Positions 1-44,254 of a DNA stretch of 44,254 nt are shown here, one piece after another. A program made the position numbers and the translations under genes. Each line of letters begins with the position of its first letter. Within the stretch, counting starts at the first letter, position 1. The notes beneath the pieces are model-generated. The model made no database searches. It saw only the letters and a program-made list of their open reading frames with translations, and was not told where the DNA came from. Source of the DNA: a virus; UHGV virus genome UHGV-1376702; one strand, 5' to 3'.

Positions 1-273
1 ATGGATGGGAAGGACGTAGACACCCAGAAACTCATCGGTGAGTCCGTGATGGGTATGAGTGCCATTGGCGGTGTATCCTTACTACAGGATATCTTCCTGG
101 GGGATTCTCCCCGTCACTCATTGGCATCTATGGGTTACGTCACAGGACTACTTGGGGCTGTGCAGGACCTGGCTACCGGTAATATGGATATCAAGACCTT
201 CACTAAGCAGGTGCCGTTAATCCAGGAATTCGCACCTACGCGAGCTATCATCAATAACTTCGGAGACGATTAA
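1..273 (+). CDS. C-terminal fragment of large internal virion (ejection) protein; 5'-truncated by window start
   Basis: ORF is open from base 1 and is in phase with the ORF that runs off the 3' end (40829..44254 is 3426 nt, a multiple of 3), as expected if the sequence is a circular permutation. Confidence 0.5.
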   Translation: MDGKDVDTQKLIGESVMGMSAIGGVSLLQDIFLGDSPRHSLASMGYVTGLLGAVQDLATGNMDIKTFTKQVPLIQEFAPTRAIINNFGDD

Positions 274-274
274 T

Positions 275-1231
275 ATGGCATACAGCTGGCAAGAACAAAT
301 CAAGCCAGCTGGTACCCAGGATATCCAGTGCGATATTGAATATTTGGACAAGTCCTATATTCATGTATACCTAGACGGTGTGGAAACCACTGGGTACACC
401 TGGACCAGCTCTACTAATATCAGGCTTAATTCGGCCTTAGCGGCAAGCACTACTGTGCTACTAATCCGTAAGACAGAGCGAGAGTATCTGTACATTGAGT
501 TCGCCAGTGGTTCTCCGTTCATTGAGGTAAACGTAGACTCCCAAAACACGCAGTTCCTGCACCTTGCGCAGGAACTAGTGGAGGGCCGGGCTATACCCGG
601 ATTCTATGGCGCTATCAGCATGAACGGGTACCGGATAACCAACTTAGCCAACCCAATCAGTGCCCAAGATGCCGCCACTAAGGCTTATGTAGATGCCGCC
701 GATGCCTTACTAGGACAGCGCATTGACGCAGAGCATTCGGGGTGGGTATCCGCTGTACAGGCCGAAGCCGTTACACGGAAGGCAGCAGATGACGCGCTGA
801 GTGCCCGTACCTCCGCCTTGGAGAACACCTTTATAAGCGGTGTAGAGACGGTAAGCTACCCGTGGAGCACGGTCCTGGCCACTGATACGGACGAAGTAAC
901 TCCAGGCTTAGCCTTCACTAAGGCTGTAGTAGAGGTTAACGGGGTTGGGCAGATTCGTGGCTACAGTTTCGATATTGTAGATAATACCATACTGTTTGCA
1001 GAGACCTTACCTGCGGGCACTATTGTAGCCGCTCGGCTGGGGGTTGATGTAACTGCGGGGGACGGTTTTGCTACGCAAGCATCCCTAGATTACTTAGCCG
1101 ACTCTTTGGGAGATTTGGCGTATCTGGACAAGGCTGCAGCTGTATCCAACGCAACCGGCACCGGGGATGTAGTGGCTAAATTTAACGCACTGCTGGCAGC
1201 GCTACGCACCAGTGGGGTGCTGTCTACATGA
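275..1231 (+). CDS. tail fibre / tailspike adaptor protein (T7 gp17 N-terminal-domain-like)
   Basis: 318 aa; RBS GGAGA upstream; N-terminal region and the segment GRAIPGFYGAISMNGYRITNLANPISAQDAATKAYVD resemble the tail-attachment domain of T7-type fibres; lies between internal virion protein and terminase as in T7-like genomes. Confidence 0.6.
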   Translation: MAYSWQEQIKPAGTQDIQCDIEYLDKSYIHVYLDGVETTGYTWTSSTNIRLNSALAASTTVLLIRKTEREYLYIEFASGSPFIEVNVDSQNTQFLHLAQELVEGRAIPGFYGAISMNGYRITNLANPISAQDAATKAYVDAADALLGQRIDAEHSGWVSAVQAEAVTRKAADDALSARTSALENTFISGVETVSYPWSTVLATDTDEVTPGLAFTKAVVEVNGVGQIRGYSFDIVDNTILFAETLPAGTIVAARLGVDVTAGDGFATQASLDYLADSLGDLAYLDKAAAVSNATGTGDVVAKFNALLAALRTSGVLST

Positions 1232-1243
1232 TAGGAGAAGAGC

Positions 1244-1546
1244 ATGGCAGGGGCAGCTAAACGCAGTCGCCTCTCGGAGCTGCACCGTATGTTCACCGAG
1301 GCCTTGATTGAAGAAATCAAGCAGTCTAAGGAAGATGAGGTGCCGCTCCCCGCAGCAGATAAATCGGTCATTGCTAAGTTCTTGAAGGATAACGACATCA
1401 CCGCGGACGCAGATTCCGAGGAGATGCAGGACCTTCGTGACGAATTCGATGACGAGCTAGCGGCGCGCAGAGAGGCGCGTAAGCAAGAGATTCTAAATAA
1501 AGTTGGTGGTTCAGACTCTGAGGACTTACTAGAAGGAATTGTCTAA
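1244..1546 (+). CDS. terminase small subunit (putative)
   Basis: 100 aa acidic protein with RBS AGGAGAAG; stop overlaps the start of the large terminase gene (TAATGG); position and size typical of T7-like small terminase. Confidence 0.5.
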   Translation: MAGAAKRSRLSELHRMFTEALIEEIKQSKEDEVPLPAADKSVIAKFLKDNDITADADSEEMQDLRDEFDDELAARREARKQEILNKVGGSDSEDLLEGIV

Positions 1547-3402
1547 TGGTATCGGTGAAGACTGCGCGAAGACTGCGCATGCTCAACCAGAAACTTACTG
1601 GTTATAGTGCGAATCCGCGCAGTATTCCCAAAGAGGAGCGCGAGGATATCGCGATGATGATGGCCGCGGCGCTAAGCGACTTCCGGGAATTCGCGTACAT
1701 CGGTATGCGGTTCCTGGGCTTTACGCTCACGGACATGCAGGCCGACATTGCAGAGTACATGCAGAAGGGCCCTAGGAAGCGAATGGTGGCCGCGCAGCGT
1801 GGTGAGGCTAAGTCTACACTAGCTGCGCTGTACGCCGTCTGGAGGCTCATACAGGACCAATCCTGCCGTATCCTGATTGTGTCTGGTGCAGAGAAGCAGG
1901 CGTCCGATGTAGCGAACTTAATCATTCGTATGCTGGAAACCTGGCCGCTGCTGTGCTACTTGAAGGCTGACTCTACTCGTGGGGACCGTACTTCATTCGA
2001 AGGTTATGATGTTCACTGCGACCTGAAACCTCTAGATAAGTCCGCCAGCGTAGCCTGTGTAGGTATCACTGCATCCCTGCAGGGGAAGCGTGCGGACCTG
2101 CTGATTCCGGATGATATCGAGACCACCAAGAATGGTTTAACGCAAACCCAGCGTGAGCAGCTGCTGATGATTTCTAAAGACTTCGCGGCTATCTGTACGC
2201 ACGGGGATACGCTGTACCTGGGTACACCACAGACCAAGGACAGTATCTATAAAACCCTGCCGGGACGTGGCTTCGAGGTCCGCGTGTGGCCCGGGCGCAT
2301 TCCGTCTGTTGAAATGGAAGAGCGATATGGAAGTACACTTGCTCCTTATATCCTGGAGCTTATTGAGCGCGGCTATAAACGCACCGGCTTCGGAGTCGAT
2401 GGGACGCTAGGCGAGAGCACGGACCCCGGGCGCTATGACGAGGATGCACTGATTGAGAAGGAGCTGGACTTTGGTCCGGAAGGCTTCCAGCTGCAGTACA
2501 TGCTCGACACCACCCTGTCCGACCAAATGCGTACGCGTATCAAGCTTTCGGATATGCTGGTTTACTCTGGCAGCCAGGAGTCCTCACCGGAGACGTTCTC
2601 CTACATCGCGGACCGCCGGTACCTGTACCAGCATGAGCATGAGGGGATTATGGGTCAGCAGATGTACTTCCCGGCATTCTACGGGGACATGCACCTGCCG
2701 TACCAGCATAAGGTACTGGTGGTGGACCCGGCTGGTTGTGGTGGGGACGAAGTGTCCTACGCTGCTGGAGGTGCTGCGAACTCGTACATTCACCTATTCT
2801 CCGTAGGCGGATTCCAAGGAGGTATCAGCGAAGAGAACATTGATAAACTGATTGACCTGTGTGTAGAGTTGGACATCCCGGATATGGTGGTGGAGAGCAA
2901 TATGGGGCACGGTACCGTGTCTATGCTTATCCTGAACCGATTACGTGAGCGGCGTCTCGCCGGTATCGGTGTAAGGGACCTGAATAACTCCACGCAGAAA
3001 GAGCGTCGTATCATCGACACAATCAGCCCAGTTACTCGTCGCCATCGCCTGATAGTGCATGAGCGTGCTATTCACGACGATATCAGTACCTGTATGGCAT
3101 ATTCCCGCGATAGGCGTTGGCTGTACTCTGCGTTCGCGCAGTTGTCCGGTATCACGTACGACCGCGGTAGCCTTGCGAAGGATGACCGGGCAGACGCAAT
3201 CGCCATGATGGTGGCTACGCTGAATGGGCATCTGGTGGAAGATGAGAAAGTGGTGGCTGAGCGTGAGTCTGAGAAGATGGCTCGGGCCTTCATTGAGAAC
3301 CCGCTGGATTGGGCACAGAGCAAAGTGTCTAAGGGCCTTCGGGGTGTAGCTGCTCGGCTGCATAACCGAGGCAGAGGTAAACAACATAGAGGAAGAAGAT
3401 AA
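1546..3402 (+). CDS. terminase large subunit
   Basis: 618 aa; N-terminal ATPase-like region (RMVAAQRGEAKST) and C-terminal nuclease-like region (VVDPAGCGGDEVSYAAGG); size and synteny match T7 gp19-type TerL. Confidence 0.85.
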   Translation: MVSVKTARRLRMLNQKLTGYSANPRSIPKEEREDIAMMMAAALSDFREFAYIGMRFLGFTLTDMQADIAEYMQKGPRKRMVAAQRGEAKSTLAALYAVWRLIQDQSCRILIVSGAEKQASDVANLIIRMLETWPLLCYLKADSTRGDRTSFEGYDVHCDLKPLDKSASVACVGITASLQGKRADLLIPDDIETTKNGLTQTQREQLLMISKDFAAICTHGDTLYLGTPQTKDSIYKTLPGRGFEVRVWPGRIPSVEMEERYGSTLAPYILELIERGYKRTGFGVDGTLGESTDPGRYDEDALIEKELDFGPEGFQLQYMLDTTLSDQMRTRIKLSDMLVYSGSQESSPETFSYIADRRYLYQHEHEGIMGQQMYFPAFYGDMHLPYQHKVLVVDPAGCGGDEVSYAAGGAANSYIHLFSVGGFQGGISEENIDKLIDLCVELDIPDMVVESNMGHGTVSMLILNRLRERRLAGIGVRDLNNSTQKERRIIDTISPVTRRHRLIVHERAIHDDISTCMAYSRDRRWLYSAFAQLSGITYDRGSLAKDDRADAIAMMVATLNGHLVEDEKVVAERESEKMARAFIENPLDWAQSKVSKGLRGVAARLHNRGRGKQHRGRR

Positions 3403-3776
3403 TGGCATCAATCATCGCAGCTAAAACTGCGGACGTACAGTACGCCATTGTAGGCACGTGCCAGAACCTGGAGAAGCAGGCGTCGCCGGACTACAACGTA
3501 GGCTTCGTAGGTACGACTGCCTTGACTAAGCTGAACGCGTTCTTCACGTACATGCAGTCCCAGGGCTATACGGCTACTCGTGCCGGTACAGCCTTCAAGG
3601 ATGACGGTACGCTGCAGGCGCGCCTGTTCAGCATGCTGTCACAGCTCTCTAAGACTGGCTACGTCGCCCTTACGGGTACAGGTATGCCGCTCGGTGAGGG
3701 CTCCGGTACAGCGTTTGATGATTCGTTCACTGCACTGCAGAGTGCGTTCGTAGCCGCCACTGACGCGGCAGAATAA
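3402..3776 (+). CDS. hypothetical protein
   Basis: 124-aa ORF, start overlaps terminase stop (ATAATGG); protein-like composition; no recognisable motif. Confidence 0.45.
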   Translation: MASIIAAKTADVQYAIVGTCQNLEKQASPDYNVGFVGTTALTKLNAFFTYMQSQGYTATRAGTAFKDDGTLQARLFSMLSQLSKTGYVALTGTGMPLGEGSGTAFDDSFTALQSAFVAATDAAE

Positions 3777-3787
3777 GGAGAGTACAC

Positions 3788-3970
3788 ATGGCAATTGCAA
3801 AAGCAACCCCAGCGCAACAGCAGGAGCTGCTGCGTCAGCTGAACATTCTCGGTAAGGACCTGTATGCTATCCTTACGCAGCCGCAGAACGTGGCCCAGAC
3901 TGGTGCTGCCTTCGATACCAAGATTGCTGCGCTTGAAGCCGCGGTGGCCGCAGTGAAGGCTGCTAGCTAA
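3788..3970 (+). CDS. hypothetical protein
   Basis: 60-aa ORF with RBS GGAGAG upstream; Ala/Gln-rich, helix-like; no transmembrane segment. Confidence 0.35.
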   Translation: MAIAKATPAQQQELLRQLNILGKDLYAILTQPQNVAQTGAAFDTKIAALEAAVAAVKAAS

Positions 3971-4374
3971 TGCGTAAACTGGTCGCTGGGTTGCTGCTCG
4001 CGGTTACTCTGACTGGTTGCTCGGCGACCTCTGCACTCACCGGATTAGTTGGTTCTAAGCCGGATGTATCTGCTCAGGTTGGTGCCGAGAACACCAAACA
4101 AACCGTTGGCTTGAATAACAAGGTGGACTCCAGCACCACCAACAAAACTGATGTACAGGATTCTAACGTAGGCACTTTGGACACGTCCAGTAAGAAGCAG
4201 GTGCAAACTATTAGCACCGGGACAATCCAGGCAGAACGCCTGCAGGTGGTTAACAATGATAGTTACAGTCTTATCCTCGCCGGATTAGCTGGGGCCAGTA
4301 TTCCTCTGGTCTTCCTAGTGGTCATTCTGGTGATTCGTAAGCTGTTCAGGAAGAAGGGGCAGCAGGATGATTAA
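3970..4374 (+). CDS. unimolecular spanin (u-spanin) candidate
   Basis: 134 aa; N-terminal lipoprotein signal with lipobox LTGC; Ser/Thr/Gln-rich middle; C-terminal TMD (LILAGLAGASIPLVFLVVILVI) then RKLFRKK. This is the architecture of T1 gp11-type u-spanins; no Rz/Rz1 pair is visible. Confidence 0.6.
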   Translation: MRKLVAGLLLAVTLTGCSATSALTGLVGSKPDVSAQVGAENTKQTVGLNNKVDSSTTNKTDVQDSNVGTLDTSSKKQVQTISTGTIQAERLQVVNNDSYSLILAGLAGASIPLVFLVVILVIRKLFRKKGQQDD

Positions 4375-4618
4375 GGTGGGAGACATGGTTGGAGCAGACC
4401 TCGCTACCCGGGCAGGTGCAGCAGTTACCGGCGCTACGGTATCAGGAGGTTGGTTGGCAGAGTTAATGAGCTGGAACTGGAGCACTATCAGCTTCATCAC
4501 TGCGACTGTGTGCGCAGTGCTAACCCTGGCGTGGAATGCGTATTACAAACGACGTACATTCAAGCTCCTAGAGGAGCAGGCACGTAAGGGGACTATTAAA
4601 TATGAGTTTAAGGACTAA
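4367..4618 (+). CDS. pinholin / holin candidate
   Basis: 83 aa (alternative start ATG 4385 with RBS AAGGTGGGAG); weakly hydrophobic Gly/Ala-rich segment (AGAAVTGATVSGGWLA) followed by a strongly hydrophobic TMD (WSTISFITATVCAVLTLAW) and a basic C-terminus; immediately 5' of a SAR endolysin. Confidence 0.5.
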   Translation: MIKVGDMVGADLATRAGAAVTGATVSGGWLAELMSWNWSTISFITATVCAVLTLAWNAYYKRRTFKLLEEQARKGTIKYEFKD

Positions 4619-5210
4619 GGTTATTGCGGCCCTCACGGGGGCCACTATGCTTGGCGGTGCCATTACCGGGGTGGTTCAGCACAACGAGGGGTTGAGCCTT
4701 ACCGCCTATAAGGATAGTGCCGGTGTCCCTACAATCTGCTACGGAGAGACAAAGGGCGTCAAGATGGGTCAGAGAGCCACGCTGAGCGATTGTCAGAAGC
4801 AACTGATAGAATCAGCAGGGGCACATGCAAAGGCTCTTGACGGGCTTCCTGTGCAGCTCTCTGACGTAGCTCTGGTTGGGTCTGTAGACTTCATTTATAA
4901 CGTAGGCGTAGCTGGCTTCAACGGCAGTGCTGTGAAGCGGCATCTCAAAAGCCTGAATTACGCAGCAGCTGGAAAGGCTGTACTGGACTGGCGCTATATT
5001 AGCAAGTACCAGCAGAAATCCCCGGGCATCGGTTGGGTGTACAAGGGCAGCAACCGCTGGACCTTCGACTGCTCTCAGTATATTAACGGGCAGCGCAATA
5101 AAGTGTGCTGGGGCCTATGGGAGCGCAGACAGTGGCAGAGCAAGGCCATTGGGAATCAGTATAAGAATGTAAATGCTGCGGTGGCAGCTCTTACTAAGAC
5201 CGGAGGATAA
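4602..5210 (+). CDS. SAR endolysin (T4-lysozyme-like muramidase, GH24-type)
   Basis: 202 aa; N-terminal signal-arrest-release-like weakly hydrophobic stretch (VIAALTGATMLGGAITGVV); catalytic motif E-x8-D-x5-T (NEGLSLTAYKDSAGVPT) typical of T4L/lambda R-type lysozymes. Confidence 0.8.
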   Translation: MSLRTKVIAALTGATMLGGAITGVVQHNEGLSLTAYKDSAGVPTICYGETKGVKMGQRATLSDCQKQLIESAGAHAKALDGLPVQLSDVALVGSVDFIYNVGVAGFNGSAVKRHLKSLNYAAAGKAVLDWRYISKYQQKSPGIGWVYKGSNRWTFDCSQYINGQRNKVCWGLWERRQWQSKAIGNQYKNVNAAVAALTKTGG

Positions 5211-7166
5211 ATGGCGTTAATTAGATTAGTAGCTCCAGAGCGGGTATTCTCCGACTTGGCGAGCATGGTAGCATATCCAAACTTTCAGGTACAGGACAAG
5301 ATTATCCTGCTGGGCAGCGCCGGTGGGGACTTCACCTTTACTACTGCTGCGTCGGTAGTGGATAACGGAACTGTGTTTGCTGTACCCGGTGGGTATCTGC
5401 TTCGTAAATTCGCGGGCCCGGCATACAGCTCCTGGTTCAGCAATTGGGCGGGCATAGTCACGTTCATGAGTGCACCTAATAGGCACCTGGTTGTGGACAC
5501 AGTCTTGCAGGCCACGAGTGTGCTCAACATCAAAAGCAACTCTACGCTAGAGTTTACTGACACCGGAAGAATCCTGCCGGATGCTGCGGTTGCACGTCAG
5601 GTGCTTAACATTATCGGCTCGGCACCATCGGCGTTCGTGCCGTTAGCAGCGGATGCCGCAGCGGGCAGCAAAGTCATTACGGTGGCTGCCGGGGCTTTGT
5701 CTGCGGTAAAAGGTACGTACTTGTATCTTCGCTCTAACAAGCTGTGCGACGGTGGGCCTAACACGTACGGTGTAAAGATTTCCCAGATTAGGAAAGTGGT
5801 GGGAGTCAGCACCTCCGGTGGCGTCACCAGTATTCGGCTGGATAAAGCGCTGCACTATAACTACTACCTGTCTGATGCCGCGGAAGTAGGCGTCCCTACA
5901 ATGGTAGAGAACGTAACCCTAGTATCTCCGTACATCAACGAGTTCGGCTACGACGACTTGAACCGGTTCTTTACTATCGGTATCTCTGCCAACTTTGCCG
6001 CGGACTTGCACATCCAGGACGGGGTTATTATTGGCAACAAACGCCCCGGGGCTTCTGATATAGAAGGGCGTAGTGCTATCAAGTTCAATAACTGCGTAGA
6101 TAGTACCGTTAAGGGTACGTACTTCTACAACATCGGATGGTATGGGGTAGAGGTGCTCGGCTGCTCAGAGGACACGGAAGTACACGATATCCACGCCATG
6201 GACGTACGCCACGCAATCTCTCTGAACTGGCAGAGCACTGCAGACGGGGACAAGTGGGGAGAGCCTATCGAGTTCTTAGGCGTTAACTGCGAAGCCTACA
6301 ACACAACCCAAGCTGGGTTTGATACTCATGACATTGGTAAGCGTGTGAAGTTCGTTCGATGCGTTTCGTACGACAGTGCTGACGATGGGTTCCAAGCGCG
6401 CACTAACGGGGTAGAGTACTTGAACTGTCGAGTTTACCGTGCAGCTATGGACGGGTTCGCCTCCAACACCGGTGTAGCCTTCCCTATCTATAGGGAGTGC
6501 CTAGCTTATGACAACGTACGCTCTGGCTTTAACTGCTCGTACGGCGGTGGCTACGTTTATGACTGCGAGGCTCACGGTAGCCAGAATGGTGTGCGAATCA
6601 ACGGGGGCCGTGTTAAGGGTGGTCGGTACACCCGCAACTCCAGCTCTCACATCTTCGTTACTAAGGACGTAGCTGAGACAGCGCAGACACCCCTGGAGAT
6701 TGATGGCGTGAGCATGCGCTACGACGGTACCGGGAGAGCTGTGTACTTCCACGGGACTATGGGCATTGACCCTACCCTGGTATCTATGTCCAATAACGAC
6801 ATGACCGGTCACGGCTTGTTCTGGGCATTGCTGAGCGGCTACACCGTTCAACCTACGCCTCCGCGCATGTCCATGAACTTACTGGATGACACAGGTATCC
6901 GTGGAGTGGCAACTCTGGTGGCTGGTGAGGCTACAGTCAACGCCCGTGTACGCGGAAACTTTGGCAGCGTAGCTAACTCCTTCAAGTGGGTGTCTGAGGT
7001 TAAGTTGACGCGGTTGACCTTTCCCTCTAGTGCTGGGGCCTTGACGGTTACTGGCGTAGCTCAGAACCAGGATGTGCCTACACCTAATCCGGACCTAAAC
7101 AGCTTCGTGATTAGGAGCAGTAACGCAGCGGACGTATCCCAGGTAGCCTGGGAGGTGTATCTCTAA
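5211..7166 (+). CDS. tailspike / probable polysaccharide depolymerase (beta-helix)
   Basis: 651 aa; start directly follows the endolysin stop; Gly/Asn/Val/Thr-rich sequence with repetitive short beta-strand pattern (e.g. NCVDSTVKGTYFYNIGWYGVEV) typical of right-handed beta-helix tailspikes; last structural-type gene before the non-coding terminus. Confidence 0.6.
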   Translation: MALIRLVAPERVFSDLASMVAYPNFQVQDKIILLGSAGGDFTFTTAASVVDNGTVFAVPGGYLLRKFAGPAYSSWFSNWAGIVTFMSAPNRHLVVDTVLQATSVLNIKSNSTLEFTDTGRILPDAAVARQVLNIIGSAPSAFVPLAADAAAGSKVITVAAGALSAVKGTYLYLRSNKLCDGGPNTYGVKISQIRKVVGVSTSGGVTSIRLDKALHYNYYLSDAAEVGVPTMVENVTLVSPYINEFGYDDLNRFFTIGISANFAADLHIQDGVIIGNKRPGASDIEGRSAIKFNNCVDSTVKGTYFYNIGWYGVEVLGCSEDTEVHDIHAMDVRHAISLNWQSTADGDKWGEPIEFLGVNCEAYNTTQAGFDTHDIGKRVKFVRCVSYDSADDGFQARTNGVEYLNCRVYRAAMDGFASNTGVAFPIYRECLAYDNVRSGFNCSYGGGYVYDCEAHGSQNGVRINGGRVKGGRYTRNSSSHIFVTKDVAETAQTPLEIDGVSMRYDGTGRAVYFHGTMGIDPTLVSMSNNDMTGHGLFWALLSGYTVQPTPPRMSMNLLDDTGIRGVATLVAGEATVNARVRGNFGSVANSFKWVSEVKLTRLTFPSSAGALTVTGVAQNQDVPTPNPDLNSFVIRSSNAADVSQVAWEVYL

Positions 7167-7261
7167 GTAGATCCCTGGGGTATCTCTACGGTATCCCGGG
7201 GCACTGCTGGGGTGCACGTCTATACCTGGACATGAAATTTATTAGACTTTAAAATGAGGAT

Positions 7262-7723
7262 ATGTCTATGAACATCAAATATGACACAACATCCCCTAGC
7301 TGCTTGGTGTGGCTCAAGGGTAGGCGCGCCGGTGCTCCAGCGGGTACCCGCAACACTCGTGGCTACTGGGTGGTACAGGTATCTGGTAGAAAGATACAGG
7401 CACACCGCCTCATCTGGGAACTACACAACGGGCCTATTCCAGACGGATATGTGGTGGACCACATCAACCAAAACCCCAGTGACAACAGATTAGAGAACCT
7501 GCGCTTAGCTACGGTTAGCGAAAACAACTGTAACGCACGCAGGTCTAAGCGGGAACATCCTAGGGGTGTATACTACACTGGCACCTGCTGGCGCGGGGAG
7601 TTCTGGAAGGACGGTAAGCGTTACATGAAGAAGCACAGCTCCTACGAAGTTATCTGCAAGTGGGTACTAGAGAAACGTCAAGAGCAACACAAGGCCTTCA
7701 CCCCGGGGCATGTGTATACCTGA
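7262..7723 (+). CDS. HNH homing endonuclease
   Basis: 153 aa; HRLIWELHNGPIPDGYVVDHINQNPSDNRLENLRLAT matches the HNH_3-type motif of free-standing phage homing endonucleases; RBS AATGAGGA. Confidence 0.8.
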   Translation: MSMNIKYDTTSPSCLVWLKGRRAGAPAGTRNTRGYWVVQVSGRKIQAHRLIWELHNGPIPDGYVVDHINQNPSDNRLENLRLATVSENNCNARRSKREHPRGVYYTGTCWRGEFWKDGKRYMKKHSSYEVICKWVLEKRQEQHKAFTPGHVYT

Positions 7724-7810
7724 AACCAAAAATTATTATACTCACCCTTGGGCCTCCCTCACCCTCAACGCGCCCAATTGCCCCCATAGGGGGTGCCTAG
7801 CGTCAATTTA

Positions 7811-7821
7811 GGGGGGGGGGG
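7811..7821. repeat. G11 homopolymer tract
   Basis: Eleven consecutive G in the non-coding region. Confidence 0.9.
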
Positions 7822-7928
7822 CACTGGTGGGGCCTGCTAGTGCGCACTAGAGCGCCTCAGCGGGCCTGTGCTGCGCTCTAAGGCTATTGCCAGTGCTACC
7901 CTATGGCTATCACTGTGCGTTCACTAGG

Positions 7929-7972
7929 GCGCTTCCTGTGCGCTTCCTGTGCGCTTCCTGTGCGCTTCCTGT
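7929..7972. repeat. tandem direct repeat, 4 x 11 bp (GCGCTTCCTGT)
   Basis: Four perfect head-to-tail copies read directly from the sequence. Confidence 0.9.
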
Positions 7973-8240
7973 GGGCCATAGGGGCGTGCTCTGCCTTGCT
8001 TATTTTGTGCGCCTCAGTGGGCCTGCCTAGTGCCTGTCTAGTGCCTGCGCAGTGGGGCCATAGGGTATGCCTAGTGCTATCCCTAGTGTGCACTAGGCTA
8101 TCCACTGGCTATCCTTAGTGCTTTACATTGTGCTAATTATGTGCTACGCTGCGCGCTCCCCACTAGGGCGCACATCCACCACACCGCACTATCCAGCGCT
8201 ATCCCTTTGCTCTTACTTTCATTCGAAAGCTATTATGAAA

Positions 8241-8260
8241 TGATGTTACAGGAGTAGGAG
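8241..8260 (+). promoter_or_regulatory. conserved motif copy 1 (ATGTTACAGGAGTAGGAG); candidate phage-RNAP promoter
   Basis: One of three identical copies of a 17-19-nt sequence (others at about 29667 and 41572); this copy is intergenic near the putative genome left end. Confidence 0.35.
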
Positions 8261-8527
8261 GGTTTTAGGGCACTATATACACTACTTAATACTAGTCCTT
8301 ACTAGTCCCTACTAGGCACTCACTAGTATGGCCCTGTGCCTACGTAGTAGGCTGCCATAACTACATAGTCACCGCATCACTACGTTCCTTCACTTACGTT
8401 ACGTCACTACGTTCTGCTTTATGTAGTATTAGATAGTATTGGCTAGACGTGGCTAGTATTGGCTACAGCCAGTGTCAGCACAGTGCTATCCCTAGTGGCT
8501 ATCCCTATAATATATAAGGAGTTATAC

Positions 8528-9082
8528 ATGTTACCATCTAGTCGGGCTACGGCTAAAGCCACTGGTAGTACATACTACTACACAGGGAAGCACTGTAAGT
8601 ACCAGCACACGGCAAAGCGCCTCACCAGTTCAGGGGAGTGCTCCGAGTGCTTTAAGATTAGGAGTACCAGCCCAGCTACTAAGGAGCGTATGCGGGAGTA
8701 CCATAAGGTTTATCAGGTACGTAAGGCAGAGGCCTTGAGAGAGTACCGTAAGACACGCCGACCTAAGCACATTATGACAGAGGAGCAATTACAGCGTAAG
8801 GTTCGCCACAATGCGCGATACCGTGCTGCGCGTACTCAATCCGTACCCTCATGGTATGGCGAGTGGGATGAGTTTGTTATGTTGGAGGCTATCGCTTTAG
8901 CAGCCGAGAGGGCGGAGTGTACTGGCATAGCGTGGCATATTGACCATATGCTACCGCTAAAGGCTAAAGAGGTGTGCGGCTTACACTGTGCGGGGAACAT
9001 TCAGGTGATACCCGCAACGCTTAATACACATAAGTGTAACAGGCTGCTATTCACGGAGCCGTTGGAGTGGCTAAAGGCATAA
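8528..9082 (+). CDS. HNH endonuclease with N-terminal zinc ribbon
   Basis: Start refined to ATG 8528 (RBS AAGGAG, TATAAT just upstream); Cys-x-x-Cys pairs near the N-terminus; C-terminal HNH motif AWHIDHMLPLKAKEVCGLHCAGNIQVIPATLNTHKCN. Confidence 0.7.
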   Translation: MLPSSRATAKATGSTYYYTGKHCKYQHTAKRLTSSGECSECFKIRSTSPATKERMREYHKVYQVRKAEALREYRKTRRPKHIMTEEQLQRKVRHNARYRAARTQSVPSWYGEWDEFVMLEAIALAAERAECTGIAWHIDHMLPLKAKEVCGLHCAGNIQVIPATLNTHKCNRLLFTEPLEWLKA

Positions 9083-9088
9083 ACTTGA

Positions 9089-9127
9089 GGTAATACAGTA
9101 CTATAAATGCTGTATTACCTTTTTTTA
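9089..9127 (+). terminator. rho-independent terminator
   Basis: Perfect 10-bp stem GGTAATACAG / CTGTATTACC with an 11-nt loop followed by T7, directly after the HNH gene stop. Confidence 0.6.
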
Positions 9128-9263
9128 TAAAAAGTGCTTGCTTTTTTAAATCTGCTAGGTGTATATTTATCCCATCGAAAGCGATACGGTCTACCGGGTA
9201 GCTCTAGATTCCAGAGTCAACTGGATAAGTAGACAGCCTGATAAGTCATATGAAAAACAGGTA

Positions 9264-9292
9264 TTGACAATAGCAGTAAACGCTTTTATAGT
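9264..9292 (+). promoter_or_regulatory. sigma70-type promoter (TTGACA-N17-TATAGT)
   Basis: Perfect -35 hexamer, 17-bp spacer, 5/6 match at -10; predicted start near 9299-9300. A weaker candidate (TTGCTT-N18-TATATT) lies at about 9138-9167. Confidence 0.6.
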
Positions 9293-9541
9293 TTGAACCA
9301 TGTTGCGGAGCAGTGTAGCGCCTAAAGGTGCTCTGACCACTAACCCTAGATACATGATAGTAGTAAGCGTGCCGGACGTTATCACCGGGGTTCTGAGACA
9401 AACCACACTGTCGAGGCGAGAGCAGCTCGCTCCTCTGAATCGAGGGAACAAGGCGCGGAGAGTATCCCGCAAAGAGCATATAACATAGCGTAGCAGTAAC
9501 AAGGCTGCGCTAGATTATGTTCTCTGAGAGGTAAGAAGATT

Positions 9542-9739
9542 ATGCGCAAAGCAAAGCGTTTAGCTTTACGGCGGAATATGCAGTTATCACTGAATCCCAC
9601 CGACAACGTGCCACTCACTGTGAAGCCAAGTAAACAAGGCCTGAGCTGTGAGCACAGGGTGAGAGGTAAGCAAAAGCAACGTGCTGGCAGTAAACAACCT
9701 TCGGGGTGGTCTACTATGAATGCACAGTTCGGACACTAA
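9542..9739 (+). CDS. small basic protein (hypothetical)
   Basis: 65-aa ORF with RBS GAGAGGTAAG 5-9 nt upstream; very Lys/Arg-rich; coding status uncertain. Confidence 0.3.
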   Translation: MRKAKRLALRRNMQLSLNPTDNVPLTVKPSKQGLSCEHRVRGKQKQRAGSKQPSGWSTMNAQFGH

Positions 9740-9743
9740 TTAC

Positions 9744-9775
9744 AGCCTATAGCATCCTATGGGGTGCTATGTGAA
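9744..9775 (+). promoter_or_regulatory. conserved hairpin element, copy A
   Basis: AGCCTAT + 7-bp stem (AGCATCC/GGGTGCT, one G-U) with 4-nt loop + ATGTGAA; about 40 nt upstream of the start at 9815; second copy at 10533. Confidence 0.4.
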
Positions 9776-9814
9776 GTAATTCGTAAAGTAAACAACCAAT
9801 CAAAGGGGTGCATT

Positions 9815-10399
9815 ATGACTAATTCCACCAATTCAACAGGTAAAGTATTCAAGCTCACCGCTGCTGGCAGCATTCGTAAAGCGCTGGGCGACGTAGTGGA
9901 AGCAAAGCGTAACATCACTATCAGCGCGCTCTTCCACGGCCTGATTAGCAGCAACGTATCATGGGCTACGGATATGCAGCGTAGCGATGCCGCTGACTTC
10001 GATATGGTGCTGCGTACGCTGTTGCCTATCAAGCTCAACAAGGAGTCCGGCAAATATGAGTTCAACGCTAAGAAGTGCTATGTGTCGGCTGAAAAGCTGG
10101 GTATCGAACTGGACACTATGCGTCTGGACTACAAACAAGCTGACAAGCAAGGCCGCGAAGTAATCGTAGCTAGATTTTATAGCTCCTGTATGGCCCTGTA
10201 CGCCGCCGAAGCAGAGCAGGTGAAGAATGACGCACTGGATGCCGATACAGTGCGCCTGCAAGCGCTGGGGCGCGTTAAAAACGCTATTAAGAAGGCTAAA
10301 GAGACTGGCGTAAGCGATGCTGACCTCGTGTCTATGCTGGTATCGCAAGGCGTGGACGTACGCGCTGTACTGGACGCAACTTTGAAGGCAGCGGCATAA
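9815..10399 (+). CDS. hypothetical early protein
   Basis: Start refined to ATG 9815 (RBS AAAGGGG); 195 aa; no recognisable motif. Confidence 0.55.
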   Translation: MTNSTNSTGKVFKLTAAGSIRKALGDVVEAKRNITISALFHGLISSNVSWATDMQRSDAADFDMVLRTLLPIKLNKESGKYEFNAKKCYVSAEKLGIELDTMRLDYKQADKQGREVIVARFYSSCMALYAAEAEQVKNDALDADTVRLQALGRVKNAIKKAKETGVSDADLVSMLVSQGVDVRAVLDATLKAAA

Positions 10400-10532
10400 T
10401 TTATAAAGTTCCGGTTATCAAGTGGTGGGCCTTGTGCCCTGCGGCCAACGATGCCGACGCTTTCGATATCCCTGTGCGGGCAATAGCTCAAAAATGGGTG
10501 TACGAGGGATTGGGCGAGTATCTCTAGTGGCA

Positions 10533-10564
10533 AGCCTATAGCGTCCTACGGGACGCTATGTGAA
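10533..10564 (+). promoter_or_regulatory. conserved hairpin element, copy B
   Basis: AGCCTAT + perfect 7-bp stem (AGCGTCC/GGACGCT) with 4-nt loop + ATGTGAA; about 25 nt upstream of the start at 10589; compensatory A:T to G:C change relative to copy A. Confidence 0.4.
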
Positions 10565-10588
10565 TGCAACTGGCGTATGAGGTGGCAT

Positions 10589-10810
10589 ATGAAAGCAATA
10601 CTGGTTTATCCGGGTCATGAACTCTGGCCCGTGTGGTGCAATCGCAAGTACGACGAATACAACTACACTGTGGTTATATTCTCTGACAAAGACACCAATC
10701 AGGAATCCCCATTCGAATTTGTGGATACCTACACCGAAATGGCTGCCCGCACTGTGCTGGACGCCGTTAATCTTGGCATCATCACCGATTGGAGACAACT
10801 ATATGGTTAA
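10589..10810 (+). CDS. hypothetical small acidic early protein
   Basis: Start refined to ATG 10589 (RBS GAGGTGG); 73 aa, Asp/Glu-rich. Confidence 0.5.
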   Translation: MKAILVYPGHELWPVWCNRKYDEYNYTVVIFSDKDTNQESPFEFVDTYTEMAARTVLDAVNLGIITDWRQLYG

Positions 10811-11066
10811 TGTATTCAACATCATTGTGACCAGCGCTATGCTGGTGCTGGGCAACGACGTAAACAACCCAATCCCATACTGCACAGTGCAGTTGCAGCA
10901 ACCCGCAACGCAGGAACCGCAGCCGCGCCCTGAGTATGACCTCTTTGAAGACCCCGAGGGCGGCTGCAAAGAGCTAGGCGCGCGTATTCTTGCCGCGGTG
11001 CAGGAGCAGTACCCGGACGCCGCCGTTACGCTTACGGTGGACGGTAAGAGCAACAGCGATATTTGA
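10803..11066 (+). CDS. hypothetical small early protein
   Basis: In-frame ATG 10803 overlapping the previous stop (ATATGG); hydrophobic N-terminus then acidic Pro/Gln/Glu-rich region; the upstream part of track ORF 10617..11066 overlaps the previous gene out of frame. Confidence 0.45.
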   Translation: MVNVFNIIVTSAMLVLGNDVNNPIPYCTVQLQQPATQEPQPRPEYDLFEDPEGGCKELGARILAAVQEQYPDAAVTLTVDGKSNSDI

Positions 11067-11144
11067 GGTTGGGCATGCACGGAAAGAATCCTGAGACGCT
11101 GCTAAAGCTAGGCTGCACCCAACCACTCCTACTGGGAGGCTCAC

Positions 11145-11489
11145 ATGATGACGGTAGATGAAGCTGCTGTTTTCATGTGGAAGCTGCTGGAAACGCAGGG
11201 CAAGTGCGGGTGCCCTTGGGGAACATTCAAAGAGGTTCCTAATGAACTCAAGCAAATCATACCGGTCGAGCGCAGACTCCTCCGTGTTCGTAGGCAGGAC
11301 TCTACGGTGGTGCTCACAACCTATCGCGAGTATACAGAATCTGCCGCGCGGCAGTTGCAAGAGCACATTCAGTTCGATGTGGTTGCAGCACTGCTACGGT
11401 ACGGGTATCGTGGAGCATATACAAGATTTAGGGCGGCAGTACGGGCATATTATAAGCAAGCGCAGATCGCTGCATGGTACGCACGCTGA
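11145..11489 (+). CDS. hypothetical early protein
   Basis: 114 aa; RBS GGAGG before ATGATG; protein-like composition, unlike the overlapping frame. Confidence 0.5.
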   Translation: MMTVDEAAVFMWKLLETQGKCGCPWGTFKEVPNELKQIIPVERRLLRVRRQDSTVVLTTYREYTESAARQLQEHIQFDVVAALLRYGYRGAYTRFRAAVRAYYKQAQIAAWYAR

Positions 11490-11538
11490 CTTAGTGGTTG
11501 GCGATGAACTCAAAGAACCTATTCAGGAGCAAACTAAA

Positions 11539-13215
11539 ATGCAAGAGACTAACACAGCACCTATCGAATGGAAAATCGTATTACCGGAAGGTGCAAACGC
11601 ACTGCCGATTAAAGAATCAATGTATTCCAGCGGTGATTACTGGACCCCGTTCCAGGACTTGCAAATGCAAGGGGAGGACCATCCCCACACTGAGGGTCCG
11701 CTGCAGGTGCTTATGGGTCTCCGCACTGTCAGTGCGCACACTCCAGGCTTAGAGGTGACTATAGGCGGGGCACTGCACCCAGAGTATCGCGAATCAACGA
11801 TGACGCTCGGCCCGTTGCAAAAGGTGGACCTGTACCGGTCCGGAACTTTCTGCGAACTCTTTGAACCGGTGCGAATCACCATAGACAGCAAGTTCTGGGA
11901 ACGCCGCCGCGACTTCTATGAGGGCGAGGATGTAGTGGTTGAGCGCGTAGTTGCTTGCGTCGAAGAATTCACAGGTTACAAGGTGCACAAGCAGGCCGTG
12001 CAGTTATTTGAGCGCATCATGCTTGCACCAGAAGAGCAGCAGCGCCGCTTATACACTGGCTACGATTACGGCCGCCACACCCGCGATGGCAACTTAGCTG
12101 CGCTGCTCATGAAGTTGCACGGATTCATAGTATCTAGATTCGCCGTGCCATTGGGCTTTGGTTTCCGCAACGGTGAGCCTATCGTGATGCTGGGGCAGCC
12201 GCGGATGCACAAGGACTTCGCCGCAGTTACCGAGTACCGTTGTGTGGAGATGCGCGTAGGTAAGTGGCTCGCTAACTACTACGGCAATGGCGTAGACTTC
12301 CGCGATGCTATCGAAGACCTCAAGGCTATGAACGTAGAGCCTACAACGTACCTGTGCAAGACCGAGCAGGAATGGTACGACTCCTACGAGAATGGCCCGA
12401 GTAGCTGCATGAGTGGATACTCATTTGAGCATAGCCCGGTGCGGGTGTATGCTACTACCAGCCACGGGCTGCCGGACAACGGGCTGCGCCTGTTCATCCA
12501 GTACACCGGGGAACTGTTCGGGGATGACTTCGAAGTGCAGGCACGGGCAATCGTTAACACAGAAACTAACGAGTACGTCCGCGCTTACGGCAACGCTGCG
12601 GATGCAATCCTGCGGGGGCATGGGTACACCAAAAACATTGAATGTCTCGAAGGGGTAATGCTGGCGCGAATACCGCACCCAACATACAACGGCGCAGTGC
12701 TGATGCCATACCTAGATAGCAGCCAGTGCGGCGTAGATGAGTATGGGGATGATGCCTTTGTAATCCGTGATGCTTATGAGTACGAGGCACAAGACTCAGA
12801 AGGATACATCTACGTAGGCACTGAGTCTGCTGGGTGCTGCTGCTGTGAATGTCGCTACTCTGTAGATGACATGCAGGAGACCGCAGATGGTGATATGGTC
12901 TGCGACGGCTGCGTAGAAGAAGGGGATTTTGTGTACGTAGTTGGGCGTGATGGTCTGCATAATCGCTGGAGCTGCACCTGGTCTGATTACCACGACGCCT
13001 ATGTATACGACGAGGACATAGAGCGCTGCGAAGTAGAGGGTGTAGTGCACGACCAAGAGGAACTGGTGTTTGCACAGGACCGGCAAGTGCTTATTGAACA
13101 CGCAGAAGAACACCCAGTGCACGGGTTAATTCTCACTGAGCATGCAGCTGATTGCTTGGGAGAGAAGTACCTGGGAAACGATGAAGATGAAGAAGAAGCA
13201 GAGGAGGCAGCTTAA
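11539..13215 (+). CDS. large early protein of unknown function (Cys cluster, acidic C-terminal tail)
   Basis: Start refined to ATG 11539 (RBS AGGAGC); the 127-codon 5' extension in the track has junk-like composition. 558 aa; CCCCEC and CDGC clusters near the C-terminus; ends NDEDEEEAEEAA. Confidence 0.55.
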   Translation: MQETNTAPIEWKIVLPEGANALPIKESMYSSGDYWTPFQDLQMQGEDHPHTEGPLQVLMGLRTVSAHTPGLEVTIGGALHPEYRESTMTLGPLQKVDLYRSGTFCELFEPVRITIDSKFWERRRDFYEGEDVVVERVVACVEEFTGYKVHKQAVQLFERIMLAPEEQQRRLYTGYDYGRHTRDGNLAALLMKLHGFIVSRFAVPLGFGFRNGEPIVMLGQPRMHKDFAAVTEYRCVEMRVGKWLANYYGNGVDFRDAIEDLKAMNVEPTTYLCKTEQEWYDSYENGPSSCMSGYSFEHSPVRVYATTSHGLPDNGLRLFIQYTGELFGDDFEVQARAIVNTETNEYVRAYGNAADAILRGHGYTKNIECLEGVMLARIPHPTYNGAVLMPYLDSSQCGVDEYGDDAFVIRDAYEYEAQDSEGYIYVGTESAGCCCCECRYSVDDMQETADGDMVCDGCVEEGDFVYVVGRDGLHNRWSCTWSDYHDAYVYDEDIERCEVEGVVHDQEELVFAQDRQVLIEHAEEHPVHGLILTEHAADCLGEKYLGNDEDEEEAEEAA

Positions 13216-14261
13216 TGTTCTTGAATCCGCATGGGATTGATATGCAGCTGCTCTTGCAGATACTGCGAACGCACCGGCCTAGCTGGGCAAGCACTAAGTG
13301 GTTCGATCCGCTGCTTATGCAGGCGCTGGGTAGTGGTATGCACTACGTAAAGGATAAGCACGGGAACTACTTCGTGCTGGTGGGGGACTCAGAGCAAAGT
13401 GATGTAGCGTTTACGTCTCATCTCGATACGGTGGCCCGCCCAACCAGCGCTGCACCGGACGTCGGCTGCACTAACAAGGGCGTGCTGTTCGTAAAGAATC
13501 CGCAACAAGCTGACTGCTTGGGGGCGGACTGCGGTGCCGGTGTCTACCTGATGCTGGAGATGCTGCGGCGGGGTGTGCACGGACGCTACTGCTTCTTCGT
13601 GGATGAGGAGGTTGGCTGCGAAGGCAGCGCTGCATCGGTCAAGGATGACACTGGATTTTGGACTGGTGTCAAGGCGATGATTAGCTTTGACCGCCGCGGA
13701 GATGGTATCATTACGCACCAGCGGTACATGCGCTGCTGCTCTGATACCTTTGCCAAGACTCTGGCAGAGCGCCTAGGACGCACGGAGCAGCACTTACAAA
13801 AGGGTGTGTATACTGACTCAGCCGAGTTCGTCGGCATCATCCCTGAGTGCACCAACGTCGGTGTAGGGTACATGCACGAGCACACTCCGGATGAGGTGCT
13901 GGACCTGAACATCCTGGGGAAAGTGCTTGAGCGGGTACTGCAAGATGGTACGTTCTCGCACCTTCCGATTGAGCGGGACCCGAAGGTAGTAGAGCCGGAC
14001 CAATGGCTCTCAGCATCGACGCTCAGTTTACGGCAGCCATGGGATATGCCGCCAGACGAGGACCCGCAATTGCTGGCAGCGTTCCGTGTAGTGTCGCAGC
14101 TTTCTAAACAACAACTGGTTAGCTGGGTGCAGGAGAATCCAGAGAAGGCGGCGGAGTACATAATGGTGTTCTCCGATTACGGCTTTAAAGAAGAACTGAT
14201 TGAATTAGGCACCCGAGTCGTAGAAGACTGGGGTGGATACGATAATATTGTGGAGGGTTAA
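13215..14261 (+). CDS. di-zinc metallopeptidase-like protein (clan MH, M20/M28/M42-like)
   Basis: 348 aa; ordered motifs SHLDTV (His-x-Asp), GADCGAG (bridging Asp), DEEVGCEGS (Glu-Glu), FDRRGDG, GYMHEH match the metal-ligand pattern of M20/M28 aminopeptidase/deacylase folds; recognised by eye only. Confidence 0.45.
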   Translation: MFLNPHGIDMQLLLQILRTHRPSWASTKWFDPLLMQALGSGMHYVKDKHGNYFVLVGDSEQSDVAFTSHLDTVARPTSAAPDVGCTNKGVLFVKNPQQADCLGADCGAGVYLMLEMLRRGVHGRYCFFVDEEVGCEGSAASVKDDTGFWTGVKAMISFDRRGDGIITHQRYMRCCSDTFAKTLAERLGRTEQHLQKGVYTDSAEFVGIIPECTNVGVGYMHEHTPDEVLDLNILGKVLERVLQDGTFSHLPIERDPKVVEPDQWLSASTLSLRQPWDMPPDEDPQLLAAFRVVSQLSKQQLVSWVQENPEKAAEYIMVFSDYGFKEELIELGTRVVEDWGGYDNIVEG

Positions 14262-14263
14262 TT

Positions 14264-14722
14264 ATGTCTAATTTTAAAGTTGGTGATAAAGTTGTGCGTA
14301 CAGTTGAGAGCAAAACGTTCTGGCTCATTCAAGGCGTTAAGAATTATTACATTGTAACGGATGTTGGCGCAGGTGGTTACTGGTTACAGTTGGATGGGGT
14401 GCGAGATAAGGAGGACCCCCGTCCGTGGTACGCGCCAAACTTCGAACTGTACCAAGAGCCCGAGGACGAGGAGCTGCCGCCGGTTCCAGCCAGTGTAACC
14501 TACGTGAACTCCAAGCGCGATTCTGGAAATGACCAGCGCCTAGTCCTTGATAAGGACAACGGTGAAGGGGAAGGATTAATGTACATCGGAGTAATCCCTC
14601 GCAAGGGAAGTACTCGAGCACAGATGGAGATTGGGATTAACATCGACCCTGATTCAGCCCTGCAGTTGGCGCACGACCTGCGCCGCATGGCTATGGATAT
14701 CAAACGTAAGGAGAAAGCATAA
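14264..14722 (+). CDS. hypothetical protein
   Basis: 152-aa ORF; A+T-rich 5' half relative to the surrounding genome; no motif. Confidence 0.45.
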   Translation: MSNFKVGDKVVRTVESKTFWLIQGVKNYYIVTDVGAGGYWLQLDGVRDKEDPRPWYAPNFELYQEPEDEELPPVPASVTYVNSKRDSGNDQRLVLDKDNGEGEGLMYIGVIPRKGSTRAQMEIGINIDPDSALQLAHDLRRMAMDIKRKEKA

Positions 14723-14910
14723 TGAAAGTAAAAGCTCTAGAAAATAGCCCAGAGAACTTTCTGTTCACGGACAGAACCTATACCTTAATTAACGTAAAGG
14801 ATGGTCGCGCCACTATAAAAGATGATTTAACCAATTTAACTACGGTGGTTAAAGTGGAGCGAATTTTACTCACAGAGGGTAACGCTACCGATGGACCAGC
14901 CCTGGCTTAG
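14722..14910 (+). CDS. hypothetical small protein
   Basis: 62-aa ORF; start overlaps previous stop (TAATG); A+T-rich. Confidence 0.35.
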   Translation: MKVKALENSPENFLFTDRTYTLINVKDGRATIKDDLTNLTTVVKVERILLTEGNATDGPALA

Positions 14911-15676
14911 AGCGTGCAAGCGCCTGGCCGTGGGGCAGAGGGCACGCTTTCGGTGCTGCGGCAGGGACGCCGCCGGGGTGCTCTACAATAACCCGGATGC
15001 CTGGGAATACTATTGCCACCGCTGCAAACAGGTGGGCAAGGAGCACAAGCAGTACCAGCGCATACAGTTACAGGAAGAGCCGAGGGTGCAGCCCTCTGCA
15101 CCTGCAGATGCAATTTGCATTAGCCAAGCGCCTGCGGAAACGCAGAGTTTTATTTACGGATTCCTGACCACAAAGGGAATCATGCCTGAAATGGTGGAGG
15201 ATGCAGAATGGAGCAAAGAGAAACAGCGGATAATCTTCCGTGTCGGAAGCGCTGCTCTAGGCCGTGCAGTGCATGCTCGGCAGCAACCGAAGTGGGTAAT
15301 GTACGGCCAGCCAATAGCTTTCGCTGTCGCGGCACCTGCCGTAGCACCGGCTGTAGCTGCGGCCGCACCTCTAAAGGTCGTGCTCACCGAGGACTTACTC
15401 TCAGCCCGGAAGATACAGCACGCAGTTACGAGCTACAGTGCGTTGAACGTGCAGGCTATAGCTATGCTGGGTACACGCTTGCCCACGCCGCTGAGGGCTT
15501 GGCTGATACAGAATCGCCCGGAAGTGATTCTGATGCTGGACAATGACCCAGCAGGGCACGCTGGAGTAGCGGCGGCGCGCCGCGCACTGCGTCCGTTCAT
15601 GCAGTGTCGTGAGCATTACTTCGCTGCGGACCCGAAGGATGCAGAAATCAAAGAGATTCTGGAGGCTTTACAATGA
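14891..15676 (+). CDS. DNA primase (zinc ribbon + TOPRIM)
   Basis: 261 aa; N-terminal CCG...CHRC zinc-ribbon; TOPRIM-like acidic motifs (VVLTEDLL and ILMLDNDPAGHAG). Confidence 0.75.
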   Translation: MDQPWLRACKRLAVGQRARFRCCGRDAAGVLYNNPDAWEYYCHRCKQVGKEHKQYQRIQLQEEPRVQPSAPADAICISQAPAETQSFIYGFLTTKGIMPEMVEDAEWSKEKQRIIFRVGSAALGRAVHARQQPKWVMYGQPIAFAVAAPAVAPAVAAAAPLKVVLTEDLLSARKIQHAVTSYSALNVQAIAMLGTRLPTPLRAWLIQNRPEVILMLDNDPAGHAGVAAARRALRPFMQCREHYFAADPKDAEIKEILEALQ

Positions 15677-15867
15677 ATATGGGTATCTGGGTTTTAATCA
15701 TGGCGATTAATGGCAGTGCGGTTAGCGACACAGACTTCGCTGCGCTAACCACTCAAGAGTTCACAACGGAGGCTGCCTGCAACAAGGCGGCCAAGGCGTT
15801 CGAAGAGAAGTTTGACACATTCAGGGTGTATACCGCTAAAGCAATCTGCGTTCCGAAGGAGGTTTAA
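15673..15867 (+). CDS. small protein with signal-peptide-like N-terminus
   Basis: 64 aa; hydrophobic N-terminus MNMGIWVLIMAINGSAVS; overlaps primase stop. Confidence 0.35.
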   Translation: MNMGIWVLIMAINGSAVSDTDFAALTTQEFTTEAACNKAAKAFEEKFDTFRVYTAKAICVPKEV

Positions 15868-16305
15868 TTGGACCTAATAGGTGATTGCATAGACCACGGG
15901 AGAAAGGGCAACCACAATGGGTATGGAGTAACCTCGTGGCCTGGAAACAGGAAACGCACAGCACTGAAACACAGGGTTGTGATGGCTAATAAATTAGGCG
16001 TCCCATTGGAGGCAATAAGCGGAAAGGTTGTCAGGCATAAGTGTGACAATCCCCGCTGTATAAACCCGGACCACTTAGAACTTGGCACTCAACTTGACAA
16101 CGTAGAAGATGCCAGAAAGAGGGGCCGGGTTTCTAGTGGCTCAAGACACTACAAGGCAACTGTTTCAGCGGACTTGATACAGTGGGTACGTGATGTGTAC
16201 GTAAAGCGCAGCAAAGAGTACAACCAGTACGCCTTAGCCAAGAGACTGGGAGTATCCCGCTCGTGTATAAACAACTGGCTCAACAACTACACTAGGGGTG
16301 GGTGA
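15868..16305 (+). CDS. HNH homing endonuclease
   Basis: 145 aa (TTG start after RBS AGGAGG); motifs CIDHG, HR, VRHKCDNPRCINPDHLELGT...N shared with four paralogues in this window. Confidence 0.8.
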   Translation: MDLIGDCIDHGRKGNHNGYGVTSWPGNRKRTALKHRVVMANKLGVPLEAISGKVVRHKCDNPRCINPDHLELGTQLDNVEDARKRGRVSSGSRHYKATVSADLIQWVRDVYVKRSKEYNQYALAKRLGVSRSCINNWLNNYTRGG

Positions 16306-17588
16306 GTATGGATTTAATAGTTGTGCGTGCGATGTGCACGCAGAAGGTTTGGAACCGACTGCGAGAGCAGATTCCTAAGTCGATGCTTGCGCCGGATACG
16401 TCGAACCTTCTGGACTGGGTGGGGCTGTACTGGAACACGTACCCGGAGCACCAGGAGGTGCAATGGGATGCGATGCAGAGCATGCTCAACCTCCGGGCGG
16501 GGCACCTATCCCGGGAAGAGCGGGTAATCATGGACGAGCTTATGCGGGGAGTACAAGCCGTGCCGCAGGATTCTGTGGTGGGGATTGTCCAGACCCTGAA
16601 TGAGCTGGCCTACAGCGGGGAGGTAGCAGCGCTGACGCAGCGCTACCAAGACGGTGAGGAGATTGATTACCTGCTGGAAATGAAGCACCTACAGCGCAAG
16701 TACGGTGACGGCGCTGCGGTGCATGATTCGCTGCTTGAATGGGAGAGCGGTAGTGTTGACGAAATACTTGCCGCGACTGACGAGAGCGGAGGTCTTAAAC
16801 TGGGCGTGTTCGAGCAACTCTCTAGCAACATCCGGGGCCTACGCGGCGGGGACTGCATCGCAGTGGCTGCCCCTGTGGACTCTGGTAAAACTAGCCTGCT
16901 TGCTGCTATTGCTGTGGACTTTGCTGAGCAGATGCAGCAGCAGCCGGAAGTATACGGGGACCGCCCGATTCTCTGGCTGGTTAACGAGGGTCCGGCGACG
17001 CGTACGGTGCCGAGGGTATATCAAGCGGCGCTGCACTGGACTCTGGCAGAGATTAAGGACAGGCACAGTAAGCAAGAGTTCGTGCCAGCCTACCTCAAGA
17101 AAGTAGGCAGGGCTGACCGGATTCGTGTTAAGGCTGCGCACTCCTTGACGATGGCGCAGATATCCACGCTCATGGAGGAGATGCGCCCTGCGGTAATCAT
17201 CATCGACATGGTGGCGAACATCCGTGGCGGCACTATGGAGACCGAGCACCAGAACCTCGAGGCGAAATGGCAGGAGCTGCGCATACTTGGGTGCGAGAAC
17301 GACTGCGCTATTGTAGGCACTATGCAGCTTTCACTCGAAGGTTACAACATGCTGTTCCCGCCGCTCACCGCTATGAAGCAGAGCAAGATTGGCGTACAGG
17401 GTGCCCTGGACTTGGCTATTATGATGGGATGCTTGGACAGAAACGAGCAGCCGCACATGCAAAACGTCCGTGGTATCAGTACTCCGAAGAACAAGATGGC
17501 ACTGTCTGGTAAAGAGTCGCTACTGCAATTCGAGGTGGGATTCGAGCCGGGTCGTTGCCGCTTTGACGAGGGCCAGATTAACCGGTGA
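16302..17588 (+). CDS. replicative DNA helicase (DnaB/T7 gp4-like)
   Basis: 428 aa; Walker A (VAAPVDSGKTSLL), Walker B-like (VIIIDMVANI). Confidence 0.8.
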   Translation: MSMDLIVVRAMCTQKVWNRLREQIPKSMLAPDTSNLLDWVGLYWNTYPEHQEVQWDAMQSMLNLRAGHLSREERVIMDELMRGVQAVPQDSVVGIVQTLNELAYSGEVAALTQRYQDGEEIDYLLEMKHLQRKYGDGAAVHDSLLEWESGSVDEILAATDESGGLKLGVFEQLSSNIRGLRGGDCIAVAAPVDSGKTSLLAAIAVDFAEQMQQQPEVYGDRPILWLVNEGPATRTVPRVYQAALHWTLAEIKDRHSKQEFVPAYLKKVGRADRIRVKAAHSLTMAQISTLMEEMRPAVIIIDMVANIRGGTMETEHQNLEAKWQELRILGCENDCAIVGTMQLSLEGYNMLFPPLTAMKQSKIGVQGALDLAIMMGCLDRNEQPHMQNVRGISTPKNKMALSGKESLLQFEVGFEPGRCRFDEGQINR

Positions 17589-17640
17589 CTTCCCTAGCGC
17601 CTTCTCTGAGGGCGCTATGTAGGTACAATAGGAGGCTACT

Positions 17641-17796
17641 ATGCTTAAACCGTCAGACATTAACTACCTCGATGAAGAGGTAATCAAGGCGTACGCTGCA
17701 TCTGCAGGTACTTTCCGTAAACAGTTTGCACTGGACAGCAGCCAGCTGATTGTGCATCTGGCGATTAATAAGGCTCGGAGGGCTAATTGGAAATGA
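17641..17796 (+). CDS. hypothetical small protein
   Basis: 51-aa ORF with strong RBS AGGAGG; its stop overlaps the ATG of the next HNH gene (ATGA). Confidence 0.35.
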   Translation: MLKPSDINYLDEEVIKAYAASAGTFRKQFALDSSQLIVHLAINKARRANWK

Positions 17797-18242
17797 CAGG
17801 TTGTATTGACCACGGACAGAAGGGAAGCACTTGCCGAGGAAAGGGCGCTGGGTATGGCCGCTCCAGATTTGACGGGAAGACAACTGGCAGCCACCGCAAA
17901 GCATACTGTGTAGCTCACAACTTGAAGCTGAGCGATATCGCGGGACTTGTAGTCCGGCATTCGTGCGACAATCCTCGGTGCATAAATCCGGAGCACCTGC
18001 TACTAGGGACTTCTAGCGATAATATGCAGGACCGAAATAAAGGTGCGCGTAATTTGCTGGGCAGCCGCAACCCTGCTGCCAGACTTACCCCAGAAGACGT
18101 GCACAGCATACGAGAAGCATACGCTGGCGGTGAGACCCAGGTATCTATAGCGAGACGCTTCGGGACAAGTCAAGGATACATATCTAATATCATAAAGGGG
18201 AGGGTATGGAATGAGCAGAAGCATCCTGATAACGGATTATGA
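17793..18242 (+). CDS. HNH homing endonuclease
   Basis: Motifs CIDHG, HR, VRHSCDNPRCINPEHLLLGT...N; track start 17787 is TTG, ATG at 17793 is more likely. Confidence 0.8.
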   Translation: MTGCIDHGQKGSTCRGKGAGYGRSRFDGKTTGSHRKAYCVAHNLKLSDIAGLVVRHSCDNPRCINPEHLLLGTSSDNMQDRNKGARNLLGSRNPAARLTPEDVHSIREAYAGGETQVSIARRFGTSQGYISNIIKGRVWNEQKHPDNGL

Positions 18243-20610
18243 GACGCAAAACCACCCATATTACGGTAGTGTTGCTTCCCCGTACTGTCCGGATAATTAC
18301 ATCGTAGAATCAGCGTGGCGTATTGACCGCACGCACGATGACGGTACGGTAGAAGTAGGCCCCGTAGAGAGTGTACGGTATAACAGTCGCGCGCACTTTG
18401 AAGCGGCACCTGTATCAGAATGGCTCCCAATACCAGCTGACTGTTGGCTGATTGTGGCTCACAACGCCGCATATGAGATTAGCTGGTTCCTAACCTTTGC
18501 GCGCGCCGAGTTTGAGGCCTTCCTAAAGCGGGGAGGTCGCGTATTCTGTACGATGCATTCTGAGTACATCGCCTCGGACTTTCAGAGCATGTATCCGTCG
18601 CTGGACGAGACGGCTCCTAAGTACGGTGGTACGCACAAAGTAGACGGGGTTAAGCTTCTGTGGGAGCAGGGTGTGCTAACTTCCCAGATTGACCCGATGC
18701 TGCTGCATGACTACCTGGTTAACGGGGACATCCCGAACACGGCCCTGTGCTTCTACGGCCAGTGCGCTACGTTCGCCCAGCGCAATCAGATGCAGTACGT
18801 GTGGGAGCGTATGGATGCCTTGCTGGCTTGGGCGTACTGCGAATGGTTCGGCCTGTTCGTTAATATGCCAATTGCACGCAAGAACCAGGAGGAGCAGGAG
18901 CAGCGCATCCGTGAGATTAAGCAGGAACTGCAGCAGTACATCCCGAAGGACTTACCAGAGACGCTAGATTTCAACTTCGGGTCGGACTTCCATATGTCAG
19001 CACTGGTGTACGGCGGGCCTATCAAGTACCGCAAGAAGGTGCCATATGACCCGCCGCAGTACGTCAAGGCCGACTTCTATAAGTACGAGGACGGAGAGGG
19101 TGCGCACACCTATATACCTGTACACGACACGCACATGCAAGAACTTCAAACGGAAGGCGGATGGTGGCGTGTAGTGACATATCGTGCGGGTAAGAACAAG
19201 GGGCTACCCAAAGTATTCCGCCTAGACACCGAGGAGGAGAAGCTAAAGTGGGAAGATGACCTTTACTTCTGCCCGGGCCTAGTGAACATACAGGAGCTGC
19301 CGGAAGTTATCCGGGAGAAGTATGCAGAGCGTGGAGAGTTCCGACAGGCGCGCACCATGCAGGACGGTACGCCAGTATACAGCACCAGCACTGACGCAAT
19401 GGAGGCGCTAGCCCGCCAAGGGTTCGAGTTCTGTAAGTTGGTGAATGAGCTGGCGGCGCTGGAGAAGGACACTGGAACTTACTACTTGCGTGAAGTTCTG
19501 GACGCAGAGGGTAAAGTCAAAGAGCGGAAGGGTATGTTACAGTACGTAATCCCTGAGCGTCCTGATGGTTCTGGCATCATACACCACCGACTGAATACAT
19601 GCGCCACCGTAACCGGGCGCCTGAGTAGCTCTAACCCGAACCTGCAGAACCTACCCCGACCGGATGAAGACGGGGATGGGGTAGCTAAATCCAAGGTGAA
19701 GCAGGTATTCACCAGCCGATTCGGGGATAACGGACGCATCACTGAGGTTGACTACTCGGCGCTGGAAGTGGTTATGTCCTGTGTGCATACGGGGGACACC
19801 AAACTACTGGGGCTGCTGCAGGGCGGCACGGATATGCACTGTTACCGCCTAGCTTTCCGCGAGGAACTGCCGTATGAAGAAGTGTATGAGCGCTGCCACA
19901 ACAAGAAGCACGAGCTGCATCCGCTTTGGAAGGCAATGCGTACAGGTATTAAGGCTCCTAGCTTCGCAGCCCAGTATGGCGCTACGGCTAAGGGGATTGC
20001 GTTTGCTACTGGATGTACGGTGGAATTCGCACAGGCTTTCTTGGACAACGAGGCTGCGCTGTTCCCGCAAACAATTGGCTTCCGCGCTGTTATCAAGGAA
20101 GAAGTAGAGCGCACCGGGGCAGCCGGGCGCATGTACCGCGAGCAGGCTGACGATGGCAGCTACCGAGTCTACCGCATCGGGACGTGGACTAGCCCAGCAG
20201 GTGCCCGCTATAGCTTCCGCCAGAAGGAGCAGTGGAAAGAGGTTGTGCCTGGGCAGCGTAAGCAGAAGGTAATGGACTACAAGGAAACAGAGATGGCTAA
20301 CTACTGGTGCCAGGGGGAAGCATTCTTCCTGATGGCGGTAGCCGCCGGTATGGTTCTGCGTGCACTCCTGGCCCGTGACTGGTTCGACAATCAGGTGTGC
20401 CTGATTACGAACGTGCACGATGCGTTGTATCTGGACAGCGCCAACCCGGAGGTTGGACGTGAGGCGAGCCTGCTGGTTAAGCAGTGCATGGAGGATGCAC
20501 CTAAGCGTATTCACCAGCTCTGGCCTAACTACGGCATCATTGGTGAGGTCCCGTTCCCAGCAGAGGCTGAGATGGGTACGAGTATGTACAGTAAGGAGAA
20601 GGTAGAATGA
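18211..20610 (+). CDS. DNA polymerase, family A (T7 gp5-like) with 3'-5' exonuclease domain
   Basis: 799 aa; exo motif ILITDYETQN; pol motif A (EVDYSALEVV), motif B (R..IKAPSFAAQYG), motif C (VHDALY); TGRLSSSNPNLQNLP. Confidence 0.9.
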   Translation: MSRSILITDYETQNHPYYGSVASPYCPDNYIVESAWRIDRTHDDGTVEVGPVESVRYNSRAHFEAAPVSEWLPIPADCWLIVAHNAAYEISWFLTFARAEFEAFLKRGGRVFCTMHSEYIASDFQSMYPSLDETAPKYGGTHKVDGVKLLWEQGVLTSQIDPMLLHDYLVNGDIPNTALCFYGQCATFAQRNQMQYVWERMDALLAWAYCEWFGLFVNMPIARKNQEEQEQRIREIKQELQQYIPKDLPETLDFNFGSDFHMSALVYGGPIKYRKKVPYDPPQYVKADFYKYEDGEGAHTYIPVHDTHMQELQTEGGWWRVVTYRAGKNKGLPKVFRLDTEEEKLKWEDDLYFCPGLVNIQELPEVIREKYAERGEFRQARTMQDGTPVYSTSTDAMEALARQGFEFCKLVNELAALEKDTGTYYLREVLDAEGKVKERKGMLQYVIPERPDGSGIIHHRLNTCATVTGRLSSSNPNLQNLPRPDEDGDGVAKSKVKQVFTSRFGDNGRITEVDYSALEVVMSCVHTGDTKLLGLLQGGTDMHCYRLAFREELPYEEVYERCHNKKHELHPLWKAMRTGIKAPSFAAQYGATAKGIAFATGCTVEFAQAFLDNEAALFPQTIGFRAVIKEEVERTGAAGRMYREQADDGSYRVYRIGTWTSPAGARYSFRQKEQWKEVVPGQRKQKVMDYKETEMANYWCQGEAFFLMAVAAGMVLRALLARDWFDNQVCLITNVHDALYLDSANPEVGREASLLVKQCMEDAPKRIHQLWPNYGIIGEVPFPAEAEMGTSMYSKEKVE

Positions 20611-20828
20611 GTATAAAGTCTGGCAGTGTTGTGGAGTTGATGGACCTGGGGCCTGAGCCGATAGACCCGCGGTATGCAGCATACTTCGCCCCGGGTACGA
20701 GGCACACGGTTATGTTCTTCGACCCGGTTACTGGGGAGATAGAACTAAGTTATCCTGGACTAGTAGTAAGTAGACCGGGGGATGGTGTTACCTTCTTCCC
20801 GGGGGAGTACAAGCTTATCGTGGAATAG
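20607..20828 (+). CDS. hypothetical small protein
   Basis: 73-aa ORF overlapping the DNA polymerase stop (ATGA). Confidence 0.4.
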   Translation: MSIKSGSVVELMDLGPEPIDPRYAAYFAPGTRHTVMFFDPVTGEIELSYPGLVVSRPGDGVTFFPGEYKLIVE

Positions 20829-20931
20829 TGATAGGTGGACCCTTGGGTGGTGTAGGGGGTTAGGGTAGCATGGAAATACACTGGGGTCAACTAAATAATT
20901 AAATAAAATTATTTGTTGACTCTAGCTTGAT

Positions 20932-20946
20932 TCTGTGATTCACAGA
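20932..20946. promoter_or_regulatory. perfect 15-bp palindrome TCTGTGA-T-TCACAGA (operator-like)
   Basis: Read directly; lies in the 160-bp intergenic region upstream of HNH gene 20990, next to a TTGACT hexamer and an A+T-rich tract. Confidence 0.3.
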
Positions 20947-20989
20947 GAATTAATGTGATACGAGTAGGAACAACACAAGAGGATACCGA

Positions 20990-21424
20990 ATGTCGATGTG
21001 TATTGACCACGGGTATAACAAATGCCTTAACAAGAACGGATACCGCCGGGCATGGTATAAGCCGACCAGGCGATTGGAGCTGCTGCATCGGGTGGTGTAT
21101 GCTGAGCATAACGGGCTGGATATAAGGGCGCTGGCTGGCCTGTCTGTTAGACATACCTGCGATAACCCCAGGTGCATTAACCCTAAGCACTTAGTATTGG
21201 GAACGCATATGGATAATATGCGGGACCGTGCAGAGCGCGGAAGGAACCCAGATGTGCGTGGGGATAGGAACCCAAAAGCGCAGTTAACTTGGGATGCTGT
21301 GCAGGATATCAGGGATAACTATATCCCATACAAGAAAGGTATGCGGCAACACTTTGCTAATAAGTACGGTGTAGGTGTACATGTAATTAGTGACGTAATA
21401 AGTAACAGGAGCTGGAATGCCTAA
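20990..21424 (+). CDS. HNH homing endonuclease
   Basis: 144 aa; RBS AAGAGGA; motifs CIDHG, HR, VRHTCDNPRCINPKHLVLGT...N. Confidence 0.8.
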   Translation: MSMCIDHGYNKCLNKNGYRRAWYKPTRRLELLHRVVYAEHNGLDIRALAGLSVRHTCDNPRCINPKHLVLGTHMDNMRDRAERGRNPDVRGDRNPKAQLTWDAVQDIRDNYIPYKKGMRQHFANKYGVGVHVISDVISNRSWNA

Positions 21425-22397
21425 GTTAAACACAATAAAGCTATTCACCAAAGAGCAACACATAGATATCTTGAGCAAGCACAGCTCTAACGTGGATGCT
21501 GCTGCCGCCTATAATAAGCTGGCGGGACTGGACGAGCCAGTGGTGTATCGACAGATGGTGAAGTACTGGCGCAGCATATTCCTAGACCACGCTGGGAGCA
21601 AGGGTAAGGCAATATCACACATGAAGGAGGCACTAAAGCTCATACAGCCCAGTCCCACTGATGACATCGGCAAAACCTTCGTGCCGGAAGTGTGCCACCG
21701 TATTCTCGTAGTTGGGGATTTGCATGCCCCCTATACGCACGTAGATGCTATGGCCTTCTTAGAATCTGTGCGAGACGCCTACTGTCCGGACATGGTTGTA
21801 CAGGTAGGCGACGAGACGGACGGCCACGCTATATCATTCCACGAAAGTAACCCGAACCTGGATAGCGCCGGGGTGGAGCTGGAGAAAGCTAAGCTCGTAC
21901 TGGAGGAGCTACATGAACTGTTCCCGAACCTATTGGTTTGCGATTCCAATCACGGCAGTCTGGTTTACCGCAGGGCGAAAGCTCACGGGCTACCAGTGCA
22001 ATTCATCAAGAAGTACCGAGATATACTTTTCCCTGAACATGGTGCCCCGGCGTGGTCTTGGGCTGACGCGTGGGTACTCAATACCCCACTTGGCCCGGTT
22101 AGATTCCAGCATCAAGTGTCGGGTGACTTCATGCTCAACGCTAGCCACGAAAGAACCAGCCTTGTCCTTGGTCACGAACATGGTCGCTTTGAGGTGCAAT
22201 ATGCAGCTAGCTCAACAGCTTTGTACTTTGGTGCGTATGCTGGGTGTCTGATTGACCGTAAGAGCATGGCCTTTGCTTACGGCAGACTCACCCGCAAGAA
22301 ACCAATCCTGGGTGTGATGGTAATCACCGAGGGTTGCCCGCAGTTAATTCCGATGCTGCTTGACGACGATGGTCGTTGGGTTGGTCGTACTAAATAA
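21417..22397 (+). CDS. calcineurin-like metallophosphoesterase
   Basis: 326 aa; GDLH ... GDETD ... CDSNHG motifs in canonical order (GDxH, GDxxD, GNH). Confidence 0.6.
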   Translation: MPKLNTIKLFTKEQHIDILSKHSSNVDAAAAYNKLAGLDEPVVYRQMVKYWRSIFLDHAGSKGKAISHMKEALKLIQPSPTDDIGKTFVPEVCHRILVVGDLHAPYTHVDAMAFLESVRDAYCPDMVVQVGDETDGHAISFHESNPNLDSAGVELEKAKLVLEELHELFPNLLVCDSNHGSLVYRRAKAHGLPVQFIKKYRDILFPEHGAPAWSWADAWVLNTPLGPVRFQHQVSGDFMLNASHERTSLVLGHEHGRFEVQYAASSTALYFGAYAGCLIDRKSMAFAYGRLTRKKPILGVMVITEGCPQLIPMLLDDDGRWVGRTK

Positions 22398-22407
22398 CAC
22401 AGAGGTG

Positions 22408-22578
22408 ATGATGAAAATGGGAATCTGTTCTGTACTGGGCCTTATCTTTGTAACCTTGAAACTGACTGGCGTTATCGCCTGGTCCTGGTTGTGGGTGCTG
22501 CTCCCGTTCTGGGGGCCTATGGCACTCGGCGTAATCCTAGTGTTCTTGGCGGTGGCCCTCAAAGCTGCCTCCCGCTAA
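22408..22578 (+). CDS. small membrane protein (two predicted TMDs)
   Basis: Start refined to ATG 22408/22411 (RBS AGAGG); about 56 aa; hydrophobic segments ICSVLGLIFVTL and MALGVILVFLAVAL. Confidence 0.4.
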   Translation: MMKMGICSVLGLIFVTLKLTGVIAWSWLWVLLPFWGPMALGVILVFLAVALKAASR

Positions 22579-22629
22579 GCCCTGCATCTGCACGTAAATA
22601 TCATTCAAACTAAACGAGGAAGTAATTAT

Positions 22630-23418
22630 ATGACGATGAATGCACTGGACACCCTGAACTCCCTGGTAGCGGCTGCTATTGAAACGCAGGATGTTGATAT
22701 GACTGAAACCGCACAGGGCGGTGCGTATGAGGACGCGCTGCTGCCGAAGGGTGAATACTACGGCTACTTCACCGAGTACGTAGAAATCGGTAAGCGCCTG
22801 CCGACTAAGGGTGGCAAGCCGACCGGTAAGCCCGCAGTAGCTAACGTACGCATCGGCATTGTAGTGTTCGGTCCTAACGGCGAAGTGAAGCGTATCCGCC
22901 CGTTCCCGATGGCTATCAGTAACTTTGAGCGCGCAGGCTTCAAGAAGTTCTTCGACAAGCTCAACTACGACAATAGCATTAAGCATGCAGCACAGCGTCT
23001 GGGCCAGGCCTTCACCTTCCCGATTGATGAGCACACCAGCGCCGCGGGCAAGAAGTCCAACATCGTGGACCTGTCCGGTATCCGCCCGATTCCGAAATTC
23101 GACCCGAACACTGGCGAGCCTATCAAGATGCCTGCCATGGATGCCTCTGAGATTAAGCTGTTCCTGTGGAACAACCCAACCAAAGAGACCTGGGATAGCC
23201 TGCACATCGAAGGCACCTTCGACGATGGTAAGAGCAAGAACTGGATTCAGGAGGATATGTACAAGGCTGTAGACTTCCCTGGCAGTGCTCTGGATATTCT
23301 GCTGAACGCTGGCTCGGTTCCTAGTCCGGCAGCTATGCAGGCACCCGCAGCCCCGGCTGCACCAGTGGCCCCTGCAGCCCCTGTGGCGCCAGCAGCACCC
23401 GCCGCACCTCAAGCCTAA
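22630..23418 (+). CDS. hypothetical protein with Pro/Ala-repeat C-terminal tail
   Basis: 262 aa; RBS GAGGAAG; C-terminus APAAPAAPVAPAAPVAPAAPAAPQA. Confidence 0.5.
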   Translation: MTMNALDTLNSLVAAAIETQDVDMTETAQGGAYEDALLPKGEYYGYFTEYVEIGKRLPTKGGKPTGKPAVANVRIGIVVFGPNGEVKRIRPFPMAISNFERAGFKKFFDKLNYDNSIKHAAQRLGQAFTFPIDEHTSAAGKKSNIVDLSGIRPIPKFDPNTGEPIKMPAMDASEIKLFLWNNPTKETWDSLHIEGTFDDGKSKNWIQEDMYKAVDFPGSALDILLNAGSVPSPAAMQAPAAPAAPVAPAAPVAPAAPAAPQA

Positions 23419-23471
23419 TCAACCCTAACCTAAACTAATACGGCCCCTCCTAGGGGCCTTAGAGGAAGCCT

Positions 23472-23726
23472 ATGAGCATCATCAAGATTCTCATCAAACT
23501 CCTGAGCGCAGCCTACACAGCAGAAGCTAAACGCGCCGATGCCAAAGTGCAGTTTAACGAGCAGTTGTCAGTTAAATTCGCAGACGACGCAGTGCGTCTG
23601 GCCGCTCAATCCGAGGCGCGCGTAGAGGCATCCAAGCATAGCAAAGAGTTAGCCGAGGCGTGCGCTTGCCATGCTGATAACCTGCGCGCTAAGCGTGGTG
23701 AAGTAGCTAACTTCCTGGAGGTATAA
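23472..23726 (+). CDS. hypothetical protein (hydrophobic N-terminus)
   Basis: 84-aa ORF with RBS GAGGAAG. Confidence 0.4.
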   Translation: MSIIKILIKLLSAAYTAEAKRADAKVQFNEQLSVKFADDAVRLAAQSEARVEASKHSKELAEACACHADNLRAKRGEVANFLEV

Positions 23727-24005
23727 ATGCGCATAATCACATGGGCCAAAGAACAGTACGCTGTGTTTCTGCTTCTGCGTGCACAGCGTTTGCAGAAGCG
23801 AGCAAACGACTGGCACTGGGCAGCTAATTCTCACGCACACAGGGCAAGCCTTCTGGGTGCCGAGATTAGCGCACACCGCTATCACTTGACTCGCCAGTGC
23901 GCCAAGTCCCGACGCCGTGCATACGCCCTGGGTGCAGAGGCTACGGCCACTGAGACCAAAGCCCACAATTTCATTTCAAAACACAAATTGAAAGGATTTG
24001 ACTAA
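23727..24005 (+). CDS. hypothetical basic protein
   Basis: 92-aa ORF directly abutting the previous stop; Arg/His/Lys-rich. Confidence 0.4.
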   Translation: MRIITWAKEQYAVFLLLRAQRLQKRANDWHWAANSHAHRASLLGAEISAHRYHLTRQCAKSRRRAYALGAEATATETKAHNFISKHKLKGFD

Positions 24006-24379
24006 TGGACAAAGTACTAGACGCATACAAGAAACTGGTTCTGGCTGTAGGTTACGTGAACTGTAGCGCCGTTCAAGGTTTCGACAATGGTGACCAGCTC
24101 GGCGCTGTGTACGATGCTCTGGACAAGCTGGCGGCCCTGTACGGCATGGACCTGGAGTTGGCTGCTACCGCCTTCAAGGAGCACAATGACCTGGCGGCAC
24201 ATGCCGATAAGTTACGGGGTGATGACCTAGTGCTTATCCGCATTGTGGGTACCCTAAGCATCGGGCTGGCGGAGATTGGTTCCTGCATCTACGACGTAGA
24301 CCAGAGCCTGCGTACCACGGAAGTAATCGGGGACATGCTTGGCACCGTGTTGGTGCTATCTGAACTGGAGGGTATATAA
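24005..24379 (+). CDS. hypothetical protein
   Basis: 124-aa ORF; start overlaps previous stop. Confidence 0.45.
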   Translation: MDKVLDAYKKLVLAVGYVNCSAVQGFDNGDQLGAVYDALDKLAALYGMDLELAATAFKEHNDLAAHADKLRGDDLVLIRIVGTLSIGLAEIGSCIYDVDQSLRTTEVIGDMLGTVLVLSELEGI

Positions 24380-24540
24380 TGCGTAAATTTATATCCTACA
24401 TAATTTCAGTCCCAGCACTGGTACTACTTGCAATCAGCTTGATGCTAATGGCGCTGGCGCTCAGTGTAGCCGGAGGCTCTAAGGGCGTGGCTATGCTGGG
24501 CCGTGCAATCCATGCTTTTACTGACCACTTAAAGGTGTAG
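24379..24540 (+). CDS. small membrane protein (about 53 aa)
   Basis: Not in the ORF track (under 60 aa); ATG after GGAGGG; single hydrophobic helix ISVPALVLLAISLMLMALALSVA. Confidence 0.3.
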   Translation: MRKFISYIISVPALVLLAISLMLMALALSVAGGSKGVAMLGRAIHAFTDHLKV

Positions 24541-24543
24541 AGA

Positions 24544-24706
24544 ATGCGTAACTTCTTTGCAAAATCATTTTACTTCCTGTTAGTAGCCCCGCTAGTGCCT
24601 GTAGCTATCCTGTGCTGGGCATTTGAGAAGGTAGAAAACAGTCAGGCGCTGACCGCCTGGGAATCCTGGGCGCGTAAGTTGACCAAGAAGGTTACGGGGG
24701 TCTGAT
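24544..24706 (+). CDS. small membrane protein (about 53 aa)
   Basis: Not in the ORF track; hydrophobic segment FYFLLVAPLVPVAILCWAF; stop overlaps the exonuclease start. Confidence 0.3.
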
Positions 24707-25673
24707 GATTATCAACGGGGTTGACTTGTCCCAGCTCGGGGAGCAGTTAGCTCCGCAGAACTCTGGGAAGATTCTGCTGTACGACGCGGATTTCACAGTT
24801 TATAAATCTGCTGCTACAGTGAAACGTTTGGATACCGCGATACGCCGCTTCTATCAGCTGGTGCTTGAGGACATGTTCCTGGTCGGCTGCTCAGAAGCAG
24901 TGGCGTATCTGACGCCTACGGGGTGTGCTAAGTGCCTGCGCTGGCACCTGCCTACGGCTAAGCCGTACCAAGGGAACCGCAATAAGCGTCAGGAGCTGCC
25001 ACTCAAGGCACCGTTGAAGCGGCACCTGATTGAGAACCCGGACCAGTATTCTGAGCATGGCATACAAGTGGTAAGCAGTGACTACTTTGAGGCCGACGAC
25101 CTATTTGTAATGGATTCGTACAGCTTCGGGGGCCGGGGAATCCTGATGTCACAGGACAAGGATTCTTGGCTCAGCCCTATGGCTCGGTTCGATATCCCTA
25201 CCGGAACCGTGTGGCCTGCCTTGGATAACCCATTCGGCTGGATTAAGTGGGATGATACCCAGGCTATGCCGGTACGAGCGCATGGCACTAAGTTCTTCTG
25301 GTGGCAAATGCTAGCAGGAGATGACGCAGATAACGTCAAAGGCATCACATTGCTTGATGGAAAGCTCTGTGGGAAGCGAACGGCCTTTGATGCTATCAAC
25401 CCTATTACCTCAGAGCAGGACGCCGCAGAATTCGTTGTAGCGGCCTATGCTCGAAACAACCAAGACGTACTCGCAGAGGCAGAATGCCTGTGGCTGAGGC
25501 GCTCCCAATCAGATTCAGCGTACCTGTATCTGATGTCACTGTTGACTACTCCCAGTCTGCGTGACTGGGTGCATTCTCTGCACGAGTACCATAAACAGCA
25601 CATACAGTGGATACAGGAGCACCCAGACAATGGCGAAGATGTCTGCGAAGGAGATGAGCCTGCGGGCGATTGA
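24705..25673 (+). CDS. 5'-3' exonuclease (T7 gp6 / FEN-like)
   Basis: 322 aa; acidic clusters in gp6-like order (LLYDADF, EADDLFVMDSY, SQDKD, GDDADNVKGIT); located after DNA polymerase. Confidence 0.65.
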   Translation: MIINGVDLSQLGEQLAPQNSGKILLYDADFTVYKSAATVKRLDTAIRRFYQLVLEDMFLVGCSEAVAYLTPTGCAKCLRWHLPTAKPYQGNRNKRQELPLKAPLKRHLIENPDQYSEHGIQVVSSDYFEADDLFVMDSYSFGGRGILMSQDKDSWLSPMARFDIPTGTVWPALDNPFGWIKWDDTQAMPVRAHGTKFFWWQMLAGDDADNVKGITLLDGKLCGKRTAFDAINPITSEQDAAEFVVAAYARNNQDVLAEAECLWLRRSQSDSAYLYLMSLLTTPSLRDWVHSLHEYHKQHIQWIQEHPDNGEDVCEGDEPAGD

Positions 25674-25830
25674 GTTATACTACGAGGGGAAACACGATGA
25701 ACTTGAAACTATTCTGGATGCGCTGCGTGAACGAGCACCCAAAACACATCGAAGAACGGTTGAGCATTTGGATTCTCTCATTCACGACAATGCTATGCTG
25801 GATGTAGTAGGGGAGATTCAGGTATGGTAA
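25630..25830 (+). CDS. hypothetical small protein
   Basis: In-frame ATG about 25630 with RBS AGGAGC; overlaps the exonuclease 3' end out of frame; stop overlaps the next HNH start. Confidence 0.3.
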   Translation: MAKMSAKEMSLRAIELYYEGKHDELETILDALRERAPKTHRRTVEHLDSLIHDNAMLDVVGEIQVW

Positions 25831-26273
25831 TGAACACACCTTGTATAGACCACGGTTGCAAAGGCATGGGCCTAGGCTACGCCACTGCTTGGTTTAGGGT
25901 GAACGGGGTTCGGAAGAGCACCACCAGGCACCGGATTGTATTCTATGCGGCACACGGATACTTCCCGGAGGTCGTAGAGCATGTATGCAACAACCCGCGC
26001 TGTATAAACGTGGAACATCTACGTGCAGGTACACATAAAAGTAACGCAGAATACAAGCACGCATGTGGGCGCGGTAATATAGAGGCGGCCACTAGGAAGG
26101 GCACGGATAATGGACGCGCTAAACTGGACGACTCCTTAGTGCGGTATCTCCGACAGATGTACGTGCCTAACGACCGAGAGTGGGGTGCGTCCGCTATAGC
26201 TAGGAGGTTAAATATGGGCGTTTCTAGTACACACAGAATGCTAACGGGGGCAGCATGGCGGCACGTCGTATAA
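25824..26273 (+). CDS. HNH homing endonuclease
   Basis: 149 aa; motifs CIDHG, HR, VCNNPRCINVEHLRAGT; same paralogue family. Confidence 0.75.
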   Translation: MVMNTPCIDHGCKGMGLGYATAWFRVNGVRKSTTRHRIVFYAAHGYFPEVVEHVCNNPRCINVEHLRAGTHKSNAEYKHACGRGNIEAATRKGTDNGRAKLDDSLVRYLRQMYVPNDREWGASAIARRLNMGVSSTHRMLTGAAWRHVV

Positions 26274-26677
26274 CTAGGGGTCAGGTCAGGGCCGTAACAT
26301 TGAAGCTGCTAAAAGAGCAATGTGGGCTGTGTCTAATATGTGGCAAGCCTATAGAGATTACTGCCAAGAGCACCTCTGGGGATGGGCCCGCGCTAGACCA
26401 CTCGCACCGCACCGGACACATCCGAGGGGTGTTGCACCGCTCATGTAACGGGGGTATTGGCCGAGCAGAGTCTGTAATAGGCCGGTGGGTTACAGGGTCT
26501 ATGCAAGATGAGGCGGCCATTGTCGAGGATATGCAGCGTATGGTAGACTATCTACGTAGGCCCGAAACTGAGTTAATTTACTACACACACCGCAGTCCAG
26601 AAGAATTGGCACAGGCACAGAAGCTCAAGGCCCGCAAGGCCCGGGCACGACGCAAAGCACGGGAGACTATTAAATGA
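26255..26677 (+). CDS. endonuclease VII-like (T4 gp49-type) junction-resolving nuclease
   Basis: 140 aa; CGLCLIC ... LDHSHRTGHIRGVLHRSCNGGIG matches the endo VII zinc/HNH-like core; basic C-terminal tail. Confidence 0.65.
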   Translation: MAARRITRGQVRAVTLKLLKEQCGLCLICGKPIEITAKSTSGDGPALDHSHRTGHIRGVLHRSCNGGIGRAESVIGRWVTGSMQDEAAIVEDMQRMVDYLRRPETELIYYTHRSPEELAQAQKLKARKARARRKARETIK

Positions 26678-27051
26678 CAGGTACTGTTCTAGCCAACTGC
26701 GCAGGTTACTGTGAGGCCTGCAATGGGGATGACCGCTACCCGCACAGAGACTCTATAGCGGTTAGGATGCAAAGAGCTAAACTAGCAACCACCCCGGAGC
26801 CTACTGTAGTAGGTACTACAGATGCAGTGAACTCCCCGAAGCACTACCAGTTCTTCCCGGACCTGGAGGCAATTGAGGTGATTGCACGCAGTATGACGAA
26901 AGAGCAGTTCTACGGATACTGCCTGGGGAACCGGCTCAAGTACAGACTGCGCGCCGGGAACAAGGATAAGCTGGAACAAGACATTGCCAAGTCCGACAAG
27001 TACTCAGAACTATACGAGCAACACAGAGGTAAGTGCATTGACGCCAAGTGA
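26674..27051 (+). CDS. conserved phage protein with DUF3310-like C-terminal motif
   Basis: 125 aa; Cys-rich N-terminus (C-x3-C-x2-C); C-terminal SPKHYQ ... EAIEV ... GNRLKYRLRAGNK pattern recalled for DUF3310-type phage proteins; low certainty. Confidence 0.4.
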   Translation: MTGTVLANCAGYCEACNGDDRYPHRDSIAVRMQRAKLATTPEPTVVGTTDAVNSPKHYQFFPDLEAIEVIARSMTKEQFYGYCLGNRLKYRLRAGNKDKLEQDIAKSDKYSELYEQHRGKCIDAK

Positions 27052-27192
27052 GTGGTGCCACGGGATGTGGTGGAAAGCAGTAGAGCGGGGAGACGAACGC
27101 GCCGCTAAAGACTACCTGGAGATGTACAATCTCTGGGTAAGTCGCAATCAGTAGTTAGAAGTACCGGACATAACCAAGGAGACTAAGCGCCT

Positions 27193-29661
27193 ATGATTAG
27201 CGCCCTGAATACGGTTGTAGTACCAGAGGAAGCACTGGTGAAACGCCAGCTGGAGCTCGAAGAGACCTATAAGATTCGCGGAATCGAGCGGGCACGTAAG
27301 CTGATTACGGACGCATTGCAGAACGGCGGGATTATGAACCTGCCGATGACGCAGCGTATGCTCACCTCGGCATATGAGGTGGCTGCTGCCGCTATCGACG
27401 AGATGCGAAACGTCAAAGTCCCGGGCATTGGTGGTAAGTACCGCCGGTTCCTGCGCTTAGTCCCCTTGGATGTCCTGACCACACTGAGCCTGTGCACAAT
27501 GTTTGAAGCGTTTAGCGTCGCCCCCGGCGAGTCTGCTAGTCGCCGCCAGACTGCGCAGGCGGTAATGTCCGCACTGGGCCGGAACGTGCAGTCAGAGCTA
27601 CTGGCTCTGCAGTTACGCAACGTAGCCCCAGCGTACATGGACCGAGTATATGAGTATCTCACAGAGCGCCGTACGAAGTCCCCTACGCACATCCTGCGTA
27701 CGCTCCGTGCCAGTGCCGAGAATGTGCACTATGGGCACGAGCCTTGGACCAATGCCCAGAACATCTCCGTAGGGCGTCTGCTGTGTGCCGCGGTGTTTGA
27801 GACTGGCTTGTTCCAGTGGAAGACAGGTAGCGGGAACCTGAGCATGCTCTACCCGGCTGATGACGTTATGGAGGCCTTCCAGAAACTGGTGGAATCTGCC
27901 GACACTGTAACGATGAAGCCGCCTATGCTGGTCCCCCCGGTGCAGCACACCACTATGTGGGATGGTGGGTACCTTACTCCTATCGACAACCGCGGTACGT
28001 ACCATAACTCGCACATCGACCGCTCCAGGCTGCGTGAAGTGGCGGAAGCATTTAAGTCCGCGGATGGCATCAAGAAGGCGCTTAATAAGGCACAGGAAAC
28101 CCCATACCGTATTAATAAGCGCATACTGGAACTGGTGCAAGAAGCACGGGCCCTGGGTATTGGGATAGGTATGCCCCGCTCAATACCGGAGCCGAAGCCT
28201 GAGTGGTACTTGGATGGTGTACCAAAAGAGAACTACACCGAAGAAGAACTGGACCGCTTCGGTGAGTGGAAGACGCGTATGTCCCTGTGGTACAGTGCTG
28301 ACCGTAAGCGTGTGTCGCAACTACGCAGCCTTCTGACTACGTTGGAGATGGCAGAGGAATTCAAAGATGAGAAAGCCCTGTACTTCCCGACTTGTGTGGA
28401 CTGGCGCTACCGCCTGTACTTCAAGTCCTCGTTGCACCCGCAGGGTTCTGATTTGCAGAAGGCTCTGCTGGAATTCGGTAGAGGTAAACCTCTTGGAGAG
28501 AGAGGGTTGTTCTGGCTTAAAGTGCACGTCGCCACTTGCTTTGGTTATGACAAAACCCTATTCGAAGACCGCGCAGATTGGGTGGATAAAAATATGGCAG
28601 TTGTCCGCTCAGTTGCAGAGAATCCATTTGATTCGGACGCTTTTAAGCAGGCCGATTCACCGTGGTGTTTCTTGGCAGCAGTGCTCGACCTGGTGGCTGC
28701 TCTGGATTCTCCGTGCCCAGAAGAGTACATCTCCAGAACTCCGGTTGCTATGGACGCCACAAACTCAGGTGGACAGCACCTCTCAGCGCTCCTGAGAGAC
28801 CCTGTAGGCGGTCGTCTGACGAACCTGTACTGGGAAGGTAACGACAAGAAAGCGGACCTGTACATGGACGTGAAGCGCCGCACGGATGAGAAGGTGATAC
28901 TGGACCTGGACAAGGAGGATTTCGTTATCCAGAGCACGTACTGGAGAGAGAACGAAATCACCCGCAGCATGACCAAGCGCCCAAGTATGACCTACTTCTA
29001 CAGCGCCACGGTGCGTAGCTGCAGCGACTACATCTTTGAAGGCGCTTGCGCTGAGGGATACGAGGGTACCGATACTAACAGTCTGTGGAACCTGTCGTGC
29101 TACCTGGCACCGCGTATGCGCGCCGCTATAGAGGAGGCAAACCCCGCTGCTGCGGCAGTTATGGGGTACTTGCAGAATCTCGCTAGACGCGTACCGGCAA
29201 GCCAGCACCTGCAGTGGTATACGCCGCTGGGTGGGCTCGTAATGAACCGTTACACGCAGCGTGAAGAAGTGCGTGTACGTATTGACTGCATGAACCTGTC
29301 AGCGGTACTGGTACACAACCGGGACTTCAAAACTTGTAACAAGCGCAAGGCGGCCTCCGGGATTGCCCCAAACTTTGTGCATAGCCTGGACAGTACGCAC
29401 TTGATGATGGTGCTCTGCGCTGCGGAGGGGTTGGACATTGTGCCTATTCACGACTCGCTGGCTACTCACGCAGCTGACGTCGACACTATGCATAGGCACA
29501 TCCGTGAGCAGTTTGTGCGTCTATATGAAGAGAATGACCTGCTTGGCGATATTACTCGGGCAGCGGCAGCAGCCGGGGCAGACTTGACGGACCTGGACAT
29601 GCCAGAGGTGGGCACTTTGGACATCCGGCAAGTGCTAGAATCCCCGTTCTTCTTCTGCTAA
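27193..29661 (+). CDS. single-subunit DNA-directed RNA polymerase (T7-like)
   Basis: 822 aa; catalytic motifs DATNSGGQHLSALLRD (T7: DGSCSGIQHFSAMLRD) and PNFVHSLDSTHLMM (T7: PNFVHSQDGSHL). Confidence 0.95.
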   Translation: MISALNTVVVPEEALVKRQLELEETYKIRGIERARKLITDALQNGGIMNLPMTQRMLTSAYEVAAAAIDEMRNVKVPGIGGKYRRFLRLVPLDVLTTLSLCTMFEAFSVAPGESASRRQTAQAVMSALGRNVQSELLALQLRNVAPAYMDRVYEYLTERRTKSPTHILRTLRASAENVHYGHEPWTNAQNISVGRLLCAAVFETGLFQWKTGSGNLSMLYPADDVMEAFQKLVESADTVTMKPPMLVPPVQHTTMWDGGYLTPIDNRGTYHNSHIDRSRLREVAEAFKSADGIKKALNKAQETPYRINKRILELVQEARALGIGIGMPRSIPEPKPEWYLDGVPKENYTEEELDRFGEWKTRMSLWYSADRKRVSQLRSLLTTLEMAEEFKDEKALYFPTCVDWRYRLYFKSSLHPQGSDLQKALLEFGRGKPLGERGLFWLKVHVATCFGYDKTLFEDRADWVDKNMAVVRSVAENPFDSDAFKQADSPWCFLAAVLDLVAALDSPCPEEYISRTPVAMDATNSGGQHLSALLRDPVGGRLTNLYWEGNDKKADLYMDVKRRTDEKVILDLDKEDFVIQSTYWRENEITRSMTKRPSMTYFYSATVRSCSDYIFEGACAEGYEGTDTNSLWNLSCYLAPRMRAAIEEANPAAAAVMGYLQNLARRVPASQHLQWYTPLGGLVMNRYTQREEVRVRIDCMNLSAVLVHNRDFKTCNKRKAASGIAPNFVHSLDSTHLMMVLCAAEGLDIVPIHDSLATHAADVDTMHRHIREQFVRLYEENDLLGDITRAAAAAGADLTDLDMPEVGTLDIRQVLESPFFFC

Positions 29662-29666
29662 AAATT

Positions 29667-29685
29667 TAATGTTACAGGAGTAGGA
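29667..29685 (+). promoter_or_regulatory. conserved motif copy 2 (TAATGTTACAGGAGTAGGA); candidate phage-RNAP promoter
   Basis: Identical 17-mer core immediately downstream of the RNAP gene and directly abutting the ATG at 29686. Confidence 0.35.
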
Positions 29686-30126
29686 ATGAAGTTAAAACAC
29701 ACTAGTAAAACTTCCGACTACACTCTCAAGGTTCTGTATAAATCTGACGACGTTACAGACGCAGTGAAGCAACTGCACGAACTGGGCCATGGCATTAGTC
29801 GGGGCCTGGCTCCAGAGCAGCACTACTGGAGGGTGTTGGGAAGTATACTGGGTAAACAGTATATACTAGGAGTCTATGACTCCAAAGGCGACTTAGTCGG
29901 TGCTGTCAGCTACTACCCAGAGGCTGTAGAGGACTGTCATTACGTAGAGCCTGTGCTGTATACAGACTTCTTCGTATTGAAACCGGACAACGGCGCGGCA
30001 GTGTCTGTGATTATGCAGGGCCTGCACGCAATAGCCAAGTGCATGCGCGCTGGGCGTATCGCCATTAGCCGAAGCACGTCCAGTAACACGTACAAAACAA
30101 CTTATCATTTAGTGAGGTCAGAATGA
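29686..30126 (+). CDS. hypothetical protein
   Basis: 146-aa ORF, A+T-richer than neighbours; no secure motif. Confidence 0.5.
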   Translation: MKLKHTSKTSDYTLKVLYKSDDVTDAVKQLHELGHGISRGLAPEQHYWRVLGSILGKQYILGVYDSKGDLVGAVSYYPEAVEDCHYVEPVLYTDFFVLKPDNGAAVSVIMQGLHAIAKCMRAGRIAISRSTSSNTYKTTYHLVRSE

Positions 30127-30386
30127 GTGGTGGTTTAGGTAAACTGTTAGGCAAGGCCACGGATATGCTGGGCCTTACTGACAACGCAGGATTAGAGGCG
30201 CAGCAGCGCTTGGCAGAGCAACAGGCCAGCGCAGCTAAACAACAGGCTGCCTTAGAGGCTAATAGCGCCGCAGATAATATTGCTGAGATTGACCCTGCAG
30301 GGGCTGCCTCTGCATCTGCAGATGCAATTACGTCTGAGCAGAAGAAACGGCGACAAGCAGGGCAGAGCAATCCTCTGGGCCTGTAA
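30123..30386 (+). CDS. hypothetical small protein
   Basis: 87 aa, Ala/Gln-rich; immediately upstream of the portal gene. Confidence 0.45.
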   Translation: MSGGLGKLLGKATDMLGLTDNAGLEAQQRLAEQQASAAKQQAALEANSAADNIAEIDPAGAASASADAITSEQKKRRQAGQSNPLGL

Positions 30387-30395
30387 GGGGGTAGC

Positions 30396-31991
30396 TTGGA
30401 ACAAAAAGCAACATTAGCAGAACTCTTTAAGAAGGACCAGGACGCGGGCGTCTTGGATGCCTCTGAGAAGTTCGCGCAGTGGACACTCAGCACTATCTTT
30501 ACCCGGGACGATTCCCTGGACGGTAGACGCAGACCGCTAGAGCGTGACTACCAGAGCACCGGAGCGCAGCTGGTCAACACTGCAGCCACTAAGATTGTAG
30601 GCGCACTGTTCCCGCAAGGCACTAGCTTCTTCCGGTTCTCCAAGAGTTCGGACCTGGACGAGTTCATTAGTTCGCTGGGTAGTGCAGCTACAGCAGAATC
30701 TAAGCTGGCCGAGGTCGAGAACACAGCGTCACAGAAAGTATTTGAGAAAGACGGTTATGCTGCGAAGTTGCAAGCTGTGAAGCTGCTGCTGGTTACAGGT
30801 AACGCGTTGGAGTATATTGATGAGCGGACAGGTAAATCCATCGTCTACTCAGTCCGTAACTTTACCGTTCGAAGGGATGGCAGCGGGAACGTCCTGCGAC
30901 TCATTATCAGAGAGCGCGCAAGCGTCCAGGACCTGCCAGAGAGTTTCCAGAACACCTTCTACCGTGACAAAGACCCATACGGCGACGTTGATATCTACAC
31001 TGCCGCTTGTCGCAAGGTTAAGCGGACAGAGGAAGGCGTAGAGGTAGTAAGCTACGAGGTGTACCAAGAAGCAGACGGACACCGCATTGGGGACAGCAGC
31101 ACCTATCCTGAGCTGGAGCTTCCATACAACGTGCTGGTGTGGAACCTTGTTAGCGGTGAGCACTACGGACGCGGCTTGGTAGAGGACTACGCCGGGGACT
31201 TCGCTAGATTATCAGTGCTGTCAGAAGCGTTAACTAACTACGAAGTTGAGTCTGCGCGGTTAATTCCGCTGGTTGACGCAAGCTCCGGGCTGGACGTGGA
31301 CGAATTCGCAACGTCGGAGACGGGCGAGGCTGTGCAGGTGGGTGGTGGTGGTTCCAACGGGAACAACAAGTCCCCAGTCACTGCTTACGAGGGCGGCTCT
31401 GCCCAGAAGATTCAGTGGATTGCCAGCAACATTCAGATGCTCGAACAGAAACTGTCTCGTGCGTTTATGTACACCGGTAACTCACGGCAAGGTGAGCGTG
31501 TCACGGCTTACGAGATTCGCCAGAATGCCAAAGAGGCGGAAGCCGCTATGGGCGGTGGGTTCAGTATCCTGAGCGACACCTGGCTGCGTAAGCTGGCGTA
31601 CCTGTATACTGCACTGGTGTATCCTCGCTTTAAGCTTTATCTCAGCGAAGGTGTAGTGAACATCAACGTTACGGTGGGTACTTCTGCACTGGCTAAAGCC
31701 GCGGCGGCGGACAAGCTGTTAGAGGCGGCACAATCCATGCAGCTGGCTATCCCGGTGCTTGAGCAGATTACTCCGCGCTTCAACAAAGATGCGTGCGTAG
31801 ATTGGTACTTCGACGCCTACGGTATCGTCAGCGAGCCGTTCATGTACACCGAAGAGCAGCTGCAGCAGAAGCAACAGGTTCAGGATGCGTCTGCCGATGT
31901 ATCCGCGGGTGCAGCGCAGGACCAACTCCAGGGCTTGACAGCAGCAGACCCGACAGTAGCAGGTAAGCAGCTGGGCTTATTACCAAGTTAA
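30396..31991 (+). CDS. portal (head-tail connector) protein
   Basis: 531 aa (TTG start after TAAGGGGG); size and position (first large gene of the structural module, before scaffold and capsid) match T7 gp8-type portal. Confidence 0.8.
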   Translation: MEQKATLAELFKKDQDAGVLDASEKFAQWTLSTIFTRDDSLDGRRRPLERDYQSTGAQLVNTAATKIVGALFPQGTSFFRFSKSSDLDEFISSLGSAATAESKLAEVENTASQKVFEKDGYAAKLQAVKLLLVTGNALEYIDERTGKSIVYSVRNFTVRRDGSGNVLRLIIRERASVQDLPESFQNTFYRDKDPYGDVDIYTAACRKVKRTEEGVEVVSYEVYQEADGHRIGDSSTYPELELPYNVLVWNLVSGEHYGRGLVEDYAGDFARLSVLSEALTNYEVESARLIPLVDASSGLDVDEFATSETGEAVQVGGGGSNGNNKSPVTAYEGGSAQKIQWIASNIQMLEQKLSRAFMYTGNSRQGERVTAYEIRQNAKEAEAAMGGGFSILSDTWLRKLAYLYTALVYPRFKLYLSEGVVNINVTVGTSALAKAAAADKLLEAAQSMQLAIPVLEQITPRFNKDACVDWYFDAYGIVSEPFMYTEEQLQQKQQVQDASADVSAGAAQDQLQGLTAADPTVAGKQLGLLPS

Positions 31992-32005
31992 CAACAGAGG
32001 CATAG

Positions 32006-32848
32006 ATGGATAACGTAGAAAACGGTCAGAACGTAGAAACTACACAGGTAGAGAACCAAGGTGGCCCTAAGATTCCGGGCCTAGGTGCTCCCCTTAGCGC
32101 CCCGAACAATCAAGGCGTGCAGGATGCACAGACCCCTACCCAGCAGCAACAGGGCAAAGATTCCCCTGACCCTGCTAAGATTCCTCTGGATATCGAAGCC
32201 CTAAAAGCGGCCCTGGATAAGGGTGGCGATAGCGCTAAAGAGCAGCCCCAGGAGCTGGCTAAGACAGGCAACCCGACGATTGATGCCGGTGTAGCTATGT
32301 TGCAGAAAGTCTCTGGGTTAACTGACTCTGATATGGTGCGGGCACTTGGTAAGGCCCTGGAGTATCAGGACCCTAACCTAATCGATACGGCCTTCATTAA
32401 GGAACGTTTCGGAGAGCACGCTGCTTATGCAGAGTTGCTGGCTAAAGCGTACCTGGAAGACCAGGTTGGTCAAGCCACCAAAGCAGTACAAGAAGCTTAC
32501 GATATCGTGGGCGGTAAGGAGAACTGGGAGGTAGCAGCGCAGCTGTTTAATTCCAAGGCCCCTGAACCTCTGCGTAACGCAGCTCGTGTACTCGCTAACT
32601 CGGGTGAGCTCAAGCAGGCCGCTGAGTTGGTAGCAAGCTTCTGCCGGGATATGGGTCTTATCAAGACACAGAACCCAATGGTACGAGGCGTGGCCAGCAA
32701 CAATGCACTGTCTGCTGCGGAATTCCGCGCAGAATATACCAAACTCCGTCAGGAAGCGGGCAACCGTAGCTTGGCGTCTCCACAGTTCAGTCAACGTTAT
32801 AACGATTTGCTCGCACGCCGTGAAGCTGGTAAGCGCGTAGGTCTTTAA
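32006..32848 (+). CDS. scaffolding protein
   Basis: 280 aa, acidic and Ala/Gln-rich helical protein between portal and capsid genes. Confidence 0.7.
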   Translation: MDNVENGQNVETTQVENQGGPKIPGLGAPLSAPNNQGVQDAQTPTQQQQGKDSPDPAKIPLDIEALKAALDKGGDSAKEQPQELAKTGNPTIDAGVAMLQKVSGLTDSDMVRALGKALEYQDPNLIDTAFIKERFGEHAAYAELLAKAYLEDQVGQATKAVQEAYDIVGGKENWEVAAQLFNSKAPEPLRNAARVLANSGELKQAAELVASFCRDMGLIKTQNPMVRGVASNNALSAAEFRAEYTKLRQEAGNRSLASPQFSQRYNDLLARREAGKRVGL

Positions 32849-32873
32849 TTTTATTTATAAAGGAAACTAAAGC

Positions 32874-33893
32874 ATGGCCAACACTATTTATAATGGCAAC
32901 CTGACTCGTCCGCACTGGGGCGGCGCAGACTCCGACGTAGACGTTCACCTGGAAGTGTACCAGAACGAAGTGGATACCCGCTTCCAGTACCAGGCTCTAT
33001 TCCTGGGCCTCTCCAGCCAGCGCTCTATCAGCGGTTCCAACACCTACCGTATTGACCGACTGAACACCTCCTCGGTGAAAGGTCGTCGCTCCGGTGAGGC
33101 GCTGGATAGCACTCCGGTCCGTAACGATAAGATGATTATCGTGGTGGATACGGTGCTGTATATCCGTAACCCGATTGACTACCAGGATGACTGGACCGGT
33201 CCGGACTTCCTGACTGAGATGGGCCAGAACAACGGCTCGGAGTTCGCGGAGACCTTCGACCAGGCGCACCTGATTCAGCTCATCAAGGGCCGTTCCTGGG
33301 TTGCTCCGGCGCACTTGAAACCGGCGTTCAACGACGGTATCGAGGTAGGCGCAGCTATCCTGGTTCCGGGTACCACCACCGCCACTCAGCTGACCCAGGC
33401 TGAGATGGAGGCGAACGCCATGAACATCAACCTGGCCCACAAGGCTGGTATTGACGAACTCATCAAGCGTAAGACCCCGCTGGCGGACATGATTACCCTG
33501 GTGGACGTCGATACCTATTCGCGTCTGCTGGAGCATCCGAAGCTCCTGAACCTGGACTTCGGCGCGTCCAACAATGATGGTTACAAAGACCGTCGTGTAG
33601 TGAAGATGAACGGTGTACCTGTAGTTGAGTGCACCGAGTTCCCGACCGCTGCTGGTACGCACCCGCTGGGCTCCGCTTACACCATCACCGCTGACGACGC
33701 GCTGTGCCGTATGGTGACTTTCAGCAAGTCCAAGACCCTGGTGACTGTTGAGGCTAAGCCGTTCACCTCCCGTATCTGGGATGATGAGCGAGAGTTCAGC
33801 AACGTGCTGGACTGCTACGCAATGTACAACATCGGTCTGCGTCGTCCGGACACCGCTGCAGTGACCAAGTTCACCTTCACCACCAAGTCCTAA
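32874..33893 (+). CDS. major capsid protein
   Basis: 339 aa; RBS AAGGAAA; co-linear resemblance to T7 gp10A (e.g. KMIIVVDTVLYIRNPIDYQD versus T7 KVITIDGLLTADVLIYDIED); followed by a strong terminator. Confidence 0.85.
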   Translation: MANTIYNGNLTRPHWGGADSDVDVHLEVYQNEVDTRFQYQALFLGLSSQRSISGSNTYRIDRLNTSSVKGRRSGEALDSTPVRNDKMIIVVDTVLYIRNPIDYQDDWTGPDFLTEMGQNNGSEFAETFDQAHLIQLIKGRSWVAPAHLKPAFNDGIEVGAAILVPGTTTATQLTQAEMEANAMNINLAHKAGIDELIKRKTPLADMITLVDVDTYSRLLEHPKLLNLDFGASNNDGYKDRRVVKMNGVPVVECTEFPTAAGTHPLGSAYTITADDALCRMVTFSKSKTLVTVEAKPFTSRIWDDEREFSNVLDCYAMYNIGLRRPDTAAVTKFTFTTKS

Positions 33894-33904
33894 TTGGAGG
33901 TTCA

Positions 33905-34087
33905 ATGGCAGTAATCGCTACGTTCGGTCTGGAGACTCTCCGGGCCAATGCAGCTCAGCGGGAGGCGGTTAAGGCCGCCACCGATGTAGCGAAGAACATC
34001 CAGGTGGCTTCGGTTGAATCTGGCCGCAAGGCTACCAAGAAAACCCGTAAGGCGGCTGACGCAGCCGCTGATACTACGGAAGAGTAA
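33905..34087 (+). CDS. hypothetical small protein in capsid transcription unit
   Basis: 60 aa; RBS GGAGG 7 nt upstream; Ala/Lys-rich. Confidence 0.4.
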   Translation: MAVIATFGLETLRANAAQREAVKAATDVAKNIQVASVESGRKATKKTRKAADAAADTTEE

Positions 34088-34136
34088 ACAGTTAACGGCA
34101 ATTGAACCTGCCTAGTTCCGTTTGATGAGGAAACCT

Positions 34137-34469
34137 ATGAAAGATATCCGTAACATTATAACCGGTATGACCCGCATGGAGGCCATAACCCAAGGTGGTG
34201 TAGAGTACGGCACAGAGGTGTGGCACAAACGCTGCACTGGGGACAGTACAGCCAATGCTCTGCGCATCATCTCAGAGGCCATGTTAAAGCAGGCTGTACC
34301 TGTTAGGGTTGAGCAGTACGTAGTAAGCGGCACCCACACCCGGGAACCTAAGCACGTGTTTGATTTGTGCCGATATCTGGTGGATGTTATGGGTCTTCGG
34401 GGTTTTACGTTTAACGCAGCAGCTAGAACTGTTGAGTGTAACGTGTTCGAGCCTGTTAACAAACAGTAA
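34137..34469 (+). CDS. hypothetical protein in capsid transcription unit
   Basis: About 110 aa from ATG 34137 (RBS GAGGAAACC); track ORF 34122 starts at an upstream TTG; four Cys residues; directly followed by the terminator. Confidence 0.45.
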   Translation: MKDIRNIITGMTRMEAITQGGVEYGTEVWHKRCTGDSTANALRIISEAMLKQAVPVRVEQYVVSGTHTREPKHVFDLCRYLVDVMGLRGFTFNAAARTVECNVFEPVNKQ

Positions 34470-34474
34470 TACGC

Positions 34475-34512
34475 GCCCCTGGTGCCTTCGGGTGCCAGGG
34501 GCTTTTTTTTTG
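34475..34512 (+). terminator. strong rho-independent terminator (UUCG tetraloop hairpin + U9)
   Basis: CCCCTGGTGCC-TTCG-GGTGCCAGGGG (11-bp stem with two G-U pairs) followed by nine T; analogous in position to T7 T-phi after the capsid gene. Confidence 0.75.
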
Positions 34513-34556
34513 TCCCTGTCTTAAGGGTCCAAGGGGTCTTTAATAGAGGAACAAAT

Positions 34557-35117
34557 ATGAGAGAATTAGACGCTGTGAACCTGACGCTGGAAGCCCTGGG
34601 GGAGTCCCGCGTTATGGACATCAACACCAGCAACCCAAGCGCTGGGTTAGCTCGCTCTGCGCTTGCGCGCAATCGGCGCGGGCTGCTCAGCACAGGGTTC
34701 TGGTTTAACGTGGTCGAGCGTGAAGTTGCCCCTACTGCTGACGGCTTTATTAAAGTGCCGTGGAACCAACTGGCCGTGTACGATGCTGGCTCTGACTCCA
34801 AATACGGGGTCCGTGATGGGAACCTGTACGACCTTATGGAGCAGAACCAGTACTTCGACAGCTCCGTTAAGCTCAAAATAGTCCTGGACTTGGACTTTGA
34901 GGACCTGCCGGAGCATGCGGCTATGTGGGTGGCTAACTACACCACTGCACAGGTGTATCTAAACGACCTGGGCGGCGACAGTAACTACGCTAATTACGCA
35001 CAGGAAGCTGAGCGCTACAAGAGCATGGTGCTGCGTGAGCATCTGCGCAACCAGAGATTCAGCACCAGCAAGACCCGCTTTGCTCGTAGAATCCGCCGCG
35101 CTCGTTTTATGGTTTAA
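34557..35117 (+). CDS. tail tubular protein A (T7 gp11-like)
   Basis: Start refined to ATG 34557 (RBS AGAGGA); the track's 5' extension from 34482 runs through the terminator hairpin. About 186 aa; N-terminus parallels T7 gp11. Confidence 0.75.
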   Translation: MRELDAVNLTLEALGESRVMDINTSNPSAGLARSALARNRRGLLSTGFWFNVVEREVAPTADGFIKVPWNQLAVYDAGSDSKYGVRDGNLYDLMEQNQYFDSSVKLKIVLDLDFEDLPEHAAMWVANYTTAQVYLNDLGGDSNYANYAQEAERYKSMVLREHLRNQRFSTSKTRFARRIRRARFMV

Positions 35118-35126
35118 GGAGAGGTT

Positions 35127-37487
35127 ATGGCGCGATCATTAGAAGGTACTATTCAGAGCTTGCTGCAGGGCGTTTCCCAGCAGGTTCCGAGAGAGCGCCA
35201 ACCAGGACAACTGGGGGCGCAGCTGAACATGCTCAGCGACCCGGTTTCCGGTATCCGCCGCAGACCCCCGGGTGAGATTGTCTGGGAAAGCACGATTGAT
35301 AATCCAGGGCTTGATTCCCTGTTCACTGAATACGTAGAGCGTGGAACTGACGGCAGGCACCTGCTGATTAACACCAGCAACGGTAACTGGTGGTTACTGG
35401 CTAAGAATGGAAAGACCATCCTTAACTCCGGAAAAGACCCGTACTTTATTACCACCGTGGGTCAGACCTCTTTGCAGACCGCGAGTATTGCTGGACTGAC
35501 TTATATCCTGAATACGGAGATGGCCCCGAACACAACCGTGGACAATACGGGGCGTATTGACCCAGGCACCACTGGGTTCTTCTACGTTAAATCTGCAGCA
35601 TTCCAGAAACGCTGGAACATCACTGTTACATCTGCCGGGGTAGATTACTCCGGGGACTACACCGCCCCAGCTGCTGGCAGTACCAGTGGTAACGCTGAGG
35701 AGGTATCAGGTGCCTACGTTGCTCAGCAGCTGCGAGACTCTCTTGTAGCGAATGGATTGCCAGCTGGGAACGTTAGCGTACGCGGCGCATACTTGTTCTT
35801 CTATGGGTTGAGCAACTGTGTGGTATCCTCCGACGCTGGCGATACTTATGCTGGGGTATCCAACCAGTCTCGTGTAGACCAGGAGCAGGACCTACCTGCA
35901 CAGCTCCCAGCGCAAGCTGACGGGGCGATGTGTCGTGTAGGTGCAGCCTCGTCTGAGACAGCGTGGTACCAGTTCAGCTACAGCACCCGCACCTGGTCTG
36001 AGGTGGGAGCGTACGGCAGCATCACCAAGATTACGAACATGCCCCGAGAGCTTGCTGCAGATGACAACATTATTGCGCGGGATTGGGAGGGGCGTTTAGC
36101 TGGTAACGACGACAATAACAGCGACCCCGGATTCGTGGAGAATGGATACATCACCGGCATTGCAGCTTTCCAGGGCCGCTTGGTTCTGCTTAGTGGTAGC
36201 TCCGTGGATATGTCTGCCTCAGGTCTGTACCAGCGCTTCTACCGCTCCACTGTGACGTCTCTGCTGGATACGGACCGTATCAGCATTAGCTCTGCGTCTG
36301 CACAGGATTCTGTGTATCGTACCGCTGTGCAGTTCAACCGGGACTTGGTCCTGTTTGCTAACAGCATGCAGGCGGTTGTGCCGGGTTCAGCGGTACTCAC
36401 CCCCACTAACGCAAGTATTAGCATCACCAGCACCTACGAGTGTGATAGCCGTGTGACTCCGGTAATGGCGGGGCAGACGGTAATCTACCCGAATAAGCGC
36501 AACAACAACTACGCGGGTATACTGGAGCTAATCCCATCACCTTACACCGCGGCACAGTACACTACACAGGATGCCACGGTGCACCTACCCCGGTATATCC
36601 CAGGCAGGGTATTGCAGATGCAAAACTCCAGTGTCACCAATATGGCCTTCTCGCGCATGTCTGGAGAGCGTAATAGCCTGCTGGTCTATGAGTTTATGTG
36701 GGGTGGGAGTGATGGTGCTAAGATGCAAGCGTCGTGGCATAAATGGACGTTCCCATATCCAATCCTGAGCGTGCAGGCGCTGGAGGATGAGGTGTTCTTG
36801 TATATACAAGGGCCCAGTCCCAGCAACAAGCTTTTGATTGTGTCTATGGACCCGCGTGAAGGTTATCAGCTGGGTTCGGAGTACCGCGAAGCCTACTCGG
36901 ATTTGCAGAAGCAAGTTCAAGTGCAGGATGGGGTGTTTACTGTTCCGGCGGTACTGCGCCCCGTCGGGTGGGCTGACCGTTACAAGGAAGAGCTTATCTT
37001 AACGTACCTACCCAGCAACCCTATGGGGCCTACTGAGGTTGGCATCAAGGAGATTGCCGGGGAGAACACCCTACGGGTTGTGCGCGGCGTACCTGATGGC
37101 ACTTATGTAATCGGGAGACGTTACCGTAGTACGTTCACGCTAACTACGCCTATTCTACGGGACCAGAATGACAAGCTCGTGGGGAGTGGACATGTGCGCC
37201 TGCTGCGTCTGGACGTGGCAGTACGTAACTCTGGGCACTTCGATGTACAGGTACTAGACACCCCTCGGGACGTCAATTGGGGTGGGGAGCTAACTGGTAT
37301 CCTGATGAACTCAAAGGAGCTGACGCTTGGGCAGGCCCTGCGTATGGACCTGGCTACGATTACCGTGCCATGTCGTACCAACGCAGACACAACCGAGGTG
37401 TCACTATTTACTGACGGTTCTATGGAACTGAACGTGTTGGATATATCGTACATCCTGCGCTACAACCAACGCAGACGGAGGATTTAA
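35127..37487 (+). CDS. tail tubular protein B (T7 gp12-like)
   Basis: 786 aa; size and position after tail tube A match gp12-type nozzle protein. Confidence 0.8.
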   Translation: MARSLEGTIQSLLQGVSQQVPRERQPGQLGAQLNMLSDPVSGIRRRPPGEIVWESTIDNPGLDSLFTEYVERGTDGRHLLINTSNGNWWLLAKNGKTILNSGKDPYFITTVGQTSLQTASIAGLTYILNTEMAPNTTVDNTGRIDPGTTGFFYVKSAAFQKRWNITVTSAGVDYSGDYTAPAAGSTSGNAEEVSGAYVAQQLRDSLVANGLPAGNVSVRGAYLFFYGLSNCVVSSDAGDTYAGVSNQSRVDQEQDLPAQLPAQADGAMCRVGAASSETAWYQFSYSTRTWSEVGAYGSITKITNMPRELAADDNIIARDWEGRLAGNDDNNSDPGFVENGYITGIAAFQGRLVLLSGSSVDMSASGLYQRFYRSTVTSLLDTDRISISSASAQDSVYRTAVQFNRDLVLFANSMQAVVPGSAVLTPTNASISITSTYECDSRVTPVMAGQTVIYPNKRNNNYAGILELIPSPYTAAQYTTQDATVHLPRYIPGRVLQMQNSSVTNMAFSRMSGERNSLLVYEFMWGGSDGAKMQASWHKWTFPYPILSVQALEDEVFLYIQGPSPSNKLLIVSMDPREGYQLGSEYREAYSDLQKQVQVQDGVFTVPAVLRPVGWADRYKEELILTYLPSNPMGPTEVGIKEIAGENTLRVVRGVPDGTYVIGRRYRSTFTLTTPILRDQNDKLVGSGHVRLLRLDVAVRNSGHFDVQVLDTPRDVNWGGELTGILMNSKELTLGQALRMDLATITVPCRTNADTTEVSLFTDGSMELNVLDISYILRYNQRRRRI

Positions 37488-37488
37488 T

Positions 37489-38076
37489 ATGTGGTGGATG
37501 GTTGCGGCCATGGCCGCTAAGACCGTTCTGGGGCAGGGTGCTCAGATTGAAGTGTCCAAGGCCAGGAACAAGGCTGTGATTCAACAGACAGCCAAACAGC
37601 TAAACGACATCGCGCTACAGCGCGCCCAGTCCAGGGACCGGACTGAGGTGTCTCTGTTTAACATTCAGCAGCAGAAGCTGCAAGCACAGAGCCAAGTGGG
37701 ACTACAAGCAGCAGCCTCCGGTACTATGGGGGCCTCTGTTAAAGACGCCGTAGCCACAGTGAACACTGTAGCCGGGCGACAAGAGGCCAGCGTACGTGAC
37801 CAGCAGGCAACTCAGGAAGAGGGTTTCCGTCTAATGACGGACAAGGCCGTGGACAGCGGCCTGGCTAACATGGACATGGAGGACCCCTACGATAACATGT
37901 TTAACTCATTGCTGAGTGTTGGGGCATCTGCCGTTGGACAGTACGCTGGTAACGCTGCGTCGTCTACTGACTCTGGTAGCTCAACACCCGGAAGTGGTGC
38001 AGCGGCTACTCAGAACATGGCGTCCTCCTATGATTTATGGGGGAGCAAAGGTAACAGCTCAGTTCATACGTGGTAA
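37489..38076 (+). CDS. internal virion protein (gp14-like)
   Basis: 195 aa; hydrophobic N-terminus (MWWMVAAMAAKTVL); first of three consecutive internal-core genes. Confidence 0.6.
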   Translation: MWWMVAAMAAKTVLGQGAQIEVSKARNKAVIQQTAKQLNDIALQRAQSRDRTEVSLFNIQQQKLQAQSQVGLQAAASGTMGASVKDAVATVNTVAGRQEASVRDQQATQEEGFRLMTDKAVDSGLANMDMEDPYDNMFNSLLSVGASAVGQYAGNAASSTDSGSSTPGSGAAATQNMASSYDLWGSKGNSSVHTW

Positions 38077-38093
38077 CTTAAGAGGAATGTCAA

Positions 38094-40778
38094 ATGCCTG
38101 TGATTCAACCCAGTAGACAGGGGTTAAATATCGGAGGAGTGCAACTGCAGTCCAACGATGTTAGCTTACCGTCAACGGTAAGTGAGGTGTCTGTTGATAC
38201 CTCCAAAGCAAAACGCCTAGCTGCCCTGTCAGGGTTCGTGCAGGACTTCGGCGTAGGGTTTGACGAAGCAGTAAAAGAAAACGCTGCAGCCGCCACGGTG
38301 CGCGGCGCAATGGATGCCCAGGGCGCAGTAGATGCAATGGCTTCCAAAGATGAGGCTGTACAGAAGCAGAACATCTTCGTACGCGAGGCCTATCAGGATG
38401 GCTACGTATCCGCCGCTGCATACGACTCTCTAGCCAAATGGCGCACGGATAGCATCGCACGAGCTAAGAAAGCTGCTGAGTCTGGTCTGACTGACGAGGA
38501 GTTCCAGCAGCAAGAGCAAGAGCACGTACAGTCAATGGCAGACAAGCTCGGGATGTATCTCCCGGACATGTCCAAACAGTCTGCCACGAATATACTGCAG
38601 CAGCTCCGTGCTACGAGCATGGCGAACTATACAGCCTTCCAGAAAGGGCGCGCGGCGTTTGCCGTGGCTCAGGCTGACCGCGCACTTGACCGTGGCCTCA
38701 GCTCGTCCAGTGATGAGTTCTATCAGCGTCTACAGGCAGGACAGGGTGCCGCCGCGCAGATGTCTATCAAGACCGGCTTAGACAGCATCCTGGCTGCTGA
38801 GCACCTGGACAAGAGCAAGAAGCTGGACCGGGCCAAGCAGTATCTGGTCAGCGTAGCGCAGCAGACTCAGGACCCGCTGGTAATCAACCAGCTGCAAGGA
38901 CTGGCTACCAAGGAACTCGGGGTTAACTCAGTGGACGTCAACGCGGCTCTGTATCAGGAGTTCAAGCGCGCTGGTGCTCAGATTGAGACGCAGGCCCGTT
39001 TTGAAATCTCTGACACAATCTCTTCCTTAGAGGGGCAGACTCCTGAGCAGCAGGAACAGACTATGGCGCGCATTCGTAGTCGTGTCATTGAGCTGTCGGC
39101 ATCGGACGTGCTCAGCGCTGGAACCAGCATGGAGTTCTGGAACAAGGCCCAGACCATTCGTGAGAAGGCAGCGGACACCCAGGCATTGCGCACAGCGATT
39201 ACTGGGAACATGCCAAGCTCCACCCTGGCGGGGATGTACAAGGGGGACCTGGGTAAGGCTCGCAGCGAGCTGCTCAAGAGCTTTCCGGATACCCCGGAAG
39301 GGAACCTGCAGCTGCTGGCATACGGAAGCAACAGCAAGGATGCGTGGGCCGTCAACGAGGCGCACAAGCGTATGTCTTCGGACATGGCACGTACACTGAC
39401 TACGCTGGACCAGCTCGGTGAGGACGGTGAGGTTTCCCGTGAGAACGTCAGCAGCATCAACTTGTGGGCACAGGCTTATAGTACCAGTACGGACTTAGGT
39501 AAGATGGCGCTGCTGTCTGAGGTACCGTCTGAGTGGCAGGGGGTGGTGCAGAAAGCTATCGCACAAAACCCGAGCAATGCCAGCGATACTATTTTGGATG
39601 ACCTGCGCCGCCAGGCACGTAACAAGGCCAGTGGGCGCTACAGCAATATCCAGAGTAACCCAACTGACAAGATGGTGGACCCTAGTGGCACCAGCAACTG
39701 GTTCAGTTTCTTCGGTGATGCCGACGCTCAGCGCCAGGAAGCGCGCGCTGCTATGGAAGAGGAGTATCGTTATACGTACAGCCGCAATCCGGAATCTCTG
39801 GTAGGTAAGGATGCTGAGGACATCAACACGATGCTCAAAGGCAACATCCAAGCCCGTAAGCTGGAGCTGGAGATTGCAGGCACACCGAGGCACGTGTATC
39901 TGCCTGCAGGTACCTCTCTGCAGTCTATCATGGGCGACTACAAGGGCGACCAGGAGCAGTTCAAGGCTACTCTGCAACAGCAGATTCAAAACCAAGTCCA
40001 GGCCATCACCGACCCCAGCAACATGGAACGTGTAGTGGTGCAGGCTGCCACAGCAGGCAACGCGGGTCAGAACATGACCGTAACCGTGTTCGACAAGAAG
40101 GGCACATTCCAGACTATGTCTGTGAACCTCCGTGACGTTCAGGCTACTGCGCAGGCTGCGTACGATTCGGCACTGGCTGGGGATATGAAGATTGGCAGCG
40201 AGCAAGTGGGCGTACGTCCTGCCACCTTCTACGACCACGACAATGGGCGCGCTGTCAGCGTACAGGTCAACGGTCGTAACGCGGTGGGGCTGGAACCATC
40301 GCTGTTTAGTGACATCCTCGCCACCACTATGAAGTTCGAAGGGTTCCGAGAAGGCAAGGGCAGGGGTAGCGTAGGCTTCGGTCTGCACGTTAACTCGGGC
40401 ATGCCTGTCCCTCAGAAAGTAACCATTGACGACGGTATCAGTATCCTTAAATCCTCTATGGAGAGGCAGTACGTTCCGAACGTGCAGAAGCAACTCAAGG
40501 GGCAGGGTTTGAATGCCTCCGATGAGGCGTTAAAGGTTATGGTGGACCTGAACTATCACGGTGGTAACGGTAGCTCTGGTCCTGTAGCAGAGGCGATGGC
40601 ACAGGTACGTAAGGCTGCCAAGTCCCCGGTGGGGGCGTATCAGTATCCTGTATCTGAGGCCCAGGGTAGGGCTTGGCAAGCGCTGAGGAATACCCCGGCG
40701 TACAAGCAGGCCCAACCTGAGCGTAAGAAGTACCTGGAACAAAACCTACGTGATTGGCTCTTTGAGGCAACACACTAA
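38094..40778 (+). CDS. internal virion protein with C-terminal lysozyme-like domain (gp15-like)
   Basis: 894 aa; helical Gln/Ala-rich body; C-terminal segment MKFEGFREGKGRGSVGFGLHV resembles a lysozyme-type E...G..G.G core (inference). Confidence 0.65.
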   Translation: MPVIQPSRQGLNIGGVQLQSNDVSLPSTVSEVSVDTSKAKRLAALSGFVQDFGVGFDEAVKENAAAATVRGAMDAQGAVDAMASKDEAVQKQNIFVREAYQDGYVSAAAYDSLAKWRTDSIARAKKAAESGLTDEEFQQQEQEHVQSMADKLGMYLPDMSKQSATNILQQLRATSMANYTAFQKGRAAFAVAQADRALDRGLSSSSDEFYQRLQAGQGAAAQMSIKTGLDSILAAEHLDKSKKLDRAKQYLVSVAQQTQDPLVINQLQGLATKELGVNSVDVNAALYQEFKRAGAQIETQARFEISDTISSLEGQTPEQQEQTMARIRSRVIELSASDVLSAGTSMEFWNKAQTIREKAADTQALRTAITGNMPSSTLAGMYKGDLGKARSELLKSFPDTPEGNLQLLAYGSNSKDAWAVNEAHKRMSSDMARTLTTLDQLGEDGEVSRENVSSINLWAQAYSTSTDLGKMALLSEVPSEWQGVVQKAIAQNPSNASDTILDDLRRQARNKASGRYSNIQSNPTDKMVDPSGTSNWFSFFGDADAQRQEARAAMEEEYRYTYSRNPESLVGKDAEDINTMLKGNIQARKLELEIAGTPRHVYLPAGTSLQSIMGDYKGDQEQFKATLQQQIQNQVQAITDPSNMERVVVQAATAGNAGQNMTVTVFDKKGTFQTMSVNLRDVQATAQAAYDSALAGDMKIGSEQVGVRPATFYDHDNGRAVSVQVNGRNAVGLEPSLFSDILATTMKFEGFREGKGRGSVGFGLHVNSGMPVPQKVTIDDGISILKSSMERQYVPNVQKQLKGQGLNASDEALKVMVDLNYHGGNGSSGPVAEAMAQVRKAAKSPVGAYQYPVSEAQGRAWQALRNTPAYKQAQPERKKYLEQNLRDWLFEATH

Positions 40779-40828
40779 CTAGAGGCCCTCCGGGGCCTCC
40801 CCTTATCAAAATTCTTTTAGGAGATATT

Positions 40829-43800
40829 ATGGCTCAGTTTCTGAACCAAGAACCGAATCCACAGGAAAAGGATTCTGCTAAGGGCGCAACACTTAAACCT
40901 GCGCCTGAGCGCGTAGATTGGAACGATGCCGGAGACAACGGCTTAAACGCACTGGAGCGTGCCTCCTTACTGGCGCAGGCCAAGACCCCAGCTACTACAG
41001 CCGGGGAGAGCTTTGCGTCTGGTATGGGTAACAGCATCATCGCCGCAGCTATCCGTAAGGCCTCTGCCCCGGCATTTGACCGGGACCAGAACTTTAACGC
41101 CAAGCAGACTCTGAGCAGCGATACCAGGGCTAAGCTGTATGCTCCGAATCAGGAAGAGATTGAGTACCTGCACGACTCTGTATCGGTCGAGGATTACAAC
41201 TACCGCATGCAGCAGATGCTTGAGCAACGCAACCGTGACCGCTTAATGGCTGACAACACGGTAGCCGGGTTCGCGGGTATGTTGGTGGGTGATTCTCCGT
41301 TCATCCTGGCCCCGATGTCTGCCGCTGGTATTGCTGGCCGCGCAGGCTTAGCTGCACGGACTGCTATCCGCGCTGCTGACGTAGGCTCCGCATTCTATGC
41401 GCAGGACCAACTGGGCCAGTCTGCTGCGGTAACTGCACTGGTAGCGGGCGTAGCTGGGTTGGACCAGCTCTGGGATATGTCTAGGGCTGCTAAAGCTGCT
41501 GCTAAGGCTCGTACTGGGCGTGAGCCTATGTTCGACCCAGAAGCGCCTACAACTCGTACAGCGAGGGACGCTAATGTTACAGGAGTAGGAGAGGGAGAGG
41601 AAATTCTCACTAAGACACTGGGTGAAAGCATCCAAGTATCGAGAAACAATACCGCCTCCGTGAACATGAAAGCACAGCACGTAGTTCAGTTCTTGAAGAA
41701 GTCTGAGCACTTGACAGCAGGACAGAAGGCTATTCTGGACACGCTGGGCGATGCTGTAAATGACATTGATTTTAAACTGGTAGCAGGCTCCGCAAACCGT
41801 AGCCGCTACACTTACGCACAACAAGATTTAGCTAAGCGTGGAGAGATATCCCTGCGCGCGCCTAAGCAAGCTAACGGCAGCACCTGGACTACAGTCGGTG
41901 ATGCGCTGCGCGCTATGGATGCAGATACAAGCAAGGTGGCCGTGCACGAACTGATTCATGCCGCTACTGCGCGCGCCATTGACAGTAATCCCGAGATTGC
42001 TAAACGCCTGGAGGAAGTGCGCGCTGTTATTGCAGCTGACTCCACCCTGACACCGCGTATGCGGTATTACGCAAGTAATGTGCATGAGATGCTGGCAGGT
42101 TTAGGCGACAGCCCTGAGTGGGTTGAGCACCTGGCACGTACGCAGTCTCCCACCGGTAAGAGCATGCTCCGCCAACTGGGTGAGTACATCATGAATGCCT
42201 TGGGCATCAAAGCCAAGGGCTCTGCCTTGGAGGATGTCCTGGATGCGTATGAGGACGCAGTTAAGTGGACCGCTAAGGATTATGCAGACCAAGCCCAGAG
42301 CTTCCGTAGCGAAGCCTTCCAGGACCTGGCGGGCAGCACCACCCTCAATGAGGCTAAGAGCGCCCAAGCTATGCTGGACGGCGCCAAGAAGAAGCTCTCC
42401 ACTATGTTTGCCCTGTACGATAATATCGCTCAAGGCAACGAAGACTTGGCTAAACTGCTAGTGTCGGATGCGTCCGCAGTAGGCGGCCGTCGCCCGTCAG
42501 TGGTAGACTACAAGCGTAACCTCACTTTGGAGATGGATGCTCGCGCCAGCGTAGTGGAAGATGCTATCCTGGGTGCGTTGAAGGATAAGGGTGTAGGGGT
42601 GCTCTCACGCTTCTTCCATCGTAGTAATTTCCGCGCTGAGCGGGCTGCGCTGGAAGACCGCCTGAGTAAGTACCTGGATGCTGCCTACAGCGCTGACGTA
42701 AACGGTCGCGCTGTTCCGGTACCGGATGCAGAGATTGCTCCGCTGGTTGATGCCTATCATCGCTCTGGCTGGGCTAGCAAGTGGCATGATCACATGACCG
42801 CTGCTGGCTTGGTGGATGATGGTGCGTTGGTTAAATCCGACTACTACTTCCCGCGCCAGTACAGCTACGACAAGATGCGCCAAGGTATCGCACAGGGTAA
42901 CACTCTGGATGACTACCGCGCCCTGTTCCGGTCCGCCCTGCGGGACGTGTACCCGAGCATGGAGTCAGAGGTAGTGCAGCGTGTTGCTAAGGAGATGGTT
43001 GACGGTATCTACAACGGCCGTGCTGGGCAGTCTGGTCCTATGTGGAAGCAGCTGATTAACGGTATGGGTAACGACGAGGTCGTTATGGCTATGCGTAGCG
43101 CTGGTGTAGAAGAGTCTGCAATCCAGAGCTTCCTGGCTGGTAACGTACGAGAATCCGGCAGCACATCCCCTGCGCGGAACCTGCGTCAGCGTACTCGGTT
43201 CAACATGGACAAAGAGTACCTGATTAACGGAAAGAGCATGCGCATGCAGGACCTGATGGATACTGACGTAGCCAAGGTTATGCACGGGTACACTAACCGT
43301 ATGTCTGGACGTGTAGGCATGGCCTATGCAGGCGTACAGGACCTGGGGCAGCTCGCTAAGATGATTGATGAGTCTAAGCACGCACTGGCGGATTCCGCTA
43401 AGTGGGAGAAGACCGTTAATGACACCATCGACTTTATCCTGGGCGGGGCACCTGCTGACGCCGGGCAGCTTCCGGACTTGCTGCGAGCAGCTGGGAACAT
43501 GGCTAACGCTACCATGCTTAAGAACTCCGGCCTGTATCAGCTGACTGATACTGCTCTGGCTATGAAGGAGTTCGGTATGGCTAGAGTGCTGCGCAGTATG
43601 CGTGACCAGCCTTGGTTCAAGGAAGGTGCCGTAGCTATCAATACTCCGGATATGGCTGCCCGTCTAGACACCGTGCTGCGAGGCAATATCCAGAAGGAGA
43701 TGCGATTCCGCTGGCTGAATACATACGCTGACGATAACCTGGACCTGACCCGTCAGGCCTCCTGGTTCAACGTCACTCAGAACGTCGGGCAGGCTGCACG

Positions 43801-44254
43801 CCACGTCAACGGCATGAGTATGGTGCACCGGCTGCAGGTTAACCTGAACTCCGGTATTGTGGCGGATGAGCTTACGCAGATGTTCAAGGGCGACGCTGAG
43901 GCGTTTAAGCGTCTGGAGCGTTTTGGGCTTACCCGCGAAATTGCAGACCGTGCTATCGCTGCCAACAAGGCTAACCCTGGCACTATGTTCCAGCCGGACC
44001 TGCAGATGCAAGTTGAGGTTGTAGGTACGCGTATGATGGACTACCTTGTACAGCAGATTCGTACTGGAGAGACCTCGCACTTTGCACAGTTCAATCCTAT
44101 CGGCAAAGTCATTGTAGGGTACCAGAGCTTCGCACTGGCTGCCACTAACAAGATTCTGCGTAGAGAGTTGAACGATGCTGGGTGGATTGGTGTGGCCCAC
44201 ATTATGGCGTACCAGTTCCCGTTGATGCTGCTGGCTACTATGGCTAAGCACAGC
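40829..44254 (+). CDS. large internal virion / ejection protein (gp16-like), 3'-truncated by window end
   Basis: ATG 40829 after RBS AGGAGA; ORF stays open for 1142 codons to the end of the window; together with 1..273 it would give about 1232 aa, typical of T7 gp16-class proteins. Confidence 0.7.
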   Translation, partial: MAQFLNQEPNPQEKDSAKGATLKPAPERVDWNDAGDNGLNALERASLLAQAKTPATTAGESFASGMGNSIIAAAIRKASAPAFDRDQNFNAKQTLSSDTRAKLYAPNQEEIEYLHDSVSVEDYNYRMQQMLEQRNRDRLMADNTVAGFAGMLVGDSPFILAPMSAAGIAGRAGLAARTAIRAADVGSAFYAQDQLGQSAAVTALVAGVAGLDQLWDMSRAAKAAAKARTGREPMFDPEAPTTRTARDANVTGVGEGEEILTKTLGESIQVSRNNTASVNMKAQHVVQFLKKSEHLTAGQKAILDTLGDAVNDIDFKLVAGSANRSRYTYAQQDLAKRGEISLRAPKQANGSTWTTVGDALRAMDADTSKVAVHELIHAATARAIDSNPEIAKRLEEVRAVIAADSTLTPRMRYYASNVHEMLAGLGDSPEWVEHLARTQSPTGKSMLRQLGEYIMNALGIKAKGSALEDVLDAYEDAVKWTAKDYADQAQSFRSEAFQDLAGSTTLNEAKSAQAMLDGAKKKLSTMFALYDNIAQGNEDLAKLLVSDASAVGGRRPSVVDYKRNLTLEMDARASVVEDAILGALKDKGVGVLSRFFHRSNFRAERAALEDRLSKYLDAAYSADVNGRAVPVPDAEIAPLVDAYHRSGWASKWHDHMTAAGLVDDGALVKSDYYFPRQYSYDKMRQGIAQGNTLDDYRALFRSALRDVYPSMESEVVQRVAKEMVDGIYNGRAGQSGPMWKQLINGMGNDEVVMAMRSAGVEESAIQSFLAGNVRESGSTSPARNLRQRTRFNMDKEYLINGKSMRMQDLMDTDVAKVMHGYTNRMSGRVGMAYAGVQDLGQLAKMIDESKHALADSAKWEKTVNDTIDFILGGAPADAGQLPDLLRAAGNMANATMLKNSGLYQLTDTALAMKEFGMARVLRSMRDQPWFKEGAVAINTPDMAARLDTVLRGNIQKEMRFRWLNTYADDNLDLTRQASWFNVTQNVGQAARHVNGMSMVHRLQVNLNSGIVADELTQMFKGDAEAFKRLERFGLTREIADRAIAANKANPGTMFQPDLQMQVEVVGTRMMDYLVQQIRTGETSHFAQFNPIGKVIVGYQSFALAATNKILRRELNDAGWIGVAHIMAYQFPLMLLATMAKHS
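41572..41591 (+). promoter_or_regulatory. conserved motif copy 3 (TAATGTTACAGGAGTAGGAG); candidate phage-RNAP promoter
   Basis: Identical core inside the gp16-like ORF; in T7, late promoters also lie inside upstream structural genes. Confidence 0.3.

Follow-up and report, generated by a model that had tools for sequence, protein, structure and literature searches.

The metallophosphoesterase gene and its genomic setting

The window, by which we mean the whole stretch of DNA analysed, is a complete-length 44.3 kb genome of a Klebsiella podophage belonging to the genus Drulisvirus (KP34-like, Autographiviridae). Among its middle (DNA-metabolism) genes lies a complete metallophosphoesterase (MPE) gene, whose start overlaps an HNH homing-endonuclease gene (Table 1). 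The 3-kb region around the MPE gene shows 99.8% identity to Klebsiella phages RCIP0106 and RCIP0044 and ~89% to KpV71, and RCIP0044 encodes a protein identical (100%) to the window MPE.

Table 1. Coordinates of the MPE gene, its predicted parts and the neighbouring genes in the window
Feature	Position	Strand	Evidence or remark
Family-A DNA polymerase	18211-20610		MPE neighbourhood
HNH homing-endonuclease gene	20990..21424	+	Pfam HNH_3 2e-09, phrog_6254 2e-25; context, not part of the enzyme
Shine-Dalgarno AGGAG, 5 nt upstream of the MPE ATG	21407..21411	+	Read from the sequence
MPE gene, complete, 326 aa, ATG start	21417..22397	+	ORF listing; phrog_221 E 7e-107, residues 1-325
N-terminal three-helix module, residues 1-60, possibly HTH-like	21417..21596	+	Lineage-specific
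Conserved linker motif KLIQPSPTDDIGxTxVP, residues 74-91	21636..21689	+	Near-invariant in Autographiviridae homologs
MPE catalytic core, residues 93-326, ~235 aa	21693..22394	+	
Motif I GDLH, residues 100-103; D101 and H103 predicted metal ligands	21714..21725	+	D101, H103 at least 90% conserved
Motif II GDETD, residues 131-135; D132 invariant	21807..21821	+	Translation and 61-homolog alignment
Motif III SNH, residues 177-179; N178 and H179 invariant	21945..21953	+	Translation and 61-homolog alignment
Motif IV histidine H232 (within FQHQ)	22110..22112	+	Invariant in 61 homologs
Motif V GHEHG, residues 252-256; H253 and H255 invariant	22170..22184	+	Translation and 61-homolog alignment
5'-3' exonuclease	24705-25673		MPE neighbourhood
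Endonuclease VII	26255-26677		MPE neighbourhood

The open reading frame (plus strand, 326 aa, ATG start) lies exactly where an earlier note on this DNA, made from the sequence, had placed it. Its start at 21417 is supported by the N-terminus, which is conserved among homologs as MPK/MAK...LFTKEQH. The overlap with the HNH gene that the note had described is likewise present, with 8 nt shared with the HNH stop in the sequence ATGCCTAA, and KpV71 has an identical 8-nt HNH/MPE overlap. A second HNH copy, a paralogue 30% identical to the first, occurs at 25824-26273. Primase and helicase genes are found upstream of the MPE gene and nucleotide kinase and RNA polymerase genes also lie nearby, hence, with polymerase, exonuclease and endonuclease VII all around it, the gene had been correctly assigned to a replication module. 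The N-terminus of the window DNA polymerase contains DxE and HNxxYE motifs, seen by eye, which suggest that this polymerase may have its own exonuclease domain; single-sequence hhalign and a PDB search gave no confirmation of a 3'-5' exonuclease domain. The MPE gene is an ordinary one, and the label metallo-phosphoesterase is already attached to it in many deposited genomes.

Related loci were surveyed using a narrower alignment of stand-alone members as the query. In most lineages, the Drulisvirus KpV71 included, the family was found in a replication or nucleotide-metabolism module. The gene order in Vectrevirus K1E is exonuclease, endonuclease VII, MPE, nucleotide kinase and ligase, while in Nitrincola phage 1M3-16 primase/helicase, polymerase, exonuclease and MazG are followed by the MPE and then by a ribonucleotide reductase (RNR), and in Tenacibaculum phage Larrie the MPE lies between RNR and a twinkle-like helicase. 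The mycobacteriophages Bxb1 and D29 also carry their family member in the replication module, and independent metagenomic lineages have it together with PolA, DnaB, a primase-helicase-like NTPase, RNR and a FEN-like exonuclease. Proximity to a family-A DNA polymerase was observed in the window, KpV71, K1E, Bxb1, D29 and lineages L026, L033, L041 and L077; in L026 the polymerase beside the MPE gene has its own exonuclease domain. The exception was the most abundant marine IMG/VR lineage, where the MPE lies between an unknown protein of ~1,070 aa and a lysozyme-like ORF. The recurrent neighbours in this dominant marine lineage had no Pfam matches, and PHROGs identified only the lysozyme-like ORF and unknowns.

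Fold, architecture and active site

PHROG 221 (“metallo-phosphoesterase”) covers the window MPE over its full length (E 7e-107). An exhaustive scan over 1.84 billion cluster representatives detected 1,544 relatives (representatives, 50% identity clusters), and 643 deposited phage genomes encode a PHROG 221-type protein; together these results place the MPE identity far beyond chance. The Pfam Metallophos domain (PF00149) was borderline for the window MPE, scoring 21.5 bits against a cutoff of 21.5 and covering residues 95-152 only, and was matched by 39 of 61 homologs (best E 4.6e-10). Neither NCBIfam nor PADLOC contained a match to the protein, and PDB sequence searches detected no solved structure with the protein alone or with the 61-sequence profile. 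The AlphaFold2 model (mean pLDDT 91.5, pTM 0.81) predicts a beta-alpha-beta-alpha-beta sandwich, as in the calcineurin-like superfamily. This modelled fold, the five motifs described below and the Pfam match at threshold all agree with the calcineurin-like metallophosphoesterase originally proposed for the gene.

The protein has a two-part architecture, which was missed in the earlier note. An N-terminal module of three helices (residues 12-21, 25-36 and 45-57; pLDDT about 90-97 in the AlphaFold2 model), which may tentatively be called helix-turn-helix (HTH)-like, is joined to the catalytic core by a linker with the peptide sequence KLIQPSPTDDIG, modelled with low-to-moderate confidence (pLDDT 59-85). 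Stand-alone cores of about 235 aa were observed in 81 of 149 representatives and an N-terminal extension of at least 45 aa in 63, yet only 11 of these 63 had the window-type three-helix module. In K1E, the same module is present as a separate small protein. Other members possess different N-terminal fusions, namely HTH_23 (n = 6), HTH_psq, HTH_SB, HTH_3, HTH_28/29 and others, and also HNH-associated repeats. The HTH fusions occupy the same N-terminal position and are independent of the three-helix module of the window.

Conservation was assessed in an alignment of 61 divergent homologs, down to about 30% identity. All five MPE motifs are present, and the motif set GDxH/GDxxD/GNH reported previously requires one correction, as motif III reads SNH and not GNH; its serine is at least 90% conserved in the family. 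P105, H108, D132, E154, N178, H179, H232, H253 and H255 were invariant in the 61 homologs, and D101, H103 and D135 were at least 90% conserved. The conserved set specific to the family comprises P105, H108, D110, S140, H142, E154, R185, W213, W215, Y288 and W321. The conservation of the ligands, together with the confident AlphaFold2 model, indicates an active-looking, binuclear MPE; its fold, full metal-ligand set and family membership identify it as a catalytically intact binuclear-metal phosphoesterase. Furthermore, MPE homologs were found to carry LAGLIDADG inteins in three places, within motifs I, II and V (motif II in homologs P0124, P0126, P0174 and P0252, motif V in P0220). Replication and repair proteins have been described as favoured hosts of inteins, and insertion into the catalytic motifs suggests that these motifs matter to the phage.

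Relationship to the gp47 group and to other phosphoesterases

The closest characterised relatives of the window MPE, the cluster-A mycobacteriophage proteins Bxb1 gp47, L5 and D29 gp54 and A10ZJ24 gp48, are DNA-directed and linked to replication, and had been overlooked in the earlier note. Both gp47 (4.5e-116) and gp54 (2.6e-113) fall in PHROG 221, as do K1E gp22 and the Nitrincola, Tenacibaculum and metagenomic homologs, while other PHROGs (phrog_547, 1745, 100 and 246) take D29 gp66, T5 A1, the SbcD-like ORF of lineages L026/L033 and lambda NinI (246). Alignment of the family profile by hhalign gave 96.7% probability over 202 columns for Bxb1 gp47 (HMMER, 34.2 bits), 97.7% over 210 columns for D29 gp54 (42.6 bits) and 97.9% for a two-sequence profile, the full-core alignments spanning 202-215 columns at 96-98% probability. 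Eight controls given identical treatment (lambda NinI, E. coli SbcD, ApaH, YfcE, LpxH, CpdA, T5 A1 and D29 gp66) reached at most 61% probability, about 86 columns and 7.7 bits. The agreement between profile alignments and PHROG assignment indicates that the window MPE is a distant member of the gp47/gp54 family, at about 20% identity.

The two groups share a P-(Y/F) after motif I and a C-terminal VGxLxD...Y.K segment, and gp47-type residues D10, D41 and H175 align with D101, D132 and H253 of the window MPE. Both also occur near a family-A DNA polymerase in a replication module, and gp47 and the window MPE have the same top structural neighbour, PolD DP1 (5IHE). They differ in that H103 of the window is Gln in gp47/gp54, SNH is GNH, and GHEHG corresponds to the GHTH (H175/H177) of gp47. 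Furthermore, the mycobacteriophage proteins lack the N-terminal module, the linker and H108, a residue conserved in the window family, and, judging by the alignment, also H142. The phages differ too, as the window is a lytic podovirus with no integrase and the relatives come from a temperate siphovirus infecting other hosts.

Gp47 was described as the directionality factor of the Bxb1 integrase (Ghosh et al. 2006; PMC1470463). This function is not a defining one for the family, being absent from L5 and D29; homologs of gp47 are also found in phages whose recombination does not depend on it, invariably between polymerase and primase genes, and a replication role was suggested for them in the same study (PMC1470463). 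In a 2025 NAR study the top structural neighbours of gp47 were DP1 (5IHE) and Mre11, and the protein showed weak Mn/Mg-dependent exonuclease activity in an assay that could not exclude contamination (PMC11795197). It was proposed there to be a replication-associated editing or processing nuclease, and that paper cites Savinov et al. 2012 for the finding that phage DNA replication requires gp47 (PMC11795197). A 2025 EMBO Rep study found A10ZJ24 Gp48 to be a phosphodiesterase which degrades linear, plasmid and genomic dsDNA in vitro, is toxic and lowers genomic DNA integrity in vivo, with mutants D10G, D41V and H175D inactive (PMC12287305). A phage deleted for Gp48 cannot replicate its own DNA in M. 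tuberculosis, and gp47 itself is without phosphoesterase activity according to the same paper (PMC12287305).

The structural half of the check proposed in the earlier note, structure prediction and fold comparison, was run and placed DP1 at the top. DP1, the small subunit of archaeal PolD, is an Mre11-like 3'-5' proofreading exonuclease, grouped in this comparison with the eukaryotic Pol alpha/delta/epsilon B-subunits, and its PDE-domain fold is similar to the MPE model. Identity is 11%, however, with no sequence-level match, and neither the OB-fold nor the polymerase-docking domain of DP1 can be recognised in the MPE model, whose secondary structure consists of three helices followed by the MPE core with no OB fold. 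The partner of DP1 is a family-D polymerase, whereas that of the MPE would be a family-A enzyme. Structural-neighbour figures for other proteins were 14.4 for YfcE, 13.9 for MJ0936, 13.0 for the Pol delta B-subunit, 12.7 for LpxH, 12.6 for SbcD, 12.3 for Mre11, 10.6 for the class III cNMP phosphodiesterase Rv0805, about 10.4 for PPP protein phosphatases and 10.3 for the Pnkp phosphatase domain.

The small phosphodiesterases YfcE and MJ0936 (Metallophos_2) differ from the window family at sequence level: hhalign to E. coli YfcE was <1%, Metallophos_2 was touched by only six of 61 homologs, and the window family is extended by ~60 residues at the C terminus and conserves additional His, Trp and Tyr residues. 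Lambda NinI is also a phage-encoded MPE with alignable motifs I-III, but it belongs to PHROG 246, aligns only partially and has different motif II and III signatures. The PPP enzymes have lower structural similarity to the model, and neither the PPP signatures (GDxHG/GDxVDRG/GNHE) nor a full-length relationship to this group was found. Sequence or structural proximity to CpdA/Icc, as in class III cyclic-nucleotide phosphodiesterases (CpdA/Rv0805), was likewise absent. D29 gp66, a cAMP-active MPE (hhalign 1.2%), and T5 A1, a candidate host-DNA-degrading MPE (0.5-4%), are both unrelated and in different PHROGs.

Putative function and alternative explanations

Enzymes of the MPE class accept a wide range of substrates in vitro, and the substrate cannot be read from the fold or the motifs. 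No functional work on the Autographiviridae members turned up in literature searches, and a 2026 paper on Klebsiella anti-defence makes no mention of this protein. The earlier note had rightly left the substrate open, naming a Mre11/SbcD-type DNA nuclease, a protein phosphatase or a nucleotide phosphodiesterase, but these three options are not equally likely. We infer that the substrate is DNA, and with moderate confidence we read the MPE as a DNA phosphodiesterase that uses divalent metals, an exo/endonuclease with a mechanism of the DP1/Mre11 type, at work in phage replication or in the breakdown of host DNA. An intact active site in a confidently modelled MPE fold, the PHROG shared with gp47/gp54, the mapping of the mutated Gp48 residues onto D101, D132 and H253, the replication context, the HTH fusions and the inteins speak for a DNA role. 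Against it stand the low identity to gp47/gp54 (about 20%) and their differing metal ligand (Gln for H103), the weak or disputed activities reported for the relatives, the position of the gene outside a recognisable replication module in the marine lineage, and the presence of a 5'-3' exonuclease and an endonuclease VII in the same phage.

As a DNA phosphodiesterase, the MPE would bind two divalent metals through D101, H103, D132, N178, H232, H253 and H255 to activate water, with H179 stabilising the transition state, and would hydrolyse phosphodiester bonds of DNA as an exo- or endonuclease of the DP1/Mre11 type. The N-terminal three-helix module and linker may hold the catalytic core onto DNA or a replisome partner. 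The enzyme could act beside the family-A polymerase on DNA ends and on intermediates of replication or recombination, or it could join the exonuclease and endonuclease VII encoded nearby in degrading host DNA to precursors. A role purely as an “editing exonuclease” is doubtful, as adjacent family-A polymerases can have an exonuclease domain of their own.

An unlikely explanation is an end-healing enzyme, acting as a 3'-phosphatase or 2',3'-cyclic phosphodiesterase on broken DNA or RNA ends in the manner of the bacterial Pnkp phosphatase domain or lambda phosphatase, which would join a kinase and a ligase in mending damage done by nucleases, for example by host anticodon nucleases or restriction. 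A Ser/Thr/Tyr protein phosphatase like NinI that reverses host kinase-based responses is very improbable; in its favour, lambda phosphatase, of the same superfamily, had the highest hhalign score outside the family (35-61% probability). Protein phosphatase and cyclic-nucleotide phosphodiesterase roles are both unsupported. A canonical Mre11/SbcD-type nuclease processing double-strand breaks and hairpins, the first option of the earlier note, is scarcely more credible and as an orthologue is largely refuted. Alignment to E. coli SbcD gave 6-15% over about 44 columns (hhalign) and 7.6 bits (HMMER), and no SbcC/Rad50-like ATPase partner was found among the replication-region ORFs of the window or in the KpV71 annotation. 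Indeed, in L026/L033 the family coexists with a dedicated pair of SbcD-like and SbcC-like genes, the former with motifs DxH/GDLxD/GNHD/GHYH, a 97% hhalign match to E. coli SbcD and membership of phrog_100, hence the family is not the phage Mre11/SbcD.

There is also a small chance that the MPE is not a DNA nuclease but an anti-defence phosphodiesterase, carried in the middle-gene module of many Autographiviridae, which destroys host immune second messengers (cyclic di-/trinucleotides, cCMP/cUMP, cyclic oligoadenylates, cADPR isomers) or alarmones. If so, the DNA context and the gp47 relationship would reflect ancestry and not function, and the protein would represent a new enzymatic class of anti-signalling counter-defence. 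Against this, hhalign probabilities were low for CpdA (5-8%), ApaH (<1%) and the D29 gp66 protein noted above, with gp66 in another PHROG, there was no PADLOC match, and a metallophosphoesterase is absent from the text of the AntiDefenseFinder paper. The HTH fusions, intein load and replication-module context all point to DNA instead, on which the closest characterised relatives act. A mainly non-catalytic adaptor, comparable to gp47 for the Bxb1 integrase or to the eukaryotic polymerase B-subunits, is very unlikely, since the metal ligands are invariant or at least 90% conserved in the 61 homologs, inteins target the catalytic motifs and motif mutants of the Gp48 relative lose function. A tblastn search of the window with the Bxb1 integrase also found no serine integrase (best E 0.56), hence the directionality-factor role is irrelevant here.

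PHROG 221 is widespread, including in many therapeutic-candidate podophages of Klebsiella, E. coli, Pectobacterium and Aeromonas, and its members generally carry no label beyond “metallo-phosphoesterase” or “hypothetical”. The link to the gp47/gp48 group provides a testable function, a DNA phosphodiesterase for phage replication or host-DNA breakdown, and residues to mutate (D101, D132 and H253). The present analysis adds this explicit, control-calibrated link between Autographiviridae members and the gp47/gp48 group with its DNA-directed activities; it also rules out membership of the SbcD and PPP groups and describes the two-part architecture and the patterns of inteins and HTH fusions. No paradigm is changed, the gene being an ordinary one in an existing PHROG. 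Our results suggest that phage replication modules repeatedly pair a family-A replicase with a DP1-like phosphoesterase.

Inteins, linker and naming within the metallophosphoesterase family

Several PHROG 221 homologues of the window metallophosphoesterase (MPE) carry LAGLIDADG-type inteins of ~295–330 aa, which occupy three distinct insertion sites, all within catalytic motifs. Motif II is interrupted in four homologous proteins (P0124, P0126, P0174 and P0252; junctions GDE|C...GN|C), motif I in P0178 (DLH|C...GN|C) and motif V in P0220 (GHLH|C...GN|S).

Among Autographiviridae homologues, the N-terminal module is joined to the catalytic core by a near-invariant linker, KLIQPSPTDDIGxTxVP, which is modelled with low to moderate confidence in the predicted structure and may be a docking motif.

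In one proteome of Escherichia phage K1E (BFVD), module and core are present as two proteins, A0A2I4Q1Z7 (104 aa) and A0A2I4Q1Y4 (237 aa), whereas gene 22 of K1E NC_007637 encodes a single 335-aa protein; the gene may be split, or the two records may differ in sequencing or annotation.

Bxb1 gp47, a member of the same family, is the Bxb1 recombination directionality factor (RDF) according to the literature (PMC1470463). In RefSeq NC_002656 (locus L083) gp47 is labelled only “metallo-phosphoesterase”, whereas “recombination directionality factor” is assigned to gp46, gp70 and gp75, which looks like an annotation inconsistency.

Gene neighbourhoods in other lineages

Two IMG/VR phage contigs, L026 (2536–6713) and L033 (3752–6856), share the gene order SbcD-like nuclease (338 aa), SbcC/Rad50-like ATPase (536–564 aa), HNH-motif protein and PHROG 221 MPE, with a DnaB-like helicase and family-A polymerase downstream. 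As the SbcD-like gene and the MPE lie in one region, these replication modules each encode two different putative MPE nucleases. A dominant marine lineage (IMG/VR loci L043, L044, L073, L032, L052 and ~20 similar loci, around 3260–8135) departs from this replication-module setting. Here a stand-alone MPE is flanked on one side by a ~1,070-aa protein with no match in Pfam or PHROG and on the other by a 148-aa lysozyme/transglycosylase-like ORF.

Genes around the metallophosphoesterase in the window

Positions of features in and around the window MPE gene
Feature	Position	Strand	Description
Polymerase N-terminus	18211-19320		~370 residues, family-A polymerase
HNH paralogue 1	20990-21424		overlaps MPE start
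MPE linker	21636-21689		residues 74-91
phrog_1374 ORF	22360-22578	+	small, hydrophobic; listed start TTG, 38-nt overlap with MPE gene 3' end
291-aa ORF	22537-23412	opposite to phrog_862 gene	
phrog_862 gene	22630-23418	+	uncharacterised protein; C-terminal Pro/Ala-rich low-complexity tail PAAPAAPVAPAAPVAPAAPAAP
HNH paralogue 2	25824-26273		

The two HNH homing-endonuclease genes, both within the replication module, are paralogues (30% identity, E 4e-16). Neither a Pfam exonuclease model nor any PDB sequence matched the N-terminal region of the polymerase; inspection by eye revealed DxE (ITDYET) and HNAAYE motifs, and a putative 3'-5' exonuclease domain is plausible here.

Downstream of the MPE, the phrog_1374 ORF probably starts at an internal ATG, because the counterpart annotated in the related Klebsiella phage KpV71 is shorter (55 aa) and begins past the MPE stop. 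The bin at 22001–24000 is the sole 2-kb bin of the window with negative GC skew (−0.014, versus +0.003 to +0.154 elsewhere), and the 291-aa ORF opposite the phrog_862 gene is probably an artefact of local composition.

Follow-up and report, generated by a model that had tools for sequence, protein, structure and literature searches.

The window, a stretch of 44,254 nucleotides, belongs to a Drulisvirus (KP34-like) Klebsiella phage and is 99.9% identical to RCIP0106. The + strand carries the identified genes, and three small open reading frames, designated here A, B and C, all lie on it (Table 1). A preliminary description of this DNA had placed three very small membrane-protein genes inside the DNA-metabolism module and far from the lysis cassette. 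Both points hold: A, B and C are positioned among the DNA-metabolism genes of the middle block, and the spanin, holin and endolysin genes (3970-5210), which adjoin the terminase and tailspike genes, are ~17 kb from them. The boundaries first given were exact for B and required small adjustments for the other two, with A starting at 22411 rather than 22408 and C ending at 24705, not 24706; absence of such genes from the original ORF track only reflects its 60-aa cut-off, as had been supposed.

Table 1. Coordinates of the three small genes, their flanking features and the lysis cassette in the window.
Feature	Coordinates	Strand	Characteristics
Promoter candidate, sigma-70-like	20913..20939	+	25/27 bases identical to promoter annotated in phage KpV48
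Metallophosphoesterase gene	21417..22397	+	phrog_221 (E 7e-107); Pfam Metallophos; immediately 5' of A
Gene A	22411..22578	+	55 aa, predicted two-helix membrane protein; SD-like GAGG at 22402-22405; phrog_1374
Gene B	24379..24540	+	53 aa, predicted single-pass; phrog_17815 (E 1.2e-32, positions 1-53 of 53)
Gene C	24544..24705	+	53 aa, predicted single-pass; phrog_7652 (E 1.5e-30, positions 1-53 of 53)
5'-3' exonuclease gene	24705..25673	+	phrog_107 (E 2e-70); ATG shares one base with C stop
Spanin	3970-4374		lysis cassette
Holin	4367-4618		lysis cassette; phrog_20
Endolysin	4602-5210		lysis cassette

The three genes share their strand with the middle DNA-metabolism genes, are tightly packed, and are separated by no convincing terminator, from which we infer that they are probably co-transcribed with those genes. 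Start/stop overlaps are the rule across the operon, e.g. at the junction of B with the upstream 124-aa gene, whose stop shares one base with the B ATG (TAATG), and at the end of C, where the TGA and the exonuclease ATG overlap (TGATG). The promoter candidate lies 5' of the block holding A, B and C and derives from an annotation made by the depositors of KpV48; a scan of promoters and terminators gave a signal at or below chance level, and no Rfam family matched between 22000 and 25000. Literature searches found no Drulisvirus phage transcriptomes covering these genes.

All three predicted products are hydrophobic, with Kyte-Doolittle peaks (19-residue window) of 2.2 for A, 2.7 for B and 2.3 for C, and their lengths are kept among relatives in dozens of genomes, with pairwise dN/dS values of 0.13-0.22, denoting purifying selection, estimated at dS 0.2-0.6. 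Each ORF is preceded by an SD-like motif, and in a census of + strand ORFs in the gaps between large genes these were the only small transmembrane ORFs with such a motif outside the lysis cassette. GenBank relatives annotate all three as hypothetical or putative membrane proteins, and the annotated Drulisvirus genes gp23, gp28 and gp30 of Pone and gp25 and gp30 of fHe-Kpn01 are the same genes at the same positions. The existence of three small membrane-protein genes, as originally proposed, is thereby confirmed at the level of sequence and conservation, and A, B and C can be regarded as genuinely protein-coding. That they are instead spurious ORFs, or non-coding spacers with another role, is barely credible, and the conservation pattern in our view already refutes it. 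In its favour, the ORFs are very short and Gp25 and Gp30 were unseen in virion mass spectrometry of fHe-Kpn01, although they are not expected there; against this stand the dN/dS values, conserved lengths and SD-like motifs, the architecture of C, which is kept at ~30% identity, the conservation of the A family across bacterial phyla, and the lack of any Rfam match in the region.

The genes represent three unrelated, already catalogued families, each labelled 'unknown function' in PHROG, and comparison of genomes shows that A is a pan-phage accessory gene, B a genus-restricted accessory gene and C a genus-wide core gene. Given that the families are unrelated and their distributions very different, they do not constitute a functional trio of similar proteins. 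Pfam and NCBIfam searches returned nothing above threshold for A, B or C, no named toxin family was matched, and none of the PADLOC defence-system models reached E <= 1 for any of the three.

Gene A encodes MKMGICSVLGLIFVTLKLTGVIAWSWLWVLLPFWGP, followed by a variable C-terminal hydrophobic helix and a K/R end, and its two hydrophobic regions are parted by a K17-L-T-G loop. The ATG at 22408, from which a 56-aa product had been described, is in frame, but relatives have Ile or Thr at that position, and the ORF begins MKMG where a different gene adjoins upstream; the conserved start is therefore 22411, in agreement with the 168 nt annotated in GenBank relatives (55 aa). A is present in 36 of 63 related loci and cleanly missing from the remainder (~40% lack it), and is thus dispensable within the genus. 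Where present it is well conserved, with a dN/dS of 0.22 overall and 0.11 over the first 35 codons, whose residues are nearly invariant, and residues 1-52 match phrog_1374 (E 9.4e-20). We interpret A as a stand-alone two-helix hairpin with both ends probably in the cytoplasm and the cluster of Trp residues probably at the inner membrane's outer face. An AF2 model shows one continuous straight helix (residues 3-54), so the hairpin is not confirmed by the model, and a PDB sequence search with a profile of the family matched no solved structure.

The family to which A belongs extends far beyond this genus. Its motif, LKLxGxIxWSWWWVxxP, forms part of a Tmemb_185A-like module, and eleven of eleven diverse relatives match phrog_1374 (best E 1.8e-24). 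The invariant positions F..LKL...WSW..V..P are common to phages of Mycobacterium, Gordonia, Bacillus, Vibrio, Rheinheimera and Rhodobacter, and the motif also occurs in large E. coli and Salmonella phages, such that the family spans lytic and temperate phages of Actinobacteria, Firmicutes and Proteobacteria together with prophages. More than 600 matching stretches are present in bacterial and archaeal genomes, 304 of them confirmed by tblastn, and all five chromosomal copies that were checked lie inside prophages. Some relatives are fused to an N-terminal HTH_3 DNA-binding domain, which places the N-terminus of the family in the cytoplasm, and the C-termini are basic, many of them strongly so.

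Two database models contain the Trp-rich LKL...WSWWWV..P unit in common with the A family: Pfam PF10269 (Tmemb_185A, Transmembrane Fragile-X-F protein) and NCBIfam TIGR04438 (small_Trp_rich). A itself scores 15.2 bits against PF10269 (E 0.018), below the gathering cut-off of 23.1, and all eleven family members examined match below threshold (best E 7.9e-5), whereas two HTH-fused bacterial relatives pass it at 26.8 and 24.4 bits; the relation to PF10269 is thus likely but remote. The two also differ in extent, as the PF10269 model has 252 positions and describes a multi-pass eukaryotic protein, whereas A is a single 55-aa unit. The match of A to TIGR04438 is weaker (12.3 bits, E 0.13, against a cut-off of 36), with weak matches for 7 of the 11 relatives (best E 0.0029). 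Literature searches found neither a function for Tmemb_185A or TIGR04438 nor papers on either in phages.

Gene B has a simpler build, comprising MRK, a single long hydrophobic segment of 28 residues (4-31) containing Pro12, GGSKG, and then a C-terminal amphipathic helix with a hydrophobic moment of ~0.5. It was found in 15 of 65 related loci, with a dN/dS of 0.20, and in 71 clusters among 5.8 billion proteins, on contigs that are nearly all <= ~45 kb (one is 77.7 kb). B is therefore an accessory, dispensable gene restricted to Drulisvirus-type genomes. B and C had been called tandem, which is accurate as to their adjacent positions but not as to descent. Tandem duplication (paralogy) was considered and rejected, homology being undetectable with an hhalign probability of 1% and only 4 columns aligned.

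Gene C is the most constant of the three in its occurrence, being present in all 65 related loci (with a GTG start in two), and it is a core gene of Drulisvirus-like phages. Its hydrophobic region (residues 8-27) is a Pro-kinked TMD with invariant L13, P16 and P19, followed by a Trp-rich amphipathic tail helix (hydrophobic moment ~0.5) in which W39 and A43 are invariant on one face and W42 is nearly so; the AF2 model (pLDDT 83) has helices at residues 2-14, 17-31 and 34-51, with a kink between the first two. Two alleles, C1 and C2, are ~31% identical and linked by recombinant intermediates, and the window carries C1. The neighbouring exonuclease is ~95% identical across C1 and C2 genomes, and dN/dS is 0.18 for C1 and 0.13 for C2; these are two ancient allele classes that recombine freely. 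Co-variation was used to look for a phage partner of C, and the idea was rejected: of 25 other genes between 20.4 and 42 kb, including the exonuclease and internal virion (ejectosome) proteins, none co-varied with the allele class, the early region, lysis genes and tailspike lying outside the comparison. The positive-inside rule gave no consistent topological bias for B or C, with C1-like and C2-like tails pointing in opposite directions; the C2 tail has 8 Lys/Arg, and several family members have an acidic tail that is predicted to be periplasmic. A profile search for C in 5.8 billion proteins matched only Drulisvirus-type contigs, and when 1.84 billion representatives were searched exhaustively by HMM, a further four divergent full-length members came to light; three could be located, all directly upstream of the exonuclease.

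The location of C raises the question of whether it, and perhaps A, acts as a tether that anchors the exonuclease, the replisome, or phage or host DNA to the inner membrane. C belongs to the core genes and is coupled directly to the exonuclease start codon, and this junction is kept even in relatives whose exonuclease is just 59-66% identical; the Lys/Arg-rich C2 tail and the non-toxicity described below also agree with a tether. Members of the A family are found near replication genes, e.g. DnaB in Yecey3, a DnaB-like helicase and primase near the Nedarya copy, polymerase and exonuclease in Barba, and a gpA-like nickase in a Yersinia prophage, with another beside Mu-like transposase genes in Rikenella, and strongly basic C-termini are common among them. 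The coupling of C to the exonuclease is not specific, however, given that start/stop overlaps are common throughout the operon, and in 7 of the 65 loci C is directly 5' of an inserted HNH gene, which parts it from the exonuclease. Among the genes compared, neither the exonuclease nor any other replication gene co-varies with the C allele class, the soluble tail of C is ~25 residues long with no DNA-binding domain, and the acidic, predicted periplasmic tails of several members are ill-suited to this role. Nor is a small gene annotated directly 5' of the homologous exonuclease in other Autographiviridae subfamilies (Phimunavirus, Phikmvvirus, Friunavirus and Maculvirus), and A is dispensable. 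On balance we consider a tether fairly unlikely.

It is highly improbable that B, C or both are exported, with N-termini serving as cleaved signal peptides that free periplasmic amphipathic peptides of ~22-26 residues (disruptin-like or signalling). The idea draws on the name 'putative secreted protein' given to the B homologue by the annotators of phage Pone, on the MRK and hydrophobic stretch of B ending SVA|GG and the corresponding CWA|FEK in C1, and on the amphipathic, net positive tails of both. Hydrophobic cores of 20-28 residues nonetheless exceed the length typical of Sec signal peptides, C2, with LCYLG|DK, does not keep the putative cleavage motif, the TMD residues of C are its most conserved part, which is unexpected for a discarded leader, and the phage already has a spanin.

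The preliminary description had listed superinfection exclusion, inhibition of host division or of the membrane, and holin modulation as candidate roles. Host take-over toxins inhibiting cell division, cell-wall synthesis or membrane energetics would be compatible with the position of these genes among the middle genes, and in size and N-terminal TMD the products resemble phiX174 E, SPO1 gp56 and Hok-type peptides. Pro21 of phiX174 E is essential, and the conserved prolines in the C TMD recall it. The sole relevant experiment found in the literature, a toxicity screen of fHe-Kpn01 genes in E. coli, covered the homologues of A (Gp25) and C (Gp30) (PMC7291057). For Gp30 the relative count of transformants was 1.03 +/- 0.21, making it non-toxic, and Gp25 gave a variable count of 0.49 +/- 0.31 (0.18 and 0.80) and was not called toxic; neither was selected, whereas three other genes were confirmed as toxic (PMC7291057). 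These data derive from a single crude screen performed in E. coli rather than Klebsiella, and they argue against potent division or membrane poisons; together with the absence of homology to named toxin families in Pfam and NCBIfam they make this reading very unlikely. Of the earlier proposal, genuine membrane genes in the middle block thus stand, and potent poisons are disfavoured.

A role in the timing of lysis, with A holin- or antiholin-like and B and C modulating the holin or endolysin from afar as T4 rI does, is decidedly unlikely. The predicted layout of A resembles that of a class II holin, with two TMDs, ends inside, a short loop and a charged C-terminus; this comparison draws on its two hydrophobic regions and K/R end and on the N-in orientation supported by the HTH fusions of relatives, and has to be read beside the single straight helix of the AF2 model. 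Weak Pfam Phage_holin_3_6 matches occur in 4 of 11 family members (best E 0.005), and the variable Gp25 transformant counts possibly reflect a reduction. The holin matches are, however, far below threshold and typical of compositional similarity, a complete spanin/holin/endolysin cassette is present elsewhere in the genome, and A, B and C sit among DNA-metabolism genes. The relatives that lack A presumably all complete lysis, and neither Gp25 nor Gp30 was called toxic.

A more ambitious proposal, which we regard as unlikely, is that A is a near-universal phage hairpin module (~55-80 aa) performing one conserved job early in infection on a universally conserved target, and that the C alleles are under balancing selection from a polymorphic host membrane target. 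The hosts would then be Gram-negative, Gram-positive, actinobacterial and possibly archaeal, A would be remote kin of the eukaryotic TMEM185A repeat unit, and its job might be that of a viroporin-like channel or of an anchor or sensor at the cytoplasmic membrane.

Our preferred reading, held tentatively and at somewhat less than even chances, is that A, B and C reside in the inner membrane and modulate membrane machinery belonging to the host or to an incoming phage. They would insert into the host inner membrane in the middle phase of infection and there act as 'micro-modulators', making helix-helix contacts within the bilayer or at its surface and so altering a membrane-embedded machine, either the host's own or that of a second phage on its way in, and would be neither DNA-metabolism enzymes nor parts of the lysis machinery. 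The outcome might be that superinfecting DNA is excluded, that a membrane-bound defence or stress sensor is neutralised, or that envelope physiology is tuned; exclusion or host-membrane modulation is plausible. The clean presence or absence of A within the genus is as expected of a conditionally useful host-interaction gene, and the invariant positions of C in the TMD and on one face of the tail fit sequence-specific contacts better than a generic anchor. Similarly, the absence of co-variation of the C allele points less to co-evolution with a partner in the phage than to a partner on the host side or to contact residues that are conserved, and a C homologue that was non-toxic, with an A homologue not called toxic, suits modulators better than poisons. 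Against a modulator role, C is a core gene present throughout the group, as factors for exclusion or anti-defence are not usually. The empty searches of PADLOC models and of solved structures, the single AF2 helix of A, the lack of a consistent charge bias in B and C, and the crudeness of the E. coli screen also count against it.

Small membrane proteins are among the least understood of phage genes, and Drulisvirus phages are widely used in Klebsiella phage-therapy work. The results presented here mainly confirm known hypothetical genes and sharpen the targets for testing. C is present in every genome examined yet has two deeply diverged alleles, and is a natural target for knock-out and allele-swap experiments. 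Through A, this phage is linked to an uncharacterised family that is very large and apparently pan-phage, and if a function were established in a single tractable phage, members of phrog_1374 could be annotated in many phages and prophages. Should any of A, B or C exclude phages or block a membrane-bound defence, this would be relevant to the design of phage cocktails.

Among characterised systems, T4 Imm offers a precedent for the preferred reading; it is a small protein with two TMDs that is produced early in the lytic cycle. Superinfection exclusion by this phage-encoded protein works through its binding to the tape-measure channel protein, a component of the channel that delivers the genome of the incoming phage, so that secondary infection is blocked (bioRxiv 10.64898/2026.03.06.709160). 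The likeness to A is one of two TMDs and possible mode of action, not of family relationship; Imm targets one channel protein, whereas the A family spans phages with unrelated ejection machines, and conservation of the motif across such machines and hosts makes a phage-specific target, as for Imm, unlikely for A. In its predicted layout A is similar to the class II holins and pinholins (S21 type), but it lies outside a lysis cassette that has its own holin. AcrZ, MgrB, SafA and SidA are single-pass peptides of ~30-65 aa with a short amphipathic tail, are non-toxic, and regulators of the AcrZ type exert their effect inside the bilayer, where they bind a larger membrane protein. B and C have a similar architecture and differ in being phage-encoded, with no homology to these peptides. 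The phi29 protein p16.7 is a membrane anchor of replicating phage DNA, 130 aa in length with a coiled coil and a DNA-binding domain. Like B and C it has an N-terminal TMD and is encoded among replication genes, but in B and C no more than ~22-26 residues extend beyond the membrane, and these form a single amphipathic helix rather than a DNA-binding or dimerisation domain.

Three unrelated small hydrophobic proteins are encoded by real genes (A, B and C) among the middle genes of the window, and they fall into three evolutionary classes: A, an accessory module, is pan-phage; B, also accessory, is restricted to the genus; and C belongs to the core of the whole genus and shows an ancient dimorphism (allele classes C1, carried by the window, and C2). 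The 4.3-kb stretch around them is 99.9% identical to Klebsiella phage RCIP0106 and 87-92% identical to many KP34-like phages (genus Drulisvirus; Autographiviridae, Slopekvirinae), and the + strand carries the identified genes of the window.

Features of the window, and of other sequences where an L-number (a locus outside the window) is given
Feature	Coordinates	Strand	Position or remark
Lysis cassette	3970-5210		Rz-like spanin, holin, endolysin
Spanin	3970-4374		phrog_1804, 134 aa
11-base G run	7811-7821		Non-coding stretch after 7723
Four tandem copies of GCGCTTCCTGT	7929-7972		Same non-coding stretch
DNA polymerase	18211-20610	+	First in listed order of region
Sigma-70-like promoter candidate	20913-20939		Homologue (25/27 bases) of promoter annotated in phage KpV48
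73-aa gene, then HNH endonuclease		+	3' of DNA polymerase, 5' of metallophosphoesterase
Two HNH genes of DNA-metabolism block	20990-21424, 25824-26273		
Metallophosphoesterase	21417-22397	+	Directly before A
A	22411-22578	+	
262-aa protein		+	3' of A; phrog_862
Hairpin GGCCCCT-CCT-AGGGGCC	23442-23458		Between 262-aa and 84-aa genes
84-aa, 92-aa, 124-aa proteins		+	Between 262-aa gene and B
B, then C	24379-24540, 24544-24705	+	Between 124-aa gene and exonuclease
Gap between B and C	24541-24543		3 bases; counterpart of 65-aa ORF slot
5'-3' exonuclease	24705-25673	+	After C
HNH, endonuclease VII, DUF3310 protein, then RNA polymerase		+	3' of exonuclease
65-aa soluble ORF, phage Pone	L001 4475-4672		
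HNH inserts	L043 4233-4739; L049 4033-4539; L035 4397-4831; L037, L045, L064, L065		Between C and exonuclease
Hydrophobic-segment ORF, Pseudomonas phage PA28	L074 ~1090-1268		Between 124-aa gene and exonuclease
77-aa ORF, PA28	L074 ~1265-1498		Same slot; hydrophobic N-terminus
HTH_3 (XRE-type)-hairpin fusions, Clostridia MAG contigs	L184 2927-3499; L204 3662-4204; L205, L220, L224		~180-190 aa
A-family gene and neighbourhood, Rhodobacter phage RcRios	L082 1760-2656		A-family gene directly after phosphatase gene

All three ORFs of the preliminary description are found in the sequence, B exactly where it had been placed and C ending one base earlier than the 24706 reported. The ATG proposed for A at 22408 is in frame, but the conserved start is 22411, giving 55 aa and not 56, because the Met at 22408 is not kept (relatives have Ile or Thr there) and the ORF opens at MKMG where the gene 5' of A differs; the GenBank annotation agrees. 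An SD-like motif precedes each gene. Kyte-Doolittle hydropathy maxima (19-residue window) are 2.2 for A, whose two hydrophobic regions are parted by K17-L-T-G, 2.7 for B (residues 4-31) and 2.3 for C (residues 8-27), with amphipathic helices at the ends of B and C (hydrophobic moment ~0.5). Conservation in relatives, suggested earlier as a check, is borne out: among 62 related loci from IMG/VR and three from GenBank, in which ORFs of the two gaps were classified, all three lengths are kept, and pairwise Nei-Gojobori dN/dS at dS 0.2-0.6 is 0.22 for A (0.11 across the first 35 codons), 0.20 for B, 0.18 for C1 and 0.13 for C2. An Rfam search of the A-C region gave no family match. On this sequence evidence we regard chance ORFs as excluded, and a spurious origin retains scarcely any probability. 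The existence of the genes is not new, as they are already annotated and grouped in PHROGs; what is new is their split into three evolutionary groups, how widely the A family is spread and which topology it likely has, and an allelic dimorphism in C that is unlinked. Overall the finding is solid but modest.

Several other elements accompany these genes. Both window HNH genes are patchily present among relatives at 26-100% identity, a pattern typical of what mobile homing endonucleases would leave. The G+C-rich hairpin (53 surrounding nt fold at -16.2 kcal/mol, with no T-run 3' of it) occurs exactly in only 9/65 related loci; it may be a weak terminator, or else serve in mRNA processing or stability. 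The G run and tandem repeats probably mark a genome end or the early-promoter region of a permuted assembly.

A survey of + strand ORFs lying between large genes turns up, outside the lysis cassette, no small TM ORFs preceded by an SD motif other than A, B and C. They do lie far from that cassette, as had been noted. Lysis-timing or holin-like roles for them are improbable. The spanin combines, in one chain, a lipoprotein signal at its N-terminus (LLLAVTLTGC) with a transmembrane helix at its C-terminus, the predicted layout of a unimolecular spanin and not of an Rz/Rz1 pair. A role as host-directed toxins is decidedly improbable, being weakened by an E. coli screen of the Drulisvirus phage fHe-Kpn01, in which neither the A homologue (gp25) nor the C homologue (gp30, C1 type) was called toxic: relative transformant counts were 0.49 +/- 0.31 for Gp25 and 1.03 +/- 0.21 for Gp30, outside both the five toxic candidates and the three confirmed toxic proteins, and neither protein was detected by virion mass spectrometry (PMC7291057). 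This was the only relevant study found in a literature search, which returned nothing on TIGR04438, on Tmemb_185A in phages, or on transcription of A, B or C.

Gene A is present in 36/63 related loci, and in many loci lacking it the phosphoesterase-to-262-aa-gene gap is just 55-58 bases. Within Drulisvirus its first 35 residues are near-invariant and its second helix is freely variable yet always hydrophobic. Searching 50,697 phage records with tblastn reveals A-like ORFs in 508, including phages of Mycobacterium, Gordonia, Rhodococcus, Bacillus, Vibrio, Rheinheimera and Rhodobacter as well as large E. coli, Salmonella and Klebsiella myoviruses. The core F..LKL(T/C)GxIxWSW(W/L)(W/L)V..P, which leads into a variable hydrophobic helix and then a basic end, is common to eleven diverse members; all eleven match phrog_1374, all match Pfam Tmemb_185A below threshold, and seven weakly match TIGR04438. 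A scan of one genome per prokaryotic species gives >600 stretches matching the motif, 304 of them confirmed, in Firmicutes, Actinobacteria, Bacteroidota, Proteobacteria, Planctomycetes, Saccharimonadia and a few archaeal MAGs. The chromosomal examples examined (5/5) lie amid phage genes (P2-type nickase, head proteins, Mu-type transposase, exonuclease, neck protein). A single conserved function early in infection, shared by the A family throughout the phages, is unlikely. A-family ORFs with the full WSWWWV motif stand on MAG contigs binned as archaeal (L190, Heimdallarchaeota; L200, Nanoarchaeota; L228, Bathyarchaeia), which could derive from archaeal viruses or be mis-binned phage contigs, and the phosphatase neighbour that RcRios shares with the window may be coincidence.

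In several Clostridia MAGs the A module is fused behind an N-terminal HTH_3 domain and passes the Tmemb_185A cut-off (26.8 and 24.4 bits vs 23.1); these fusions look like membrane-anchored transcription regulators. From the basic C-termini, and because a DNA-binding domain has to be in the cytoplasm, we infer that A is an N-in/C-in hairpin whose loop (KLTGxI) and Trp cluster lie on the outer side of the inner membrane. AF2 models A as one straight helix (pLDDT 89), which does not confirm the hairpin.

Gene B occurs in 15/65 related loci and is confined to Drulisvirus-type contigs (71 clusters); its members split on orientation by the positive-inside rule. No paralogy of B and C is detectable (hhalign probability 1%). 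Between them, 28/65 loci carry a 65-aa soluble ORF (MSVRVKVSAPRHSF...RWAAKPTRKQVKLAAKSVARLEI in Pone) that the window lacks; its dN/dS of 0.19 shows it to be a real accessory gene.

Gene C is present in 65/65 related loci, with a GTG start in two. C1 (MRNFFAK...WESWARKLTKKVTGV) and C2 (MLYVSRAIY...KWAERWVNWADKKARDITGR) are ~31% identical and align without internal gaps; L13, P16, P19, W39 and A43 are invariant, and recombinant intermediates occur. A profile search of 5.8 billion proteins finds 68 clusters, with the longest contig <=~45 kb in all but one, and an exhaustive HMM search of 1.84 billion representatives adds four divergent full-length members. The AF2 model (pLDDT 83) has helix 2-14, a kink at P16, helix 17-31 and amphipathic helix 34-51. 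The positive-inside rule is inconsistent, C1-like tails favouring N-in and C2-like tails (8 Lys/Arg) C-in. Cleavage of B or C to exported peptides is very improbable.

Three of the divergent members were located, each directly upstream of and overlapping an exonuclease gene 59-88% identical to that of the window. In Phimunavirus, Phikmvvirus, Friunavirus and Maculvirus the exonuclease is homologous, but no small gene is annotated directly upstream; PA28, of the sister genus Novosibovirus, has a non-homologous small hydrophobic ORF there (MFIINLVFIISTLYVL...). Carrying a small membrane protein in the pre-exonuclease slot may be a positional trait of this subfamily. Even divergent relatives keep the one-base stop/start overlap, as a membrane tether for replication or nuclease complexes might have it, a minor possibility; start/stop overlaps are the norm throughout the window's operon, and a homing-type HNH gene separates C and exonuclease in 7/65 genomes. 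At their start the inserted ORFs of L043 and L049 repeat the opening 12 exonuclease codons (MIINGVDLSQLG) before diverging, which looks like target-site duplication from insertion. In a second set of 65 loci spanning ~20.4-42 kb, C could be typed in 52 (15 C1, 37 C2). Once multiple testing was allowed for, class was associated with the identity of none of 25 other genes in that range. Among these are RNA polymerase, the 124-aa neighbour, three internal virion proteins, structural proteins and the exonuclease (95% vs 95% identity by class). Co-evolution with a phage partner encoded in ~20.4-42 kb therefore does not account for how far C has diverged.

We tentatively favor a model in which A, B and C would insert into the inner membrane and there act as small modulators of membrane-embedded machinery of the host or of an incoming phage, possibly through exclusion, anti-defence or envelope tuning. 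AcrZ and MgrB are small regulators of this kind in bacteria. T4 Imm binds the tape-measure channel protein (bioRxiv 10.64898/2026.03.06.709160). All three serve as working analogies for A-C and imply no kinship.

Follow-up and report, generated by a model that had tools for sequence, protein, structure and literature searches.

The closest described system is that of phage KP34. The KP34 RNA polymerase has a strong promoter, S1 (TAATGTTACAGGAGTA), which was identified by in vitro transcription and 5'-RACE (Lu 2019, PMC6834552), and the position of S1 directly after the RNA polymerase gene was likewise shown experimentally in KP34 (PMC6834552). The template design of that study assumed that a class I hairpin halts the KP34 RNA polymerase in vitro (PMC6834552). 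A terminator between p43 and p44 was published in 2015 for "Kp34likevirus" (PMC4411677). In phage fHe-Kpn01, the product of g43 was detected by LC-MS/MS in purified particles and is listed as "PPAP yes" (PMC7291057, Table S2).

The other useful comparison is with T7. The original prediction for the DNA that we studied held that the T7 capsid gene is followed almost directly by the terminator T-phi. In fact, 10A stops at 24004 and T-phi is at 24210, so the two are ~200 nt apart, and most of this gap is taken up by the 10B extension in the -1 frame (end at 24162).

We analyzed a viral genome of 44,254 nt, UHGV-1376702 (the window). It belongs to a Klebsiella Drulisvirus (KP34-like) and is complete and permuted. 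In a nucleotide search, the locus matched 234 Klebsiella phage records and had 96.5% identity to Klebsiella phage RCIP0106. ORF60 and ORF110, the two small genes of interest, are in the region where the head-gene operon of this KP34-like Drulisvirus ends. The relevant features of the window are as follows:

3402-3776: homologue of decoration protein gp6 of PDB entry 23sf (E = 2.9e-72)
3788-3970: homologue of decoration protein gp5 of 23sf (E = 2.5e-29)
29614-29633: weak promoter W (match to KP34 promoter)
29667..29682, + strand: KP34-type strong promoter S1 for the phage RNA polymerase (TAATGTTACAGGAGTA; exact match, 0 expected by chance)
32874..33893, + strand: major capsid protein gene, 339 aa (PHROG 267, major head protein, E = 2.5e-97)
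33896..33900, + strand: Shine-Dalgarno sequence GGAGG of ORF60, 4 nt 5' of its ATG (read from the sequence)
33905..34087, + strand: ORF60, 60 aa (KP34 gp43, fHe-Kpn01 g43, PHROG 7403; from PHROG match and pN/pS)
34088..34469, + strand: accessory cassette of 382 nt, comprising a 5' leader and ORF110 (from comparison with relatives)
34127..34131, + strand: Shine-Dalgarno sequence GAGGA of ORF110 (read from the sequence)
34137..34469, + strand: ORF110, a 110-aa accessory protein of an uncharacterized Autographiviridae family
34475..34511, + strand: intrinsic hairpin terminator (from its fold, a match to a published terminator, and its retention in relatives)
34557..35117, + strand: tail tubular protein A gene, the first gene 3' of the terminator (Pfam PF17212 Tube, E = 8.7e-25; PHROG 446)

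Two genes with their own ribosome-binding sites had been described between the capsid stop and a strong terminator, and, apart from minor corrections, the sequence bears this out. We confirm the two genes and the terminator, which are mostly already annotated and are ordinary for a KP34-like phage. In particular, calling the genes "extra" and "unknown" overstated their novelty: ORF60 is KP34 gp43, the terminator was published in 2015, and ORF110 is in 17 GenBank records. The capsid protein matches the "major capsid protein gp17" of PDB entry 23sf across residues 1-339 (E = 1.4e-222), and its gene has a pN/pS of 0.15. No tRNA or ncRNA was found within the region. A tRNA-Ile is annotated 3' of the capsid gene of phage PhiM1, but ARAGORN does not reproduce it.

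The window contains copies of KP34 promoters (exact S1 at 29667 and 41572, S2 at 8241, and W at 29614), where the chance expectation is 0; all of these promoters were defined experimentally in KP34. S1 is identified as a promoter by its homology to the experimentally mapped one. The copy at 29667 is immediately 3' of the RNA polymerase gene and is probably the start of the head operon, including ORF60 and ORF110. The claim that both genes belong to the capsid transcription unit is borne out by this layout: S1 is at 29667, the next copy is not until 41572, and a conserved terminator is 3' of both genes.

The terminator has a stem at 34475-34502 and a run of nine T at 34503-34511. The UUCG loop and the U9 tract are as originally described, but the stem is not the 11 bp that had been reported: we counted 12 pairs (9 G-C, 1 A-U, and 2 G-U). 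Its minimum free energy is -26.5 kcal/mol (z = -4.15 versus shuffled sequences), and it ranks first among the + strand terminator candidates of the entire window. It is identical to the terminator of KP34, SU503, and SU552A (PMC4411677, Table 3), and we found it in nearly all of the Drulisvirus loci that we examined. As expected of an analogue of T-phi, it separates the capsid gene from the tail genes, and no strong promoter follows it directly.

These features suggest how the locus might be expressed. The phage RNA polymerase would start at S1, directly behind its own gene, and the transcript would cover two small genes, the portal, the scaffold, the capsid, ORF60, and, in this strain, ORF110. 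The conserved hairpin would then halt most of these head-operon transcripts. The tail and internal-core genes (34557-41571) do not have a strong promoter of their own and are therefore probably expressed by read-through, so the terminator would set the ratio of head to tail expression, as T-phi does in T7. Attenuation and read-through are our inference, drawn from T7 and the lack of promoter matches; our literature search did not find a transcriptome for any Drulisvirus. Overall, we give a probability of roughly 55% to a single explanation that combines an attenuated head operon, a head-associated ORF60, and ORF110 as an optional cotranscribed cassette.

ORF60 corresponds to KP34 gp43, which is annotated and belongs to the core genes of the genus. 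ORF60 begins 11 nt after the capsid stop, with its own GGAGG and ATG; this offset is constant in nearly all of ~55 Drulisvirus loci, and the 5' spacer, TTGGAGGTT(C/A/T)A, is almost invariant across 51 relatives. ORF60 aligns with PHROG 7403 from end to end (residues 1-60 on profile positions 1-60 of 60; E = 4e-39), and tblastn found homologues in 249 phage records. Its identity to relatives is about 83% to 98%. Comparing the relatives for presence or absence, as had been proposed, gave a different answer for each gene: ORF60 is across the genus, in every Drulisvirus locus examined, while ORF110 is in about 7% of relatives. KP34 gp43 and fHe-Kpn01 g43 are the same gene as ORF60, of 60 aa and at the same position, and the terminator is identical. 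There is no material difference from the KP34 locus, except that here the ORF110 cassette parts ORF60 from the terminator. Other genera have counterparts at the same position that begin with MA(V/L/I)(I/L)..(F/I)G and have a Lys-rich tail; for three of these, shuffling gave p < 0.0005 to 0.003. In PhiM1, a hairpin directly follows the capsid gene and there is no ORF60-like ORF, which means that some lineages can do without the gene.

The product of ORF60 (6.3 kDa) has a single long amphipathic helix and ends in a basic tail that is rich in Lys and Arg. In the AF2 monomer model (pTM 0.27), which we compared with the helix-turn-helix hairpin that dimerizes into a four-helix clip in capsid decoration proteins, a helix is predicted at residues 2-31 with a pLDDT of 70-76, and another, of low confidence, at 42-58. 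Neither ORF60 nor ORF110 had a match in Pfam, NCBIfam, or PDB in sequence and profile searches. Given its absence from the deposited chains, ORF60 is probably outside the ordered icosahedral lattice. The detection of g43 in fHe-Kpn01 particles proves translation, not a structural role: 29 of 56 fHe-Kpn01 proteins were flagged as particle associated (PMC7291057), and therefore some of these are carry-over. ORF60 may be an abundant head-associated protein without symmetric order or else an assembly helper. If it is head associated, then it is probably internal and associated with DNA or scaffold, which we propose on the basis of its composition and its absence from icosahedral models only. The original suggestion of an abundant late accessory protein stays reasonable, from the promoter layout, and the LC-MS/MS data place g43 in particles of fHe-Kpn01.

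ORF110 has 110 amino acids if it begins at the ATG, while the mechanical ORF, from TTG at 34122, has 115. The ATG is the start, as all of the homologues begin with MK(D/N)I. ORF110 is present, and annotated, in 17 of ~250 related GenBank genomes and is in only 2 of the IMG/VR Drulisvirus loci that we fetched. In relatives without the cassette, the ORF60 stop runs directly into the terminator (GAGTAA followed by TACGCGCCCC). In the window, the same GAGTAA is followed by ACAGTT...AACAGTAA and then by TACGCGCCCC, so the insertion is precise. Because the cassette fills exactly the space from the ORF60 stop to the terminator, ORF110 would be cotranscribed with the head operon as an optional 382-nt unit. 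The leader of ORF110, TTGAACC...TTTGATGA(G/A)GGAA, is shared with its homologue in Proteus phage 309, which is at the same locus. In SP6-like phages and in PhiM1, other homologues are flanked by primase/helicase and DNA polymerase.

ORF110 matches PHROG 6703 and PHROG 25669 (E = 4e-15 and 1.8e-13), but only the C-terminal domain of these profiles is covered (positions ~113-217 of 229 or 234). The gp10 of phage K1-5 is 36% identical to ORF110 by tblastn. More broadly, SP6-like gp10 (of K1-5 and K1E), PhiM1_17, and PHROG 6703, 25669, and 18700 are 30-37% identical to ORF110; the homologous part is either the C-terminal ~100 residues of SP6-like gp10 or a stand-alone version of ~100 aa. The SP6-like gp10 family and ORF110 share the motif R-C-T-G-x-(S/T)-T-A...G-F-T-F. 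We considered whether CTG(K/R)(S/T)T might be a P-loop, but the Klebsiella versions have D or H in place of the Lys, which rules out a Walker A motif. The SP6-like gp10 genes are in the DNA-replication module and often encode an N-terminal SH3-like domain. In contrast, ORF110 stands alone, without the SH3-like domain, in the late head operon. The predicted model of ORF110 is of moderate quality (pLDDT 73), and its fold matches are generic winged-helix DNA-binding domains. Foldseek against PDB gave no match below E = 0.4, and a fold search against BFVD gave only uncharacterized phage proteins. A winged-helix-like fold is thus weakly predicted. ORF110 may be a nonessential protein that binds nucleic acids or interacts with the host, possibly in anti-defense.

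The slot between the capsid and tube A genes is a hot spot for accessory genes in the relatives. One of them (L026) has, between its capsid gene and ORF60, a Tad2-like gene (PF11195, E = 1.3e-22). About 20 loci have an HNH_3+AP2 endonuclease 3' of the terminator. We had taken the ~460-nt insert after the terminator in these ~20 relatives to be noncoding, because it had no listed + strand ORF and no Rfam match, but it encodes this HNH_3+AP2 homing endonuclease, and the stop of the endonuclease gene overlaps the ATG of tube A. A Pfam search did not find PF11195 or PF13392 in ORF60 or ORF110, whereas the cargo of the relatives does match. Classic morons carry their own promoter and terminator. 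ORF110 is like a moron in being present or absent at a fixed intergenic site where the cargo varies (Tad2-like gene, HNH endonuclease, or ORF110). Unlike classic morons, it has no recognizable promoter of its own and shares the promoter and terminator of the operon; in particular, 34088-34136 contains no match to a KP34 promoter and no sigma-70-like site.

We considered several other explanations for these genes. Both ORFs are short, and ORF60 is Ala rich and of low complexity, so one or both might be chance open frames in an untranslated 3' region. This is refuted by the substitution pattern. ORF60 has a pN/pS of 0.21 (38 distinct alleles), compared with 1.1 and 2.4 in the other two frames, and ORF110 has a pN/pS of 0.10, compared with 1.3 and 7.1. 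The variable sites are mostly at third codon positions (31 of 57 in ORF60 and 32 of 42 in ORF110). Both genes are under purifying selection. Furthermore, both are preceded by Shine-Dalgarno sites, both match PHROG families, and peptides from a homologue of ORF60 have been detected, all of which leaves next to no probability for chance ORFs. A more specific candidate role, which was part of the original prediction, is that ORF60 is a decoration or cement protein on the exterior of the shell. ORF60 is directly 3' of the capsid gene and is coexpressed with it, its homologue g43 is in purified particles, and it is small and helical, as is the ~6-kDa alpha-claw decoration protein of PhiM1. [quoted passage not shown] However, they are encoded 3' of terminase, have no sequence similarity to ORF60, and are present in solved capsids. 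In PDB entry 23sf, whose capsid is nearly identical to that of the window, the two decoration proteins are gp5 and gp6, and their homologues in the window are at 3402-3970, 3' of terminase, rather than at ORF60. Entry 8eld (Gp47 and Gp48) gives the same picture, and the decoration genes of PhiM1 are likewise 3' of terminase. The homologue of gp5 in the window, a 60-aa decoration protein, does not align with ORF60, and no PDB chain is matched by ORF60 or by the profile of its family. (A literature search did not find a paper for 23sf.) We dropped this idea, which is largely refuted; it is very unlikely that ORF60 is a decoration or cement protein.

ORF60 might instead encode a C-terminal extension of a minor capsid protein that forms by -1 frameshifting, as in T7. 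The gap in T7 is mostly the 10B extension, and therefore ORF60 sits in the slot of the 10B tail, just 5' of the late terminator. In both phages, ~55-60 codons in the -1 frame lie directly after the capsid stop, are rich in Ala, Lys, Thr, and Glu, and end just 5' of the main late hairpin terminator, which attenuates transcription of the tail genes in T7 and probably does so here. In the window, this frame is open for 39 codons 5' of the ATG of ORF60. Also, KP34 virions show an unexplained 42-kDa band beside the 39-kDa capsid band, for which the authors suggested possible frameshifting. The C-terminal half of ORF60 resembles the 10B tail in composition, with an end-to-end alignment. However, the overlap zone (33788-33893) contains no slippery heptamer (X XXY YYZ) and no homopolymer of at least 3 nt. 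Just 0-13 codons 5' of the ATG, 20 of 51 relatives have an in-frame stop, which in 11 is a TAA directly before the ATG. ORF60 also has its own, conserved GGAGG and ATG, unlike 10B, and its counterparts in other genera are in the 0 or +1 frame. The similarity to the 10B tail had E = 5e-5 by BLAST without composition correction, but it is mostly compositional, with p = 0.02 after shuffling, and it is not significant for other members of the family. Homology of ORF60 and 10B is thus not demonstrable from the sequences. We rejected a -1 fusion of capsid and ORF60 on the absent slippery site and the in-frame stops, and frameshifting as in 10B is highly improbable. For ORF110, the alternative is an anti-defense (counter-immunity) gene in a highly expressed late slot. 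This gene is patchy among relatives, L026 has a Tad2-like anti-Thoeris gene in the same intergenic slot, and in SP6-like phages and PhiM1 members of its family are found with other small accessory genes of the early or middle regions. On the other hand, it has no similarity to known anti-defense families (Pfam, NCBIfam, and PDB were all negative), counter-defense proteins would be unusual at late, capsid-level expression unless they were packaged or late acting, and the fold matches are to generic winged-helix domains. An anti-defense role would be guilt by location, which is weak evidence, and we consider it unlikely. A broader version, to which we give very little credence, is that the small post-capsid gene of KP34-like phages and neighboring genera is a free-standing counterpart of the 10B tail and that ORF110 is a new late anti-defense or DNA-binding factor. 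The first part would follow from the shared slot, the -1 frame in both Drulisvirus and T7, and the resemblance in length, composition, and C-terminal end. ORF60 would then be a disordered capsid-associated appendage, either surface exposed or interior, that is supplied in trans. With the second part, the slot, because it holds a Tad2-like gene in one relative, would be a recognizable landing pad for counter-defense cargo.

The value of these findings is modest, and they will not surprise a specialist. ORF60 is a conserved, particle-associated 6-kDa protein in a well-studied genus of phages, and ORF110 is a member of a broad uncharacterized family; both are cheap targets for knock-outs. For the engineering of therapeutic Klebsiella phages, the slot between capsid and tube A tolerates insertions of 100-500 nt. 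Payload genes would fit there naturally, since the slot is within the most strongly transcribed operon or directly follows it.

There are also implications for annotation. Some records label ORF60 as decoration, "capsid and scaffold," or "transcriptional regulator," none of which should be used; the true decoration genes are those at 3402-3970. Finally, the "capsid" CDS in GenBank MT360680.2, which overlaps ORF60, is a frameshifted poor-quality sequence and not a natural fusion.

The locus at 32800-35200 matched 268 phage records, 234 of which are from Klebsiella phages, and its identity to Klebsiella phage RCIP0106 is 96.5%. The matching records that are classified belong to Drulisvirus (Autographiviridae, Slopekvirinae), and the map of open reading frames (ORFs) indicates that the window is a whole KP34-like genome, circularly permuted.

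Features of the window
1546-3402: terminase
3402-3776, + strand: decoration gene, 124 aa, near-identical to "decoration protein gp6" of PDB 23sf (E = 2.9e-72)
3788-3970, + strand: decoration gene, 60 aa, near-identical to "decoration protein gp5" of PDB 23sf (E = 2.5e-29)
8241-8259, + strand: strong promoter S2, match to Lu et al. 2019
27193-29661: RNA polymerase (RNAP)
29614-29633, + strand: weak promoter W, match to Lu et al. 2019
29667-29685, + strand: strong promoter S1, first copy, 6 nt past the RNAP stop
30396-31991: portal
32006-32848: scaffold
32874-33893: capsid
33905-34087, + strand: ORF60 (60 aa), 11 nt past the capsid stop, with GGAGG 4 nt upstream of its ATG
34137-34469, + strand: ORF110 (110 aa), with GAGGA 5 nt upstream of its ATG
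34557-35117: tail tubular protein A (tube A)
35127-37487: tube B
41572-41590, + strand: S1, second copy, within a long internal-core ORF

The original prediction placed two small genes with their own ribosome binding sites between the capsid stop and a terminator, and both genes, with their Shine-Dalgarno sites, are indeed there. Across 38 alleles of ORF60, pN/pS was 0.21, versus 1.1 and 2.4 in the other two frames; for ORF110 it was 0.10, versus 1.3 and 7.1, and for the capsid gene it was 0.15. Variable sites are concentrated at third codon positions. Mechanically, ORF110 would begin at a TTG (34122) and encode 115 aa, but all homologues open with MK(D/N)I, so we consider the ATG to be the start. 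The terminator has the expected UUCG loop and run of nine T, but its stem (34475-34502) has 12 pairs, including two G-U, rather than 11. Its folding energy is -26.5 kcal/mol (z = -4.15), and no comparable candidate was found elsewhere on the + strand of the window. Given the substitution pattern, the Shine-Dalgarno sites, and the terminator fold, this arrangement is not a chance pattern. All three elements (ORF60, ORF110, and the terminator) had been annotated or published before; KP34, SU503, and SU552A were reported to have an identical terminator, between KP34p43 and p44 (PMC4411677, Table 3).

The paper that described the terminator found no late promoter (PMC4411677), but Lu et al. (2019, PMC6834552) later defined the promoters of KP34 RNAP using 5'-RACE and in vitro transcription. 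These are S1 (TAATGTTACAGGAGTA), which lies directly behind the RNAP gene and has a second copy downstream; S2 (TGATGTTACAGGAGTA); and W, within the RNAP gene. The window holds the complete set, in the order S2, W, S1, S1, where none would be expected by chance; a relative with 3 mismatches lies at 20951. From the positions of the S1 copy at 29667 and the terminator, capsid, ORF60, and ORF110 belong to one unit. Thus, the prediction that both genes lie within the capsid transcription unit was sound, and it now has a promoter. Between 34557 and 41571, where the tail and core genes lie, matching to KP34 promoters found no strong promoter; we infer that these genes would depend on read-through of the terminator, as T7 genes 11-12 rely in part on read-through of the late terminator T-phi. 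We found no Drulisvirus transcriptome in the literature. The first gene of the head operon (29686-30126, + strand) encodes 146 aa, has no match in Pfam, and agrees in length and position with fHe-Kpn01 Gp38, which was reported to be toxic to E. coli (PMC7291057).

The T7 capsid gene was said to be followed almost directly by T-phi. Instead, about 200 nt separate the 10A stop from T-phi, and they hold the -1-frame tail of 10B, the frameshift-extended capsid protein; ORF60 occupies the equivalent slot. We considered whether ORF60 is a 10B-like tail of the capsid protein. It is in the -1 frame, which is open for 39 codons upstream of it, and KP34 virions contain an unexplained 42-kDa band, ascribed to possible frameshifting by the authors who described it. 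However, there is no slippery heptamer or homopolymer where the capsid gene and the ORF60 frame overlap, and the -1 frame is closed in 20 of 51 relatives, 11 of which have TAA directly before the ATG. Furthermore, the counterparts of ORF60 in other genera use different frames, ORF60 resembles the 10B tail essentially in composition, and one capsid-ORF60 "fusion" in GenBank is a sequencing artefact. In the record for Klebsiella virus 2019KP1 (MT360680.2), the "major capsid protein Gp10A" coding sequence (703-1734) runs through the capsid gene out of frame and continues into ORF60; this record appears to contain sequencing frameshifts.

The proposal of a decoration or cement protein is contradicted by solved structures. 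The capsid protein matches "major capsid protein gp17" of 23sf (E = 1.4e-222), as well as Gp37 of 8eld/8em6, 8vb0, and 9s9b. The products of 3402-3776 and 3788-3970, just past the terminase large subunit, match the two decoration proteins of 23sf and also Gp47 and Gp48 of 8eld; these are the capsid decoration genes of this phage. No similarity was detected between ORF60 and the 60-aa decoration protein, and neither ORF60, two distant counterparts, nor the family profile matched any PDB chain. Thus, in two solved relatives the lattice consists of capsid and two other proteins, and ORF60 is very probably not a decoration or cement protein. In Pectobacterium phage PhiM1, a 6-kDa alpha-claw and a 17-kDa alpha-paw protein clip capsomers at the 2-fold axes (PMC11440229), and they are comparable to the products of 3788-3970 and 3402-3776. 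The 8vb0 match, a 327-aa "gp38," agrees with the PhiM1 capsid gene in both length and gene number. The paper's numbering appears to be 91 minus the GenBank numbering, which would make alpha-claw and alpha-paw PhiM1_47 and PhiM1_48, just past the terminase.

Comparison with relatives, which had been suggested as a check, found ORF60 in every Drulisvirus locus among 80 IMG/VR loci retrieved using the capsid protein, and in 249 phage records by tblastn. Its match to PHROG 7403 (E = 4e-39) is full length, and its homologues are named "hypothetical protein" or carry clearly transitive labels. In the ancestral layout, the capsid stop is followed by 11 nt, ORF60, 5 nt, the terminator, 45 nt, and tube A. 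In relatives at greater distance (capsid identity 65-83%), an ORF of 42-94 aa usually occupies this position. These counterparts share an N-terminal MA(V/L/I)(I/L)x(T/S/K)(F/I/Y)(G/S/T) and a Lys/Ala-rich tail with an acidic end. An HMM of the Drulisvirus set recovered one of them at E = 1.8e-5 and gave weak hits to others; in shuffle tests, three had p values of <0.0005, 0.0005, and 0.003, and two had values of about 0.05-0.07. PhiM1 has no ORF60-like gene, and a UUCG hairpin directly follows its capsid stop. GenBank annotates a tRNA-Ile between its capsid and tube A genes (JX290549, 25840-25937), where ARAGORN found no tRNA.

In fHe-Kpn01, LC-MS/MS on purified particles marked the ORF60 homologue, g43 (26312-26494, 60 aa), as particle associated (PMC7291057, Table S2). 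Since that study marked 29 of 56 proteins in this way, the detection shows translation and co-purification, not a structural role. In the AF2 model (pTM 0.27), a long helix (2-31; pLDDT 70-76) is joined by a linker to a basic segment of low confidence. By elimination, and from its composition, we infer that ORF60 is an abundant head-associated protein without icosahedral order. It may be internal, associated with DNA or scaffold, or else an assembly helper.

The same comparison found that ORF110 is variable: of about 250 GenBank phages with the locus, 17 carry its cassette (>90% identity), as do 2 of the IMG/VR Drulisvirus loci. The cassette is 382 nt (34088-34469) and lies exactly between the ORF60 stop and the terminator, with junctions ...GAGTAA/ACAG...CAGTAA/TACGCGCCCC; cassette-free relatives have GAGTAA/TACGCGCCCC. 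At synonymous sites, ORF110 copies differ almost as much (pS = 0.21) as the capsid genes do (0.27), which is evidence against one recent acquisition. In Proteus phage 309 (Novosibovirus), the corresponding locus carries a homologue of 47% identity, preceded by a similar 5' leader and followed by a hairpin of its own. Repeated loss from an ancestor that had the gene is as plausible as repeated gain.

Searching 1.8 billion representatives with a profile yielded 99 family members. Some stand alone, and others have N-terminal extensions that look SH3-like by eye. Homologues include the C-terminal half of gp10 of SP6-like phages (K1-5, K1E), placed between primase/helicase and DNA polymerase, and stand-alone proteins of ~100 aa such as PhiM1_17. 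ORF110 had no match in Pfam, NCBIfam, or PDB sequences, and ten family members had nothing significant in Pfam. Our best guess is a non-essential nucleic-acid-binding or host-interaction protein.

The slot from capsid to tube A is an accessory-gene hot spot, and for this reason ORF110 is better regarded as optional cargo than as head machinery. The locus of one close relative (IMGVR_UViG_2974616332_000001, ~3535-3798; L026) has an 86-aa Tad2-like (anti-Thoeris) gene (PF11195, E = 1.3e-22) between capsid and the ORF60 homologue. Another ~20 loci, including L012, L017, L019, L023, L024, L027, L039, L044, L046, L047, and L049, have an insert of ~460 nt between the terminator and tube A, which encodes a 155-aa HNH_3+AP2 homing endonuclease. 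It opens with MREL, as tube A does, and ends in a TGA that overlaps the ATG of tube A. The copy in L017 is frameshifted, L033 retains only a 95-nt remnant, and L023 has a further 166-nt insert.

Elsewhere in the window, four paralogous HNH_3 homing-endonuclease genes (15868-16305, 17787-18242, 20990-21424, and 25824-26273, all + strand), some with a C-terminal HTH, are spread over the replication module and explain the direct-repeat families D1, D2, and D8. A 32-nt palindrome-containing motif, AGCCTATAGC(A/G)TCCTA(T/C)GGG..., occurs at 9744-9775 and 10533-10564 (+ strand); it was proposed to be a phage promoter, with nick sites as an alternative (Eriksson 2015), but it is not a promoter for KP34 RNAP (Lu 2019). 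The 11-mer GCGCTTCCTGT is repeated four times in tandem at 7929-7972 (+ strand), ~270-310 nt upstream of S2 and, judged by KP34 coordinates, near the left end of the genome.
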